From: an uncultured Planctomycetota bacterium
GTDB lineage: Bacteria > Planctomycetota > Phycisphaerae > Tepidisphaerales > Tepidisphaeraceae
DNA: 64,000 nt
Direction: 5' to 3'
Assembly (NCBI GenBank): GCA_963841915.1
Contig: CAWJEN010000006.1
Coordinates: 1,664,001 to 1,728,000 of the forward strand
Both the position numbers and the translations under genes were made by a program. Position 1 is the stretch's first letter. Every line of letters begins with the position of its first letter. This document shows positions 1 to 64,000 of this stretch, piece after piece. The notes under the pieces were generated by a model. It worked only from the letters and a program-made list of their open reading frames with translations, ran no database searches and was not told the DNA's origin.

Positions 1-61
1 TGGCGGAACCTTTCCTGCGACGAGGGATGATCGGCTTGATGTCGTTCCGCATGGGCCGAGC

Positions 62-1117
62 TTATCGCGAAGCTGACCAGTCGAGTAGAACCTTTCCGCT
101 GTTTCCGCCTCGCATGATCTCAAATCCCTCCGCGAAGTCGGCGGCATCGAGCTTGTGCGTAATAATCGGCGAAATGTCGAGCCCGCTCTGGAGCATCGTC
201 GTCATTTTGTACCACGTCTCATACATTTCGCGGCCGTAGATGCCCTGGATGTTGAGCATGTTGAAGACGACTTCGTTCCAGTCGATGGCGACGTCATCTC
301 CGGGAATGCCCAGCAGCGCGAGCTTGCCGCCGTGACAGAGGTTGGCGATGGCGTCGCGGAATGCTGCCGGACTGCCTGACATTTCGCAGCAGACGTCGAA
401 GCCTTCAGTCATGCCGAGTTCCTTTTGCACGTCACTGAGTCGTTCCTCCTTTACGTTGACGACGCGCGTGGCCCCCAGCTTAGTTGCCATGTCGAGGCGA
501 TAGGGGTTGAGATCGGTGACGACGACGTGCCGTGCGCCCGCGTGCTTGGCCACCGCCGCCGCCATGCAACCGATCGGGCCGGCCCCGGTGATCAATACGT
601 CCTCGCCCAGCACCGGAAAGTGCAGGGCCGTGTGCGTCGCGTTTCCAAGCGGATCAAACAAGGCTGCAACATCGTGGTCGATCGACTCGTCGTGGTGCCA
701 CACGTTCGCCATCGGCAGAACGACGTAGTCGGCAAAGGCACCGGGCCGGTTGACGCCGATGCCCTTCGTGTGGGCACACAAATGCCGACGACCCGCAAGG
801 CAATTTCGGCATCGGCCGCAGACCACGTGCCCCTCGCCACCGACGAGCATGCCCGGGGCAAAGTCGTTCACGTTGCTGCCGATGCCGACGATCGTCCCGA
901 CGAACTCGTGCCCTACGACCATCGGCACGGGGATCGTCCGCTGCGCCCACGCGTCCCAGTTCCAGATGTGCACATCGGTCCCGCAGATGCCTGTCCGCTC
1001 GACCCGCACCAAAACGTCGTTGATCCCGATCGTCGGCGTCGGTACTTCCTGCATCTCCAAACCAACCTCACGCCGCACCTTGACCAGCCCACGCATCGTC
1101 GCCGGAATCTCGCTCAT
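62..1117 (-). CDS. tdh: L-threonine 3-dehydrogenase (Zn-dependent MDR)
   Basis: [31 protein letters not shown] Zn site, GAGPIG NAD motif, [14 protein letters not shown]. Confidence 0.95.
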
Positions 1118-1126
1118 GCGGCCATG

Positions 1127-4100
1127 CTAAGCCTCGACCCGGAAGCGGCCGTTGTCGCTGACCTGATCAAATCGCACCGCAACCCGTCGGCTGACGCCGC
1201 GCTCGGGCATGGTCACGCCATACAGCACATCGGCATGCCGCATCGTCGGCTTCGAGTGCGTGACGATTACAAACTGACTGTGGCCCAGGAAGTCGTCCAA
1301 CACCTTGCAAAAGCGCTCGGTGTTGGCCTCGTCGAGCGGAGCGTCAACCTCATCGAGCACGCACAGCGGGCTGGGCCGACTCTTGAACAGGCTCAACAGC
1401 AGGGCGACGCACGTCATGGCCTTCTCGCCGCCCGAAAGCTGAGTAAGTGTCGCCGGCTGTTTACCGGGCGGGCGGGCCATGACTTCTACACCTGCCGACA
1501 GCGGGTCGTCGTCGTCGTCCGCATGCCGCAGCACAAGGTCGGCCTTGCCGCCACCGAACAGTTGTCGGAACATGCCTGAGAAATGACCGCGTGTGGCTTC
1601 GAACGTCTCGACGAAGCGACGCCCCGACTCTTTGTCGAGTTCGCAGATCAGCTTGTCGAGTTCTTCCTTGGCCGCCCGTACATCGTCGAGTTGCTTCGCA
1701 AGGTCGTCCCGCTGTCGTTCGAGCGCTTCGAGCTCACCAATGGCCTCAGGATTCACGCCGCCCGACCGGTCGATTCTCGACTTCAGGTCGCGTGCCTCAC
1801 GCTCCATGGCGGGCCAGTCTGCTGCCTCATCCTCGTACGTGCCATACAAGGCGACGACGTCGAGCGACCACTCATCAGCCATGCGTGTCACGTGCGTCTC
1901 GAGACGAAGTCGCGACTCCAGCGACGCCGCCTCTGCCGCGTGATGCCGTTGCGCCGCCTCGATGGCAAAAGCACTTGCCGTCGCGACGGTTGCTCTCGCT
2001 TCCGACAACGTCGCGGCGGCGGCTTCGAAAGATGAAGCCCGTTTCTTCACGCGAGCCGCGGCAACCTCCACTTCACCCGCCGCCGACTCGACCTCAGCCG
2101 TCGCTTCGTCGACCTCTGCATGCGCCTCAGCGACAGCGATCCCGACGGCTTGAACTGACTGCTGCATCGCCTGCCGTCGCGCGGCAACTTCTTCTCGTCG
2201 CACACGATCACGTTCGGCCTGCCTGATTAGGGCAGCATGGTGTTCCTCGGCCCGGCCCAACTCCACACGCGCCGCGGCCAACCGCTCGGCCGCCATGGTC
2301 GCTGCTTCGGCGTCTTGACGCATCGCCGCCATCAGCCGATCCCGCTCAGCCGCATGCTGATCGGCGGCAACGCGGGCGACTTTGCCGAAGTCGATCAGCG
2401 ACGTTCGAGCCGCATCGAGCTCGGCCAGACGAGGCGTCAGATCGTCGAGCGTTTCACTCGCAGCCTGAACCTCACGCTCTGCCGCCTCGAGGTTGTCACG
2501 CAGCGTCGCGGCACGTTGCTCCGTTTCTGCCGCGCGTCGGCGGGCGTTGTAAGACGCTTCCCGCACGTCCGACGCCCGGTCCGACGCGTCGCGTGCTTTT
2601 TGGGTTCCAGCGGCGACGGCCCGCTCAGCTTCGCGCAGAACTTCAGCAGCCGCGACCTGCTCCACTGCGACGGCCTTCCGCTCGCCACGCCGGCGAACGA
2701 GTCCGCCGCCGCCTTGCCCGACCACAAAGGTGCCGTCCGCACGAACGAGCCTGCCGTCAGACGTCGCCGTCGTCCGGCCGACCACAGGCGAATCGGCAAG
2801 CACCACATCACCCAGGATGAAGTCGACCAGACCCGCGACGTCTGACGTCACCACGCTCGTCGCCAGCATCACGCCGTCACCAGTGACAGGCGACACGGCC
2901 AAGAGAGCTTCGCGGGGCAACAGCGTCACCCGACCCGCGATGCTGCCGAGCTCCTGCGTCGCCTGCTGGACGTTCGTGTCCGCCGCTAGAAGGAGCCACT
3001 GATCGCGACCGTCCAACGCCGCTTCGACCGCTTGCGACCACGCCGGATCCACCTGCAGCGAGTCGGCCACGAGCGTCGCTGTGAAGCTGAACCCATCCTT
3101 CTGCGAGGTCGGCTGCACACGCTTCAAGACGTCTCGCACCGCCTCGACAACGCCGACACCTTTGGCCTCTGCGTCGGCGAGCATGTCGCTGCGAGAGGCC
3201 AGCACCGCCACGCGTTCTCGGGCTGCGGCGACGGCTTCACCGGCCTTGGATGCAGCCGCATTTGCCGCCTGGACATCAGCCGTCTGCCGCTCGACATCGC
3301 TGGCCGTTGCAGCCTCGGCAGCTTTGGCCGCCGCTGCCGCCTTTTCGGCATCGGCCAGGTGTTCCTGCACCTCGACGTGTTTCAATGTCGCCCGCCGCAC
3401 GCGGTCGTTCGTCTCTTCGATGCGCTCGGCGACTGCGTGCCGCTGTGCCTCGCGTGAGGCCGCTTCGCGATCAGATTGTGCCGCGTCATCCGCCGCACGC
3501 GTTGCAACCGACGTGGCGGCGTCGACTTGTCGGCGGGCGTCATTCTGCCTCGACTGCAATTCGCCGTAAGCAGACCGCTGCGTCTGGGCCGCCTGCCGAA
3601 CATTGGCGACCTTGGCCGCCGCTTCCTCGATGGCAACCGCATCCGCAGAGGTCACAGACGCGAGCGTCGCCGCCTGCTGATCGATGGCCGCTGCTTCATC
3701 TTTAATTGCCGTCTGACGCTGCCGGAGGTCGCCTAGCCGCCGCTGGGCGTACGACACCCGTTGCGACGCCGCCGACTGTCGATTCTCCGCCTTCACACTC
3801 GCCCGCTCGGCCTCTCGCAGCGCAGCTTCTGCCGCGGTTACCGTCTCAGAGGCCGTCGCCTCTGCGGTCGTTGTTTCCGCCTGTCGTGCATTGCCTGCTT
3901 CGAGTGTTTTGCCAGCCTGCTCCAGCGTCTGAACATCCGCACTCTGCTTTTGCGACAGGTCGTGGTACGCGTGCAGCGCCAGTCGCTGTCGAAGCGCTGC
4001 CAGTCGCTCGGTCGCCTCCTGAAACGTCCGCGCCTTCGACGCCGCCAGCCGTGTCGAGCGGACACGCCGCTCGAGGTCATCCGTCACGTCGGCCAGCCGC

Positions 4101-4693
4101 GTGAAATTGGCCTCCGCCTTAGCGAGCCGGGCGGCGGCCTCCTTTCGTTGCACGCGGAAACGGCTCACGCCCGCCGCCTCTTCGAAGACTGCCCGGCGTT
4201 CACGCGGATCGGCTTCGAGCAGGCGATTGATCTGCCCTTGCTCGATCACGCCGTACGCACCGCCACCGATGCCGGTGTCGAGGAAGGCGTCGCGTACGTC
4301 CTTGAGTCGAGACCGCTTGCCACCGAGCAGATAATGACTGGTGCCGTCACGCAGCAACACGCGCCCGACGTCGACCTCGTCGGCATCGAACGGCAGCGGA
4401 CGGCCTGCCTCAGTTTTGGGATTGGCGAAGGTGAGCGTCACCTCCGCCGCGGCGGCGGGCTGCCGCTTCTCGCTGCCGTTGAAGATGACGTCCGCCATCG
4501 CACCACCGCGCAGGCTCTTGGCCGACTGCTCGCCCAGGACCCATTTGATCGCGTCGACGACATTGCTCTTGCCGCACCCATTAGGTCCGACGACGGCCAC
4601 GATGGGCCGGTCGAAGTCGAAGGTCGTCTCGTCGGCGAAGCTCTTGAACCCGCGCAGCTTCAGGCGACGCAGCCGCAGGCGATCGCCTGTCAC
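1127..4693 (-). CDS. smc: Chromosome segregation protein SMC
   Basis: GFKSFA, Walker A GPNGCGKSN, long coiled coils around a central hinge, LSGGE signature, Walker B VLDEVDAPLD; 1188 aa. Confidence 0.95.
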   Translation of the reverse strand: MTGDRLRLRRLKLRGFKSFADETTFDFDRPIVAVVGPNGCGKSNVVDAIKWVLGEQSAKSLRGGAMADVIFNGSEKRQPAAAAEVTLTFANPKTEAGRPLPFDADEVDVGRVLLRDGTSHYLLGGKRSRLKDVRDAFLDTGIGGGAYGVIEQGQINRLLEADPRERRAVFEEAAGVSRFRVQRKEAAARLAKAEANFTRLADVTDDLERRVRSTRLAASKARTFQEATERLAALRQRLALHAYHDLSQKQSADVQTLEQAGKTLEAGNARQAETTTAEATASETVTAAEAALREAERASVKAENRQSAASQRVSYAQRRLGDLRQRQTAIKDEAAAIDQQAATLASVTSADAVAIEEAAAKVANVRQAAQTQRSAYGELQSRQNDARRQVDAATSVATRAADDAAQSDREAASREAQRHAVAERIEETNDRVRRATLKHVEVQEHLADAEKAAAAAKAAEAATASDVERQTADVQAANAAASKAGEAVAAARERVAVLASRSDMLADAEAKGVGVVEAVRDVLKRVQPTSQKDGFSFTATLVADSLQVDPAWSQAVEAALDGRDQWLLLAADTNVQQATQELGSIAGRVTLLPREALLAVSPVTGDGVMLATSVVTSDVAGLVDFILGDVVLADSPVVGRTTATSDGRLVRADGTFVVGQGGGGLVRRRGERKAVAVEQVAAAEVLREAERAVAAGTQKARDASDRASDVREASYNARRRAAETEQRAATLRDNLEAAEREVQAASETLDDLTPRLAELDAARTSLIDFGKVARVAADQHAAERDRLMAAMRQDAEAATMAAERLAAARVELGRAEEHHAALIRQAERDRVRREEVAARRQAMQQSVQAVGIAVAEAHAEVDEATAEVESAAGEVEVAAARVKKRASSFEAAAATLSEARATVATASAFAIEAAQRHHAAEAASLESRLRLETHVTRMADEWSLDVVALYGTYEDEAADWPAMEREARDLKSRIDRSGGVNPEAIGELEALERQRDDLAKQLDDVRAAKEELDKLICELDKESGRRFVETFEATRGHFSGMFRQLFGGGKADLVLRHADDDDDPLSAGVEVMARPPGKQPATLTQLSGGEKAMTCVALLLSLFKSRPSPLCVLDEVDAPLDEANTERFCKVLDDFLGHSQFVIVTHSKPTMRHADVLYGVTMPERGVSRRVAVRFDQVSDNGRFRVEA

Positions 4694-6573
4694 TGTTGAC
4701 CGGCGTCGGCCGACGCCGTCTCACCAAGGCGGCGCTGCTCCAGACCGGGCACAACAGGCGCGACATCACCGGCGTCATTGCCGAAGTCGGCCAGATCCTG
4801 CAGCCGAACGTTCACGACCATCTCGCCACGTCGACCGGCGATGATGTCGTTACGATCGCCTAGCTCTTTCAGCACGGCAACGACGTCGCCGTAGTTGAGT
4901 TTGATGGCCCGCTCGCCCGGCACCTTCTCGCCGCCGAGTCGGCTGATGACTTCGCGAAGATCGGGCAGGGCCCGAACGCTGGCAAATCCATCCTGGCGTG
5001 CGTCAGCGTCCTCGGCTCTGGCTTCACGCTGGAACATGCGGACAACGTCCTCTCCCTCGCTTCGGGCGATTGTCAGGCGGTCACCGAACAGGCTCAGCAG
5101 CAGCGGTGCGCTGAGCCGCGGGACTTCGGCTGTTGGTCGCAGCCCACCGATAACGGCGATGGTCGGGCGGCCGGTCCGCGTCGCGTAGACGATCGGGTTG
5201 CCGTCGCCGGGCGTCAGGTGGAGAATGAAATTGTCGCCCACCGCCCGCTCGTTGACGCCCGTCTGGCCGAGGCCGAGGCGGAGCAGCGACTCGTACGCGG
5301 CAATTCGAACCTGGTCGTTTCCTGCGGCACTGGCGTTGAGCAGGTCGCGGGTCAGCCGACGTACAGCAGTGCTTGGAGGGACACGCCCCAACTCGCGGGC
5401 GGCGGCCACGTTGTAAGGGTGCGAGCGGTCACCGGCTATCGCCTGCAAGGCGCGATTGCCGTACATCTGCTTCAGGTGCGCAGCCGTACGGGCGGCGTAG
5501 AATGAAACCGCGGGGTCACTGTCCGTCAGCAACGGCACCACGGCCGATAACGCGTCGACGCCCATAGCCTGCCAAGCCCGGCTGACACCCAGCAGAACGG
5601 CCTCGTCACCATCGGCAGCCTTGGCGACCTCTGCCAGTACCTCGGCCTGGCGGGCCGAGTAGTCGCTGCTGGAGCTGAGGTACAGGTGCGTCGCGACGCC
5701 GACAAAGTTCTGCCAATCGTCCGGACCGCGGGGCGAAAAGTCACCGGTGTTGGGCAGGCGAAGCTCGACGATTGCCTCGTCCTTGGCCTTGGCGACATCG
5801 CGGCCAAAGTGGTAGTTGATCCGCTGCTCGATAACCCTGGCCATCCGCGTACTGGGCTGGCGGAGGCGAAGAACGATCGGCCGCTCGAACTCGATCTGGC
5901 CGCCGTCGGGCACCATGCCGTTGCGAAGCGACGCGCGGGCGGCGGGCATCTCGACGACGTCTTCAGGCGGCAGCAGGACGAAATTCGGGTTGAGCAAGAG
6001 CGGGCCCCGGGCGACGCCCACCTTGTTCACCTGCTCGCCCGGCCGGCTGGGGCCGACGATGCCTTTGTGCAACTCCGTCAGCCACAAGAATCCACCGGCC
6101 AGACTGGGTGTGGTATTGGTGTCGAGTGCCTCGACCGAGATGTCGATCCGCTGACCGTTTCGAGCAGCCGGCGGGACGAAGCCTTGCACACGAACGACGC
6201 TCGTCCGCGGGTCGGCGAGCAGGGCAGAGGGCGTGAGCTGGCCGAGCTGGCCACCGGTCTGCGGGCTGGCAAGCCCGCGGCGGGCGGCTGTCTCGGCAAT
6301 TCTGTTGCGGACCGGCGTCGGGATGCCGTCGTCGCGGCCGGTGTTATCCAGATTTACAACAAGGCCGTAGCCCGTGATGACCTGCGGCGTGGTGCCAAAG
6401 ACCGTCACGTACTCCAGGATGGTGCCGCGCAAATGCTCCGGCAGGCTCTCGTCGGGCAGGAGCGTGTCGTACCGCGAAACCGGAGCCGGCGCGTCGACCC
6501 GACGCTGACAGCCGACGACGACAAAAGATGCCACCAGGGCGGCGGCGGTGACGAGACGCGCACGGACAGTCAT
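4690..6573 (-). CDS. FlgI (flagellar P-ring)-like lipoprotein with HEAT-like helical region
   Basis: Lipobox VVVGC; FlgI-like N-terminus (ITGYGLVVNLDNTG, VPPAARNGQRIDISV, SLAGGFLWLTEL); HEAT-like segment (PLLTDSDPAVSFYAA); stop overlaps smc GTG. Confidence 0.7.
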   Translation of the reverse strand: MTVRARLVTAAALVASFVVVGCQRRVDAPAPVSRYDTLLPDESLPEHLRGTILEYVTVFGTTPQVITGYGLVVNLDNTGRDDGIPTPVRNRIAETAARRGLASPQTGGQLGQLTPSALLADPRTSVVRVQGFVPPAARNGQRIDISVEALDTNTTPSLAGGFLWLTELHKGIVGPSRPGEQVNKVGVARGPLLLNPNFVLLPPEDVVEMPAARASLRNGMVPDGGQIEFERPIVLRLRQPSTRMARVIEQRINYHFGRDVAKAKDEAIVELRLPNTGDFSPRGPDDWQNFVGVATHLYLSSSSDYSARQAEVLAEVAKAADGDEAVLLGVSRAWQAMGVDALSAVVPLLTDSDPAVSFYAARTAAHLKQMYGNRALQAIAGDRSHPYNVAAARELGRVPPSTAVRRLTRDLLNASAAGNDQVRIAAYESLLRLGLGQTGVNERAVGDNFILHLTPGDGNPIVYATRTGRPTIAVIGGLRPTAEVPRLSAPLLLSLFGDRLTIARSEGEDVVRMFQREARAEDADARQDGFASVRALPDLREVISRLGGEKVPGERAIKLNYGDVVAVLKELGDRNDIIAGRRGEMVVNVRLQDLADFGNDAGDVAPVVPGLEQRRLGETASADAGQQ

Positions 6574-6621
6574 GGCGAGAATTTGCGAGGAAGCGGGCTA
6601 GTCGGCCGAACCCAAGCGGGC

Positions 6622-7686
6622 TCAGCCGTTGCTGGCCATCTTGCCGCCGACGAAGCCGACGATAAGGCCCAGGATCGGTAGACCTGCGAGCAAGCCCAGG
6701 GCCGGACCCAGGGCAACGGCTCCGTCTTCGCCCATGAGGAAGGACAAGAAGCCCGGATCGCCGCGAAGCACGCTGAGCGTAAGGGCGGTGATGCCGATGA
6801 GGACGACGGCGGCGGCACCGGCGGCGAGCCCTCCGAAGAGCGGTGCGGACGGGTCTATGACTTCGTACGCCGGGGCAGCGGCCATCCGCGTGCCGGCCGG
6901 GGCAGCAGCCGTGTCGATGCCGACACCGCCCGCCGAGTCACCGATGCTGTGCACCGTGCCGCCCGCGACGCTGCCCTCGGGCATGATCTCGTCGAAGGTT
7001 TCGGCACCGAAGCTGGTGTCGTCCGGCTCGTTCGTGAGGTCGAGCAAGCCGCTGCCCGATCCGATGCCTTCGAGAGCGACCTGATCGCCCGACCCGCCGA
7101 GGCTGGTCTGAGCCGACGGATCGACGTCGTCGTCTTCGAAGATGGTGATGCCGCTCTGGCTGGCACCGGCGGAGGTGCCGCCCATGGAGCCAATCGAATC
7201 GTCGAGAGCAAACGCGCCGGTGTCATCGCTCATGAGCGGGGCGCCACTGCTGCCGGGGACGCGGCTGGCACCGCCGACGCCACCGGAGGTGTCGCTGAGG
7301 TCGGCCCCGAGCGAGTCATTGCTGGTAACGGAGTCTTCAAGCTCGATGGCCATCGAGTCGTCGCTCGTCACCGAGTCCTCGAGCGTGATGGCCATGGAGT
7401 CGTCGGCGGGGTTGTCGCCGGCGTCGCTGTCGGACAGGCCGATGCCGCCCATGGAGTCGTTTCCACCGGTTGAATCGGCGAGCCCGATGGGGCCACCGGA
7501 GTCGGCCGGGGAGAGCCCGCCGGCACCTTCGCCCTTGAGCTGCTCGATCTGGCTGCCCTTGTACATGAGGTTGGGGCCGTCGCGATACTCGGTGAGGCGG
7601 CCGTCGCTGACGAGGGACTTGAGTCCGTCGTCATCGGTGGCGAGCTCGGCGGCTGCTTCTTCCTGCGTGTAGAAGGCTTTGGCCAT
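6622..7686 (-). CDS. Excisionase/MerR-like HTH + long acidic disordered region + two C-terminal TM helices (hypothetical)
   Basis: Likely start MAKAFYTQEEAAAEL..LKSLVSDGRLTEYRDG (HTH_17-like); D/S/G-rich middle; two hydrophobic segments at C-terminus. Confidence 0.7.
   Translation of the reverse strand: MAKAFYTQEEAAAELATDDDGLKSLVSDGRLTEYRDGPNLMYKGSQIEQLKGEGAGGLSPADSGGPIGLADSTGGNDSMGGIGLSDSDAGDNPADDSMAITLEDSVTSDDSMAIELEDSVTSNDSLGADLSDTSGGVGGASRVPGSSGAPLMSDDTGAFALDDSIGSMGGTSAGASQSGITIFEDDDVDPSAQTSLGGSGDQVALEGIGSGSGLLDLTNEPDDTSFGAETFDEIMPEGSVAGGTVHSIGDSAGGVGIDTAAAPAGTRMAAAPAYEVIDPSAPLFGGLAAGAAAVVLIGITALTLSVLRGDPGFLSFLMGEDGAVALGPALGLLAGLPILGLIVGFVGGKMASNG
7321..7404 (-). repeat. Two 42-bp tandem repeats encoding DDSMAI(T/E)LEDSVTS
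   Basis: Direct comparison of 7321-7362 with 7363-7404. Confidence 0.85.
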
Positions 7687-7838
7687 ATGGCTTAGGTGGC
7701 GGTTCAGGTTGGTGACGCCGCCGAGGACCGGCGACAGGAGGCGAGCGGCAAAGAGCCGGCCCACAGGCGGGCCGGTCAGCTTCGCAGATCATACCGAAGC
7801 TGTCAAAGCCTTGGCTACCGATGCAACTTCGGCCCGCG

Positions 7839-9353
<1,515 letters not shown>

Positions 9354-9371
9354 TTCCAAGGCCGATAACTT

Positions 9372-9404
9372 GCCGAACTATCGTTCGGCCCGTGTCGTCA
9401 TATA
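9372..9404 (+). promoter_or_regulatory. Candidate ECF-sigma promoter (GAAC-N17-CGTCATA) overlapping a GCCGAAC-N4-GTTCGGC palindrome
   Basis: Sequence upstream of the 9450 export operon. Confidence 0.4.
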
Positions 9405-9449
9405 GGGTGATGGCCCCGCCCACCGAAGCTTTTCCTACAGCCACCGATC

Positions 9450-10328
9450 ATGCCCAGCCCTAAGCGACGCAAGCTCGCCCTCATCACCGCCGCCTGCCTG
9501 TCGATTGCCGCGGTCGGCGTGGTGCTTGACACGCCCGTACTCGCTCAGGACGCCGCCGAGGCAACAACGCGCACCTACTCGGGCATCACCGCCCCGAGCA
9601 AGCAGTTCCAGCTCGCGTTGTCAAACCTTGGCAAAGTTGCAGAAGTCTCTGTCGAAAAGGGAGACGAAGTTACTGCCGATCAACTGCTTCTGCGACAGGA
9701 CGACGAGATCGAGAAAGCTCGTCTCGAAGAGCTGGTGGCCGAAGCCGATGTGACCGGCCGCGTCGAGACGGCCCGGCAGCAGGCCGATCTTGCTCGTGTG
9801 CGTGAGACGAGGCAGGAGAAGCTCTTAAGCAACGGTGGTGGCAACCAGCTCGAGTTTGAGGAGGCCAAAATCGGTCGGATTGTCGCCGAGGCCAACATCG
9901 ACGAAGAGCAACGGCAGGGCACTGCTTCGGCGGCACGCGTCAAGCAGCTACAAATCACGCTCCGGCAGAAGGTGCTCAAGGCACCGGCAGCCGGTGTTGT
10001 CCGTTCCATTGAGGCTCGCGTGGGTGAGATGCATGGCCCGCAGGAACCGGTCGTCGAGCTGATCGTGGTCAATCCGCTTAAAGTCGAGGTCCTCGGCATG
10101 CCGCCCTCGCTCGTCGGTCAGATGAAGCGGGGCGACACGGTACAGGTCCGCTATTCGGGCGGTGACGGCTGGCTCGATGCGAAGGTGACGTTTATCGATC
10201 CAGTCGTAAACGTGTCCGTTGATGAGCAAACCGTCGAACTAGAGCTGCCGAATCCTAATGGTCTACCGGCCGGACTTGAGGTTGAGGTACGACCGAGCAC
10301 GGGGCGTCAACGGGCCTCTGCCGAGTGA
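9450..10328 (+). CDS. HlyD/RND-type periplasmic adaptor (membrane fusion protein)
   Basis: Signal peptide, lipoyl half-motifs (GKVAEVSVEKGDEV; LKAPAAGVV), helical hairpin, AKVTFIDPVV..LPNPNGLPAG. Confidence 0.85.
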   Translation: MPSPKRRKLALITAACLSIAAVGVVLDTPVLAQDAAEATTRTYSGITAPSKQFQLALSNLGKVAEVSVEKGDEVTADQLLLRQDDEIEKARLEELVAEADVTGRVETARQQADLARVRETRQEKLLSNGGGNQLEFEEAKIGRIVAEANIDEEQRQGTASAARVKQLQITLRQKVLKAPAAGVVRSIEARVGEMHGPQEPVVELIVVNPLKVEVLGMPPSLVGQMKRGDTVQVRYSGGDGWLDAKVTFIDPVVNVSVDEQTVELELPNPNGLPAGLEVEVRPSTGRQRASAE

Positions 10329-10427
10329 TATAGTTCGAACGAGTCGCTGTTCCTGCTAACGACTTATCTGTGCCGCGTGTCCCGGCGGCAGCCTGATCTT
10401 CCTTCCTGACGCCACGCCCGCTTCGCC

Positions 10428-12413
10428 ATGGCCATTGCCGCCCAGCCCCACGCCCAGCAACCCGAGTCAGAACGCCAGAAGCGTGAGGACGAAGATCGGA
10501 AAAAGCAAGATGGCCGCATCACTCGCACGCGGCTGGTCCAGCGACTTGTTGAAAATGACGGCAACCTGCCGGACTTCATGGAGGATCTCATCGCCGTCCA
10601 GGCGGCTGTGGTCGCCGGCACTGAAGCCGTCGCGTTCCTCATCGAAGGCAAGGACGAGCGGGGCAAGCCCGAGCTACGGACCCTGAAACATGTCCGTCCC
10701 GACAACGTCGAAGATGGCGTTAAACGTCAGGCCATCAATGCGTTTCGCGAAATCGTGACGCAGTGCATTGAGCAGGAAAAAGACGGTGCTCTTCGCGTCG
10801 CAGCCGGCAGCGGTGAGACTGATCCGCAGTTCTGCCTCGTCACATTGCTCCGCCAGGACGAGCGACCCGTCGCCGCGACGGCGGTCATTACAAGGTGCCG
10901 CGACGAGAGCCGAGCGCTTCAGCGGCTGAGCACGATGCAACTCGTCAGCGGCTACTTCGACCTCTTCCTGCTCAAACGCCAAGGCGAGCAAAGTCGGCAG
11001 GTCGCCAAGACACACCAGGACGTGCTGCAGTTCGCCAGCGTCGTCTCGACGGCAGAAGACTTCCAGGCGTCGACCGTCGGTCTGTGCAACGAACTGGCCG
11101 CTCGCACCGGCGCCGCACGCGTCGCCATCGGCTGGGTCAAGTTCCTCGGCGGCGACAAGATCCAGCTCAAGGCGATCAGTCACACAGAAGAATTTGACAA
11201 GAAGCAGGAACTCTCTGTCCAGCTCGTCCGCGTGATGGAGGAATGTCTCGATCAGGACGAGTACTGCCAGTTCGACCCGGCAGGTGAGTCGACCGACAAC
11301 GTCACCCGCGAGGCAATGAAGCTTTCGCAAATGGAGGGCGGCAACCGCGTCGTCAGCGTGCCGTTGCGTCGCCGCGAAAAGCAGGTCGGCGTGATGTCGC
11401 TCGAGTTCCCGCCTGAAAAGCCCAGCACGCCCGCCGAAGCCACCGCACTGGCCGTCGCGGCCGAATTGCTCGCGCCGCAGCTGTACGATCGGTTCCAGAA
11501 CGACCGCTACCTCGTCACGAAGGCCGGCCTAAGCGTTCGCGACAACACCAAGAAGATCTTCGGCCTCCGTCAGCACACGCTGGCCAAAGTGATCGTGCTG
11601 TCGGTCATCGGGTTGCTGCTGTTCCTGGCTTTGTTCTCGCCGATGTACCGCGTGGCGGCACCTTTCGAGTTCGTGCCGATCGATCGTCGCATCGTCGACG
11701 CTCCGTTCGATGGCATTATTGCCAAAGTTAATTTCGACGTCGGTGACACGGTTGCTAAGGGAGACGTGCTGGCGGTGCTCGACACGCGTGACCTCGAGGA
11801 AGAGCTCAAGGTCCAGGAGAAGGACTACCTTCGGTTTGAGGCCGAAGCGGCAGCGCTTCGTTCGCGACGCTCGGAAGGTGAGCAATTTCCCGCCGAAGAA
11901 CGTGCCAAGCGGCTTCAGGCCGAAGCCGCCCAGGCGCGGATGGATCAGATTAAGTCGCAGATTGAGAAGGCCAGCCTCAAGTCGCCCATCAACGGCGTCA
12001 TCCTCGAAGTTCCCGGCACTGAAGACCTCCGCGAGCGGATCGGTACGCAGCTGCGCACCGGCGACCCGCTGGCCGTCATCGGCGACCCGGCCAAGCTTCG
12101 CGTCGAAGCGCGTGTGAACGACCGCGACATTGAAGAGATCAAGACGGGTTACGAAGGCACGCTCGCCACGAGCAGCAAGCCGGGCAAGAAGGTGCCGTTG
12201 AAGGTCGTCAAGATCATCTCCATGGCCGCCGCCGATCCTGCCGCTAGTAGCAATGCCTTCACCGTCATCGCAGAGGTCGACAGCCAGTACCGCGATGAAA
12301 CCTGGCGCCCTGCCGGCACTGGGGAAGTCCGAATCGATGTGGAAAAACGGAGCCTCGCCCGTCAATGGACGCAACGCCTCGATGAGTGGATCCGCCTGAA
12401 GCTCTGGCTTTAA
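10428..12413 (+). CDS. GAF-domain + TM + HlyD-like membrane fusion protein
   Basis: GAF-like N-terminal region (VVSVPLRRREKQVGVMSLE), TM helix, APFDGIIAKVNFDVGDTVAKGDVLAVLD, LKSPINGVI. Confidence 0.8.
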   Translation: MAIAAQPHAQQPESERQKREDEDRKKQDGRITRTRLVQRLVENDGNLPDFMEDLIAVQAAVVAGTEAVAFLIEGKDERGKPELRTLKHVRPDNVEDGVKRQAINAFREIVTQCIEQEKDGALRVAAGSGETDPQFCLVTLLRQDERPVAATAVITRCRDESRALQRLSTMQLVSGYFDLFLLKRQGEQSRQVAKTHQDVLQFASVVSTAEDFQASTVGLCNELAARTGAARVAIGWVKFLGGDKIQLKAISHTEEFDKKQELSVQLVRVMEECLDQDEYCQFDPAGESTDNVTREAMKLSQMEGGNRVVSVPLRRREKQVGVMSLEFPPEKPSTPAEATALAVAAELLAPQLYDRFQNDRYLVTKAGLSVRDNTKKIFGLRQHTLAKVIVLSVIGLLLFLALFSPMYRVAAPFEFVPIDRRIVDAPFDGIIAKVNFDVGDTVAKGDVLAVLDTRDLEEELKVQEKDYLRFEAEAAALRSRRSEGEQFPAEERAKRLQAEAAQARMDQIKSQIEKASLKSPINGVILEVPGTEDLRERIGTQLRTGDPLAVIGDPAKLRVEARVNDRDIEEIKTGYEGTLATSSKPGKKVPLKVVKIISMAAADPAASSNAFTVIAEVDSQYRDETWRPAGTGEVRIDVEKRSLARQWTQRLDEWIRLKLWL

Positions 12414-12515
12414 GAGATGAGGCGAGGGATGCCTCGAAGAAGCCGAAGCCACAGGCCGAGGCACACATCTCATTGAAAACGCGACGCACCTGTCGACACG
12501 CACTGCCTTGACGTC

Positions 12516-14741
12516 ATGACCCTTCAGCTTCGTCCAACATTCTCCGAGTCGTGGTACCGGGTCAAAGACCTCAAGCCGCGCCTCCGCGCTGCCGCCCAGA
12601 TTTCGCGTCAGTTTTACCGCGGCGAGCGGTGGTACGTTGTTCGTGACCCGGCCGGTAATCAGTTCCACCGGCTCAGCGATGTGGCGTATCAGTTCGTCGG
12701 CCTGCTCGACGGCACCCGCACCGTCGGCGAAGCGTGGGAACTCGTCGGCGGGCAGCTTGCCGACGACGCCCCGACGCAGCCGGAAGTCATTCAGATTCTG
12801 TCGCAGCTCTACAGCGCGAATCTGATCGAGACCAATATTGCCCCCGACGCGCAGGTGCTGCTTCGACGCCAGAAGAAGCAACGCGAACGCAAGTTCCAGG
12901 GCCGCCTGATGAACCTTTTGTTCCCGCGGATTCCGCTGTGGGACCCGGACAAGTTCCTCAAGATCTGGATGCCGCTGGCTGCACCGTTCATCAGCCGCGT
13001 CGGCATGGTCCTGTGGATCTTCGTCGTCGGGGCTGCGTTGCTGTTCATCCTGCCCAACGCCGACAAGTTCGCCAACCAGACGCAAGACTTCCTAAGCAAC
13101 GGCACGGTCGAGATGTGGCTGCTGCTGGGCATCACCTTTCTCGGGACCAAGTTCCTGCACGAGATGGGCCACGCCTTTGCCGTCCGAAGGTTCGGCGGTG
13201 AGTGTCACGAAGTGGGCATCATGTTCCTGGTGCTCATGCCGTGCCCGTACGTCGACGCGTCGACGGCGTGGGGCTTCTCGAGCAAGTGGCGGCGGATCTT
13301 CGTCTCTGCCGGTGGCATGATCGCCGAGGTCTTCATCGCCGCCCTTGCAGGCATTGTCTGGTTCATCACGATTGATAACCAGCAGTCGGCTCTCAACCAG
13401 ATCAGCTACTACACGATGCTCATCGCGGGCATCAGCACGATCCTCTTCAACGCCAACCCGCTGCTGCGGTACGACGGCTACTACATCTTGAGCGACTGGC
13501 TTGAGATCCCGAACCTGCAACAGAAATCCCGTGAATACAGCCTCGGGCTCGTCAAGCGGTACATCTTCCGTGTCAAGACCAATCAGCCGCTGCCGGCGAC
13601 GCTCAAGCAGAAACTCTGGCTCGCGTTCTACTGGTCGCTGAGCGGCATCTACCGCATCTTCATCGGGTTCGCCATCTTGTTCATGGTGATCTACTCGCTG
13701 CCCGAGCCGGTGCAGATCGTCGGCTACTTCCTGGCAGCCGGTGCGGTGACGACGTTCTTCATCGTCCCGATTTTCAAGCTCTTCAAATACCTCACGACCG
13801 AAGCCGAGCTTCACCGCAAGCGGACCCGGGCCTGGGCATTTACGCTCAGCGTCGTTGCGGTGCTGGTCGTGCTGCTGGCGATCGTGCCGTTCCCGTCAGC
13901 CGTGCGGGCAGAGGCCATAAGCGAGCCGCTCGATCGTCAGCTCGTCGGCGTCATGTCACCTGGCCGCGTCACCGAGCTCAGCGTCGAAGACGGCGAACGC
14001 GTCGAAGAAGGTCAGGTCATCGCGACACTGTCAAACCCGCAGCTACAGACCGACCTCAAGATCGCCAAGCTCGAGCTGCAGCAAGCTCAAGCCCAACTCG
14101 GCGGCGTCCGGTTCAGCGACCGAGACCTTGCCGCCATCTATCGACGACAAGTCGAAGCCGCCGAGGCACGGGTCGAGTCAGCCCAGGTGCGGGTCGATGA
14201 GCTCGTCGTCCGCAGCCCTGCCGCAGGTATGTTCGTCGCGCCGGACCTTCGTGAGCGGTTCGGCACCTTCATCCAACGTGGACAGCCCATCGGCATCGTT
14301 CAGGACGCCCGCCAGCTCGAGCTCTTCGTCAACGTCGATCAGCAGGCCGCCCAGCGTGTCACCGGCGCCCTCCGCGACGGCAAGGCTCAAGTCCAGGTCC
14401 GGCTCGCCAGCAACATCTCCGAGAACATCAAGAACGGCATCATCGACGACCGTGCGATGCTGACGGCTGCTAAGAACGAATTGCGCAGCCCGGCCATGAC
14501 CGTCGCCGGGGGCGGCACGATCTCTCCCGACCCGCGTGACCCGACAAAGTCGTCACAAAACATGTTCGAGTTCCGGCTCGTTCTGCCCAACCTGCACGAC
14601 GACGGGTCCATCATGCACCTGCCGGGCCAGCGGGCGTACGTCCGCATCAAGCTCGAGGACGAGCCGATCGTCCAGCAGCTGTGGCGTGGGGCGTTGCAGC
14701 TCATCCAAACGCAAACGACGACACAGTCGTCTCAAGGATAA
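12516..14741 (+). CDS. PqqD/RRE-like domain + M50 (site-2) metalloprotease + HlyD-like MFP fusion
   Basis: HEMGH and NANPLLRYDG M50 motifs, several TMs, C-terminal lipoyl-like motif (VEDGERVEEGQVIATL; VRSPAAG); N-terminal LLDGTRTVGEAWE wHTH. Confidence 0.85.
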   Translation: MTLQLRPTFSESWYRVKDLKPRLRAAAQISRQFYRGERWYVVRDPAGNQFHRLSDVAYQFVGLLDGTRTVGEAWELVGGQLADDAPTQPEVIQILSQLYSANLIETNIAPDAQVLLRRQKKQRERKFQGRLMNLLFPRIPLWDPDKFLKIWMPLAAPFISRVGMVLWIFVVGAALLFILPNADKFANQTQDFLSNGTVEMWLLLGITFLGTKFLHEMGHAFAVRRFGGECHEVGIMFLVLMPCPYVDASTAWGFSSKWRRIFVSAGGMIAEVFIAALAGIVWFITIDNQQSALNQISYYTMLIAGISTILFNANPLLRYDGYYILSDWLEIPNLQQKSREYSLGLVKRYIFRVKTNQPLPATLKQKLWLAFYWSLSGIYRIFIGFAILFMVIYSLPEPVQIVGYFLAAGAVTTFFIVPIFKLFKYLTTEAELHRKRTRAWAFTLSVVAVLVVLLAIVPFPSAVRAEAISEPLDRQLVGVMSPGRVTELSVEDGERVEEGQVIATLSNPQLQTDLKIAKLELQQAQAQLGGVRFSDRDLAAIYRRQVEAAEARVESAQVRVDELVVRSPAAGMFVAPDLRERFGTFIQRGQPIGIVQDARQLELFVNVDQQAAQRVTGALRDGKAQVQVRLASNISENIKNGIIDDRAMLTAAKNELRSPAMTVAGGGTISPDPRDPTKSSQNMFEFRLVLPNLHDDGSIMHLPGQRAYVRIKLEDEPIVQQLWRGALQLIQTQTTTQSSQG

Positions 14742-14745
14742 TCCG

Positions 14746-16701
14746 ATGAGTTCTGCCGCAGGCGAGCTGTTTCACATCTTTGACGCCCGTCGTGTCAAGG
14801 CCCCGGAAGTCAAGGGCCTCGACGTAGGTGCCAACGCAGCTGTCGGCTGGGTCAAGCACAAGGTGCCGGTCCTGCGACAGCTCAAAGCCTTTAGCAAGCA
14901 GGTCGACGCGCAGGAAGACGCCGTCCACAAGCTTGGCAGCAACGCGTTCCGAGACGAGGTCGCCAGAATTCGCGACATCGCACGTCGCGGCAAGCTCGAG
15001 CAGGATCAGGCGTCGCTCGTCCGCGCCTTTGCCCTGGGGCGCGAGGCGTCCGTTCGCACGCTCGAGAAGCGGCCGTACCCCGTGCAAATCATCGGCGCTC
15101 GAGCAATCACGCGTGGCTTCGTGGCCGAAATGGCGACCGGCGAAGGCAAGACGCTCACCGCTGCCATTGCCGCTGCAATCTGGTCGTGGAGCGGCCGGCC
15201 TGTGCACGTCGTCACCGTCAACGACTATCTCGTCGCCCGCGATGCTGAGCTGAATCGGCCGCTTTACGAGATGATGGGCACGACCGTCGCCCATGTCACC
15301 CACGAGATCACGCCGCAGCAACGGTTCGGCGCCTATCGCAGCGGCGTCATCTACACGACGAGCAAGGAGATGGTCGCTGACTTTCTGCGCGACCAGATCA
15401 TGCTCGGAGAACAGCGATCGAGCACCAGCACTGCCGTCGGCATGATGTCGGGCAGGCAGAATCGCCCGTGTCTCGTGCCAGGCTTGTTTCGCTGCATCGT
15501 GGATGAGGCCGACAGCCTGCTGATCGACGAGGCCGTCACGCCGCTTATCATCAGCAACGCACCCGAGGGCAATGCGAACGAGCCGCTGTACCGCGAGGCA
15601 CGTGAACTCGCTTTGCAGCTGACGAGCGGGCGGGATTACACGGTCGACAAGACCGAGCGCAAGGTCGACCTCACCGGCCGCGGCAAGACCGCGCTGCACG
15701 ACATCGCCGAGGCCGTCATTCCCGATGAAGACGCCGGCTTCTGGGTCGGGCGTCGTCGTCGTGAGGAACTCGTCACGCAGGCGCTCGTCGCCGAGTACTG
15801 CTTCATCAAAGACGAGCAGTACCTCATCGATCCCGAAGGAAAGATCGTCATTGTCGATGAATCGACCGGCCGCGTCATGCCCGACCGATCGTGGCGGGGT
15901 GGCCTGCATCAGGCGATCGAGGTCAAGGAAAAGCAGGAAGTCACGAGCGACAAGGAAAACCTTGCAAGGCTCAGCTTTCAGCGGTTCTTCCGCCAATACA
16001 CGCACCTGGCTGGCATGACCGGCACCGCCTGGGAGGCTCGCAGCGAGCTTTGGCAGATCTTCAACAAGGCCGTCGTCCGCATCCCGACGAACAAGCCGCT
16101 TGTCCGCAAGCAGCTACCGCTGAAGTTCTTCGGCAAGGCAGACGACAAATGGGATGCGGTCGTCGACCGCGTGGCTGAGCTGCACAAGGACGACAAGCCG
16201 GTCCTCATCGGCACGCGCAGCGTCTGGTCGAGTGAGGAGGTCGCCCGGCGTCTCGAAGCCCGCGGCTTGCCGCACCGCGTGCTCAACGCCCGGCACGACA
16301 AGAGCGAGGCCGACATCATCGGTCAGGCCGGTCAGCCCGGCGGCATCACCGTCGCGACCAACATGGCCGGTCGCGGCACGGACATTCTGCTCGGTCGCGG
16401 CGTGCGTGAAAACGGTGGCCTCAACGTCATCGCCACCGAACCTCACGGCAGCGAACGCATCGACCGCCAGCTGTTCGGCCGCGCCGGTCGGCAAGGTGAT
16501 CCGGGAACCGCCCAAATGTTCGCCTCGGCCGAGGACGACGTCATCAAGCGGCACGCCGACAAGCTCCGCGGCAAATGGCGTGTCGTCGGCGGTGCCCGCG
16601 TCATCCGCGTCGCCCAGAAGCGGGCCGAAAAGCTCGGCCGCTTCAACCGCAAGCAAGTGCTCCGCAGCGACGACTGGATGGACCAGAGTCTGCCGTTTTA
16701 G
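14746..16701 (+). CDS. Secondary SecA-family DEAD-motor ATPase, C-terminally truncated (651 aa)
   Basis: EMATGEGKT, HVVTVNDYL, IVDEADSLLIDEAVTPLIIS, GMTGTA, ATNMAGRGTDI, QLFGRAGRQGDPG; ends shortly after NBD2. Confidence 0.9.
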   Translation: MSSAAGELFHIFDARRVKAPEVKGLDVGANAAVGWVKHKVPVLRQLKAFSKQVDAQEDAVHKLGSNAFRDEVARIRDIARRGKLEQDQASLVRAFALGREASVRTLEKRPYPVQIIGARAITRGFVAEMATGEGKTLTAAIAAAIWSWSGRPVHVVTVNDYLVARDAELNRPLYEMMGTTVAHVTHEITPQQRFGAYRSGVIYTTSKEMVADFLRDQIMLGEQRSSTSTAVGMMSGRQNRPCLVPGLFRCIVDEADSLLIDEAVTPLIISNAPEGNANEPLYREARELALQLTSGRDYTVDKTERKVDLTGRGKTALHDIAEAVIPDEDAGFWVGRRRREELVTQALVAEYCFIKDEQYLIDPEGKIVIVDESTGRVMPDRSWRGGLHQAIEVKEKQEVTSDKENLARLSFQRFFRQYTHLAGMTGTAWEARSELWQIFNKAVVRIPTNKPLVRKQLPLKFFGKADDKWDAVVDRVAELHKDDKPVLIGTRSVWSSEEVARRLEARGLPHRVLNARHDKSEADIIGQAGQPGGITVATNMAGRGTDILLGRGVRENGGLNVIATEPHGSERIDRQLFGRAGRQGDPGTAQMFASAEDDVIKRHADKLRGKWRVVGGARVIRVAQKRAEKLGRFNRKQVLRSDDWMDQSLPF

Positions 16702-16740
16702 CAGCAGGGTTCGCGACTTAGGACACCGTTGAGAAGACAC

Positions 16741-16771
16741 GGCAGCTGCGGCTCTTAGACCCGCAGCTACC
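16741..16771. terminator. GC-rich hairpin between convergent genes
   Basis: GGCAGCTGCGG-ctcttagac-CCGCAGCTACC. Confidence 0.55.
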
Positions 16772-16819
16772 TACCGCTTTACCGTGGGTTGAGTAGATGC
16801 TCCGCTTGCAAGCTCAGCA

Positions 16820-17404
16820 TTACCGGCCTTCGTCAGCCTTGGACTGGTCAGCCAGCTGACGGCTCGTGTCGCCGCCAGCGTCGCCGCCGATGACGTGCTT
16901 GGCGGTGTCCGTGATCTTGCCCTCGCTCATGAGCTGACTCATCAGTACGCGGCGGTAGCTGGCGGCACGCAACTGCTCCTTGACGGCGTCGGTCCGCTCC
17001 ATGCGAAGTTTGTCGTTCTGCGTGAACAGGGCTTCTTCCAGCGCCTCGTTCTCGAGCAGCAGGGCGTACATTGCGTCGGCGTTCTTGCCACCGGAGTTGA
17101 ACAACCCGCCGTAGCCGGCTGCCTTGCGTCGGTATTCCTCGACCCGCTCCATGAGCGTCTGCTTGTCTCCGCGGAGCGCCTCTACCTCGACCTTGAGCTC
17201 GTCGAGTTCCTGGTCGTACACCTGCTTGAAGCCGCGTTGGGCGCTGAAGAGTTCCTCTTCCTTCTGCTGCATGTTCTTTCGCTGACTTCCGACGCCGAGC
17301 CAGCGACCGATCTTGTAGCCGATGAAGATCATCAGCATCGCCGCTACAGCGAGCACGATAGCCCAGAACCAGCGCTGAAAATCACTCTCGAAGACGGGCA
17401 GCAT
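16820..17404 (-). CDS. Hypothetical protein, N-terminal TM anchor + coiled coil
   Basis: WFWAIVLAVAAMLMIFIGY then an E/K/Q-rich helical region. Confidence 0.75.
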   Translation of the reverse strand: MLPVFESDFQRWFWAIVLAVAAMLMIFIGYKIGRWLGVGSQRKNMQQKEEELFSAQRGFKQVYDQELDELKVEVEALRGDKQTLMERVEEYRRKAAGYGGLFNSGGKNADAMYALLLENEALEEALFTQNDKLRMERTDAVKEQLRAASYRRVLMSQLMSEGKITDTAKHVIGGDAGGDTSRQLADQSKADEGR

Positions 17405-17413
17405 GGCCGCACT

Positions 17414-18568
17414 CTACGACGGGACTGGGCGTGCCGCACGACCGGACCGCAGTGTCGTCAGGCGACGCTTCCTCTTTTGGCGGTGCTTGATGCTCATGAC
17501 GAGCCCGCCAATGAGACCGACAGCCGTCAGAGGCACGACGAAGGCCAGCATTGCCCAACTGAAGGGCCGCATCGCGTCATGGTTTGTCGCGTCGAGCAGC
17601 AGGTAGACCATGTAGGCGACGAAGTACACGAGCATGAGCCCGCCCTCCAGACGACTGATGCGGCCGCCGGTGAAGAAGATCGGGAAGCAGACGACCGCCA
17701 CCGCGACCATCACTGGCAAGTCGAAGCGAATTGCCGCCGCCGAGACCGGGACGCCCTCCGGTGGCAACGCAGCAGTAAGCCCCAGGACGCAAAGCAAGTT
17801 AAACAGGTTGCTTCCGACCACGTTACCGACGGCCAGATCACGCTGTCCGCGAAAGCTCGCCAGCACGCTCGTAGCAATTTCCGGAAGGCTCGTGCCGATG
17901 GCGATGACGGTCAACCCGATGACGAGTTGACTGATGCCCATCGCCTCAGCCGCAGTGGTCGCACCCTCGACCAGCCAGCGTGCACCTAAAGCGAGGCCGA
18001 TCAAGCCGATCACGATCGAGCCGATGTCGACGGTCCAATTGACCTTCTCTACCGGCTCATTGTCCGCGGCCACCGCAGCGGCCGCCTTCTTGTCCTTGCG
18101 GACGGTCGTGAAGATGATGAGCAGGTACGCCAACAACCCGGCGACGAGAACGCCTCCCTCGACGTGGCTCACGATGCCGTCTGCCGCCATCGCCCAGACG
18201 CCGAAGCTCACGAGAATCAGCAGCGGCACGTCCAGCCGAACAAGCTGGTCCCGCACCACAAGCGGCGCGACGACGGCCGAAAGGCCGAGAATCAGCAGCA
18301 CATTCATCACGTTGCTCCCGACGATGTTGCCGACGGCCACGTCTGCGTTACCCGTAAGCGAACCGCCGACGCTGACGGCGAGTTCAGGCGCACTCGTGCC
18401 GAACGACACGACGGTTAGGCCGACGATCAGCGGCGAAATGCCAAACCCACGGGCCAGTCGAGACGCTCCCCGCACGAGCAATTCGGCCCCGGCGATGAGC
18501 AACACGAAGCCGAGGGCGAACCGCAGCCAAAGCGGTAGAAGTTGTTCGATCTGCAGGGCGGCTTCCAC
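17414..18568 (-). CDS. Calcium/sodium antiporter (YrbG/CaCA family)
   Basis: Two alpha repeats GTSAPEL..GNIVGSN and GTSLPEI..GNVVGSN; about 10 TMs; start uncertain (ORF extends to 18622). Confidence 0.9.
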   Translation of the reverse strand: MEAALQIEQLLPLWLRFALGFVLLIAGAELLVRGASRLARGFGISPLIVGLTVVSFGTSAPELAVSVGGSLTGNADVAVGNIVGSNVMNVLLILGLSAVVAPLVVRDQLVRLDVPLLILVSFGVWAMAADGIVSHVEGGVLVAGLLAYLLIIFTTVRKDKKAAAAVAADNEPVEKVNWTVDIGSIVIGLIGLALGARWLVEGATTAAEAMGISQLVIGLTVIAIGTSLPEIATSVLASFRGQRDLAVGNVVGSNLFNLLCVLGLTAALPPEGVPVSAAAIRFDLPVMVAVAVVCFPIFFTGGRISRLEGGLMLVYFVAYMVYLLLDATNHDAMRPFSWAMLAFVVPLTAVGLIGGLVMSIKHRQKRKRRLTTLRSGRAARPVPS

Positions 18569-18662
18569 GTCAGGCGAGACTACGGCCGCCGTTGCTTGCC
18601 GTCGCCGTCGCCCCTGCGGCAAGTAGGAGCGTTAGCGCCACAAGAGCACAAATGACATTCTC

Positions 18663-18678
18663 TATCGCGATCACGATA
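18663..18678. promoter_or_regulatory. Near-palindrome TATCGCGATCACGATA, candidate operator in the divergent intergenic region
   Basis: 14/16 self-complementary; lies upstream of the Hcy-methyltransferase gene. Confidence 0.35.
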
Positions 18679-18760
18679 AGGTTCGGCCGACCTGCGTGAG
18701 CCTAAGCGAGTTTCACTGCTCTAAAGGGCTGCTGCGTCGGCGGACCCGCTAAGGTGCGCC

Positions 18761-19750
18761 ATGCCCGACCGCAAGCCGTTCCTTGATCTTGTCGCCGAAC
18801 GTGTCGTCGTCCTCGACGGAGCGATGGGCAGCGCGTTGCAGGAGATCGATCTCGATCTCGAGAAGGACTGGATGAACCAGGAGAATATGAGCGAGGTGCT
18901 CAACTTCACCCGGCCTGACGTTTTGATCGAGATTCACAAGTCGTTTCTGCAGGTCGGCTGTGACGCCGTCGAGAGCAACACGTTCGGCGGCAACCGCATT
19001 GTCATGGCCGAGGCCGAGATGGAGGACAAGGCCTACGAGGTGAGCAAGCTCGGGGCAGAAATTGCGCGCGATGCGTGTAACGCAGTCGAGACGCCAGACC
19101 GGCCGCGGTACGTCGTCGGCAGCGTCGGGCCAGGGACGAAGATCGCCTCGTTCGGCAATACGAATTGGGACACGATGGAGGCCAGCTACTACGAGAATGT
19201 CAAAGGCCTGCTCGACGGTGGCGTAGACGTCTTGCTGAGCGAGACGGCTCAGGATCTGCTGCAGATCAAGATCTTCCTCGCCGCGGTTCGGCGGGCAAGC
19301 GACGACGCAGGGCGAAAGGTGCCGACGATGGTGCAGGCAAGCTTTGACCTCAACAACGGGGCCAACATGCTCACCGGACCCGACCCTGAGACGTTCGCCG
19401 CCACGTTCCTGCCGTACCACGCCAGCGGCGAAATCGACGTCCTGGGCGTCAATTGCGCCTACGGCCCGCAGGAACTGGCCGACGCGGTCAACACCATCGC
19501 AAGCGTCTGGCCCGGCTACGTCAGCGTGCTACCGAACGCCGGCATGCCGGTGATGGTGGACGGCCGGAGTCACTTCCCGCTCCAACCCAATGACTTTGCC
19601 GCAGGCGTCATGCGGTTCGTCGACGAGACGGGCGTCGACATTGTCGGTGGCTGCTGTGGAACCAAGGTGCCGCACCTGCGGAGCCTAATAGAAGCCCTGG
19701 GCGAGCGGGGCCCGCTACGCGAAGCCGCCGCCGAGCTGGCGACGGCTTGA
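18761..19750 (+). CDS. Stand-alone homocysteine S-methyltransferase domain (split MetH N-terminal module)
   Basis: VLDGAMGS, SNTFG, GSVGPG, GVNCAYGP, PNAGMP, GGCCGT Zn ligands; ends at 329 aa. Confidence 0.9.
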   Translation: MPDRKPFLDLVAERVVVLDGAMGSALQEIDLDLEKDWMNQENMSEVLNFTRPDVLIEIHKSFLQVGCDAVESNTFGGNRIVMAEAEMEDKAYEVSKLGAEIARDACNAVETPDRPRYVVGSVGPGTKIASFGNTNWDTMEASYYENVKGLLDGGVDVLLSETAQDLLQIKIFLAAVRRASDDAGRKVPTMVQASFDLNNGANMLTGPDPETFAATFLPYHASGEIDVLGVNCAYGPQELADAVNTIASVWPGYVSVLPNAGMPVMVDGRSHFPLQPNDFAAGVMRFVDETGVDIVGGCCGTKVPHLRSLIEALGERGPLREAAAELATA

Positions 19751-20458
19751 TCAGACGCCGGTGAGTCGAATGGCAGCGCCGTCGAGCACCTGTCCACCGA
19801 TCAGCAGGAATCCGTCGGCGTTGATACCCTCGACGGTTCCGCACCAAGTGTGCTCCCGCTCGACCACCATCACGCGTTTGCCGTTCCAGGCACAGTGCTC
19901 GTGGTATTCGTCGCACACGCTGCGGAACCCGGCTGCGGCAACGGTTGGATATGCACTTAGACGCCTGCCGAGGGCCTCAAGTATGGTGCCGCGACCGACG
20001 CTGGTGATGCATGCAGTTTTGCGGTCCGGGACGGGCGGCGCGCTCCCGACATTAATCCCGACGCCGATGAGGTCGTGCCCGTTGCGCCGCTCGCACAGCA
20101 GGCCGCACAGCTTGCCTTCACCGATCAGCAGGTCGTTAGGCCACTTGATGATCGTCTCCGGCTCAGCCTCCGCTAACGCCCGCCGAACGAGCACCGCGAC
20201 GATGAGCGACATGTGCTGAGGCGGCATAGGCGTCGCGTCGAAGATGAACGTCGCCGTCAACCCACCTGAGCTGATCCACGACTTGCCGCGCGTGCCCCGG
20301 CCTTGTAATTGCTCGGCCGCGACGACAACGCCCGGAACAGCTTTGACCCACTGTGCCGCCTCGTCACTCGTGCTGGCCGTCGCGTAGTGGTATTCGACGG
20401 CGTAGCCGGGTAACCGGGCACGGCAAGTCGCTTCGGTCAGTGGTTCAGCGCACGGCAT
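19751..20458 (-). CDS. birA: Biotin-[acetyl-CoA-carboxylase] ligase (no HTH)
   Basis: AEQLQGRGTRGKSW, IKWPNDLL, KLCGLLCE, IGVGIN. Confidence 0.9.
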   Translation of the reverse strand: MPCAEPLTEATCRARLPGYAVEYHYATASTSDEAAQWVKAVPGVVVAAEQLQGRGTRGKSWISSGGLTATFIFDATPMPPQHMSLIVAVLVRRALAEAEPETIIKWPNDLLIGEGKLCGLLCERRNGHDLIGVGINVGSAPPVPDRKTACITSVGRGTILEALGRRLSAYPTVAAAGFRSVCDEYHEHCAWNGKRVMVVEREHTWCGTVEGINADGFLLIGGQVLDGAAIRLTGV

Positions 20459-20502
20459 CTAATCGGACGTTTGTACAAGTCCTGGTGTTGGTGTGCCTGC
20501 CT

Positions 20503-20532
20503 TTGACACAGACGGCACAGAAGCGGTACGGT
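20503..20532 (+). promoter_or_regulatory. Candidate sigma70 promoter TTGACA-N18-TACGGT
   Basis: Perfect -35 hexamer upstream of the 20602 gene. Confidence 0.45.
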
Positions 20533-20601
20533 AGCCTTTCCTCCTCGCGTCAGGCCGCCAAGGGCCAGACCAACCCGCCGTCTCTAGCACGGGATCTTCT
20601 T

Positions 20602-20877
20602 ATGATTCAACTGCGTCTTCCACGCCTCGGCCGCCCGGCTCATTTTCTGCTCGCTGCCGCCTGCCTCGCGCCTGCCGCGTTCGTCGCCGGTGGTTGCGGC
20701 GGTGCCCGCGGCCCGGCAGCCGGTGAGTTCACCGCCACCCCGATCTTCTCCACGAAGGAGCGGTTCACCCGCATCGGTCGCAACATCGACATCGAGCTCA
20801 AGATGATGAACGATGACATCGACCGCGCCCTGCTCCTGCGGCCCGTCAGTGGCCTGACGGAGTGGAACGTCCCGTGA
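20602..20877 (+). CDS. Small hypothetical lipoprotein (91 aa)
   Basis: Signal peptide with lipobox VAGGC; amphipathic helix RIGRNIDIELKMMNDDIDRALL; strongly GC3-biased codons. Confidence 0.7.
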   Translation: MIQLRLPRLGRPAHFLLAAACLAPAAFVAGGCGGARGPAAGEFTATPIFSTKERFTRIGRNIDIELKMMNDDIDRALLLRPVSGLTEWNVP

Positions 20878-20902
20878 TTCTCCGCGTGACATGTCATGCA
20901 TG

Positions 20903-20956
20903 ACGAGACGTGAGGCGCAGATTCGGACGATGTCCGAACTGCGCCTCACATCTCGT
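20903..20956. terminator. Long (about 24 bp) imperfect hairpin between convergent genes
   Basis: ACGAGAcGTGAGGCGCAGaTTCGGAC-gat-GTCCGAACTGCGCCTCACaTCTCGT. Confidence 0.7.
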
Positions 20957-20972
20957 TGCGCTCTACCTGTCG

Positions 20973-22337
20973 CTATTCGTTCGGGATGCCGTCAAGCAGT
21001 GTCGGCACGATCTCGGCCAGCACGGAAGCCGGAATGGCGTACGTCTCGACGCGTCCTGCGCGGGCGATGTTGATGCCGACTACGCGGCCCTCAAGGTCGA
21101 CCACCGGCCCGCCCATTTGGTTGGCTGCGAGCACCGTGTCGTGCTGAATGACCTCGGGGAAGTCGCCGCTCCGCCGGTTGCGGGTCGAACCGCCAAGGGC
21201 ATTCTGCAACCGTGCCCGAAAGCTTCGACCGCTGTCACCGAGCTGAGTCGACGTGACGATGGGGCGACCCTCACGAAGGAGCTTGAGCTCAACGCGGTCG
21301 CCGGCCCTGTAACTTGCGAGCCGTTGGATCAGCGACTCGCCGTTGAAAATGTTCTCGCCCTCGACCTGCGTGATGAGGTCCATCGGCCGAATGCCGGCCT
21401 CGTCGGCCGGGGAGCCGGGTTGCGTCGCCCGCACCACCACGCCCGCGACTGCCTCGCCGACGCTAATGCCGAGCTGGCCGTCGCGGAGTCGTACCGGCAG
21501 CTCAACGATTTGGCCTTGACGGTTGACGGTCAGCACGAACAGCTCGCTCGGTCGATCGAAGCGAAGGCGATTGGTGAAGTCCTGTCGAGTGCCGACTGGC
21601 ACGCCGTCGCGGGCGACGATGAGGTCGCCGACCTCGATGCCCGCCGCCGCCGCCGCACCACCACGCGGCACGCGGACGATCGGGATACCACCGGCCCCGC
21701 TGGCCTGCATTTCAATGCCGAGCTTCAAGCCCGTTTCGGCGACAGCTCGCGTGCCGGTCATGCTCACGTTGCCGACGGCAACGGGTGAGGCGACTTCGCC
21801 ACCCGGGCCGTCAGCGTCGGCGTCGGCAGACAGCAGCCATGCACCCGCGGCCGGAGTTGACCCGCCCATGAACGTCAACACGTCCAGCTTCAGCGAACTC
21901 GGTAGATCAAGTTTCACCGTCGCCAGATCGTGCACCGGGTCCCGCTCAACAATCCGCCCGGCCGCTCGCACTGGGACGTTGCCCGGGACGGGCACAAGGG
22001 CAGACACCGTTTCATCGATCTCGCTGGCCTTGGTCAGCACGATGCCGTCCACCGACACCACGACTGCAAGTGCCGCGGGCTGCAGATTGCCGTCCTCGTC
22101 GAGCACGTTGAGTTGCAGCGTCGAATCAGCAGCATCGTCTGCCACAGCCGCTAGAGCTCGACGCAGCATGGCGTTGTCTTTGCTGACTCCCTTATCAGGT
22201 GCCGGATCGCCCCAAGGCATCTGGGCGAGCGCGGGCGTGGCCGCGACGACGGCGGCAGAGACGGCGAGCAGGCAAAGTCGATGGAGCACGAATTTCTGAC
22301 GCATGGGTACTACTGCAGGAATGAACGGCGACATCAC
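20973..22337 (-). CDS. HtrA-like pseudo-protease with two PDZ domains inserted in the trypsin fold
   Basis: Signal peptide; VLTKASE and AANQMGGPVVDLEGRVVGINI replace the catalytic His and Ser motifs; two PDZ (GDLIV, GSPADEAGIRPMD). Confidence 0.8.
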   Translation of the reverse strand: MMSPFIPAVVPMRQKFVLHRLCLLAVSAAVVAATPALAQMPWGDPAPDKGVSKDNAMLRRALAAVADDAADSTLQLNVLDEDGNLQPAALAVVVSVDGIVLTKASEIDETVSALVPVPGNVPVRAAGRIVERDPVHDLATVKLDLPSSLKLDVLTFMGGSTPAAGAWLLSADADADGPGGEVASPVAVGNVSMTGTRAVAETGLKLGIEMQASGAGGIPIVRVPRGGAAAAAGIEVGDLIVARDGVPVGTRQDFTNRLRFDRPSELFVLTVNRQGQIVELPVRLRDGQLGISVGEAVAGVVVRATQPGSPADEAGIRPMDLITQVEGENIFNGESLIQRLASYRAGDRVELKLLREGRPIVTSTQLGDSGRSFRARLQNALGGSTRNRRSGDFPEVIQHDTVLAANQMGGPVVDLEGRVVGINIARAGRVETYAIPASVLAEIVPTLLDGIPNE

Positions 22338-23905
22338 GGGCGATTCTGCGACGGCAGTTCGCTTCGCTCGATGAGGGTGATCAAAACGGTGCGGGTCTGA
22401 TTCTGCTCATTGGTGAAGGTGACGGAGATGCCGTCTCCGCCTCGGAGCGGCCGCATGAGGCGGATGAGCTCATCCCACGAGTTGACGCGTACGCCGCGAA
22501 TACCGTTAATAATGTGTCCTGGACGAAGGCCGGCTTCCCAGGCGGGTCCTCGCTGATCGACATCGCGGATGGCGACGCCGGGGCCGCCGTTTGCCATCGG
22601 CGAGCTGATTCCGAGAACCCCGCTGAACTGCGGGCCGTCTTGCCGGTTGCCCGATGGATCACCTTGCGGTTCGCCCGGTGCCAAGTCGAACTCCAACGAC
22701 TCGCCGCGGCGGTCGACGACGTAAGTCAGCGTGATGCCTTGGCGGAAGAGCGAGCGGCGGAGCAGCAGATCGGCCTCTGTTTCGATGTCGAAGCTGCCGA
22801 CGCGGAGAATGCGGTCGCCTTCTTCGATGCCTGCCTCGGCGGCAGGACTGCCTTCGACAACGGCATAGACGGTTGCTCCAGGCCGACCGTCGTCTGCCTT
22901 GAAGTCACCACCGCCGGTGCCGTCGCCGCTGTCAGGCCGGCCTCCGAGCTCGAGCCGGATGCCGTCGTCGGCCAGGTCGGGCATCATCCACTGGGGCAGA
23001 TTGAAGCCGCCTTCGTCGACGCCGTCGGCCAGCTTGTCCCAGTTCGTGACGAATTGGTCGATCGGTGCATGGACATTGCGGGCCATCGAGTCACCGATGC
23101 GACTGTGGATGCCGATGACGCGGCCGTCGAGGTCGAAGAGCGGCCCACCCGAGTCTCCACCGACGAGCGTGTTGTCCGTCTGCAGTAGCTCCTCGGTCGC
23201 CGCATTGACGCGACCGACGCGTACGACCGGCGGGCGTCCGACCTGATAACCGCCGGGGTGACCGGTGGCGACGGTCCAGGTGCCAATCTCGATGTCACCG
23301 CTCGTCGACATGAAAGCGAACGGCAGCGGCTCGGGTGCGTTGTCGTCGTCGATGACGGCCATGCCGATATCGAGTGAGCTGATGCGCCCGAGCGTGATGC
23401 CGTTGAGCGTAGTGCCATCGCTGAGAATGAACTGGCAGCGTCGCCCCGGCTCCCCGCTGACGTGGCCAGCGGTGAGGACGATGCCGCTTTCGCTGACGAT
23501 GACGCCGCTGCCTTGCCCGCCGCCGACCTGCAGACCGACGGTCGCCGGGACTGCGGTCAGGGCAACGTCGAGCGTGCGGGCCTCGAGCTCGAGCAATTCC
23601 TCGACGGTTCGTGGTGTATTCAACGGCCGCTCGCCGGAGGGCTGCACGGCAGGCATCGCGTAAACAGCAGTCGGGCTCTCCTGCAGCATTGCCACGGCTG
23701 CGAACTGAGGCCCGACGCTGACCGAGGCAGACACCAGCATGAGCGCCGCCGCCATGGGGACAGCCAGCGCGACAAGGCCGGCCGCCGCTCGACGTAGGCC
23801 GCACGACTGCCTGATACGGCCGTCGTCGTGAATAATAACGGCCTGCCCGTCGCTGCCGTCGTCGAAGGCGTGCCGCTTGGCGGTGCTGAGTCGCTTGATC
23901 CGCAT
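22334..23905 (-). CDS. HtrA/DegP-like S1C serine protease with two PDZ domains
   Basis: GSGVIV..LTAGHV, DIG, GGDSGGPLFDLDGRVIGIHS; start uncertain. Confidence 0.88.
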   Translation of the reverse strand: MRIKRLSTAKRHAFDDGSDGQAVIIHDDGRIRQSCGLRRAAAGLVALAVPMAAALMLVSASVSVGPQFAAVAMLQESPTAVYAMPAVQPSGERPLNTPRTVEELLELEARTLDVALTAVPATVGLQVGGGQGSGVIVSESGIVLTAGHVSGEPGRRCQFILSDGTTLNGITLGRISSLDIGMAVIDDDNAPEPLPFAFMSTSGDIEIGTWTVATGHPGGYQVGRPPVVRVGRVNAATEELLQTDNTLVGGDSGGPLFDLDGRVIGIHSRIGDSMARNVHAPIDQFVTNWDKLADGVDEGGFNLPQWMMPDLADDGIRLELGGRPDSGDGTGGGDFKADDGRPGATVYAVVEGSPAAEAGIEEGDRILRVGSFDIETEADLLLRRSLFRQGITLTYVVDRRGESLEFDLAPGEPQGDPSGNRQDGPQFSGVLGISSPMANGGPGVAIRDVDQRGPAWEAGLRPGHIINGIRGVRVNSWDELIRLMRPLRGGDGISVTFTNEQNQTRTVLITLIERSELPSQNRP

Positions 23906-24043
23906 GGTGTCACTATTACACACGAAACGGCCTCCGGGTTGCACGTCATAAACCGACGATCGATCTTCTGAACACCCAGCAGCCCTTCGGCGTATGTTTG
24001 GGTGTTGATGGTTGCCTCGTCTACTGCATCTAGTACCACCCGC

Positions 24044-25306
24044 ATGTTGCCGCGAGGCGTGGTGACACGTGAAGACGTCAGCTTCGACCGCGTTCGAGTA
24101 AAGCTTGCAGTCCTCGCCGACGCGGCGAAATACGACGCGTCGTGCTCCTCCTCCGGCGTCACCCGCAAGGGCCGCGATGACGGCCTGGGCAGTGCCAACG
24201 GCACAGGCATCTGTCACAGCTACACACCCGACGGCCGATGTGTGTCGCTGCTGAAGATTCTGCTGACGAACTTCTGCATCTACGACTGCCAGTACTGCGT
24301 TAACCGCGTCAGCTCTGACGTCGATCGACAGCGGTTTAGCGTCGAGGAAGTGGTCCAGCTTTGCCTCGAGTTCTATCGCCGCAACTACATCGAGGGACTG
24401 TTCCTCAGTAGCGGCATCATCAAGAGCGTCGACTACACGATGGAGCAGCTCATCGAGGTCGCCCGGCGGCTTCGCATCGAGCACAAGTTCCGCGGCTACA
24501 TCCACCTCAAGGCAGTGCCCAAGGCGTCGCCCGAATTGATGGCTCAGGCCGGCTTATACGCCGACCGTCTGAGTGCGAACATCGAGCTGCCGACGGATGA
24601 CGACCTCAAGCAGCTTGCCCCGGAGAAAACGCTTCGCGACGCCGACGACACGATGGACGACATCAAGATCGGCATCGAGGAGTCGAAGCAGGAGCGTCGC
24701 AAGAGCCGCAACGCTCCCGTCTTTGCCCCGGCCGGGCAGAGCACGCAGATGATCGTCGGCGCCACGCCCACGCCGGACCGCGAGATCATCAAGACGGCTG
24801 GCGGGCTCTACGGCAAGCACAATCTTCGACGCGTCTACTACACCGCGTTCAGCCCGATCCCGTTCGGCGATGCCCGCTTGCCGCTAATCAGCCCGCCCCT
24901 TGTTCGCGAGCACCGGCTATATCAGAGCGACTGGCTGATGCGGTTCTACGGCTTCCGGGCCGACGAAATTACGACCGAGGAGCAGCCGACCCTCGATCTG
25001 GAGATCGACCCGAAGCTTTCCTGGGCCCTTCGCAATCGCCAGTGGTTTCCGGTCGATGTCAACCGGGCGAGCAAGAGTCGCTTGCTCCGCGTGCCGGGCT
25101 TTGGCAAGCGGACCGTCGACCGCATTCTCCGCGTCCGCCGGCACCACGCGGTGCGGACGGACGATCTGCGTCGCCTGAACGTCTCGATGAAGAAGACCGG
25201 CCCGTGGGTTATTACCGCCGACGCGAATCCGAAGACGCGTCTGCTCGACGATGCCGACCTTCGGCAGAAGGTCGCTCCCGTTGATCGGCAGCTCTCGCTC
25301 TTCTGA
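24044..25306 (+). CDS. Putative DNA modification/repair radical SAM protein with HhH motif
   Basis: AKYDASCSSSG, GICHSYTPDGRCVSLLKILLTNFCIYDCQYC, PAGQSTQMIVGA, REHRLYQSDWLMRFYGF, C-terminal QLSLF. Confidence 0.92.
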   Translation: MLPRGVVTREDVSFDRVRVKLAVLADAAKYDASCSSSGVTRKGRDDGLGSANGTGICHSYTPDGRCVSLLKILLTNFCIYDCQYCVNRVSSDVDRQRFSVEEVVQLCLEFYRRNYIEGLFLSSGIIKSVDYTMEQLIEVARRLRIEHKFRGYIHLKAVPKASPELMAQAGLYADRLSANIELPTDDDLKQLAPEKTLRDADDTMDDIKIGIEESKQERRKSRNAPVFAPAGQSTQMIVGATPTPDREIIKTAGGLYGKHNLRRVYYTAFSPIPFGDARLPLISPPLVREHRLYQSDWLMRFYGFRADEITTEEQPTLDLEIDPKLSWALRNRQWFPVDVNRASKSRLLRVPGFGKRTVDRILRVRRHHAVRTDDLRRLNVSMKKTGPWVITADANPKTRLLDDADLRQKVAPVDRQLSLF

Positions 25307-25318
25307 TATCGCGTGGCG

Positions 25319-26251
25319 TCAAACAGGCGACGGATGACTCGCAGTCGACGCTCGCTCGATGCGGTCCCGCACGCCGCTCCAAGACGGCTCATCGGGCGGA
25401 AGCTCGATGGCGATGACGGAAGCACCCGACTGCTCCGCGGTTCGCAACGCGTCGTAGAGCCGGCGTGCACATTGCGCCGGCTCATCGGGCATTCGGAGAT
25501 CCGCCTGTTCACAGGTGCCGATGACGAAGGCGTTTGACAAAGGAGTCTCGCCACGTTCGAAGCGAATGCAAGGCAGCGTCGGCGCGTAGTGCCGCGGGAG
25601 GCGGCCGGGGCTTTGTGCTGATCCGCTGTCACTGCCGCCGCGGACCTGCACATCGCCCAGCACAGCCGCAAGTTGCTGGTGCGTCACATGGCCGGGCCGG
25701 AGGACAGTCGGCGTGTCTTGGGCCAGGCTGACCACCGTCGACTCGATGCCGACGTCGCACGGTCCGCCGTCGAGGACATGCACGCTGTCGCCGAATTCGT
25801 CGCGGACGTGGTCGGCGGTCGTGGGTGAGACGTGCTCGCTCTTGTTAGCACTCGGCATGGCGAGGCCGATGATGCCGCTGGCGTGCAGGCCGCGGAGAAC
25901 CTCCAGCGTCAGCTCATGCCTCGGCACGCGGAGGGCGACCGTTGGGCCGCCGGCGGTGACGATGGCAGAAACACTCGGCCCCTTCGGCAGCACAATCGTC
26001 AGCGGGCCTGGCCAAAATGCCTTGGCCAGGCGGTCCGCCGCGTCGGGCCAGGTCGCCGTCACACGCCGGGCCGCCTCGGCATCAGCCACATGCACGATCA
26101 GCGGATTCGTACTTGGCCTGCCCTTGATCTCAAATACACGTCGGACGGCAGCCTCGTTACTTGCGTCGGCGGCGAGGCCATAGACCGTCTCCGTCGGCAG
26201 CGCCACCACGCCGCCGGCAGCAAGTCGTCCAACTGCTTCGCTTTCGTTCAT
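25319..26251 (-). CDS. sua5: Threonylcarbamoyl-AMP synthase (Sua5-type)
   Basis: PTETVYGLAA, KGRPSTNPLIVH, FWPGPLT, PSAN, GIESTV, HYAP; C-terminal SUA5 domain. Confidence 0.93.
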   Translation of the reverse strand: MNESEAVGRLAAGGVVALPTETVYGLAADASNEAAVRRVFEIKGRPSTNPLIVHVADAEAARRVTATWPDAADRLAKAFWPGPLTIVLPKGPSVSAIVTAGGPTVALRVPRHELTLEVLRGLHASGIIGLAMPSANKSEHVSPTTADHVRDEFGDSVHVLDGGPCDVGIESTVVSLAQDTPTVLRPGHVTHQQLAAVLGDVQVRGGSDSGSAQSPGRLPRHYAPTLPCIRFERGETPLSNAFVIGTCEQADLRMPDEPAQCARRLYDALRTAEQSGASVIAIELPPDEPSWSGVRDRIERASTASHPSPV

Positions 26252-26544
26252 CAGCCGACAAACCCTTGCTGCTGGATCCAGCCTTGGAGCCACTGCACCG
26301 TCGCCGTCGGGTCACTGCTGACGATGAAGACTTCCTGGACGGTGCCGCTGATGAGCCAGAGGCACTTGACGCCGGTGTCAGTCGCGTACTGAACCGTCAG
26401 CTTGGCCGGCCCTGTGCCACGGCGGCGAGTAATGCGGCCGGGAACGATGCGTGAAACGGCCGGGCCAAGTTTGATGATCGCGTCGCACGCGTCGTCGAGT
26501 CCTCGGACCCGGCCGTGTTCGCGTTTGACCCTGCCGTACTTCAC
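26251..26544 (-). CDS. Small basic protein, DUF2103-like
   Basis: KREHGRVRGL..RIVPGRI..LTVQYATDTGVKC...VQEVFIV; TGATG overlap with sua5. Confidence 0.65.
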   Translation of the reverse strand: MKYGRVKREHGRVRGLDDACDAIIKLGPAVSRIVPGRITRRRGTGPAKLTVQYATDTGVKCLWLISGTVQEVFIVSSDPTATVQWLQGWIQQQGFVG

Positions 26545-26566
26545 ACCAGCACGCTACGGTCCCGCT

Positions 26567-27037
26567 ATGAGCACCCTCAACGTTGGCGACACCGCACCTG
26601 ACTTCGAACTTATGACCGACGACGAGTCGACCGTGAAGCTCAGCGACCACGCTGGTCAAACCGTCGTCCTGCTGTTCTACCCGATGGACTTCAGCGGCGT
26701 CTGCACGGCAGAGCACTGCACGTTCGGCAAGGAACTTCCGTCCATCAAAGCCGCCGGTGACGATGTGAAGGTGTACGGCATCAATTGCGACCACCCGTTC
26801 AGCCACCAGGCGTTCAAGAAGCAGAACGACATTCCGTACCCGCTACTGAGCGACGTCACCCGCGAGACGGTCAAGGCCTACGGCATGTTCGCCGGTGAAA
26901 AACCCTTCAATTGCTCCAGCCGTGGCACCGTCGTCATCGGGCCGGATGGCAAGGTCGTCGCCCATGAGCCGGTCGAGATTTTGACCGAACGCAAGGTCGA
27001 GGACCTCATCGCGATGGTCAAGAAGGCGAGCGCCTGA
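26567..27037 (+). CDS. Peroxiredoxin (AhpC/TSA family)
   Basis: GDTAPDFEL, FYPMDFSGVCTAE, YPLLSD. Confidence 0.9.
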   Translation: MSTLNVGDTAPDFELMTDDESTVKLSDHAGQTVVLLFYPMDFSGVCTAEHCTFGKELPSIKAAGDDVKVYGINCDHPFSHQAFKKQNDIPYPLLSDVTRETVKAYGMFAGEKPFNCSSRGTVVIGPDGKVVAHEPVEILTERKVEDLIAMVKKASA

Positions 27038-27040
27038 GCC

Positions 27041-28390
27041 ATGTCGGACGATATCGAGCAACCCGCAGAGCCGTGGCTGTTCTCGGGCACACCTGAGAAG
27101 CGGCTTGTGTTCTTCACCGACACGATGCGGGCGATCAGCCGCCACCGGGACCCGCAGCAACTCGTAGCCGACTACTACCGGCGGATGTATGCCGCGTTTC
27201 CGACGGACGGTTATCTGTCGCTGAGCCGCCGCCACCTGCCGCCGCCTCAGTACCGCGTCACTCGCAGCAGCCTGTGGGGCATCGATTTCAACCCGTGGAC
27301 GCAGGGCAGCCAGAAGCCCGTCCACGACCACGGCCTATTGGGCGAACTGCTGTACGCCGAGCAGCCGGTGATCATCGATGACCTGACCACGCGGCTAAGT
27401 GCTGACGATCCGGGCATGCCGTTCTTCGAGGGGCAGCGGTCGCTCCTGGCGGTGCCGATGTTCGATGAGGGCGAGGCAATCAACATGGTCGTCTTCCTGA
27501 GAAAGCAGGCCGACGCGTTCGAGAATAAGTACTTGCCGGACCAGGTTTGGGTCAGCAACCTGTTCGGCCGGGCGACGAACAACCTTGTCCTTCGGCAGCA
27601 AGTCGCCCGCACGAACAAGCGGCTGCAAAAGGAGATGGAGGCCGTCGGCCAGATCCAGCGGTCGCTGCTGCCCGAACGGCTGCCTGAGGTGCCCGGCATC
27701 AAGCTCGCCGCCTACTACGAGGCCAGCACGCAAGCGGGTGGCGACTACTATGACTTCTTCGAGCTGCCCAACGGCAAGCTCGGCATCCTGATGGCGGACG
27801 TCAGCGGTCACGGCACACCTGCCGCCGTGCTGATGGCCGTCGTGCACGCCATTGCACACGCCATCGAGGATCCGCCGCTCCCCGATCCCCCCGGTCGGCT
27901 GATGGCCCACCTCAATCGCCACCTGTGCGAGCGATACACGAAGAAGGGCGGCACCTTCGTCACCGCCTGGTATGGCGTGCTTGATCCCAAGACGCGGCTG
28001 CTCCGCTACGCCAACGCCGGTCACCCGACGCCGCGGCTCAAGCACGACAACACGCGTACTGACGGCAAAGCTGGCCAGGCGGTTCCACTCGGAGACGGTG
28101 CACGCGCCCGCAGCCTGCCGCTCGGCATCGACCCGCACGAGACCTTTCCCGACGACGAGACGACGCTCGAAGCGGGGGATGTGCTCATCGCATACACCGA
28201 TGGTTTCAGCGAGGCTCGCGGGCATGGCAGCCGGGAGATGTGGGGCACCGACGGGCTCGACGAAGCGCTGGTCGCGTGTCGCTGCTCGCCCAAGCCATTG
28301 CTCGAAGACCTTGTCGCCCGCTTGGCCGGCTACACCGGTGGCGAGCCAGCAGACGATGATCGGACGGCTGTCGTCGCAAAAATCGCTTGA
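27041..28390 (+). CDS. GAF-like + PP2C/SpoIIE Ser/Thr phosphatase
   Basis: IQRSLLP, GGDYYDF, ADVSGHG, NAGHP, YTDG, DDRT. Confidence 0.92.
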   Translation: MSDDIEQPAEPWLFSGTPEKRLVFFTDTMRAISRHRDPQQLVADYYRRMYAAFPTDGYLSLSRRHLPPPQYRVTRSSLWGIDFNPWTQGSQKPVHDHGLLGELLYAEQPVIIDDLTTRLSADDPGMPFFEGQRSLLAVPMFDEGEAINMVVFLRKQADAFENKYLPDQVWVSNLFGRATNNLVLRQQVARTNKRLQKEMEAVGQIQRSLLPERLPEVPGIKLAAYYEASTQAGGDYYDFFELPNGKLGILMADVSGHGTPAAVLMAVVHAIAHAIEDPPLPDPPGRLMAHLNRHLCERYTKKGGTFVTAWYGVLDPKTRLLRYANAGHPTPRLKHDNTRTDGKAGQAVPLGDGARARSLPLGIDPHETFPDDETTLEAGDVLIAYTDGFSEARGHGSREMWGTDGLDEALVACRCSPKPLLEDLVARLAGYTGGEPADDDRTAVVAKIA

Positions 28391-28403
28391 ATCTGAACAC
28401 CGT

Positions 28404-29171
28404 TCAGGTCGCGACTGCGAGTCGCGTTTCCATCGTCTCGACCGCTGCAAGCCACCTGGGCGCGATGTTCGGCCCACCGGGTAGCACCCGCTTGTTCAGC
28501 GTGCCGGCATGATCAACAGGCCAGTGATCGAGCACCTCGCCCCAACGGCTCGAGTGCTTGGAGACGAGGCCATCGTTTGCTCCTTCTTCGCGCTCGATGA
28601 TGCCGCCGCTGAAACGGAATAACGGGTTCATGGCGGCAACAGGCGCTGCCGTCGTGACGCTGAAATACCGCACCTCCGGCACGTCGCGTGTTGCAAGATT
28701 GAACCGCCTGGCCGCGTCGCGGGTGAGCGCCTGACCGGCATCGACGTCAAGTCCAAACTGCTGCAGACGGGTGTAAATGCCCGCCTGGTCCTGCAAATGT
28801 GTCATGCAGTAGTCGGCGAAGCTCGTGCCGCGATGCGGCGTGGCGACGGTGAGCAGCGCGTCGACGCCGTGCCTGCCGAGGTGTGTGAGCAGATGCCGAC
28901 AGTCGAGCCCACCCATGCTGTGACCGATCAGCAGGCAACGCTCTTTGTCGGCGACGTGTTCATCGAGAAAGCGTGCGATCTGCAGCGCCCGACGCTCGAT
29001 GCCAGCCAGCGGGTGCGTGGGCGGACACAGCACACGGTGGCCGTTCGTCTCGAGCAGTTCCTTGACGCCGTTGAAGTAACGAACACCCGGCAGGGCGAAC
29101 GGGCCGAACCCTTTGGCTGCGATGTCGAAGAAGCGGCCGAAGAAGCCCTGGCACAGCACGATTGTCGACAC
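28404..29171 (-). CDS. Triacylglycerol lipase-like alpha/beta hydrolase
   Basis: LIGHSMGGLDCR, TPHRGT, NDGLV, DH; start approximate. Confidence 0.85.
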   Translation of the reverse strand: MSTIVLCQGFFGRFFDIAAKGFGPFALPGVRYFNGVKELLETNGHRVLCPPTHPLAGIERRALQIARFLDEHVADKERCLLIGHSMGGLDCRHLLTHLGRHGVDALLTVATPHRGTSFADYCMTHLQDQAGIYTRLQQFGLDVDAGQALTRDAARRFNLATRDVPEVRYFSVTTAAPVAAMNPLFRFSGGIIEREEGANDGLVSKHSSRWGEVLDHWPVDHAGTLNKRVLPGGPNIAPRWLAAVETMETRLAVAT

Positions 29172-29239
29172 GACGGGAGCGTATGACGCGTCCGTTGCTC
29201 CCGAGCGGCCGATGCCGTCGCGGCTGCTATCGTGCGGAC

Positions 29240-30694
29240 GTGCCGATTGCTTTGCCCGTGCTGACGGACCCGAATGCTCCTGAAAAGAAGGAGAAATGCG
29301 GCGTGTTCGGCGTGTGGGGCACGCCCGACGCCGCAGCGCTGACGTACACGGCACTCTTTGCCCAACAGCACCGTGGCCAGGAGTCAGCAGGCATAGCCGT
29401 CACCGACGGCAACGACCTTACCGGTCATGCCGACATGGGGCTCGTCAGCCAGGTTTTCCAGCCTGAGGTGCTCGACAAGCTCAGCGGCACGTCGGCCGTC
29501 GGGCACGTCCGCTACTCGACCACCGGTTCAAGCCAATGGTGCAACGCCCAGCCGCTCCTGCAACGCTTCCACCTCGGCCCGGTGGCGGTCGCACACAACG
29601 GCAACCTCATCAACGCCGGCCTGATCCGTCGGGAATATGAGGAAGACGGCGCAATCTTCCAGACGGCAACGGACACCGAGGTCATCGTCCACATGCTCGC
29701 CCGCCCGCGGCACGCGGTTAAGCCGGATCCGCTAGGGCACGTGCTGAGCCATCTGCAGGGCGCGTTCAGCCTGATTTTCCTGTTCCCCGACCGCATCGAG
29801 GCCGCCCGCGATCCGTGGGGCATTCGCCCGCTGAGCCTCGGTAAAACGGCTGATGGGCAATGGGTCGTCGCCAGTGAGACGTGTGCTTTTGACGCCATCG
29901 GGGCGACTTTCGAGCGAGACCTGGAGCCGGGCGAGATTGTTCGAATCGACGACAACGGCGTAACGAGTCGTCGCTACGCGGAGGAGAATGTCGCCCGGGC
30001 ACGCTGTGCGTTCGAACTCGTCTACTTCGCCAACCCGGCAAGCGTGATGTGGGGCCGAAACGTGCACCAGGCGCGCGAGGCGATGGGACGACAACTGGCG
30101 AAGGAAGCACCGGCCGACGGTGCCGTGGCCGTCATGCCGATGCCCGACAGCGGTCGATCGGCAGCGCTCGGCTTTGCCAAGGAAAGCGGGCTGGAGTTCG
30201 AAGAAGCCATAGTGCCCAACCGCTTCGTCGGCCGCACGTTCATCCTGCCGAACCAAAAGCTGCGGGACCGCATGGTGTCGCTGAAGCTCAACATCATTGC
30301 TAGTCTGGTGAAAGACCGGGAGATCGTGGTGGTCGACGACAGCATCGTCCGCGGCACGACGACGCGATCGAAGATGCGGGCTTTGCGTCGTGCCGGCGCC
30401 AAGAAGATTCACCTGCGGATCAGCTGCCCGCCGATCCGCAATCCGTGCTTCTACGGGATCGACTTTGCCACCAAGAGCGAGCTCATCGCCGACGGGCGCA
30501 CGGTGGATGAAATACGCGATTTTCTGGAGATCGACTCACTGGCGTACCTCTCGCTCGACGGCATGCTCGAAGCTGCGGGCATGAGCCGGGAAACGGCCTG
30601 CTCGGCCTGCTGGACCGGCGAATACAAGGTGCCCGTCGACGAGACCTACGGCAAGTTCAACTTCGAACGGCGGCAGCTCCGCATGTTCCGCTGA
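29240..30694 (+). CDS. purF: Amidophosphoribosyltransferase (propeptide, Fe-S type)
   Basis: KCGVFG, QHRGQESAG, GHVRYST, HNGN, VDDSIVRGTT, PCFYGID, CSACWTG. Confidence 0.97.
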   Translation: MPIALPVLTDPNAPEKKEKCGVFGVWGTPDAAALTYTALFAQQHRGQESAGIAVTDGNDLTGHADMGLVSQVFQPEVLDKLSGTSAVGHVRYSTTGSSQWCNAQPLLQRFHLGPVAVAHNGNLINAGLIRREYEEDGAIFQTATDTEVIVHMLARPRHAVKPDPLGHVLSHLQGAFSLIFLFPDRIEAARDPWGIRPLSLGKTADGQWVVASETCAFDAIGATFERDLEPGEIVRIDDNGVTSRRYAEENVARARCAFELVYFANPASVMWGRNVHQAREAMGRQLAKEAPADGAVAVMPMPDSGRSAALGFAKESGLEFEEAIVPNRFVGRTFILPNQKLRDRMVSLKLNIIASLVKDREIVVVDDSIVRGTTTRSKMRALRRAGAKKIHLRISCPPIRNPCFYGIDFATKSELIADGRTVDEIRDFLEIDSLAYLSLDGMLEAAGMSRETACSACWTGEYKVPVDETYGKFNFERRQLRMFR

Positions 30695-30718
30695 GCAACG
30701 TGGCGTGTAAGGTCGGTG

Positions 30719-31642
30719 ATGCCTCAAGCCGCCGATCTTGTCGAAGCTGCCATCCGTGCCGTCGCAGAAGCCGCCAAGGTGTGCGAGCGGGTCCGCCGTG
30801 ACACGACAGGCGGCGAGTCGCACGCCAAGGACGACCGATCACCCGTGACGGCAGCAGACTTCGCCAGCCAGGTCATTGTCGCGCGGTCGCTTGCAGACAC
30901 GGGATTCGTCATTGTCGCAGAGGAAGAAGCGAGCGATTTCAAGCAGGCCGATGAAGCCATTCGTCGTCGCGTGTGCGACGTAACGGGTGAAACGGAGCAA
31001 AATGTGGCCGAGCTGCTCCGGGCCGGTGGCGGTGAGCCGGCCGGTACGTATTGGGTGCTCGACCCAATCGACGGCACAAAGGGCTTTCTCCGCGGCGGGC
31101 AATACGCCGTTGCCCTGGCACTCATCGAAGACGGCAAACCCACGCTCGGCGTGCTCGGGTGCCCCAAGTGGGACATCGGTCGCATCTTCGTCGGTGTACC
31201 GGGTGACGGCGCGTACAGCTGCACTGTCGCCCGACCTGACTATCGACAAAGCATCACAGCTGTCGGTCAAAATGAGGTGGTTCGCCTCGTCGAGAGCGTC
31301 GAGTCGGGGCACAGCAATCACGATGATTCGGCACGCATCGCCGACGCCATCGGCGTGACCGACGAGCCGCTTCGGATGGACAGTCAGGCCAAGTACGCAG
31401 CTGTCGCGTGTGGCGAGGCTGATCTCTACCTGCGTTTGCCCACCAAGGCGGGGTACGAGGAGAAGGTCTGGGATCACGCAGCAGGCCAGGCGGTGGTCGA
31501 AGCGGCCGGTGGTCGCGTGACGGATCTGGACGGCAAACCGCTTGATTTCACGCAAGGCCGCACGCTTTCTGCCAATCGAGGCATCGTCGCCTCCAACGGC
31601 AAAGCGTTGCACGACGAGGCCCTCAAGGCAGCTCGTCGCTAA
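30719..31642 (+). CDS. 3'(2'),5'-bisphosphate nucleotidase, HAL2-like
   Basis: KDDRSPVTAADF, WVLDPIDGTKGFLRGGQYAV, MDSQAKY, EKVWDHAAG. Confidence 0.9.
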   Translation: MPQAADLVEAAIRAVAEAAKVCERVRRDTTGGESHAKDDRSPVTAADFASQVIVARSLADTGFVIVAEEEASDFKQADEAIRRRVCDVTGETEQNVAELLRAGGGEPAGTYWVLDPIDGTKGFLRGGQYAVALALIEDGKPTLGVLGCPKWDIGRIFVGVPGDGAYSCTVARPDYRQSITAVGQNEVVRLVESVESGHSNHDDSARIADAIGVTDEPLRMDSQAKYAAVACGEADLYLRLPTKAGYEEKVWDHAAGQAVVEAAGGRVTDLDGKPLDFTQGRTLSANRGIVASNGKALHDEALKAARR

Positions 31643-33358
31643 GCCGTGTGGACGACCATCTCGTTGAGCACGCGGTGCAGGTCGCTGACGCAGACGCTGC
31701 CTTCGCCCACGGCGGAGGCGACACGCTTGACGCTGCCAGACCGTATGTCGCCAACGGCAAAGACGCCTGGAAAGCTCGTCTCCAGCGGGTTGGGCATGCG
31801 GTCCAAGGGCCAAGGCTGGCAGCCCGTGTCGTCGTCGCCCTGCGTGACGCTCGTACCTGTCTCGACGAAGCCTCGGTTGTCGAGGCGGAGCGTGCCTCTG
31901 AGCCAGTCGCTGTTGGGCCTGGCACCAATCATAAGAAAGACGTGCCGAATCGGGTGCTGCTTCGGCTCCTTGCCATCGGTTCGGCACGTGACCGTGCTCA
32001 GCCATTCGTCGCCGTCGAGGCCGACGATCTCGCTGTGGGTGCGAAGCTCGATCTTGTCGCTGGCCTCAATCCGCTGGATGAGGTAGTCACTCATGGACTC
32101 GGCCAGCCCGTCGCCGCGGACGAGCATGTGCACTTTCTTGGCCCGCTGGGACAGATACACTGCCGCCTGTCCGGCGCTGTTGCCACCACCGACGACGGCG
32201 ATCTCCTCATTTTTGCAAAGATCCGCTTCGACGCTGGTGGCGGCGTAGTGGATACCGCTGCCTTCGAACTGGTTGAAGTTGTCGAGGTCGAGTTTTCTCC
32301 ACGTGGCACCGCAGGCGATGATGACGCCGCGTGTGCGGCACGGGTGCGCCGTTGTCCAGGTGAATCTTGTACCCGCCGAAGCCGGCGTCGCACGGCTCGA
32401 GGTGCTTGACGAGCCTGGGCACGACAAGCGTCGCCCCGAACTTCTGCGCCTGGTGCTCCGCCCGCGCTGCCAGCTCCCAACCGCTCACACCGGTTGGAAA
32501 TCCCAGATAATTCTCAATTCTGCTGCTCGTGCCCGCCTGACCGCCGGGCGCTTCGCTTTCGATGACAAGCGTCTTGAGCCCCTCGCTGGCGGCGTAAACT
32601 GCACCGGCCAAACCGGCAGGGCCTGCGCCAATGACCGTCACGTCATACTGCAGGTCCGTCTCCGGCTCTTCGGTCAGTCCCAAACACCCGGCAAGCGACG
32701 CGAGGTCCGGCTTCTTGAGTATGTGCTCATCGCTGCAAACGACCAGCGGCACGTCGTCTTCCGTTCCGCCCCACTGCTTCAGCGTCTGGCGGGCAGCGTC
32801 TTCAGTTTCAGGATCGTCGAGGTGTAACGGCTTGATCGGGTAGCCGTTTCGGCGAAGAAACCGCTCGATTTTCAGCGTTTCCGAGGAGTTCCGTCGCCCG
32901 ACCATGACGACGCCGCCTTGCTCGTTGTCGATGAGGCCGAGCCTGCGGAGGATGAACGCTCGCATGACGATCTGCCCGATATCGGGCTCGCTCGACAGCA
33001 AGCGGGCGAATCGATGCCGCGGGACGCGTAGCACGCGACCCTGCTTGGCGTCGTTCTTGAGGCGGCCGTGGACGAGGATCTTGCGTCCGCTGAAAAGGTC
33101 CAGCTCACCTGTGAAGCCGTGCTTTTCGTGCACGTGAATGGCCTGCGGGTTGCCATCGTCATCGCAAACGCCGTCGTCGTAGATTTCGACGCGACCGTCG
33201 AGAACGATGAAGAAGTCGACGCTCCTTTGCCCGCGTTCGAACAGGAGCGTGCCGTCGTCGAGCGACTCGATGTCGCCGAAGGCTGTTGCCCGCTCGACCT
33301 GATCATCGGAGAGGCGAGGGAACGCCGACCGGTCGTCGCGCGTGGCAGCAGTTGGCAT
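31639..33358 (-). pseudogene. cNMP-binding thioredoxin-disulfide reductase-like protein split by a frameshift near 32338
   Basis: 5' frame: cNMP domain, IGAGPAGL, GGQAGTSSRIENYLGFP; 3' frame: VVGGGNSAGQAA, GVFAVGDIR..KRVASAVGEG; removing 1 nt gives 572 aa. Confidence 0.85.
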
Positions 33359-33434
33359 ACCCAATCCTATTCGACGCTTTGTCTGTCGCGCCGCGGCGGC
33401 CAAGTGGGGTGGCGGTTTGATGGCGGGGGCAGAA

Positions 33435-33450
33435 TGTTCCACGTGGAACA
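33435..33450. other. parS: parS centromere site (perfect palindrome TGTTCCACGTGGAACA)
   Basis: Matches the ParB-binding consensus TGTTNCACGTGNAACA; extends to 20 bp AATGTTCCACGTGGAACATT. Confidence 0.9.
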
Positions 33451-33507
33451 TTGGCCGACCCTGCTGGCGCGTCGGCAGCAGGGTTTCGAGTCCTCGCAAG
33501 CACGCGA

Positions 33508-33523
33508 TGTTCCACGTAGAACA
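33508..33523. other. parS: parS site, one mismatch (TGTTCCACGTAGAACA)
   Basis: 73 bp from the first site. Confidence 0.8.
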
Positions 33524-33634
33524 CTCGGCCGCGACGCAAAACTACATCGGCGGGTCGTCGCCAGCCGGATGCTGTGCAGGCTCAGCCGTCGCCAAAGTGC
33601 GGACGCCAGACGGCATGCAGCGGGCACCCTCAGA

Positions 33635-33667
33635 CGCGGCGGCGCAAAACCGCGTTGCGCCGCCGCG
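33635..33667. terminator. 13-bp perfect hairpin downstream of the phosphoesterase gene
   Basis: CGCGGCGGCGCAA-aaccgcg-TTGCGCCGCCGCG. Confidence 0.65.
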
Positions 33668-33674
33668 GCCGCCT

Positions 33675-34694
33675 TTAATCAATGGCGAATCGTGTGGCAA
33701 AGTCGATCGGGATCACGAACTGACTCGCCGTCGGCCCCTCGCCGTCTGTCAAAAAAGTGTCGCGGAAGGGTGAGTACGTCTCGACCTTCACCTCACCGGC
33801 TGCAACGTCGAAGGTCATGATCCGCAAGAACCCCTCGCCACCCGTCGGGCTGTCGTTGGGTCGCCAATCCTGGAACGTGGTCATGAGGCGGTGGACCGCC
33901 AGCCCGTTGTCGGTCGTCGACGTGTGTCGCCACTCGCCGTCGCCGTTGACCTTGTTGGGCCCGAAGTGGTTGTGCCCGCTCAGCACGAGAAAGACCTGGT
34001 CGTTCGTGCGGAGCAGGTCATCGAAGAGCAGCACGCCTGGCGCCGTCACGCCGCCGTCTCGGCCGTGCTTGTCGTTGTCGCGAAGGTCTTCGTGCGTCGT
34101 GATGATGGTCGGCAGACCCGGGTGCGCGTCAATCACCGTCTGCGCCCACTCGAGGATGCCCAAATCAGGGTCAGTGTCGAAGTCGTGCCGCCATTCGAGC
34201 GCCAGGTGCAGGAACGTCAGCCCGCCACCGTCGAAGGTCTGCCACGAGTTACCGTGTCGCCCCGGCATCGACCCGCCGTACCAGTCGCGACCCTCAAACC
34301 GCTCGGGCCCGAAGACGGCAAGGTAGCTGTCGAGGTTCGTCGAGCGTCTGCCAGTCCTTGCCCAATCGTGATTGCCCGGCAGGATTCCGTACGGCACGTT
34401 TGCGTCGTCGAGCAGCTTCATGCACCGATCGGCATGACGCCACTGCTTGTCGTCGCCGCCCCCGTCGACCACATCGCCGACGTGCGAGACGAACCTGATG
34501 TCGAGGTCGGCAGCGTGGTCAACGATCCATTTCGTCTGAGCCTCGAAAACGTGCGGAAAGCCCCAGCTGTAGACCTGTGTATCGGGCAGCACGATCACGC
34601 GGAACGGCCCACGGTCCGGACGCGTCGTCTGCCCGAGCGCGCAGGACGTCGTGGACAGAATCAGGACAATGAAGCAGATCGCGATTCGGTTCAT
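33675..34694 (-). CDS. Secreted calcineurin-like metallophosphoesterase
   Basis: Signal peptide; LPDTQ, HVGDVV, PGNHD, TTH, SGHNH. Confidence 0.88.
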   Translation of the reverse strand: MNRIAICFIVLILSTTSCALGQTTRPDRGPFRVIVLPDTQVYSWGFPHVFEAQTKWIVDHAADLDIRFVSHVGDVVDGGGDDKQWRHADRCMKLLDDANVPYGILPGNHDWARTGRRSTNLDSYLAVFGPERFEGRDWYGGSMPGRHGNSWQTFDGGGLTFLHLALEWRHDFDTDPDLGILEWAQTVIDAHPGLPTIITTHEDLRDNDKHGRDGGVTAPGVLLFDDLLRTNDQVFLVLSGHNHFGPNKVNGDGEWRHTSTTDNGLAVHRLMTTFQDWRPNDSPTGGEGFLRIMTFDVAAGEVKVETYSPFRDTFLTDGEGPTASQFVIPIDFATRFAID

Positions 34695-34819
34695 GACGTA
34701 TCCCTCGAGTTTCCAGACGTCTTCTCTCAGCAAAGCCACCACGTGGCTCTGCCCCTTTGAGAGCAACACGTTTCGCCAAAGATAAAAGCACCACTTGACA
34801 TGAGTGCCAGGCCTTGGGC

Positions 34820-36070
34820 TCACTCCTCGTAGATCGCCTGCACGGCGTCGGGCAGGACCTCCAGAACGCCTCGGCTGAACCAGTGGACGTGACCGCCAAG
34901 GTCGGCGTCGCGAATGTGGGCAATAACCTCCTTCAAGTCCTCCGCCGGCAGGTCCGGGCCGTCACCGACCAGGCGAATGCCCGGCAGCAGGCTGGCCAAG
35001 TCGCCGTCGCCCAGCTCGTTCATCGCCACGATCTGCTCGTCGATGCTCTTGATCGTCGCGGTCGCGTCCATGCGGTAGCACTGCGGCAGGAACTCGTCCC
35101 ACAAAGGCTGACCGTCTGCCGTCTCCCAGTGCGTCCACTTGGGCCAATCGCAAGCGTAGTTGTCGAGCGACCACGGGAACGGAGCCGGGCTGACGCTCAC
35201 GATCGTGTCGGGATGCTCTGCCTTGATCGCCTCTGCGTACCGCTTGGCGTACTCGCTGACCTTGTCGGCCCGCCATTGCACCCACGCCGGGTCCCGCTCG
35301 TCTTCGGGCGGCATCGCACCGTCGTGCTCGCTGGCGTAAAGCTGCTTCGTGTAGTCGTCGTAGCCCATCTCCACCGGCATCGCGATGCGGTCATCAAGCT
35401 GCACGCCGTCGATGTCGGCATGGTCGAGCGCCTCGAGCGTGATGTCGATGAGCAACTGCTGCGGCCCCGGGTGCAGCGGGTTCATCCAGACGAACGGGTT
35501 CTGCTTGCCGACCTCCTCGCCGTCTTTGGTAAGGGTCAGCCAGCCCTTGTCACGGGCAACGTCACGCAGCTCGTTGTTCGTGTCCTTGTGAGCGGCCATG
35601 AAGCCGTACTCGAGCCAGGCGATGACGCGCAGGTCGTTGGCATGCGCCTCTTGGACCGTCTCCGTCAGCAGGTCCCGCTGCAACTCATCGGGCGTGTTGT
35701 TGATCTTCATCGAAACGCCGACGAGCTTCTCCATCGTCGGGCTCGGGTACTCGGTGTAGCCATTCTTCCAACACTCGACATAGACGGTGTTGAGGCCGAG
35801 CTCCTTGAGCTTCGCCATCGAAGCGGCCGTGTCTTTTGGCGAGGACAAGGCCGTGTTGGCCGTCGTCGTCATCCAGGTGCCGCGGACCTCTGCCTTTTCC
35901 TCTGGCATCGCGTCCTGCGCGGACGTGCACGCGGCCGAGCTGAGTACAAGTGCCAAAGCGAAGGCAGCTGTCGACCACTGAACGACCGATCGGGCTCCCG
36001 GTCCGATCCTTGCTCGAGGGTCTACAGCTACCTTGCTTTGGCAGGATCGTGGCGATTCAACTGGGGTCAT
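34820..36070 (-). CDS. Glycoside hydrolase-like family 10 (DUF187/GHL10), putative lipoprotein
   Basis: EVRGTW, GLNTVYVECWKNG, AWLEYG, WMNPLHP, DGVQLDD, PQCY; LSSAAC lipobox; ATGA overlap with the upstream paralogue. Confidence 0.85.
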   Translation of the reverse strand: MTPVESPRSCQSKVAVDPRARIGPGARSVVQWSTAAFALALVLSSAACTSAQDAMPEEKAEVRGTWMTTTANTALSSPKDTAASMAKLKELGLNTVYVECWKNGYTEYPSPTMEKLVGVSMKINNTPDELQRDLLTETVQEAHANDLRVIAWLEYGFMAAHKDTNNELRDVARDKGWLTLTKDGEEVGKQNPFVWMNPLHPGPQQLLIDITLEALDHADIDGVQLDDRIAMPVEMGYDDYTKQLYASEHDGAMPPEDERDPAWVQWRADKVSEYAKRYAEAIKAEHPDTIVSVSPAPFPWSLDNYACDWPKWTHWETADGQPLWDEFLPQCYRMDATATIKSIDEQIVAMNELGDGDLASLLPGIRLVGDGPDLPAEDLKEVIAHIRDADLGGHVHWFSRGVLEVLPDAVQAIYEE

Positions 36071-37506
36071 GCTTGTTTTCTTCGGAGAAGCAGAAGGCCG
36101 ATCGCGCCGACGATGCTCGTCGTCGCGGGTTCGGGGATAATCGTCAGCAGCCACGCATCCATCGCGACAGCCGCCGGGTCGGCGTTGCCGAAGGTCGCGC
36201 GGAGCAGGGCGAAATCGAGAATGTTGACAACGCCGTTGGTGTCGAAGTCTCCGTCTCGCCAGACGACGCCACTGTCGCGGCCGAAGTTGGCTCGAAGGGC
36301 GGCGAAGTCGAGAATGCTGACCACGCCGTCGCGGTTGGCGTCGCCGAGCAGCCCTGCGTTAATCAGCGGGTGGGCCGCATCACCGCCGTTGGCGGCGTAG
36401 TAGTTTTTGACAAGACTCAGATAGCCGTCGGCATTGGTCAGGCCGTTGCTGTACCAGAAGCTGTGGCCGTAGGCGTCATCGGCATCGAGCCGCTGGAGCA
36501 TCTGGCGGATATCGTTCCAAGGCGTCGACGCGCCGGTTCCGAGAATGCGGAGGCCGGCCCCGAGTCGATCAAGTTCGTCACCGGACGTGTTCCGCTGGCG
36601 CTGCCACTCGAAGGCAAAGCTGTTGAAGTTGTCGCGGTACACCTGCGGCATGTACTCGTCGAACAGCTCCAGATCCGCCCATGCTTCCCAGTCAGCGGCG
36701 TAGTTGTTCAGGCTGAACGGGTAGACCGAAGGCGAGGCCGAGACGATGGCATCGGGCTCGGCGGCGCGGATCGCGCTCGTCAGTTCGACGGCAAACTCCG
36801 TGACCTTGTCGGCCCGCCATTGCACGAATTGCGAATCACGCGGGTTGCTCGGCAGGTTGCGGCCGGTCTCAGCCAGGTACGCGGCGCGGGTGGTGTCGTC
36901 GTAGCCGAACTCGACCGGCCAGGCGAGCCGGTCGTCGAACTGCACGCCGTCAAGGCCATACTGCCGAACGGCGTCGACGGAGATGCCGACGAGAAATTCG
37001 CGGACCTCCGGAATCAGCGGGTTCATCCACGCGAAGCTGTTGGACGAGTTGATCGTCGCGCCGTTCTGGTCGGTCAGGAGCCAGTCGTTGTCACGGGCGT
37101 AGTTGCCGAACGGGGTGTTGGCGGCGGCAAAGCCGGCCGACAGGCCGTATTCCATCCACGCGACGTGGACCAGGCCTTGACTGCGAGCGCCGAGACTGGT
37201 CTCTGCCAGCAGGTCCCGTCCGCCCAAAAGTGGGTTGAGACTCGCGTTTTCGAAGCCCAGCAGGGCATCGAGAGTGGGCGATCGGAAGTTGGTGTAGCCG
37301 TTCTTCCAGGCCTCGACGTAGACGGTGTTGAGACCCGCGTCGGCGAGGCGGCCGAGCGTTGTATTGACGTTTCCGGCGGCAAGGTCGGTGCTGGCGGTGG
37401 TGGTGAGCCAGGTGGCGCGAACCTCGGGACTCGCGAGCTGCCCGGAAGCACCTGCGGTACCCAGGAGCAGGCAGGCGGCGGTGAGGGAGAGGCGAGGCAG
37501 CAACAT
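36067..37506 (-). CDS. GHL10 glycoside hydrolase + dockerin-like repeats + PEP-CTERM anchor
   Basis: EVRATW, DGVQFDD, PQVY; GDANRDGVVSILDF x2; IPEPATT..LLLRRK. Confidence 0.88.
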   Translation of the reverse strand: MLLPRLSLTAACLLLGTAGASGQLASPEVRATWLTTTASTDLAAGNVNTTLGRLADAGLNTVYVEAWKNGYTNFRSPTLDALLGFENASLNPLLGGRDLLAETSLGARSQGLVHVAWMEYGLSAGFAAANTPFGNYARDNDWLLTDQNGATINSSNSFAWMNPLIPEVREFLVGISVDAVRQYGLDGVQFDDRLAWPVEFGYDDTTRAAYLAETGRNLPSNPRDSQFVQWRADKVTEFAVELTSAIRAAEPDAIVSASPSVYPFSLNNYAADWEAWADLELFDEYMPQVYRDNFNSFAFEWQRQRNTSGDELDRLGAGLRILGTGASTPWNDIRQMLQRLDADDAYGHSFWYSNGLTNADGYLSLVKNYYAANGGDAAHPLINAGLLGDANRDGVVSILDFAALRANFGRDSGVVWRDGDFDTNGVVNILDFALLRATFGNADPAAVAMDAWLLTIIPEPATTSIVGAIGLLLLRRKQA

Positions 37507-37563
37507 GTTTGTGAAAAGGTGCGCGGACGAACTACTGTCAATGGCAGAGACGGACGGCTCGTC

Positions 37564-37577
37564 ATCTTATATAACCA
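37564..37577 (+). promoter_or_regulatory. Candidate operator ATCTTATATAACCA
   Basis: AT-rich palindromic core shared with the sites at 38590 and 46247. Confidence 0.6.
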
Positions 37578-37579
37578 TC

Positions 37580-38572
37580 ATGGCTACAAGTTACAACGTC
37601 GCTCTCGTCGGTGCAGGCGGAATTGCTGCTGCCCACCGTCACGCCGCCACCGCCAGCGAGCGTCGGGTGCAGGTCGTGGCCGCAGTCGACACGAACCCGG
37701 ACGCCCCTGCCGCGGTCGATTTGCCGCGGTATGACACGCTGGAGGCACTTCTTGCGTCGGAGCACAAGCCTGACGGGCTGATCCTGTGCACGCCACCGTC
37801 CGTTCGCGGCGACGTCATCGGGCCCGCCCTGGAGGCCGGGCTTGCGGTGTTGAGCGAGAAACCGATCGCCCGCACGTACGGCGAGGCGAAGCAATTGCTG
37901 GCGTTGGTCGAGCGGCATGACGCCGCCGAGCGGGTATTCGTAGGGTATTGCCACCGCTTCACACCGGCCGTCGTCGAGATGCGTCGTTGGCTGAGCGAGG
38001 GCAAGATCGGCACGCCGATCCGCTTCGAGAACACCTTTGCCTGCTGGCACCCGACGATGGGCCAGCGGTGGATGAGCGACATCGACATCAGTGGCGGCGG
38101 TAGCTGGCTCGACACGGGTTGCCACTCGCTGGACCTGTTCCGCTTTGCGACCAACGAGAAGCCCGGCGGGGGCGACGTCAAAGGCGCGGTCTTCTACCAC
38201 GAATGGCCCGGCCGCGGTGATAGTGACGGAACGGTCCTGCTCCAAGGCTCGAGTGGCATGGCGGCCGTCATCCAGAGCGGTTGGCAGGAGCCCGAGCGCT
38301 TCATCGTGCGGCTTGTCGGCACCAAGGGCATGCTCAGCTACGACTATCTCGTGCCCGAAGTCCTCTATTGGCAGCCCAGCGACGTGAGCTTCGATGTGCC
38401 TGTGCAGCATGCCATCGAGTCGAACGACGTCCGTTTCACGCGGCAACTCGAGGCGTTCGCCCGTCGGGCACGCGGAGCAAGCGAGGCCGGCGACGAGCGA
38501 CTCTGCACGGTCGCCGAGGCCGTCGAGGTGGCTCGACTGGTCGACGAGGCGACAAAGTTGGCAGGTGCTTGA
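37580..38572 (+). CDS. Gfo/Idh/MocA-family oxidoreductase
   Basis: VGAGGIA, LSEKPIA, GGGSWLDTGCHSLD. Confidence 0.9.
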   Translation: MATSYNVALVGAGGIAAAHRHAATASERRVQVVAAVDTNPDAPAAVDLPRYDTLEALLASEHKPDGLILCTPPSVRGDVIGPALEAGLAVLSEKPIARTYGEAKQLLALVERHDAAERVFVGYCHRFTPAVVEMRRWLSEGKIGTPIRFENTFACWHPTMGQRWMSDIDISGGGSWLDTGCHSLDLFRFATNEKPGGGDVKGAVFYHEWPGRGDSDGTVLLQGSSGMAAVIQSGWQEPERFIVRLVGTKGMLSYDYLVPEVLYWQPSDVSFDVPVQHAIESNDVRFTRQLEAFARRARGASEAGDERLCTVAEAVEVARLVDEATKLAGA

Positions 38573-38589
38573 ATTGGCGTCGAGGGCGA

Positions 38590-38602
38590 ATCTTCTATAA
38601 CA
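38590..38602 (+). promoter_or_regulatory. Candidate operator ATCTTCTATAACA
   Basis: One mismatch to the 37564 core; sits in a short intergenic gap. Confidence 0.55.
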
Positions 38603-38612
38603 TTGACGGGGC

Positions 38613-39626
38613 GTGGCCGACATCTCTTCATCACCGCTGGGCGTTGGCGTGATCGGCCTGGGGTTCATGGGCCAGACGCACGTCAGGGCCTACGCCAAGG
38701 CGGCCGCGGACGGGCACTCGTGCCGGCTTGTCGCCGTCGCCGACGGCAATGCAGATCGCCGGGCGGGCAAGCCCGGCTCCACCGGCAACTCCGACGCGAC
38801 CTCCGACGGCCCGTTGTTCGACCCCAGCGAGGTCAACGGCTACGCCGACGTGGCTGACCTTCTCGATGACGACGCCGTCGAGGTCGTCAGTATCTGCACG
38901 CCGACCGACACGCACGTGGCATTGGCCGAACAGGCGCTGCGGGCGGGAAAGCATGTGCTCGTCGAGAAGCCGGTGGCAGTGGCGACCGAACGGATCGAGC
39001 AGTTGGCGGAAATCGCCGATGAGACCGGCCGGACGTGCATGCCGGCGATGTGCATGCGGTTCTGGCCCGGCTGGACCCAACTGTTTGGTGACGCGTACGG
39101 CAAGCTGCAATCGCTGTCGATCACCCGCATCAGCGGTCGGCCCACGTGGAGCGACTTCTACGCCGACACCACGCGGAGTGGCGGGGCGTTGCTCGACCTG
39201 CACGTCCACGACACCGACTTTCTTTGCGCCCTGCTCGGCACACCGGCAGCGGTCACGAGCGTCGGCAGCCTGGACGCGCTCACGACGCTGTATCACTACG
39301 ACGAAGGTCCCGCCCGCGTGACGGCAGAGGGCGGCTGGCACCACGAGGGCACTAGCTTTCGCATGCGATTTCTGGCCGTCTTCGACGACGCGACGCTCGA
39401 TTTTGATGGCGACCGCGACACGCCTTTACTCGTGTGCCGCGACGGCAAGGCCGAGCCATTCGAGTTGCCCGACGCGAGCGGCTACGACGGCGAGATTCGG
39501 CACTTCATCGATAGCGTCGCCACCGGCCGCACGCCCTCACCGACTCTGGCCGACGCGGTCGCGACGCATCGCGTCCTCGACGCCGAACGACAGAGCGTTG
39601 GCAACCATTGCAGGGTTACGCTGTGA
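38613..39626 (+). CDS. Gfo/Idh/MocA-family oxidoreductase
   Basis: IGLGFMGQTH, HVLVEKPVA, GGALLDLHVHD. Confidence 0.9.
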   Translation: MADISSSPLGVGVIGLGFMGQTHVRAYAKAAADGHSCRLVAVADGNADRRAGKPGSTGNSDATSDGPLFDPSEVNGYADVADLLDDDAVEVVSICTPTDTHVALAEQALRAGKHVLVEKPVAVATERIEQLAEIADETGRTCMPAMCMRFWPGWTQLFGDAYGKLQSLSITRISGRPTWSDFYADTTRSGGALLDLHVHDTDFLCALLGTPAAVTSVGSLDALTTLYHYDEGPARVTAEGGWHHEGTSFRMRFLAVFDDATLDFDGDRDTPLLVCRDGKAEPFELPDASGYDGEIRHFIDSVATGRTPSPTLADAVATHRVLDAERQSVGNHCRVTL

Positions 39627-40552
39627 CCGAAGTAAGCTCCAACATGAACCAGAACTCCAGTACATTTCGCCTCGGCGTGGTCGGCATCGACTCGTCGCAC
39701 CTCTCGGCCTTCACTTCGCGTATTGCCGACCTCAATGGCGCAGGTAAGACGGCCTGCCGGGTGACGCAGATGTGGACCGACGGCCGTCACGAGATGCCTG
39801 AAGAGGACGTGGCGACGTGGAAGGCCGACGCTGAGAAGCTTGGTGTTACGACGGCCGATTCACTTGACGCACTGCTCGACAACGTGGACGGCGTGATGGT
39901 GCTGGCCGTCAACGGCAACCGTCACCTGGAGCTGGCGCTGCCGTCGCTCAAGCGAGGCTTGCCGACATACGTGGACAAGCCGCTGACGTGCTCGCTGAGC
40001 GAGGCCAAGGAACTTCTCGCCGCCAGCCGAGGAGGCAACGCCCGGTGCTACTCGGCCAGCAGTCTTCGTTTCGTCCAGGAGCTCGAAACACTCGACCGCG
40101 GCGTGATCGGTAACGTCGTCGCTGTCGACGCCTTCGGCCCAGGCGAAGTCAACGACTCGATGGCCGGCCTGTTCTTCTACGGCGTGCACGCAATCGAACT
40201 CGTCGACGCCCTCATGGGTCCGGGCGTCGCAAGCGTGTCGTGCGTCAACGAGGCCGACCGCGACCTTGTCCGCCTGCGGTACAGCGACGGCCGCTTCGCC
40301 TCGATTCGGCTCGAACGCAAGGGCGGCTACGCGTTCGGTGCCACCGTGCACGGTGAGAAAGACGCGGCGTCCTTCGTCGTTGATTTTGCCCCGGTCTACG
40401 CCCGCCTCGTCGCCGGCATGTGCCGCTTCTTTGAAGGCGGCGACGCTCCGGTGGACCTGCGGGACATTGTCGAGAACGTCGCCGTCATGGAAGCCGGCAA
40501 CGCCTCGGCGGCGGCGGGCGGTGCCTGGGTCGACGTGGAAACCATCTCATGA
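39623..40552 (+). CDS. Gfo/Idh/MocA-like oxidoreductase
   Basis: GIDSSH, YVDKPL, SASSLRF, FFYGVHAIE; start 39623 or 39644. Confidence 0.85.
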   Translation: MTEVSSNMNQNSSTFRLGVVGIDSSHLSAFTSRIADLNGAGKTACRVTQMWTDGRHEMPEEDVATWKADAEKLGVTTADSLDALLDNVDGVMVLAVNGNRHLELALPSLKRGLPTYVDKPLTCSLSEAKELLAASRGGNARCYSASSLRFVQELETLDRGVIGNVVAVDAFGPGEVNDSMAGLFFYGVHAIELVDALMGPGVASVSCVNEADRDLVRLRYSDGRFASIRLERKGGYAFGATVHGEKDAASFVVDFAPVYARLVAGMCRFFEGGDAPVDLRDIVENVAVMEAGNASAAAGGAWVDVETIS

Positions 40553-42585
40553 AACACGCGCTTCTCATCGTGCTGACGTGCCTGCTCGTCGGCTGCGAGT
40601 CCAAGCGGTACACGCCGCCCGCTATGCCTGCCGTAGAGCCTTTGGTGCAGCTCGAACCGATGTCGCTCGACGATGCCCTTGCTCAGCTGGACGATCGGCC
40701 GCGTTGGGACGCGTTCCCACCGCTTGACCTGCCACGACATCCGGCCGAGACATACCTCAAAGGCCTGACCATCGTCCTCGATCCCGGTCACGGCGGCGAC
40801 GCGCATCTGCCCGGCTTCAAACGCGGCCCGACCGGTGTCCGCGAGGCCGAGATCAACCTGCGGGTCGCCCTGCTTTTGCAAAAGCTGCTCGAAGATGCGG
40901 GCGTGCAGGTTGTGCTCACCCGCAACGTTGACCGCGACCTGTCGCTCGCCGACCGAGCCGCCGTCGCCAACAAGGCGAAGGCTGACTTGTTCCTGTCGCT
41001 GCACCACAACGCCAGCGACACGCCGACCGTTAACTACACGAGCATCTGGGTCCACGGCGATCTGGCCGACGCGCCACCCGGATTCGACGCCGCCCGACAC
41101 GTCGCTGCCGGGCTCGGCAAGTACCTGCGGACCGATGTCGACTACACGTCGCCCATCATGAGTGATCGCCAGATGTACGAGTCCGGCTTTGGCGTGCTGC
41201 GCGGTGCCGACGTGCCGGCCATGCTCGTCGAGGCCAGCTTTCATTCAAACCCTAATGAAGAACAGCGTCTCGCCGACGCCCGGCACAACCTCCGCGAGGC
41301 GTACGGCATCTACGAAGGCCTCTGCAATTGGGCCCTGGGCGGCAGGCCGAGCCAACGCGTCACGATCGACAACGACTCCTTCGCTGCAGATCTTTCGACC
41401 GGATTGCCCGGCTGGTGGGGCGATGAGTTCCGCGGGCCGTTGATCGCCTCGATCAGCGTGACAATCGACGGCAAGCGTGTGCCGCACCTTTACGATGCCG
41501 ACTCTCGCCGCGTCACCGCAGATGTACCCGCGGACGCTGAGCAGATCGAGCTGTTCCACCTCAACACCAACGGCCACGCCAATTGGCCGCGGATCTACGA
41601 CGTGAAGCCCGACGACCCGACGACGCAACCTGTCACCGATGCCGGCCAGCCGTGGCTGAAAGCTGGAACCGCCAAGCTGCCGTTCGTCTTGCTCGACGGC
41701 GGGGCGACGGCCACGTCGCAAACCACACTCGACGCCTTCGAACTTCCGGCTGGCAGCGCGCTCACCATCGCCCGCGTCGATCGGGTGGGTGATGTGCGGG
41801 CGCTGCGGTGGCGTGACACCGGCGACGTCGGCTTTTACCCGGCCAGCACCGTCAAACTCGCGACCGCGCTCATGACGCTGCGGCAGCTTCGTGATCTCGA
41901 TGCCGACGTCTTGCCCGAGGCGTGGCAGGTCTCACTCGACGGCTCGCCGCCTGCGAACGTGATGAAGCTGCTGCGCGTCATGATCGCCGACAGCGATAAC
42001 GAGGCGTTCAACACGCTGCAGGAAGTCGCCGGCTTTGCCGAGACGAGCGACTTTCTGAAGAAGATCGGCTGCGACACGCTGACCATCCGCCGTCACTTCA
42101 CGCGGCCACACTGGAACTACAGCCGTCCGGCCGTCTTGACGCGGGGCGACGGCACGACGGTCGACATCGCCGCGCGACCCGCGCCCGACACGCCGCTTAA
42201 CGCAGCCGGTGGCGAGTCGAACTGGTCGACCACGGACGACTTCGTGAAGCTGCTCGCGGCGACCTTCTTCACCGACGCCCGTGAGCTTCCCGGCTTCGAC
42301 GTGCTGGCTGAGGCGATGCGAGAGAACAACGAGCCGTTCATCGGCAGGGGCCTGGAGCCGCTAGGCGGATTCACCACTTTCGGCAAGCCCGGCTGGTGGC
42401 CCCCGGACGGCAACTTCGTCGACGCCGCCTACGCCTACGACGCCAGGGAAGACGCTCACTACCTCGTCTCGATCTACTGGCAAGGCGGCGGTGGCGAAGA
42501 CGAACTGCAGGGCGCCCGCGACGGCATCGCCGGCGTCGTCCGCCGCGTCTTCACCGCCATCCGCGCGGGGGAGATTCGACTATGA
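40549..42585 (+). CDS. Lipoprotein: N-acetylmuramoyl-L-alanine amidase (Amidase_3) fused to a beta-lactamase/PBP-like serine hydrolase
   Basis: LLVGC lipobox; LDPGHGG, EAEINL, SLHHNA, LVEASF; C-terminal PASTVK (SxxK), SDN, KPG. Confidence 0.88.
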   Translation: MKHALLIVLTCLLVGCESKRYTPPAMPAVEPLVQLEPMSLDDALAQLDDRPRWDAFPPLDLPRHPAETYLKGLTIVLDPGHGGDAHLPGFKRGPTGVREAEINLRVALLLQKLLEDAGVQVVLTRNVDRDLSLADRAAVANKAKADLFLSLHHNASDTPTVNYTSIWVHGDLADAPPGFDAARHVAAGLGKYLRTDVDYTSPIMSDRQMYESGFGVLRGADVPAMLVEASFHSNPNEEQRLADARHNLREAYGIYEGLCNWALGGRPSQRVTIDNDSFAADLSTGLPGWWGDEFRGPLIASISVTIDGKRVPHLYDADSRRVTADVPADAEQIELFHLNTNGHANWPRIYDVKPDDPTTQPVTDAGQPWLKAGTAKLPFVLLDGGATATSQTTLDAFELPAGSALTIARVDRVGDVRALRWRDTGDVGFYPASTVKLATALMTLRQLRDLDADVLPEAWQVSLDGSPPANVMKLLRVMIADSDNEAFNTLQEVAGFAETSDFLKKIGCDTLTIRRHFTRPHWNYSRPAVLTRGDGTTVDIAARPAPDTPLNAAGGESNWSTTDDFVKLLAATFFTDARELPGFDVLAEAMRENNEPFIGRGLEPLGGFTTFGKPGWWPPDGNFVDAAYAYDAREDAHYLVSIYWQGGGGEDELQGARDGIAGVVRRVFTAIRAGEIRL

Positions 42586-43424
42586 AGCGACACCTCGTCA
42601 CGCGACTTGCCAGCGTCGGCTTCGTGACCTTTTGCTGCCTGGCGGTCGGCTGTGCATCCCAGGCGACGCCGACGACGCAACCCAACGCCGAGCAGTTCGA
42701 CGTGCAGGCCGTCGAGCTGTCGACGCCCGACGGCATCGCCCGCGGACAGGTGGCGGTGATCGACCTGACGGATCCGTCGATCGAGGTCAAGACGCTCATC
42801 CCGTTCGAGAGCGGGCTGCGGCTCGATCTACGGACGACTGAATCGCTTGTCCGCGACGGCACCGTCGATCTGGCCGTCAACGCCAACTACTTCGGAAACG
42901 ACGGCATCGTCGGCTTATCGGTCGTTGACGGCCAGGCCGTGAACCCGGCCCGCGGTAGCGACCCGGTGCTGCTTATCCGCGACGGCTCCGCTGAGGTGCG
43001 GTACGGGCCGGGTGACCTCACGGGCGTGCAACAGGCGGTTGCGGGCGTCGGGCCCAACGCCACGATCTTGATCGGCACAATGCTCGTCCTCGACGGCGAG
43101 AACCTTGGCAAAACCGCCCGCGTCGAGCCGTTGAACCGTCACCCGCGAACGGCCGTCGGCGTCGACCGCTCTGGCAAGCAATTGATTTTGATGGTTATCG
43201 ACGGCCGCCAACCCGACCACAGCGTCGGCGTCACGCTGCCCGAATTGGCCGAGGCGATGATCGCGCAAGGCGTTGACGACGCCATCAATCTGGACGGTGG
43301 CGGCTCGTCGGTCTTGGCGTGGCGCGACGGGTCAGCCGTCCGAACCACGCAGCAGAGTCAAGACGAACATCGGCGTGTTCCCGTCCACCTTGGCGTGCGG
43401 CGGACGAACGATCGTGTAGAGTGA
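42582..43424 (+). CDS. Phosphodiester glycosidase (NAGPA/DUF2233 family) lipoprotein
   Basis: LAVGC, AVNANYF, HPRTAVG, DGRQ, AINLDGGGSS. Confidence 0.88.
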   Translation: MKRHLVTRLASVGFVTFCCLAVGCASQATPTTQPNAEQFDVQAVELSTPDGIARGQVAVIDLTDPSIEVKTLIPFESGLRLDLRTTESLVRDGTVDLAVNANYFGNDGIVGLSVVDGQAVNPARGSDPVLLIRDGSAEVRYGPGDLTGVQQAVAGVGPNATILIGTMLVLDGENLGKTARVEPLNRHPRTAVGVDRSGKQLILMVIDGRQPDHSVGVTLPELAEAMIAQGVDDAINLDGGGSSVLAWRDGSAVRTTQQSQDEHRRVPVHLGVRRTNDRVE

Positions 43425-43433
43425 GCCAAGGCG

Positions 43434-44573
43434 ATGATCCGTGCTAAAGCCGACAACCCCGCAGGAGCACCGCTGATGCCGGTCCACGCAGAAGCGGGCA
43501 AGCCGCTGTACGTCGTGGCCCGCGATGCTATCCGGTCGGCCATCGACGACGGTCTGTTCGAGCCGGGCCAACGCATGCCGTCGACCGCCAACATTTCGCG
43601 TCAGATGAAGGTCTCGCTCGTCACCGCACACCGCGCTCTGGGCGAATTGGTTGGAGACGGCCTGCTGAATCGACAGCAAGGTCGTGGGACGTTCGTCCGG
43701 CGAAGCGTTGGGGCAGAAACGCAAACCGTCCGCGCCGCCGGTCGCGTGGGACTTGTCGTTCACAAAGAAAGTTCGCTGGCCGACCACTTCCACGGGCAAG
43801 TGCTCGAGGGCGTACGGCAGGCGGCGCGGGCGGCGCACCTGGACTTGATGCTGCTCCGATTCGGCGACGACCTGCGGCGCGAGTGCGACGGCTTTTTATG
43901 GGTCAACCCGCTGCCTGGCGAGGTGGCGGAGATGCGGCGGCGGAGCGGGAACAGGCCTTGCGTCATCGCCGGGGCCAAGGTGCCGCCCGAGCTGGCTGAA
44001 ACCGTCGCTGCCGTTGATGCCGACAATCGCGGCCTGGCAGAGACGGCGACGAAGCACCTGCTCGACCTCGGCCACCGCCGGCTGGGCTACGTCGGCGGCG
44101 GGGCACACGACGACGCAGCCAGCAACGCCCGCGACCGCCGACTCGGATTCAACACCGCCTGTGCCAAGCGAAGCGTCAGCGTCTGCCCTTGCAACACGCT
44201 CGACGCCAAGGCGTGGCGTCTGGAGCCGAGCGAGCGACAGCGGCTGGTCGAGATGCTCCGCGGTGACGAGCGACCGACGGCCATATTTGCCGCTGGTTAC
44301 TACTACGCACTCGACGTGTACACCGCCGCGAGCGAGGCCGGCCTCTCCTTGCCGGGCGACTTGAGCGTGGTAGGCGTCGACGATCCGCCCTCAGCGGCGC
44401 ACCTGTCTCCGCCACTGACAACGATGCGACAGCCGTTGGTTCGGCTCGGGCATGCTGCGGTCGCGGCGCTGGTCAAGCAGCTCAGCGGTGAGGCCGTCGA
44501 CCACACGATCTCGCGCAGGCGGTCACTGTTTGCCGAGCTCATCATCCGTGGCAGTACAGGTCCTGCGGCATGA
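43434..44573 (+). CDS. GntR-HTH / LacI-type effector domain transcriptional regulator (AraR-like architecture)
   Basis: GQRMPST..VSLVTAHRAL..QQGRGTFV; LGHRRLGY, DLSVVGVDD, PPLTTMRQP. Confidence 0.9.
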   Translation: MIRAKADNPAGAPLMPVHAEAGKPLYVVARDAIRSAIDDGLFEPGQRMPSTANISRQMKVSLVTAHRALGELVGDGLLNRQQGRGTFVRRSVGAETQTVRAAGRVGLVVHKESSLADHFHGQVLEGVRQAARAAHLDLMLLRFGDDLRRECDGFLWVNPLPGEVAEMRRRSGNRPCVIAGAKVPPELAETVAAVDADNRGLAETATKHLLDLGHRRLGYVGGGAHDDAASNARDRRLGFNTACAKRSVSVCPCNTLDAKAWRLEPSERQRLVEMLRGDERPTAIFAAGYYYALDVYTAASEAGLSLPGDLSVVGVDDPPSAAHLSPPLTTMRQPLVRLGHAAVAALVKQLSGEAVDHTISRRRSLFAELIIRGSTGPAA

Positions 44574-46219
44574 GTCAGGTGCTCGAGACAGACGTCCTTG
44601 TCGTCGGTGGCGGCACGGGTGGTGTCGCGGCAGCGCTTGCCGTGGCAGAGGCCGGCCGGTCGTGCATCATCGTCGAGCCGACCACATGGCTGGGCGGGCA
44701 GCTTACCAGCCAGGCCGTTCCGCCCGACGAGCACAAGTGGATCGAGGGCAACGACGGCTTCAGCGGCTGCACGCGGTCGTACAGTGACTTCCGCCGCCGC
44801 GTCCGGCAGTGGTATCGATCGCATGGCAACCTCACGCCTGAAGCCGCGGCTGACCCGCACCTCAACCCCGGCGGCGGATGGGTCAGCCGACTGTGCTTCG
44901 ACCCACGCGTCGGTGTCAGCGTTATTGATGACTTGCTCGCACCACACGTTGCCGCGGGCCGCGTGCGGGTGCTGTACGAGAGCCGGCCTGTTTCGGCCGA
45001 CGTGGATCGCGAACACGTCCGAACGGCCACAGTCCGTCAGGAGAGTGGCCGGGAACTGGTCATCGCAGCGAGCTATTTTCTTGACGCGACGGAGTTTGGC
45101 GACTTGTACCCGCTCGTCGGGTTGCCGTTCATGCTCGGGGCCGAGGGTGCGGACGTTTTCGGTGAGCTGCACGGCCGGGGCGACCTCGGCCGCGAGACGG
45201 ACGCAAACGATCAGCAGGCGGTCACGTGGTGCTTCGCCGTCGAGCATCGCCCCGGCGAAGATCACACGATCACGAAGCCGACGACGTATGCGGCGTGGCG
45301 AGATTTCGTGCCCGACCTGACACCGCCTTGGCCGGGGCCGTTATTTTCCTGGCAGATCGATGATGCGGAACATCCGCGGACGCTCCGCATGATCCCGCCA
45401 CCGGCCGAGTCGGGTGACGAGCTGGAGCTGTGGCGGTATCGCCGCATCGTCGACTCAAGCGCACACATCGACGGTCGCGGTGACGTGTGTTTGTGGAACA
45501 CGGTGCAGACGGACTACTTTCGATCGCCCGCCGTTTTACCAGGGACCGACCCGTACGCCGGCCGCGCCGACGCCATGGCCGCAACGCGCGAGTTGTCACG
45601 TTGCTTCCTCTACTGGTTGCAGACGGACGCCCCACGACACGACGGCGGCACCGGCTATCCGGGACTGCTGCCACGAGGCGACGTGCTGGGCACGAACGAC
45701 GGCCTGGCGATGGCGTGCTACGTCCGGGAACCGCGCCGCCTGATTGCCCAGACCATCGTGACAGAGGCCCACGTCGGCGTGGATCAACGCAAGGCCGAGG
45801 GTAAAGAGACCACCCGAGGCGAACGCTTCGCTGACTCGATCGGCATCGGGCACTACATGATCGATCTGCACCCGACAGCCGCGGGGCGCAACAGTGTCTA
45901 CGTCGAGGCTGCCCCATTTGAGCTGCCGATGGGAGCGTTGCTGCCCGAACAGGGCGGTTCCGGCTGGCGCAACGTCATCGCCGCCGGCAAGGCGATAGGC
46001 GTCAGCCACGTCGCCAACGGCTGCACGCGGCTGCACCCGGTCGAGTGGGTGATCGGCGAGGCCGCGGGCTCGCTGGCCGCGTGGTGCGTGAACGAGAAGA
46101 CACAGCCACACGTTGTGCGGCACGCGACGTCGTCTGCCGGCACATCAGGAGCAACTTTCAAGGATCACCTCCTCGGACGAGGCCAGGAACTGTTGTGGCC
46201 GGAGCGTCAATTAGATTGA
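44570..46219 (+). CDS. FAD-dependent oxidoreductase (FAD_oxidored family)
   Basis: VVGGGTGGVAAA, WLGGQLTSQAVPPDE, DATEFGD, YVREPRRL, RLHPVEWVIGEAAG. Confidence 0.88.
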   Translation: MSQVLETDVLVVGGGTGGVAAALAVAEAGRSCIIVEPTTWLGGQLTSQAVPPDEHKWIEGNDGFSGCTRSYSDFRRRVRQWYRSHGNLTPEAAADPHLNPGGGWVSRLCFDPRVGVSVIDDLLAPHVAAGRVRVLYESRPVSADVDREHVRTATVRQESGRELVIAASYFLDATEFGDLYPLVGLPFMLGAEGADVFGELHGRGDLGRETDANDQQAVTWCFAVEHRPGEDHTITKPTTYAAWRDFVPDLTPPWPGPLFSWQIDDAEHPRTLRMIPPPAESGDELELWRYRRIVDSSAHIDGRGDVCLWNTVQTDYFRSPAVLPGTDPYAGRADAMAATRELSRCFLYWLQTDAPRHDGGTGYPGLLPRGDVLGTNDGLAMACYVREPRRLIAQTIVTEAHVGVDQRKAEGKETTRGERFADSIGIGHYMIDLHPTAAGRNSVYVEAAPFELPMGALLPEQGGSGWRNVIAAGKAIGVSHVANGCTRLHPVEWVIGEAAGSLAAWCVNEKTQPHVVRHATSSAGTSGATFKDHLLGRGQELLWPERQLD

Positions 46220-46260
46220 CACCGGGCGGGAGTGTGGTAGGTTGAGCATTATATAAGAAT
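46216..46260 (+). promoter_or_regulatory. sigma70 promoter TTGACA-N16-TAGGTT (extended TG) followed by operator CATTATATAAGAAT
   Basis: Hexamers at 46216 and 46238; operator at 46247-46260, near the predicted +1. Confidence 0.65.
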
Positions 46261-46352
46261 CCGGGCGGCGAAGGCTGACGAATGTTCGTCACGGTCACGC
46301 TTCGAGCAAGACCTTTGCCTCGCCCGCTCAACTTTGTGGAGAAGGAGAAACC

Positions 46353-47303
46353 ATGCTCATGAAGAACGCGACTCTCGCCATCACGACGGCAGCCCTTGCG
46401 GGTCTGGCCACCAGCGCCTCGGCTCAGGTCATTGCGGCCGACAGCTTCGTCACCGACGAAGGTGCCGGCACGTACGTCGACAACTCCGGCCTCAACGGAC
46501 AGAATGCCACGGTCGGCACGACCGGCTTCAGCACCGCCTGGAGCGTCGGCAGCGCCAACCTGCAGCCCGACACCATCACGCTGACGCAGCCCCCGACGAC
46601 CGATCAGTACGCCACCGGCGGCAAAGGCTCGTACATCGGCAGCAGCTTCAACGCCTTCCGCCGCGGCTTCCGTGCGGTTGACAGCTACACCCCTGTCGCC
46701 GATGGCGGTGACTACTGGATGAGCTTCCTCGTCAACTCCGGCGGTCAGTTCGTCGCCGGTGGTCGTACCGACGGCTACGCACTCGTCGGCTACACGAACT
46801 TCTTCAACCAAGCAGCCTTCGAGAACCAGGCCGGCAGCGCCAACGCCTTCGGCCTGCAGGTCGGCTACAAGGGCAACGGCGGCGGTGCCGCTGGTGACTT
46901 CGACCTCATCGTCCGTGCCCGTGACGGCAGCGGTGACCTGACCGACTTCGTCCTTGATGACACGCCCGTCGCCGGTGCGACGAACCTGATCGTCCTCAAG
47001 GTTTCGGCCGGTGCCGGCGCCGACGTCGTCGACTACTGGGTCGACCCGGGCGACGCCTCCAGCGAGGTCGCGCTCGACCTGACTGCCGCCTCGAGTGGCA
47101 CGCTCAACACGTTTGCCTTCAACACGCCCAGCGACGTTGATCGCCTCAACGTGCTGACGACGAACTGGTCGCGTGGCTTCTTCTATGACGAGGCCCGCTT
47201 CGCCTACGACCTGGCCGGCGCTGTGCCGGTTCCGGAACCCACGACTGCTGGCGTTGCCCTGATCGCCGCCGGTGGCCTGCTGGCCCGCCGCCGTCGCGCC
47301 TGA
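46353..47303 (+). CDS. PEP-CTERM surface protein of unknown function
   Basis: AAGGAG RBS, signal peptide, beta-rich domain, VPEPTT..LLARRRRA. Confidence 0.88.
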   Translation: MLMKNATLAITTAALAGLATSASAQVIAADSFVTDEGAGTYVDNSGLNGQNATVGTTGFSTAWSVGSANLQPDTITLTQPPTTDQYATGGKGSYIGSSFNAFRRGFRAVDSYTPVADGGDYWMSFLVNSGGQFVAGGRTDGYALVGYTNFFNQAAFENQAGSANAFGLQVGYKGNGGGAAGDFDLIVRARDGSGDLTDFVLDDTPVAGATNLIVLKVSAGAGADVVDYWVDPGDASSEVALDLTAASSGTLNTFAFNTPSDVDRLNVLTTNWSRGFFYDEARFAYDLAGAVPVPEPTTAGVALIAAGGLLARRRRA

Positions 47304-47385
47304 ATGAGTTTCAGCCACCGCTCGCTCAACCGCGATCGGCGGCCTTTGCGGCACCGTCCGCTTTCCCTTGCCTCTTGGAGTTGGA

Positions 47386-48567
47386 ATGAAAAAGCAAACA
47401 CTCGCCGCCTTGGCCCCCGTTGTCGTCGCCGCCTTTGCCGTGCCCGCCTCGGCACAGCTCATCGCTTCCGATAGCTTCATCGTCGGACCTGGCTCCGACA
47501 CCTATGACGACGGCTTCGGCAATCGCATCGACACAAACAATGTGATCGTCGGCACAACGGGCTTCTCCCAGCCATTTGTCTCCGGCAGTGCCAACTTCTT
47601 CACCAGTGACATCACGCTCGACGTCCCACCGGCCACTGACAACTACGCCGTCGGTGGCAAGGGTGCCTACGGCGCCAGCAGCTTCAACGCCTTCCGCCGT
47701 GCGTTCCGTGAGCTCGATGCTTACACGCCCGTCGCCAACAGTGGCGGTGACTACTACATGAGCTTCCTCATGAACTCGGGCGGTTCGTTCCTTGGCAGCG
47801 GCCTGACCAACGGCTACGCGCTGGCCGGCTACACGAACTTCTTCGACGTCAACGCATTCGCCAACGTCAGCGGCAGCGCCAACGTCTTTGGCCTGCAGGT
47901 CGGTTACAAAGGAGACGGCACCGGTGCCGATGACGGCTTCGACGTCGTGCTCCGCGCCCGCGGCCTCAGCGGTGATCTCGAGGACACCTTCATCTCCAGC
48001 GGCGTCGCCAACCGCGACGACCTCCTCGTCCTGAAGGTCTCACCGACTGCTGCCGAGGATCAGGTCACCTACTGGCTCAACCCGACGCAAACGACCAGCG
48101 ACGCGACCTTGACGAGCACCGCTATCGCCAGCGGCTCGGTGGCGACGAACTCGTTCAACACGCCCGGCGACGTCGATCGCTTCAACGTGCTGACCGCTAA
48201 CTGGGCCCGCAGCTTGTTCTTCGACGAGCCGCGTTTCGCCTACGACATCGACAGCCTCTTCGACAACCAGACGATGCGTCTACCCGGCGATGCCAACAAC
48301 GACGGCACCGTCAGCATCCTCGACTTCGCCATCCTGCGGGCCAACTTCGGCAGCAACATGGCCACCTTCGACACCGCCGACTTTAACGGTGACGGCATCG
48401 TCAACATTCTCGACTTTGCCATCCTTCGCGCCAACTTCGGCACGAGCCTGACACCGGCCCAGCTGGCCTCGGTCGACGCCTGGTACGCCACCGTCGTCCC
48501 CGAGCCGACCACGCTTGCCTTTGCCGGCCTGGCCGGTCTTGGCCTGCTGCGTCGCCGCCGGGCCTGA
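47386..48567 (+). CDS. PEP-CTERM paralogue with dockerin-like insertion
   Basis: Shares SFNAFRR, DYxMSFL, GYTNFF, FGLQVGYKG, DRxNVLTxNW with 46353; GDANNDGTVSILDF x2; VPEPTT..RRRRA. Confidence 0.88.
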   Translation: MKKQTLAALAPVVVAAFAVPASAQLIASDSFIVGPGSDTYDDGFGNRIDTNNVIVGTTGFSQPFVSGSANFFTSDITLDVPPATDNYAVGGKGAYGASSFNAFRRAFRELDAYTPVANSGGDYYMSFLMNSGGSFLGSGLTNGYALAGYTNFFDVNAFANVSGSANVFGLQVGYKGDGTGADDGFDVVLRARGLSGDLEDTFISSGVANRDDLLVLKVSPTAAEDQVTYWLNPTQTTSDATLTSTAIASGSVATNSFNTPGDVDRFNVLTANWARSLFFDEPRFAYDIDSLFDNQTMRLPGDANNDGTVSILDFAILRANFGSNMATFDTADFNGDGIVNILDFAILRANFGTSLTPAQLASVDAWYATVVPEPTTLAFAGLAGLGLLRRRRA

Positions 48568-48577
48568 AGCCACACAC

Positions 48578-48607
48578 GCGTGCGGGGTCCTACCGGGCCC
48601 CGCACGC
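48578..48607 (+). terminator. Hairpin after the PEP-CTERM pair
   Basis: GCGTGCGGGGTCC-tacc-GGGCCCCGCACGC; no U-tract. Confidence 0.55.
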
Positions 48608-48641
48608 CATTACAAACCACCCTCGCTCCGAGGACTTGATC

Positions 48642-49622
48642 ATGACTATGACCCCACGCCGTTCATTCCGCACACACGTCCGCGGTTTCACGCTCGTAGA
48701 GCTACTCGTGGTCATCGGCATCATCGCCTTGCTGGTGGGCATTCTGCTGCCGACGCTGAGTCGGGCCAGGCAGTCGGCGAGCGACGTTGCATGTGCTAGC
48801 AACATGCGTCAGCTCGCGGTGTCGATGACGAACTACTCGATCGACTTCAACTCGAAGTATTCGACGAACCTGTACAACGTTCCACGTGATCCGGCCAACC
48901 CATTCGCGGGTGAAGGACCGCTCGAATGGGCAAGTGCTGATCGCATCGGCATTTATCTGCCCAAGGACGACCTGGCCGCCGGTACGGACAACCTGCTCGG
49001 CGGTATCTTCGTCTGCCCGTCGGACGAGGCCGAGGCGCTGCGGTCCTACGGCATGAACACCTTCGCCAGTAGTGACCTGCATAAAGGCGCAATTGGGCCG
49101 GACTCCAACGGCTACACGGGACTGCGCCTGGATGAATACAACGCACTCGTCGGCAACGTACAAGCTTCGACCGGGTTGCCGCGCGGTTCGCAGTGGAACT
49201 CGACGGTCTCTGATCCGACGAGCATGATCCTCTTTGGAGAGACTTGGCAGATCGCGTCGGATGCCGCTGGCACCTATGGGCGTGTCATCATCGGCGGATC
49301 GCACGGCATAACGCCCGCCGAAAAGTTCATCCAAGTGGTCTCGACAGCTCCCTACCCGAACACAGGCACACTGGCCCCTGGTCGCGTCGCAACCGACATC
49401 GACTACTCGCGTCACGGCCGCGACACTCCGGAGCCGACGCAGCCGCAAGTCAAAGGCGCAGCAGCAAACTTCGTCTTCGCTGACGGCCACGTCGAGAAGC
49501 TTGACTCCACCGCCTTGGCCATCGTTAACGATCCGTCTGACCCGACCACCTGGATCAGCACCGGCAAAGCCAAGTGGTCACCGCTCGACGTCAAACTTAC
49601 GGAGTACGAAGCATCGCGTTGA
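48642..49622 (+). CDS. Prepilin-type N-terminal methylation / DUF1559-like protein
   Basis: [54 protein letters not shown]. Confidence 0.9.
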   Translation: MTMTPRRSFRTHVRGFTLVELLVVIGIIALLVGILLPTLSRARQSASDVACASNMRQLAVSMTNYSIDFNSKYSTNLYNVPRDPANPFAGEGPLEWASADRIGIYLPKDDLAAGTDNLLGGIFVCPSDEAEALRSYGMNTFASSDLHKGAIGPDSNGYTGLRLDEYNALVGNVQASTGLPRGSQWNSTVSDPTSMILFGETWQIASDAAGTYGRVIIGGSHGITPAEKFIQVVSTAPYPNTGTLAPGRVATDIDYSRHGRDTPEPTQPQVKGAAANFVFADGHVEKLDSTALAIVNDPSDPTTWISTGKAKWSPLDVKLTEYEASR

Positions 49623-49670
49623 GTGTGACGCTGCAGTGCGAGTTGGGCGAAGTGCGATGTCGCAGAACGT

Positions 49671-51011
49671 TTGATCTTGTCACACGCCTCTCCAGCTGAT
49701 TTCGCCCCGCCGCGACTGCCGTCGCGACGGGGCGTTTTGTTGGCCGCGACCGCCGCAGCGGTGGGCGGCATCGGTGGTGGCTGCGCCTCGAAGACCTCAG
49801 GCCGTGTTACGCTTGACCTTTGGACGTGGGCGCTCAAGCCGTTCTTCAACGACCTCATCAACGCCGCCATCGCCGAATTTGAAGCGCAGCATCCGACGCT
49901 TCGCGTGCGGTGGACGGACATTGCTGCCGACGCGATGCGGCGGAAGGTGTTTGCCGCCGGTGCCGCCGAGACACTGCCGGATGTAATCAACTTTTCCGAT
50001 CAGCACTTTGCGCAGTTCGCCAAGCTCGACGCGTTGCATGAGCTAAGCGACATCGTGCCCGGCGACCCGGCGGCCCGGTACATCGCAGGCGCGCTCGAGC
50101 CGTGCTTCGTCGACAGCAGACTGCTCGCGCTGCCTTGGTATCTCTCGACGACCGTGCGTGTGATGAACGTGCCGATGCTCGCCGATGGTGGCCTCACGCC
50201 CGACACCGTCGGCGGTGACTGGCAGACGCTGCTCGACCAGGCCCGCCCGTTCCAGGAAAAGACGGGCAAGCACCTCTTTACGCTGCAGCTCGGCGACCGC
50301 AGCGACCTGCTGCCCATGATGCTCGCCGACGGCATCGACCTGCTGATGCCCCGCGACAAAGGCGGCGCCGTGGCCGACCTGACGCGGCCGCAGATCTCCA
50401 GCTTCGTCAAAACTTGGGCCGACGCCTACGCCGACGGCACCTTGCCACGCTCGTGCGCTACGGGTGGTTATCAGGCGATGGTGCTCGAGATGTCCGAAGG
50501 CAACGTCGCGCTCATCAACGCCAACGCGCTCAAGAGTATCGCGTCAGATGCGCCGCAGATTTACAGGCAGTTAGCCGTCGGCCCCGGCGTCGTGGGCAGG
50601 CTCGGCATTCCAGGCGTCGCCGTCGCTCACATGTCCGTCACCCGCAAGTCGCAGCACCCGCGTGAGGCGGCGTTGCTCGCCTGGCACCTGACGAATCCGC
50701 AGTGGCAGACGGAACTGGCGCTTCAAGCCGGGCGAGCACCCAGCACGATCGAAAGCCTGGCGGACGAGCGTTGGATTGCCACGACCGACGACCCGCAAGC
50801 CATTGCAACTGAGATGGACATCAGTCAGGTCAGCCGAGCCCGTGCCTTTGCCCCGGCGACCGGCACCTGGCCCGATCTTCGTCGCGTGTTCGACGAGGCG
50901 ATGAAGCGCGTGCTGCTGTCGGATGAAGCCGTCGACGATGCGCTGCAACAAGTCGAGCGGGAGTGGAACCGCATCCTCCGAGCCGACGCGGCAGGGGAGC
51001 CCTACGCGTGA
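49671..51011 (+). CDS. Sugar ABC transporter solute-binding lipoprotein (Tat)
   Basis: SRRGVLL Tat motif, GGGC lipobox, FEAQHP, LPDVIN, ALPWY. Confidence 0.85.
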   Translation: MILSHASPADFAPPRLPSRRGVLLAATAAAVGGIGGGCASKTSGRVTLDLWTWALKPFFNDLINAAIAEFEAQHPTLRVRWTDIAADAMRRKVFAAGAAETLPDVINFSDQHFAQFAKLDALHELSDIVPGDPAARYIAGALEPCFVDSRLLALPWYLSTTVRVMNVPMLADGGLTPDTVGGDWQTLLDQARPFQEKTGKHLFTLQLGDRSDLLPMMLADGIDLLMPRDKGGAVADLTRPQISSFVKTWADAYADGTLPRSCATGGYQAMVLEMSEGNVALINANALKSIASDAPQIYRQLAVGPGVVGRLGIPGVAVAHMSVTRKSQHPREAALLAWHLTNPQWQTELALQAGRAPSTIESLADERWIATTDDPQAIATEMDISQVSRARAFAPATGTWPDLRRVFDEAMKRVLLSDEAVDDALQQVEREWNRILRADAAGEPYA

Positions 51012-51042
51012 GCAACGTCGATCATCCAGACGCGCCCGCGCC

Positions 51043-52104
51043 TTGGTCCCACCGACCGCCGGCCTGACGACACCAGAGGCACAGGATGATCCTGCATCTT
51101 CAGGCAACGATGTTGCTCGTCGAGACGAGTCCGTTGGCAAGCGTGAGGAACAGCAGACTAGTGAACAGGCGGACCGGCGGTCCGCGGGACCGCGGCTCGG
51201 GGACGATCTGCAGCGCCAGCATCGTGCGCTGCGGCCACACTCGACCGTCGCGCCGTACCTGTTCCTCGCCCCGGCGATGATCGTGCTCGGCCTGTTCGTT
51301 ATCTGGGCGTTTGTGCAGGTCGCATTCCTGTCGTTCACGCGCGTCGACCTCTTCGGCGACGGCCCGCTCATCAGCCGCATCGAATGGGTCGGCCTCGACA
51401 ACTACGCCCGCGTGCTCAGCAGCAGCCGGTTCTGGTGGGCATTGGTCAACAGCTTCCTGTACCTGCTCGTCACGCCTGCCGTAATGGCCGTGTCGCTTCT
51501 TGCGGCGATGACGGTGCACAGCGGCCTGCGTGGCACGGGGCCGTGGCTGCGGGCGTTGCTGTTCCTACCCGTCGTCACGCCGACCATCGTCGCGGCCATC
51601 GCGTGGCGCGTCTTGTTCAACGAGCAAGGCGGCCTGCTGAACAACACGCTCGGCGGTGTCGGCATCGACCCGGTGCCATGGCTCACAAGCTGGCCTTGGA
51701 TCCTCGTGACGGCGATGGTTGTCACGCTCTGGAAGGGCTTCGGCTACTACATGATGATCTTTTTGGCGGGCCTGATGGCTGTGCCGCGGGAGCTTGAAGA
51801 GGCGGCCGGCATTGACGGTGCCGGGCGGTGGGGCACGTTCCGGCACGTCACGCTGCCGAGCCTGCGGCCGGTGCTCGTGCTGGTGCTCGTCATCAGTTCC
51901 ATCGGTGCTCTGAAGGTCTTCGACGAGCTGTACGTCGTCGCCAAAGGCGCTGCCGCCGAGAGCAAGACGGCCGTGCCGCTGATCTATGAAACGGCCTTCG
52001 AGGGCGGCAACTTCGGCATGGCCAGCGCGGTCGGCGTCTGCCTGTTCCTCGTCTTGCTCGCGTTCTCGCTCGTCAATCTTCGCCTGACACGGGAGGCCGA
52101 TTGA
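51043..52104 (+). CDS. Carbohydrate ABC transporter permease (MalF-like)
   Basis: PYLFLAPA, WVGLDNY, EAA loop LEEAAGIDGAG, ALKVFDE; start uncertain. Confidence 0.9.
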   Translation: MVPPTAGLTTPEAQDDPASSGNDVARRDESVGKREEQQTSEQADRRSAGPRLGDDLQRQHRALRPHSTVAPYLFLAPAMIVLGLFVIWAFVQVAFLSFTRVDLFGDGPLISRIEWVGLDNYARVLSSSRFWWALVNSFLYLLVTPAVMAVSLLAAMTVHSGLRGTGPWLRALLFLPVVTPTIVAAIAWRVLFNEQGGLLNNTLGGVGIDPVPWLTSWPWILVTAMVVTLWKGFGYYMMIFLAGLMAVPRELEEAAGIDGAGRWGTFRHVTLPSLRPVLVLVLVISSIGALKVFDELYVVAKGAAAESKTAVPLIYETAFEGGNFGMASAVGVCLFLVLLAFSLVNLRLTREAD

Positions 52105-52925
52105 ACACCGAGCGGCCGACGAGTCTGAAGACGGTGTACTACGTGCTCGCGTTGCTGCTGGCGATCCTGGCGGCAGGGCCGGCGTTGTGGTTGCTGAACG
52201 TCGCGTTGCAGCCGCGCTCGATCGGAGTGTCGCAACTCACGCCGCCAAGCCAGTGGACGCTGGACAACTTCAAAGGCGTCATCCGCGAGGCCGGCATTTG
52301 GCGGCCGATGCTCAACAGCGTCATCGTCACGCTGTGCCAGACCGTGCTGAACGTGCTGCTGGCCGCGCTGGCCGCTTATCCGCTGGCCCGCATGAAGTTT
52401 CGTGGCCGCGACACGCTATTCGTCCTGGTCCTGGCGACGCTGATGGTGCCTGAGCAGGTGACGGTCGTCCCGCTGTTCGTGACGATCAGCGACATGGGCT
52501 TGTACGACACACTTATCGCCGTCTTCTTGCCGTTCAGCGTGACGGCGTTCGGCATCTATCTATGCCGTCAAGCCTTCCTCGGCGTGCCCGAATCGCTCGA
52601 AGAGGCGGCCCGCATGGACGGCGCGTCGAGCCTCGGCGTGTGGTGGCACGTGATGCTCCCGCTGAGCCGCCCGACGCTGGCGACGCTGGCGGTCTTTAGC
52701 GTCATCGGTGCGTGGAGCAATCTGCTCTGGCCGCTGATCGTTTTGCAGCGTGAGGAGAATCACACGCTGCCCGTGGCCATCAACACGCTGCTGGGCGTCT
52801 TTGCGACGAACCCGCGATACGCCTACGCGGCCAGCGTCATCGCGCTCGTGCCGATGGTGATCGTTTACCTGCTGATGCAACGCTGGTTGACCAAAGGCCT
52901 GCTCGCCGGCGCAGTCAAGGGCTGA
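52101..52925 (+). CDS. Carbohydrate ABC transporter permease (MalG-like)
   Basis: AAYPLARMKFRGR, LEEAARMDGAS, WSNLLWPL, GAVKG. Confidence 0.92.
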   Translation: MNTERPTSLKTVYYVLALLLAILAAGPALWLLNVALQPRSIGVSQLTPPSQWTLDNFKGVIREAGIWRPMLNSVIVTLCQTVLNVLLAALAAYPLARMKFRGRDTLFVLVLATLMVPEQVTVVPLFVTISDMGLYDTLIAVFLPFSVTAFGIYLCRQAFLGVPESLEEAARMDGASSLGVWWHVMLPLSRPTLATLAVFSVIGAWSNLLWPLIVLQREENHTLPVAINTLLGVFATNPRYAYAASVIALVPMVIVYLLMQRWLTKGLLAGAVKG

Positions 52926-52970
52926 CGAACGACTCCCGTCGACTATCAGAACCGTCTCTAGAACCCTGTC

Positions 52971-53789
52971 ATGAATGTGAACGAACTTGCCGTCTGCTCC
53001 TGGTCACTTCAGCCGAACGGTGTCGACGACCTTATCGCCAAGGTTGCAGCGACGGGGCTCTGTCGTGTGCAGTTGCACCTCAACCCGCTTGGCACCCAAG
53101 GCTGGGCCGATACGCCCGCACGACTCGAGGCGGCCGGCGTTGACGTTGTCAGTGGTATGGTCGAGTGCGTAGGCGAAGACTACAGCTCGATTGTCGCCAT
53201 CACGCGAACCGGCGGTGTTGTACCAGACGAGACGTGGCCGGCGACCTTTGCGGCGATGCAGGCCGCAGCTGAGCACGCGAAGTCGATGAAGCTGGATCTC
53301 GTGACATTTCATGCCGGCTTCATTCCGCACGACGCCGCCGACGCGACGGCGGTCAAGATTGTCGGGCGGCTGCGCGAGGTGGCCGACGTCTTTGCCGCTG
53401 TCAAATGCCGCGTCGCCTTGGAGACGGGGCAGGAGTCAGCCGACGCTTTGCTTGCCCTTCTCGACGAGATCGACCGCGAGGATGTGGGCGTCAACTTCGA
53501 CCCGGCAAACATGATCCTTTACGGCAGCGGTGAACCCATTTCCGCCCTGCGAGCGCTCCTGCCACGCGTTCGGCAAATTCACCTTAAGGATGCCAAGGCT
53601 TCTACCAAACCGGGCGATGATTGGGGCGACGAAGTCGTCGTCGGCGAGGGCGAAGTCGATTGGTCTGCTTTCTTCACGACGATCAAGAACAGCTCGTTTT
53701 CCGGCAACTTCTGCATCGAACGCGAGGCGGGCGAATCCCGAGTGGCCGACGTGTCACAGGCGGTGCGATACATGAGGGCTAAGTCCTGA
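52971..53789 (+). CDS. Sugar phosphate isomerase/epimerase (xylose isomerase-like TIM barrel)
   Basis: FHAGFIP, LETGQE, NFDPANM, HLKDA, GEGEVDW, IERE. Confidence 0.88.
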   Translation: MNVNELAVCSWSLQPNGVDDLIAKVAATGLCRVQLHLNPLGTQGWADTPARLEAAGVDVVSGMVECVGEDYSSIVAITRTGGVVPDETWPATFAAMQAAAEHAKSMKLDLVTFHAGFIPHDAADATAVKIVGRLREVADVFAAVKCRVALETGQESADALLALLDEIDREDVGVNFDPANMILYGSGEPISALRALLPRVRQIHLKDAKASTKPGDDWGDEVVVGEGEVDWSAFFTTIKNSSFSGNFCIEREAGESRVADVSQAVRYMRAKS

Positions 53790-53798
53790 TACAACATC

Positions 53799-56700
53799 GT
53801 GCCGATGCTCCCGCAGACCCCGTTCCAGCAGTTTCTCGCACCGCGAATCGCCACCGTCCGCCGCCGACTTGGCGAAATGATCTGGCACGTTGAGGCCGAC
53901 GTCACCGAGATCAAGCAGTCCCAGCCGACGCACGAGCATCGACCGGTCACTGACGTGGCTGAGTCGTCGTTCAACTTGATCGACAACCTGCCAATGACGT
54001 GGGGCCGCAAGCACCAGCAATGCTGGTGGCATGTGAAGCTGCCAGCCTTTGAGGGCCGCAGATGGTTGCGTTGGGACGATGAGGGTGAGGCGACGCTTTA
54101 TCGCCGCGACGGCGACGGCGACGGCACTTGGACGCCGCACCACGGCATCGACCCCGGTCACCTGCAGGCACCGCTACCGGATGACGCGACCGAGCTGCTT
54201 GTCGAAAGCATCTGCTGTCGTTCAGGCGTCTGGGTGCACGGCGAATCGCAAGGCCTCAGCCACGAGGGCAGTCAATTCCGCGGGGCCAAGCTGCTGTCAC
54301 GCGACGAGGGAGCCTGGCGTGCCTGGCATGACTTCGACGTGCTCATTGGCCTGTGCGCGCTTCTGTACAAGCGAACCCTGCCACGGCCGTACGGGCCGAA
54401 TGCCGGCAACGACATCGGCATGAGCGGGGGCGAACTGTTTGGTGCTGGTGGTTATCGCAGCCCGATTGAATCTGCACCGCCGCTGCTTCGCAAGATCCTT
54501 CGTGGCCTGACTGCCGCCGCAGACGCATTCGATCGTGAAGGCCCCGCCGCCGCCGCAGACGTGTCGACGGCGCTGCTGGCCGACCTCCCGGCCGCCGATC
54601 ATGAGATCAAGGGCATCATCACCGGTCACGCCCACATCGATCTCGCCTGGCTCTGGCCGGAACGCGTCGGCGACTTCAAGGCCGTCCACTCGTTTGCCAC
54701 GGCAGACGCGCTCATGAGCGAGTACCCGGACATGCACTTCGGCTACAGCCAGCCGGCGAGCTACGAAGCGGTGGAGCGTCGCTCGCCGTCGCTGCTGGAG
54801 CGGGTGAAGACGCGGTGCAAAGACCGCGGCCGGTGGGAGCCCACTGGTGCAATGTACGTCGAAAGCGACACGCAGCTGCCCTGCGGTGAGGCGCTGGTCC
54901 GCGCGATCGAGATCGGACAAGAAGGCTTTGCTGATCTTAGCGGCGAAGAAAGTCGCGTGTTGTGGTTGCCCGATGTCTTCGGCTACTCGGCGGTGATGCC
55001 CCAACTCCTCAGCGGCTTCGACGTGCCTTACTTCTTTACGACCAAGATGCACTGGTCTGCTGCGACGCGTTTCCCGCACTCGGCCTTCCGCTGGCAAAGC
55101 AACGACGGCAGCGAGGTGCTCGGCTTCATCGCCTGGGAGCATTACAACCTCGCTGCCACGCCTCGCGAGCTTGATTGGGCATCGACAAACCAGCGTCAAT
55201 CCGACGTTTTTCCTGAAACCCTCGTCTGTGTTGGTTACGGCGACGGTGGTGGCGGCGTAAACGCGACGATGTGCGAACGCATCAACCGCATGGCCGACCT
55301 TGCTGAATTGCCGCGATGTGAGTGGGGCCGCATCGATAGCTTCTTTGACCGCATGAGCGAGGTCACGAGCGACCTGCCGACATGGCGGGGCGAAATGTAC
55401 CTCGAGTATCACCGCGGCGTGCAGACGACGCACGTGCACCTCAAGCAGGCCTACCGCGCCGCCGAGCGTGCGCTGCAGGTCGCCGAAGCCGTCCGCTGTG
55501 CAACTGGTGGCGGGCCGGTCGACGTGCACGACTGGAAGCGCGTCTGCTGGACGCAGTTCCACGACGTGCTGCCCGGCAGCAGCATTCAGGAGGTCTACCA
55601 AGAGATCGTGCCTGAACTGCACGGCATCACCGATCGTCTGCTAACCCAAGCCGCAAGCGAACTTGGTGGCGACGGCGAAGCATGCGTCTTCAACCCGATT
55701 GCCTGCGAGCGGGTCGAGGTCATCGACGGCAGAGCCGTCTTGTTGCCACCGCTCGCCGGTGTGGCACTTAATGAGCTAGAAGCCGTCGACGCCGCTGTGG
55801 TCATGCGTGACGGCAAGACGCTCGACAACGGTCGCGTCCGCGTTACGTTTGACGATGATGGTCACGTCGCGTCGCTTTGGGTCGACGGCGAAGCGGTCGA
55901 ACTTGCGGGACGGGCGTGTGGCCTGCTGAGCTTCGCCGACGTGCCGGCAAACTACGACGCCTGGGAAGTCGAGCGATATACGTTGTCGCTCGGCGTCGAG
56001 GAAGCCAGGCCGGCAGACCTCTCGTGGACGGGCGATGACGCTCGCCAAGAGCTTGCCGTCACTCGGCCCGTCGGCAGCAAGAGCACCGCGACGACGCGCT
56101 TCATCCTCGAAGCCGCCAGCGCGGTGCTACGCGTTGAGGTTGACCTCGACCTGCAGGACGAGCAGACGCTGATCAAGCTCACCGTCCCGACGAAGTACGA
56201 CGCGGCCGATGCGGTCTACGGCGGTCCGTTCGGCAGCGTCACGCGTGGCCAAAGCGGCAACACGGTCGCCGATGACGCACGATTCGAAGTGCCGGCCAGC
56301 CGCTGGATGTGCGTAGGCGACGCGGGTGGCGCGGGTGTGATGCTCTTGACCGAGGCCACCTACGGCGCCGGTTGCCGCGATGGCCTGCTCCACGTCTCGC
56401 TCGCCCGCTCGGCCCTCATCACAAGGCACGACCAGGATCTTCACTTGCGTGACTTCGACGCATACGGCGAAGGCGGCTATCAGAAGTGCAGCGACATCGG
56501 CAAGCACACGATCAAGCTGGCGATTGGTCGATTTAACCCGGCGGCGAAGCGCCGCGAGCAGCCGGCGCAGCTCGCAGACCTGCTCTTCACGCCGGCAATT
56601 GCTTACACGGGCAAGCCGGTGTCGGCAGGACTGGAGCGTCTTGAGGACATGCCGTCAGTCGCCGCCGCCTGGGCCAAGCCTGAGGCCGACGGCTGGACGC

Positions 56701-56867
56701 TTCGTCTCCACGAAACGCTCGGCCGCCGTGGATCAATTCGCCCCCGGCTCACAAGTGCCACGATGACACGCGTCGACCTGCGCGGCGAACCGTCAGGCGA
56801 TACTGAAAATGCGACCATTGTCAAGCCGCACGATCTCGTATCGCTCCGGATGGTGCGTTGCTCCTAA
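53799..56867 (+). CDS. GH38 alpha-mannosidase
   Basis: GHAHIDLAWLWP, WLPDVFGYS, GYGDGGGG, GEMYLEYHRG, QFHDVLPGSSI. Confidence 0.93.
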   Translation: MPMLPQTPFQQFLAPRIATVRRRLGEMIWHVEADVTEIKQSQPTHEHRPVTDVAESSFNLIDNLPMTWGRKHQQCWWHVKLPAFEGRRWLRWDDEGEATLYRRDGDGDGTWTPHHGIDPGHLQAPLPDDATELLVESICCRSGVWVHGESQGLSHEGSQFRGAKLLSRDEGAWRAWHDFDVLIGLCALLYKRTLPRPYGPNAGNDIGMSGGELFGAGGYRSPIESAPPLLRKILRGLTAAADAFDREGPAAAADVSTALLADLPAADHEIKGIITGHAHIDLAWLWPERVGDFKAVHSFATADALMSEYPDMHFGYSQPASYEAVERRSPSLLERVKTRCKDRGRWEPTGAMYVESDTQLPCGEALVRAIEIGQEGFADLSGEESRVLWLPDVFGYSAVMPQLLSGFDVPYFFTTKMHWSAATRFPHSAFRWQSNDGSEVLGFIAWEHYNLAATPRELDWASTNQRQSDVFPETLVCVGYGDGGGGVNATMCERINRMADLAELPRCEWGRIDSFFDRMSEVTSDLPTWRGEMYLEYHRGVQTTHVHLKQAYRAAERALQVAEAVRCATGGGPVDVHDWKRVCWTQFHDVLPGSSIQEVYQEIVPELHGITDRLLTQAASELGGDGEACVFNPIACERVEVIDGRAVLLPPLAGVALNELEAVDAAVVMRDGKTLDNGRVRVTFDDDGHVASLWVDGEAVELAGRACGLLSFADVPANYDAWEVERYTLSLGVEEARPADLSWTGDDARQELAVTRPVGSKSTATTRFILEAASAVLRVEVDLDLQDEQTLIKLTVPTKYDAADAVYGGPFGSVTRGQSGNTVADDARFEVPASRWMCVGDAGGAGVMLLTEATYGAGCRDGLLHVSLARSALITRHDQDLHLRDFDAYGEGGYQKCSDIGKHTIKLAIGRFNPAAKRREQPAQLADLLFTPAIAYTGKPVSAGLERLEDMPSVAAAWAKPEADGWTLRLHETLGRRGSIRPRLTSATMTRVDLRGEPSGDTENATIVKPHDLVSLRMVRCS

Positions 56868-57142
56868 CCCGCTGTAGCGGGCGGCGTGGCCGACACGAGG
56901 CATGCGGGAGGCCGGTTATCTGACCCGTTGCTTCGAGAAGCTGCACCACACGCCAGCCGACGATACCCAACGCCTCAGGATCCACCTGCAGATGGAAGAG
57001 GAACAACTTGAGCGGATGACCATCATCTTCTCGGCCGACGGCGGAGACATGCTGGTCGATGTCGACCTGAGCCGTTCCCGTACCCGCAGCAGCACGGTAC
57101 AGGCCGGCATACAAGGAAGCATCGCCGCCCGAAGCGTGGGGG

Positions 57143-58931
57143 CTACGCCGACAACTTTTCGAGTTCGTCCCACCGGGCGTACAGACGATCAACCGTCGCC
57201 TGGGCCTCGCCGAGCTGTTCGTACGCAGCTGTCAGTTTCACGTGATCAACCACGATGTCGGGCGAAGCAACCTTGGCCTGCATTGCTTCGACAGCCGACT
57301 CAGCTTCGAGAATTGCTGCCTCCATCCGCTCGAGTTCGAGTCGCTCCTTGAGCTTGAGCTTCTTGGCCGGTGCGGCCGCCATTTTGGGCGGAGCAACGGC
57401 TGCACGCTTGGCGTCGGCCTCGCCTTTGAGCCGTGCCGCGCGGTCACGCTCCCACTGATGCAGGCTGGCAAACAGCTTCACGCCGCCTTTGCCGTCAAGG
57501 CTCAGCAGCTCGTCGCTGGCGCGTTCGAGTAGCAATCGATCGTGCGTGATGAGCACGACCGCACCGGGGAATTCGCTCAACGCGGTTTCGAGCACGTCGA
57601 GCGTCGGAATGTCCAGGTCGTTCGTCGGCTCGTCGAGCACAAGCACGTCGGCCTCCTCGAGCATCAGCCCTGCCAGCAGCACCCGCGCCCGCTCGCCACC
57701 CGAGAGCTCACCGACCGGCAGATCAAGCTGATCGGGCCGGAACAGGAATCGCTGTGCCCAGCCGACGACATGGACCTCAATGCCGTTCTGGTTCATCGAG
57801 TCGCCGTTAGGAAACAGCGCCCGGCGGAGCGGCGTGTCGGGGTCGAGCTCCGCCCGATGCTGGTCGAAGACGACGACACGCAGGCCCGGCGCGAAAGAGC
57901 GTGCCGGCGTCGGGCTCAAGGTCGCCGCGGAGCAGGCGGACGAGCGTGGTCTTGCCGCTGCCGTTGGGGCCGATGAGGCCAAGCGTTTCTCCGGGCGAGA
58001 GCGTGAGCGAGACGCCGTCAAAAAGCTTGCGACCGCCGAGACTCTTGGCGACGTTATCAAACTGTGCGAGCTTCGTCGTTCGTCGGCCCGACGCACCAAA
58101 GGACAGGTCGGCCGTCCCGCGTGAGGCGTTGCGTTGGCGAACGTCCTGGAGTTCCGCCTTCATTTCGCCGGCCCGCTCAATTCGTCCCTTGGCCTTGGTC
58201 GTGCGGGCTTTGGCCCCTCGCTGAAGCCACGCCTCTTCACGCCGCACACCGCTGGCGAGCGACTTTTCGCGAGCTTCCTGGGCGGTCAGGAAGGCTTCGC
58301 GTTTCTCGAGAAACTTCGTGTAGCCGCCGTCGCTGGAGAGGTAGCCGTCGGGGTACGCGCGGTCGAGCTCGACGATTCGCGTGGCCGTGGCGTCGAGGAA
58401 GCGACGATCGTGCGAGACGATGAGCGATGCAAAGCGGCCGGCCTTGATAAGACCTTCAAGCCAGATCACGCCTTCGAGATCGAGGTGGTTCGTCGGCTCG
58501 TCCATCAGGACAAGATCGGGCTCGATGACGAGCTGCCGCGCGATCGACAGACGCTTCCGCCAGCCACCCGACAGCGTTGCGGCCGAAGCGGTGGGTGACT
58601 CAAAGCCGACGCGGGATAGTGCCGTTTCTGCCTGCCGACGTCGCGTTGCGTCGTCACCGTCAGGCACGTTGCGTAGCACGACCTCGACGGCCGGTACATC
58701 GTCGAAGGCTTCCTCCTGCGGGACGAAGCCGACCGACAGTGCACGCCGCGTGACCAAGTCGCCCTCGTCCGGCTCCTCGAGTCCCGACAGAATTTTCAAC
58801 AGCGTCGACTTGCCCGAGCCGTTGGCCCCGATGAGGCCGATGCGTTCACCTTCGCTGATGCCGAGGGTGACGTCGGTGAATAAGGTCCGCCGGCCGAAGC
58901 TTTTGGAGAGGTTTCTTCCGGTGAGCAGCAC
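57143..58931 (-). pseudogene. ABC-F family ATPase (Uup-like) split by a frameshift near 57890
   Basis: 5' frame: GANGSGKST, LSGGW, DEPTNHLD, GPNGSGKTT; 3' frame: LSGGERAR, DEPTNDLD, C-terminal LYARWDEL coiled coil. Confidence 0.88.
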
Positions 58932-58958
58932 GCGGGGCGAGGGTAGGGCCGCGCGACA

Positions 58959-59753
58959 TCACTCGACATCCAACGCTGGCCACGCTCCTTCGGGCATCGA
59001 GCCGGGTCTCAGGAAGACGTCGTTCAGTGCCACGTCGAAGTTGTCAGCTTCAGTATCGGGCCAGCCGGTGCCGTCCACTTCGACCGCCTCGAGCACCGCC
59101 AGCGGGACATACTTTGCCCCGCCGTGCCCCCAGGCCACATTGAGCCCGTCACCGTGCCGCTCGGCGATCTGGCTCGGCTTGTGGAACAGGTCGGCAAGAA
59201 CTGCCTCGTTGTTGTGGCGCTGCAGCTTGGGCAGAGGCACTTCGGGCATATCCGTATTTGGATTCGCCCCCGCTTCGGCCGGCTCGGGCCAATCGACCAG
59301 CGGCCGCGTGCCGTAACCGAAACGTGTGCGAAAGCTGCCGGGGTTCCCAGGCGGCCACAAGTTGTCACGCGTGTCGAACTGGATTTGCTCGTCCCGTTCT
59401 TCTGGGCAGTACCACACCTCGGGCGACGGGATCAGGTCTGCCGCGAAAAGCTGTCCGAGCCACCGCAGAGCCGCAGGGCCGGTCGGCGGACTGGCTGGAG
59501 CAAAGCCTGCTCTATTCCGGCTGGCAGCATAATTGAACTGCTTCCAGCCGTTTGTGTAACCGAGCGGCACCTGGTAGTCGAAGTCGTTGGCGTAGTTGAC
59601 GAGCGTCGCATGCCCCTGCCGCAAGTTGCTCAGGCAGACGACCTTGCGGGCAGACTCGCGGGCGCGGCTCAGCGTCGGCAGCAGGGTGCCGATCAGCAAC
59701 GCGATGATGCCGATGACGACCAGCAACTCGACGAGCGTGAAGCCACGTTCCAC
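58959..59753 (-). CDS. Prepilin-type N-terminal methylation / DUF1559-like protein
   Basis: [57 protein letters not shown]. Confidence 0.88.
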
Positions 59754-59772
59754 ACCGTCACCGTAGCACCGA

Positions 59773-60501
59773 CTATCCCGCGACTGGCTCCTTTTGCGGC
59801 GTCGGTCGGTTCGGTGGCAGGAACCCTTCACCGTTCTCCGCCCGGTCGTCCATCGCCTCCTTCAGAGGCGTCAACAACTCGATGATCCGACGCAGCACGC
59901 GGATCTGGCTCTGCGTCGCATCCACCTCGGCCACCAGATGGTCGTCGTAGTGATCCAGCAGCGGACGCGTCTGCTCCTCGTACACCGTCATGCGACGGCG
60001 GATCACCTCGTCTTTGGCGTCGTCGACGCGGTTCTCCTTGAACGCCCGTCGTTTGAGCCGCTCGACCATCTTCTCGAAGTCAGCCTTGAGGTGGATGATC
60101 CGCACGACCTCAATCGTGTTCTCCAGCAGCACCGCCTGCTTAACGCTCCGCGGCACACCGTCGAGAACGAGCAACTCGGTCTCGGGGTGGAAGCCGTTGA
60201 TCATCTCCGTGCCGCGGATGAACTGCCGCCAAACATCGATCGTGAACTCGTCCGGCACGAGCTCCCCGTGGCTGGCGTAGTCCCAGAAGACGCGACCGGC
60301 GTGGCTTTGCAGGTCGAGGCTGCGGAAGATGTCGCCCGTCGCGCTGTGGAAGAAGCCTGGAATGGCCGACAGGATGCGCCCTTGCGTCCCTTTACCGCTT
60401 CCGGGCGGGCCGAAGAGCAGAATGGCCTTGTACCGCCTGCCGCCGTCCTCGGGCGCGGTCGACGTCAGCGGCTCGCGCGGCGAATGAAGCGGGGCAGTCA
60501 T
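59773..60501 (-). CDS. adk: Adenylate kinase-family NMP kinase (short lid)
   Basis: [33 protein letters not shown]. Confidence 0.85.
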
Positions 60502-60526
60502 CGGAAGAAAAGTAACACACCTGCAG

Positions 60527-61231
60527 CTACCCGGCGCGGGTGGCCGATTGTCGCGGCAGCAACGCGTTCAACTCGGACGTGGAACAGTCCGGCCCGTCGA
60601 GCCCGTATCGGAACAACCGTGCGTCCTGCCCGATGAGCGGCTCGGCAAGCTGTAGCGTCTCAGCGTCGTAGGCATCGCGGAAGTCGCTGCTGTTCCGCTC
60701 GTTACCACCGGGGATGGGAGCGTCGATGCCGATGCGGTCGCACACGTGCCGGTAGTCGTCGCTGATCGACTCGAAGCGGCCAATGTAATCAACGATGACG
60801 TTGCCGGCCCGGTCGCAGACGAAGCTGTGTTGCGACCGACGCTTGCGATTTGCTTCCCAGGCGACGTAGGCGTTGAAGCTGCCGAGCTCTTTGACGGTGT
60901 TGTGCCGATGGTGCCGCGTCTCGCGCAGCATGAAGCGGTACTGACTGACAAGCCACGCGTACGGATTCCGCACGAAGGCGAAGGTGAACAAGTTGTCCCA
61001 GATGTCTGCAGGCAAATTGCGGCGGACAGTGGCAGCTGTGGCGTGGATCCGAAACCGTCGCCAGCTGTGTGGGCCGAGATAGTTGGCGTGGATCCCGACG
61101 CGGTCGAGCCACTTAGCAGGCGTGGTGACTTCGGGTCGATGGGCGAACGGCTCGAGCGCCCTAGCCACGTTGGTGCCGGCGGTCTTGCCAATGTGGATGA
61201 AACAGAACTGCTTCTCGTAGGACAAGATCAT
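60527..61231 (-). CDS. Sulfotransferase family 2 protein
   Basis: FIHIGKTAGT, FAFVRNPY..VSQY, DYIGRFE. Confidence 0.85.
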   Translation of the reverse strand: MILSYEKQFCFIHIGKTAGTNVARALEPFAHRPEVTTPAKWLDRVGIHANYLGPHSWRRFRIHATAATVRRNLPADIWDNLFTFAFVRNPYAWLVSQYRFMLRETRHHRHNTVKELGSFNAYVAWEANRKRRSQHSFVCDRAGNVIVDYIGRFESISDDYRHVCDRIGIDAPIPGGNERNSSDFRDAYDAETLQLAEPLIGQDARLFRYGLDGPDCSTSELNALLPRQSATRAG

Positions 61232-61457
61232 CGGTCGCGTCTGACCGTACGCGACCCCTTCTTCGCAAGGCGGACGAACGGCGTAGTCGCTACAGATGTC
61301 CGCCAACAGCATCTAAACCCGGCAGAGGTGGCGCAGCGACACGTCGGCAAGCCATGGAAGCCGTTAGCTTCCACGCGTGTATGTGGCCTTGCAAAGTGCG
61401 GGGCCCGGGACCCTTCGACGCTTACGTCCCGGTGGGGACAAGGTGCACTTAACAAAC

Positions 61458-62114
61458 ATGAACCGTCATTGCTTTGCCTGCGAAACCCTCGAAACTCGCC
61501 GCCTGCTCTCGGCCACGGCACCCTCGGCACAAGTCGCCGACGGGTACTTGCTCATCTACGGCACTGAAGAGGCCGACGCCATCTTCGTCGACAGCGGGGT
61601 CGGTCTTGAAACCGACGTCCGTATCTCCACGCCCGCTGGTGAAGCCAGCTACACGTTCGCCCCGTGGAGCTTTGGCGGCATCCACATCGACGCAGGCGGT
61701 GGGGACGACCTCGTCAGCACCAACGACGTCGTTGCCTGGCTCGGTGGCAGCATTCTCGGTGGCACCGGTAGCGATGCAATTTACATCACCGACCCCAACG
61801 TCAGCCAAGATTTCTACCTCGATGGCGGCTCGGGTGACGACACCATCGACATCTACGGCGGCACCGTCAACGGCGTCATCTTCCGTGGCGGTGAGGGCGA
61901 CGACCACGTCAAGCTCCAAGGCACCACCGTCTGGAATTACGTCAGCTTCCAAGGTGATGCGGGCAACGACTCGTTGAGCATCCTTGACTACTCAACGATT
62001 TACGGCTTTACCTACGTCGACGGCGGCGAGGGCAACGACGTGCTCTACACCGACGACAGCGGCATTCTCGGTGGCCTCTACTTCATCAACGTCGAAGAGC
62101 CGCTCTTCGCCTGA
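61458..62114 (+). CDS. Extracellular protein with LE.RRLL (LEPR-XLL-like) leader and Ca-binding GGxGxD repeats
   Basis: ETLETRRLLS at the N-terminus; DAGGGDD, GGTGSD, GGSGDD, GGEGDD, GDAGND, GGEGND. Confidence 0.85.
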   Translation: MNRHCFACETLETRRLLSATAPSAQVADGYLLIYGTEEADAIFVDSGVGLETDVRISTPAGEASYTFAPWSFGGIHIDAGGGDDLVSTNDVVAWLGGSILGGTGSDAIYITDPNVSQDFYLDGGSGDDTIDIYGGTVNGVIFRGGEGDDHVKLQGTTVWNYVSFQGDAGNDSLSILDYSTIYGFTYVDGGEGNDVLYTDDSGILGGLYFINVEEPLFA

Positions 62115-62155
62115 AGCAATTTGTCTCCTGTTTAACTCGTCTATTAAACACCTAT

Positions 62156-63028
62156 TCAAGCGGGAGCAGCAGGCGTACGGTACAAGGCATAGGCCTGAGC
62201 TTGCGGGGGCACGCCAGGTGTTCGGAGGCCCGGCCGCGTTGCGGTCGGGCTTTCTCTTTGCTCTGTCGGCGACGTCTCGTGCTCCGCCTCGGCTTGAGGG
62301 AGCATCATCAGCAAGGCGGCAAAGACGGCTGCACCCCCGGCAAAGGCCCAGAAACGGCTGTCCCGCTCGGCAGGCAACTCTTCTTTGAGCACGTTGAGCA
62401 CCGTCGCACCGCACAAGAAGCCGAACAACCCGCCGGTGACGGCCGGATGAAGCTCGATCAGAATGCCGATGACCCAACCCGACACCGCCGCTGCGGCAAG
62501 AAGCCAGCGACCGATCCGGCGGTACAACGTTCGGTGCAACTCTCGCAAGCCCACGTCATTCACCAGAAAATGCGTGCCCATCGCCAAGGCGAACAGGGCA
62601 AGTTCACCTGGGCCGTAGAGCGACTCGCGGACGAGCAGGTAGCCGATGAGCGCGTTGTACAGGGCAAAGCTGCCGATGTGGATCCAGAAGACGAGGTCGG
62701 GCGGTTCGGTGGCGTCGCCCCCCTCGCCGCGACCGGTCGCGTCGTCGGGTGACTTGATGACGGCCCATCGCTCCAGGCCGTAGAAGACAACCACACCTGC
62801 CAAGGCAGCCACGTAGATCGGCCGCTCGACGCCCCCAACCTGTTCGATTTGCGCAGAAAAATGCGCCGCCTCTGGTAGCAGGTGCACAAAGACGTAGGCC
62901 ACGCTCGTGCCACCGGCGATGCTCAAGATCCGGGACCGCGGCGACCGACCCGCCAGGCGAAGCTGCCCTCCGAAGACATGCACCGCTGCCAGGATTACAG
63001 TGACGCCCAGGGCGAGCCAGATCTGCAT
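62156..63028 (-). CDS. ZIP-like multi-pass membrane protein (hypothetical)
   Basis: AGGTSVAYVFVHLLPE, AMGTHFLVND, LNVLKEELP; 7-8 TMs. Confidence 0.75.
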   Translation of the reverse strand: MQIWLALGVTVILAAVHVFGGQLRLAGRSPRSRILSIAGGTSVAYVFVHLLPEAAHFSAQIEQVGGVERPIYVAALAGVVVFYGLERWAVIKSPDDATGRGEGGDATEPPDLVFWIHIGSFALYNALIGYLLVRESLYGPGELALFALAMGTHFLVNDVGLRELHRTLYRRIGRWLLAAAAVSGWVIGILIELHPAVTGGLFGFLCGATVLNVLKEELPAERDSRFWAFAGGAAVFAALLMMLPQAEAEHETSPTEQRESPTATRPGLRTPGVPPQAQAYALYRTPAAPA

Positions 63029-63112
63029 GCGGCCGACGGTAAAGCAACGGGCGACACGTCCCAAGGGTCGATCTTGAAGGCGGGTGCGTCTGCTGCCGAT
63101 ATAGAGGGTGCC

Positions 63113-63349
63113 GTGTCGGATGCTGACTACCGCCTGGAGCTGTCGACGAAGCCGAAGCCCGCCGTAAATGCGTTGCGTCCGCCGCGGCCGTGGCTCAGCG
63201 TCATGTTCGCCTGCTGCAGCGTGTACCAGCGTGTGTATCAGACCCCTGACGGCAGCTACTACCGCGGCAGGTGTCCCAAGTGCTCCAAGACAGTCTCCTT
63301 CAAGGTCGGAACGGGTGGCACGTCGGTCCGGCAGTTCATCGCGACCTGA
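63113..63349 (+). CDS. Small Cys-rich (Zn-ribbon-like) hypothetical protein
   Basis: FACCSVYQRVY..GRCPKCSK..GGTSVRQF. Confidence 0.7.
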   Translation: MSDADYRLELSTKPKPAVNALRPPRPWLSVMFACCSVYQRVYQTPDGSYYRGRCPKCSKTVSFKVGTGGTSVRQFIAT

Positions 63350-63378
63350 CTGTGATCGCCCCATAACGTCGGGTCGCG

Positions 63379-63870
63379 ATGCCAGCCATGCGTACCAACT
63401 CTGCCGCCTGGCCGGGCCTGAAACCCGACGGTCGATGCCACGCGACAGGTCAGCCGATTCCGCCGGGCGAGCCGTATGTGGTCGTTATTCTCGATTTACC
63501 CGACGGGCTCGAGCGTCGTGAGTACCTCGAGCCACCCACCGATGTCGCAGAGCCTTTGGCCATGTGGCGGACGACCATGCCGGACGCCACCGCCCGCGAC
63601 CGACGGGCACAGCGGCAGTCGACCGTTGCCACCCTCCGGTCGCTGGTTGAGCTCGAGCCGCAGGACGATCGAGCAATCCTGCTGCGTCTGGCGGCGACCC
63701 TGCTGCTCATTCGCAAGCGTCGCCTGACGCTCCTGGAGGCAACGCCCGATCACCTGCGGGTGGTATTTACCGGCGGCGAGCCGTTCCACGTGGAACAGCC
63801 GGCCGTCTCCGAAGCAAAGCTCGCCGACGCCGTCGACGAACTGGTTGCCTTGACGGAGACCGACGCTTGA
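63379..63870 (+). CDS. Hypothetical protein
   Basis: CHATGQPIPPGEPY..LERREY..WRT..LLLIRKRRL; protein-like composition. Confidence 0.65.
   Translation: MPAMRTNSAAWPGLKPDGRCHATGQPIPPGEPYVVVILDLPDGLERREYLEPPTDVAEPLAMWRTTMPDATARDRRAQRQSTVATLRSLVELEPQDDRAILLRLAATLLLIRKRRLTLLEATPDHLRVVFTGGEPFHVEQPAVSEAKLADAVDELVALTETDA
63782..63797. other. parS: parS site (CGTTCCACGTGGAACA), intragenic
   Basis: 15/16 identical to the 33435 site. Confidence 0.75.
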
Positions 63871-64000
63871 GCCCTACGCGACCGCATCAACCCACACCGC
63901 AGCAAGGCCACTTCAGTGGGTTTGTCCAAAAGTTCATAAGGAGCGGCCACCCCCTGCTCCTACTGCTCACAATCCTCGTCGGGTGCCAAGCCAAGTCTGG

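Follow-up and report, generated by a model that had tools for sequence, protein, structure and literature searches.

Four genes at positions 9450-16701 (+) of the window, by which we mean the whole 64,000-nucleotide stretch of DNA analysed, raise the question of what adaptors of the type I secretion kind do beside an M50 protease and a truncated SecA, and with what cargo, when no ABC transporter is encoded with them. The original prediction proposed an export machine in which the SecA motor stands in for the ABC ATPase. We conclude that the operon probably codes for those components of a type I-like, TolC-dependent, leader-guided exporter that belong to the inner membrane and periplasm, and that the SecA-like protein would be an accessory to it.

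Organization of the operon

ORF calling and profile searches gave four co-oriented ORFs of 292, 661, 741 and 651 aa, with an HlyD/MFP domain in each of the first three, and the predicted gene order was borne out by these calls and domain matches. The first (9450-10328, +) encodes a plain MFP, a periplasmic adaptor whose hydrophobic N-terminus indicates a Sec-type signal peptide; the protein matches HlyD_3 (E 9e-9) and RND_mfp (TIGR01730; 96.7 bits, cut-off 94.9). The second (10428-12413, +) encodes a tandem GAF-TM-MFP protein (Pfam GAF, E 3e-4; HlyD_3, E 3e-20) with one TM helix at about residues 385-403 and the tandem GAF on the cytoplasmic side. Its AF2 model (pLDDT 91) contains two GAF-type folds, and Foldseek matched it to tandem-GAF PDE6 (E 5e-11) and also to MacA/EmrA; the GAF-TM-MFP architecture was thus as anticipated, except that there are two GAF-like folds, not one. 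The third (12516-14741, +) is an RRE (PqqD-like)-M50-MFP fusion, identified by PqqD and Peptidase_M50 matches, AF2 and structure alignment, and the fourth (14746-16701, +) is a SecA-like ATPase, identified by SecA_DEAD, PP_bind and P-loop matches and by a family profile.

The association of the four genes is far above chance. Of 80 related loci, 70 have sufficient flank to place the GAF-MFP gene, which is upstream of the M50 fusion in 68 of these; the SecA-like gene lies downstream of the fusion in 67 of 73. In fact, a locus composed of secondary SecA_DEAD, Peptidase_M50/HlyD, GAF/HlyD and HlyD genes, with or without OEP, is described in the accessible portion of Kamneva, Poudel and Ward 2015 (PMC4452313), so that the original prediction was correct in citing a reported association of secondary SecA_DEAD proteins with T1SS-related genes in PVC bacteria; the paper lists the locus of Methylobacterium extorquens AM1 as META1p2399-2402. 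The present locus has the same four gene types, with SecA_DEAD lacking SecA_SW, canonical SecA elsewhere and no ABC. That portion of the paper terms the role of the locus 'completely unknown' and already proposes that SecA supplies the ATPase activity and M50 the pore, and for this reason the inference that SecA and M50 replace the ABC transporter is not new; it names no cargo, RRE, leader cleavage, or SecA-less or dead-SecA forms.

Leader proteins as candidate cargo

More than 40 scattered, nearly Cys-free proteins of extracellular type in this genome begin with E-x-LE-x-RRLL and have no Sec signal. The motif is that of Planc_extracel (PF07595) / LEPR-XLL (NF012209), to which the available part of PMC8567305, citing Studholme 2004, assigns the role of a putative export signal. 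In all 40 ORFs analysed, the motif lies 7-35 residues from the protein start; no TM segments were found in them, and their Cys content is 0.036%, compared with 1.06% in six cytoplasmic controls. Among 41 leader ORFs scanned for domains, there were 16 with dockerin, 5 with RTX and 5 with protease domains, and the putative cargo includes proteases, carbohydrate-binding proteins and adhesin-like proteins. The leader is present on six of the seven ORFs in the genome with at least three RTX-like repeats; the seventh looks frameshifted, as it follows a short ORF with the leader at a distance of 587 bp. One candidate is located in the window itself: a protein of 218 aa (61458-62114, +) with the leader ETLETRRLLSA and RTX-like Gly/Asp repeats, which is Cys-free after the leader.

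The leader proteins are 193-2651 residues long here and reach 19,211 aa in other genomes, where leaders with large proteins often share an operon with the machine. Because the cargo here is numerous and of ordinary size, the machine would be a general secretome route rather than just an accessory for giant proteins. A short tail, S[LI]F[AGS] plus acidic residues, occurs on 14 of 40 leader proteins, and the N-terminal motif on 40 of 40. Since the conserved signal is N-terminal, an export polarity opposite to that of type I secretion is implied.

Co-occurrence of leader and machine

The M50 fusion was found in 58/201, 16/201 and 39/270 genomes of three phylum or class samples, and its predicted co-occurrence with leader proteins was strong in all three (centre genomes excluded from the counts). 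In the class of an Accumulibacter genome, a leader at E<=1e-3 was detected in 15 of 38 M50-positive and 2 of 231 M50-negative genomes; in the phylum of a Desulfomicrobium genome, a leader in an ORF of at least 1000 aa was detected in 7 of 15 and 0 of 185, respectively; and in the window's phylum the leader was detected in 23 of 57 and 7 of 143. Note that the genomes are kin, and therefore Fisher values overstate the co-occurrence. For the phylum test, PF07595 proved weak and noisy (13/57 vs 14/143; an N-terminal leader was seen in none of the 12 inspected among the 14 PF07595-positive, M50-negative genomes) and was replaced by a profile built on the leaders of this genome, with a bias towards close types.

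The exceptions fall on both sides. Six of the seven leader-positive, M50-negative genomes of the window's phylum were inspected, and their matches are internal or antisense. Four M50-negative draft genomes (G119, G141, G490 and G643, the last with a 7373-aa protein) carry genuine leader genes, and a deeper search of these four revealed no machine. Conversely, no leader was found in 34/57, 14/38 (E<=0.05) and 7/15 M50-positive genomes, an absence that is in some part due to profile insensitivity and broken assemblies; variant leaders were found beside several of the clusters concerned. LEPRxxFD and MEERIVLD are among the variants of the leader. The near-complete genomes G387 and G208 contain neither leader nor machine, although the machine is common in their families.

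The RRE-M50-MFP protein as likely leader receptor

The 741-aa fusion is the invariant core of the locus and is likely to be the receptor and peptidase of the leader. In its AF2 model (pLDDT 93.9), the RRE domain (residues ~12-108; 12549-12839, +), delimited by AF2, structure alignment and homologues, has the three-strand, three-helix PqqD fold and aligns in VIA-align with the lasso RRE 6jx3_B (Z 9.6, rmsd 2.9, 84 aligned) and with 5v1u_A (Z 9.4). The M50 part aligns with RseP 7w6z (Z 10.3, rmsd 3.5, 135 aligned), SpoIVFB (Z 9.3) and mjS2P (Z 8.6), and the MFP part with MexA (Z 16.8, rmsd 3.9, 221 aligned). As in site-2 proteases, the zinc ligands lie in membrane helices of an S2P fold: the HExxH motif is HEMGH at residues 215-219 (13158-13172, +), and the NxxPxxxxDG motif (13449-13478, +) provides the third ligand, D320. 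In 130 homologues, H215, E216, N312, N314, P315 and D320 are invariant, and H219 is conserved in at least 90%. The RRE strand 49-54 is the predicted leader-binding edge; it includes R52, which is R in 128 of 130 homologues. A PDB sequence search with the RRE-M50 part returned nothing significant, and the ESM Atlas nothing beyond M50/PqqD/MFP clusters of like kind. The Foldseek lists were dominated by MFPs.

A complex model of the leader with the M50 protein scored 0.65, whereas the best of three controls scored 0.00; of 157 solved pairs, 116 attain the score mark used, as do 2 of 215 mismatched ones. The runs share at least 61% of contacts, with a partner pLDDT of at least 44. Leader residues 16-19 contact the RRE strand at 50-54 in the model, and the interface also includes E216, H219, residues 243-249 and D320. 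The model thus supports a leader that lies on the RRE and enters the protease site, with the fold of the leader itself uncertain; since RRE-leader complexes have already been solved, the pass may reflect likeness to known structures.

The nearest named family is that of the daptide peptidases (NF041824; E 3e-41, 141.8 bits, under the cut-off of 300), whose RRE-M50 member MpaP is described in the accessible text of PMC10036551 as removing an ELExMEAP-type leader. Common to the two systems are the fusion of an RRE with a site-2 protease and a Glu/Leu leader (ELExMEAP vs ExLExRRLL), but here there are an MFP fusion, protein cargo and no modifying enzymes near the operon. The RRE and this family stem from RiPP biosynthesis, which might suggest that small RiPP-like peptides are exported and that the large leader proteins are bystanders; in addition, L182, a SecA-less locus, is adjoined by a short leader ORF only. 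We regard this as exceedingly improbable, as neither precursor nor modifying enzymes flank the operon and the motif is carried by proteins of the lengths given above, whose genes often share one operon with the machine. Peptidase-containing ABC transporters (C39-ABC, double-glycine leaders) offer another comparison, in that the protease of an inner-membrane exporter reads and cuts an N-terminal leader, as would be the case here. However, the present system has an RRE-bearing intramembrane M50 as its protease in place of a cytosolic C39, its cargo would consist of large proteins, and no C39 or ABC domain was found in the four proteins by domain profile search.

The SecA-like protein

The SecA-like protein comprises NBD1, the PPXD clamp, NBD2 and the beginning of the scaffold helix. 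The wing domain, two-helix finger and tail are absent from it, there is no SecA_SW match, and its family profile stops at B. subtilis SecA residue ~605-608, ahead of Y743. The predicted truncated paralogue is therefore real, and it is not the only SecA of the genome: a full-length secA, 33% identical to it, lies at C6:797449-801438. A second SecA alongside the canonical one is also a property of SecA2 and SecA2-SecY2 systems, but the present protein is ~200 residues shorter than accessory SecA2 and has neither wing nor two-helix finger; it scores under the cut-off of every SecA2 model, and there is no SecY2 in the locus. The residues of a DEAD-motor ATPase are in place: Walker A (MATGEGKT with K135; 15130-15153, +), DEAD at 253-256 and motif VI at 575-584 are intact, and Q114, K135, D253, E254, R376, D546, Q575, R579 and R582 are conserved. 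Also retained, along with the PPXD clamp, are the residues of the TC-beta/PP-loop clamp, by which SecA moves chains according to the available part of PMC9926265.

These observations could be taken to mean that the truncated SecA is an obligatory motor in place of the ABC ATPase, a reading that departs from ours solely in how heavily SecA counts. Walker A is kept in 60 of 65 related copies, and truncated SecA occurs in 36 of 57 M50-positive and 0 of 143 M50-negative genomes of the window's phylum, including all 23 M50-positive genomes with a LExRRLL-type match; in this subtype the protein could well be indispensable. We nevertheless consider the obligatory motor decidedly unlikely. Several SecA-less clusters adjoin leader proteins, a single, full-length SecA was found in all 5 of the examined genomes with a cluster devoid of a SecA-like gene, and the copies in two clusters (G340 and Seongchinamella) lack Walker A or DEAD. 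Given these SecA-less and catalytically dead forms, the replacement of the ABC ATPase by the SecA motor is not supported in the form originally proposed, and because related leader-linked loci do without the protein or have a dead copy, it looks, from sequence comparison, like an accessory clamp or motor rather than an indispensable energiser. In a FastTree phylogeny of 62 rows, a SecA-linked clade (support 100) is nested in paraphyletic SecA-less lineages, and a second SecA-bearing planctomycete clade stands apart. That the SecA-less forms are ancestral was considered and rejected as a conclusion: on a 27-row subset, a single SecA-less clade was not rejected by the AU test (p 0.07), and so we claim no order of events.

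A different possibility is a two-step route, in which the SecA-like protein (or, at SecA-less loci, canonical SecA) delivers cargo to SecYEG, the M50 protein acts as leader peptidase, and MFP/TolC collects the cargo from the periplasm. The comparable E. coli truncation SecA-N68 retains high-affinity binding to SecYEG (PMC5603524, as far as its text was available), and PPXD, the domain that docks onto SecY, is conserved here; such a route would also explain SecA-less loci. Moreover, the LEPRxLL giants that Chl. chlorochromatii exports show a periplasmic signal in consortia, according to the accessible part of a preprint (bioRxiv 10.64898/2026.03.19.712371), which assigns them to TolC/SapC/HlyD, C-terminus first. 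However, N68 cannot translocate (same part of PMC5603524), and the present protein has neither the two-helix finger nor the wing. The leaders are charged and have no h-region, their best 9-residue hydropathy being 0.73-2.18 in 40 leaders and 1.96-3.84 in 8 signal-bearing controls, with slight overlap. Leader and Sec/PEP-CTERM sorting are mutually exclusive (PEP-CTERM comparison among 44 dockerin-like ORFs, 1/17 vs 24/27). Because both the M50 and the GAF protein contain a fused MFP, a direct conduit from membrane to TolC is indicated instead. We thus judge the two-step route unlikely; export would then be SecY-independent.

Candidate TolC partner and absence of an ABC transporter from the operon

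The original prediction noted no ABC or RND permease and no TolC in the operon, and no ABC, RND or TolC gene was found among the flanking ORFs scanned around it. There is no RND, MFS or MacAB efflux pump gene in the operon, and among 41 well-flanked loci RND occurs at none, an ABC ATPase at 2-3, never adjacent, and TolC adjoins only 10. An orphan TolC at C3:6146-8377 scores highest against the cluster-linked TolCs (300 bits, compared with 263 and at most 103) and groups with them in a quick tree (SH-aLRT 99); judged by these comparisons, it is plausible as the best candidate TolC, acting in trans. Type I secretion (HlyB-HlyD-TolC, LapBCE) has an MFP, as does the present locus, and would also have in common with it the TolC conduit and the Cys-poor RTX/Ig/cadherin-type cargo, but here there are no ABC transporter and three different MFPs, two of them fused to other domains.

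M50 proteases are classically regulatory, and the tandem GAF suggests sensing. It might accordingly be supposed that the role of the cluster is confined to maturing or releasing cargo, or to signalling by GAF-controlled intramembrane proteolysis, and that an ABC exporter in trans performs the transport. Many carriers do possess separate type I systems, for example Chl. chlorochromatii, which also has a second SecA and cluster 2-4 proteins in the trees of Kamneva 2015 (accessible portion of PMC4452313). In the present genome, RTX-type leader proteins occur, no type I HlyD is above the TIGR01843 cut-off, and no MFP-like gene stands among the visible neighbours of any of the 5 ABC_membrane genes, although at an assembly completeness of 93.8% an ABC transporter may have been missed. 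Three MFPs and a linked TolC clade, moreover, make little sense absent transport. We find this reading very unlikely, and the evidence favours the ABC-less, TolC-dependent machine originally envisaged, with the M50 protein as its inner-membrane processing unit and three different MFPs. Site-2 proteases are not known to act as translocons, and the M50 model is a monomer, so that no channel is visible in it.

Proposed export route

In the exporter that we favour, the cargo would carry the leader E-x-LE-x-R-x-LL-[AST] of the Planc_extracel / LEPR-XLL family, and the cytoplasmic RRE of the M50 protein would take its E-x-L part as an added beta-strand. The R-R-L-L-A end would then reach the membrane zinc site and be cleaved there, most probably at LL/[AST] or immediately beside it. 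The unfolded chain would enter N-terminus first through the M50 helices and the GAF-MFP anchor, and pass a mixed ring of the three MFPs and the TolC encoded elsewhere. The SecA-like protein, keeping the ATP-driven PPXD clamp without the parts that enter SecY, may serve as an accessory ratchet or holdase feeding cargo. In SecA-less or dead-SecA machines, folding outside (Ca-binding RTX, dockerin, Ig and cadherin repeats) or the proton gradient could provide the drive. The GAF pair may be a cytoplasmic docking or gating module, which is the weakest step of the scheme. One machine here would serve more than 40 scattered genes.

A literature search, covering few subscription papers, found no mechanistic study and no link between leader and machine, and the portions of adaptor and T1SS reviews available contain no relevant M50, GAF or SecA passage. 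The link joins an orphan export signal, carried by some of the largest bacterial proteins, to the orphan locus of 2015, and yields named targets: the putative receptor residue R52, the protease residue E216, the ATPase residue K135, the predicted cut site and the candidate TolC. If true, it would mean a widespread additional export route; a site-2 protease and a SecA fragment would be at work in functions other than the textbook ones, and very large proteins could be secreted by means of a short N-terminal tag. We give an even chance to the broader view that this is a distinct secretion type, in which a RiPP-derived RRE-M50 gates a TolC conduit for N-terminus-first export on a short cleavable leader, with no ABC and, in some lineages, no dedicated ATPase, in others a SecA fragment as SecY-free ratchet. 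It would then supply the route that has been lacking for the export signal described from planctomycetes in 2004 as well as for the largest proteins of bacteria, and would here be a general pathway for ~3% of the DNA's coding output.

Other features around the operon

The neighbours of the operon are obgE upstream and, on the opposite strand downstream, a 194-aa gene and a Na/Ca exchanger gene. We rejected obgE as a member of the unit, an Obg-like BLAST match being found at just 2 of 80 loci. The hairpin at which the operon was said to end exists as a GC-rich 8-bp stem (16744-16768) between the SecA-like gene and the convergent gene, but its folding is indistinguishable from chance (z -0.96; equalled by 35 of 200 shuffles), and it has no U-tract and was not called by terminator prediction, and was therefore discarded as a terminator. 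An Rfam search of the whole window gave no match. A DUF3467 gene is present in the genome and is not counted as core, because it lies ~116 kb from the operon and is linked at only 5 of 41 well-flanked loci. The ATG of the SecA-like gene is 4 nt past the M50 stop and is preceded by an AAGGA motif; the GTG start at 14536 given by the ORF tool overlaps the M50 gene.

Architecture of the operon

The four forward-strand genes of the operon (ORF1, window positions 9450-10328; ORF2, 10428-12413; ORF3, 12516-14741; ORF4, 14746-16701) belong to a genome of 3.63 Mb in 6 contigs that is 93.8% complete, in which the window occupies C6:1664001-1728000. The closest named relatives of the ORF3 protein are found in Tepidisphaerales (74% identity), which suggests a phycisphaeran planctomycete. 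All four genes are present as first described, except that ORF2, described as GAF-TM-MFP, carries two GAF-type folds with its single TM helix and MFP domain. ORF1 is an MFP with a signal peptide, and ORF3 joins an RRE, an M50 protease and an MFP. The AF2 model of ORF3 has a pLDDT of 93.9; in structure comparison its successive parts resemble lasso-peptide RREs, RseP/SpoIVFB and MexA, respectively, and its zinc ligands are conserved across 130 diverse homologues. ORF4 retains all the catalytic residues named for B. subtilis SecA and, in the clamp, both the PP loop and the arginine of the C-loop; it ends at about B. subtilis SecA residue 605-608, with the wing and the two-helix finger missing. 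A separate full-length secA was found on the same contig (C6). The hairpin noted at the operon end was not significant.

We consider it reasonably probable that these genes encode a leader-guided TolC export machine. In its proposed working this machine is like type I and peptidase-containing exporters, but the four genes do not include the ABC component by which membership of those classes is judged. The locus itself is already known from genomics: Kamneva et al. 2015 (PMC4452313), in their passages on it, suggest SecA as the ATPase and M50 as the pore, and do not name the cargo there.

Elsewhere in the window, two reverse-strand genes lie upstream of smc (1127-4693), one encoding a FlgI-like/HEAT-repeat protein of 627 aa (4690-6573), the other an acidic protein of low complexity that has no annotation and carries a TM segment at its C-terminus (6622-7764). 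A forward-strand gene at 40549-42585 (678 aa), in which Amidase_3 is joined to a beta-lactamase-fold domain, adjoins two GHL10 glycosyl hydrolase-like genes.

Related loci

ORF3 has at least 4810 homologues, and 4239 representatives were obtained at E<=1e-30. Of 563 confirmed loci we surveyed the best 80; these were picked by one motif and are therefore biased toward the subtype of this operon. Where the flank is 1 kb or longer, M50 has GAF-MFP before it in 68 of 70 loci and a SecA-like gene after it in 67 of 73. In related loci the SecA-like protein typically stops 67-95 residues past motif VI, so that the truncation is a family trait. The 41 well-flanked loci contained a third MFP (32), TolC (10), DUF3467 (5) and a non-adjacent ABC ATPase (2-3), and RND was found in none; since contents were scored by BLAST against the proteins of this genome, these counts are floors.

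The single DUF3467 gene of this genome (C6:1557342-1557719, forward; L111:7343-7720) comes right behind a gene resembling glutamate synthase, at a distance of about 116 kb from the operon, and in other genomes DUF3467 is inside the cluster. A Pirellula-type cluster (L169, genome G353) has the SecA-like gene first, DUF3467, two leader proteins and a divergent BBP7 beta-barrel gene, with no TolC in view. RRE-M50 proteins without MFP (L204-L211), used as the outgroup, form a separate branch; some are near ABC genes, and some are joined to cNMP-binding domains (L210:4882-8265).

Candidate cargo

By motif search and profile, about 45 ORFs of this genome have E-x-LE-x-R-R-L-L-[AST] near their start (the leader; PF07595/NF012209). 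True matches to the profile score mostly 12-28 bits, against 10.3 for the best reversed-ORF decoy; PF07595 recovers 38 leader matches at E<=1, one of them above its cut-off. In the 40 proteins analysed in detail (193-2651 aa, together 3.3% of the genome), the motif lies 7-35 residues from the chosen start and conservation stops immediately past LL[AST][AT]; none has a TM segment, and the mature parts contain 14 Cys in 39,353 residues. Together with the window's own example, the 41 proteins include 16 with dockerin, 5 with RTX, 5 with protease and several with lectin/CBM families, and 6 match no Pfam family. The leader is present on 6 of 7 RTX-repeat ORFs, the seventh sitting behind a short leader ORF. 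No type I HlyD exceeds its family cut-off in this genome, and none of the five ABC_membrane genes has an MFP beside it among same-strand neighbours, judged by N-terminal sequences.

Dockerin-like proteins split cleanly between two sorting routes, leader and Sec-type/PEP-CTERM: a PEP-CTERM-like match occurs in 1 of 17 of the leader-bearing group and in 24 of the other 27, which are mostly of the Sec-type/PEP-CTERM kind. In all, about 93 ORFs have a PEP-CTERM-like C-terminal signal, many behind a dockerin-like repeat (for example, window 47308-48567), and make up a second large surface-sorting family alongside the leader family. In addition, 14 of the 40 leader proteins (L112-L151) have a C-terminus of S[LI]F[AGS] followed by acidic residues, such as ASLFADEE, usually directly behind a dockerin-like repeat; this tail is possibly a second sorting or anchoring signal. 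Several leader genes (C6:505138-505344 / 501693-504551, C6:1243152-1243472, C6:1245297-1248654 and C5:228866-229930) seem to be frameshift-split or joined to a neighbour through read-through, which would reflect assembly errors or decay.

Published data touch on such proteins in two organisms. T. immobilis is reported to have 52 genes with the motif; the proteins of 20 were detected, 8 of them exclusively in the SDS fraction (PMC8567305). In Chl. chlorochromatii, two LEPRxLL giants are described as transferred to the partner, being mostly cytoplasmic and giving a periplasmic signal in consortia alone; a TolC/SapC/HlyD route is the authors' proposal (bioRxiv 10.64898/2026.03.19.712371). In the supplementary trees of Kamneva et al. 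(PMC4452313) this species is represented by two SecA proteins as well as by members of clusters 2-4. For the machine of the operon we infer transport with the N-terminus first.

Co-occurrence of leaders and machine

The predicted association held in three evenly drawn samples, the centre genome excluded, in each of which leaders are enriched in M50-positive genomes; note that the genomes are kin, which inflates p-values. In the own-phylum sample, searched with a profile built from the leaders of this genome, leaders were found in 23 of 57 M50-positive versus 7 of 143 negative genomes, and six of these seven matches proved on inspection to be internal or antisense. In the Accumulibacter-class sample (one genome not scored) the counts were 24/38 versus 13/231 at E<=0.05 and 15/38 versus 2/231 at E<=1e-3. 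In the Desulfomicrobium-phylum sample they were 8 of 15 full-length-M50 genomes versus 9 of 185 others (including six whose RRE-M50 is without MFP) at E<=0.05, and 7/15 versus 0/185 for leaders in ORFs of >=1000 aa. In distant groups, the NF012209 leader occurs in 5/5 machine-positive genomes versus 0/14 controls.

Two genomes, G387 and G208 (98% and 100% complete), have neither machine nor true leaders; in their families the machine is present in 4 of 5 and in 11 of 12 of the genomes sampled. In four draft genomes genuine leader genes occur with no machine detected, and many machine-positive genomes gave no leader match. A 7373-aa protein with a genuine leader (L201/L202, G643:C57) comes from one of these four drafts, in which no M50 machine was found; the adaptor near its gene is part of a metal-efflux-type RND system.

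Predicted leader recognition

RRE-M50 residues 1-435 and a 47-residue leader, both given as alignments, were modelled as a complex. The score was 0.65 versus 0.00 for three controls; the mark set for this score is attained by 116 of 157 solved pairs and by 2 of 215 mismatched pairs. Different runs had at least 61% of contacts in common, with partner pLDDT of at least 44. In the model, leader residues F16-L19 form a strand pair with residues 50-54 of the RRE; R52 in this RRE strand is conserved in 128 of 130 homologues. The confident interface (leader 12-26) includes E216, H219, 243-249 and D320, so that the modelled leader motif stretches from the RRE as far as the zinc site. Since RRE-leader complexes have already been solved, the model indicates likeness to a known binding mode rather than proof of binding. 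Cleavage would presumably follow, the daptide RRE-M50 peptidase being described as a precedent for leader removal (PMC10036551). In the literature searched, we did not find the leader-RRE-M50 link in print.

Role of the SecA-like protein

In the own-phylum sample, truncated SecA was found in 36 of 57 M50-positive genomes (35 by frame length, score or adjacency, and one dead copy seen on inspection) and, above threshold, in none of 143 negative genomes in a search with a strict first look; three short SecA frames of the latter were, on inspection, canonical-type or another SecA. This distribution argues that truncated SecA is dedicated to the machine, but it is not universal. SecA-less MFP / GAF-MFP / M50-MFP / TolC clusters with intact HExxH exist, adjoining leader proteins of the LEPRMxFD, MEERIVLD or LENRVLL type, frequently with DUF4347; no exporter ABC is adjacent to them, and in five genomes with such clusters a single full-length SecA each was found. 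Moreover, two SecA-like genes (L184:11130-13106 and L093:11823-14075) have kept their full length in otherwise intact clusters, and Walker A, DEAD and motif VI are gone from them; judging by these motifs, their products are pseudo-ATPases.

In SecA, the clamp is described as the part that moves the chain and the finger as the guide into SecY (PMC9926265), so the fragment could act as a cargo ratchet on a partner other than SecY. The similar E. coli N68 fragment is reported to be a constitutive ATPase that binds SecYEG with no translocation (PMC5603524). Fused wing-less SecA domains described for Omnitrophota giants in a preprint are a parallel use of the same SecA fragment.

A candidate outer-membrane partner

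Seven of the nine TolC genes in the genome adjoin RND or MacAB-type genes. An orphan, C3:6146-8377 (reverse strand; locus L110), encodes a 744-aa TolC-family lipoprotein with no neighbouring pump; it matches cluster-linked TolCs best and, in a quick tree, falls with those of planctomycetes (SH-aLRT 99). On sequence grounds it is the best candidate for the partner of the operon. Two TolC/MFP/RND blocks elsewhere (C2:9821-17662 and C6:1314703-1322487) are near-identical, with TolC branch lengths of 0.015-0.04, and reflect recent duplication or assembly redundancy.
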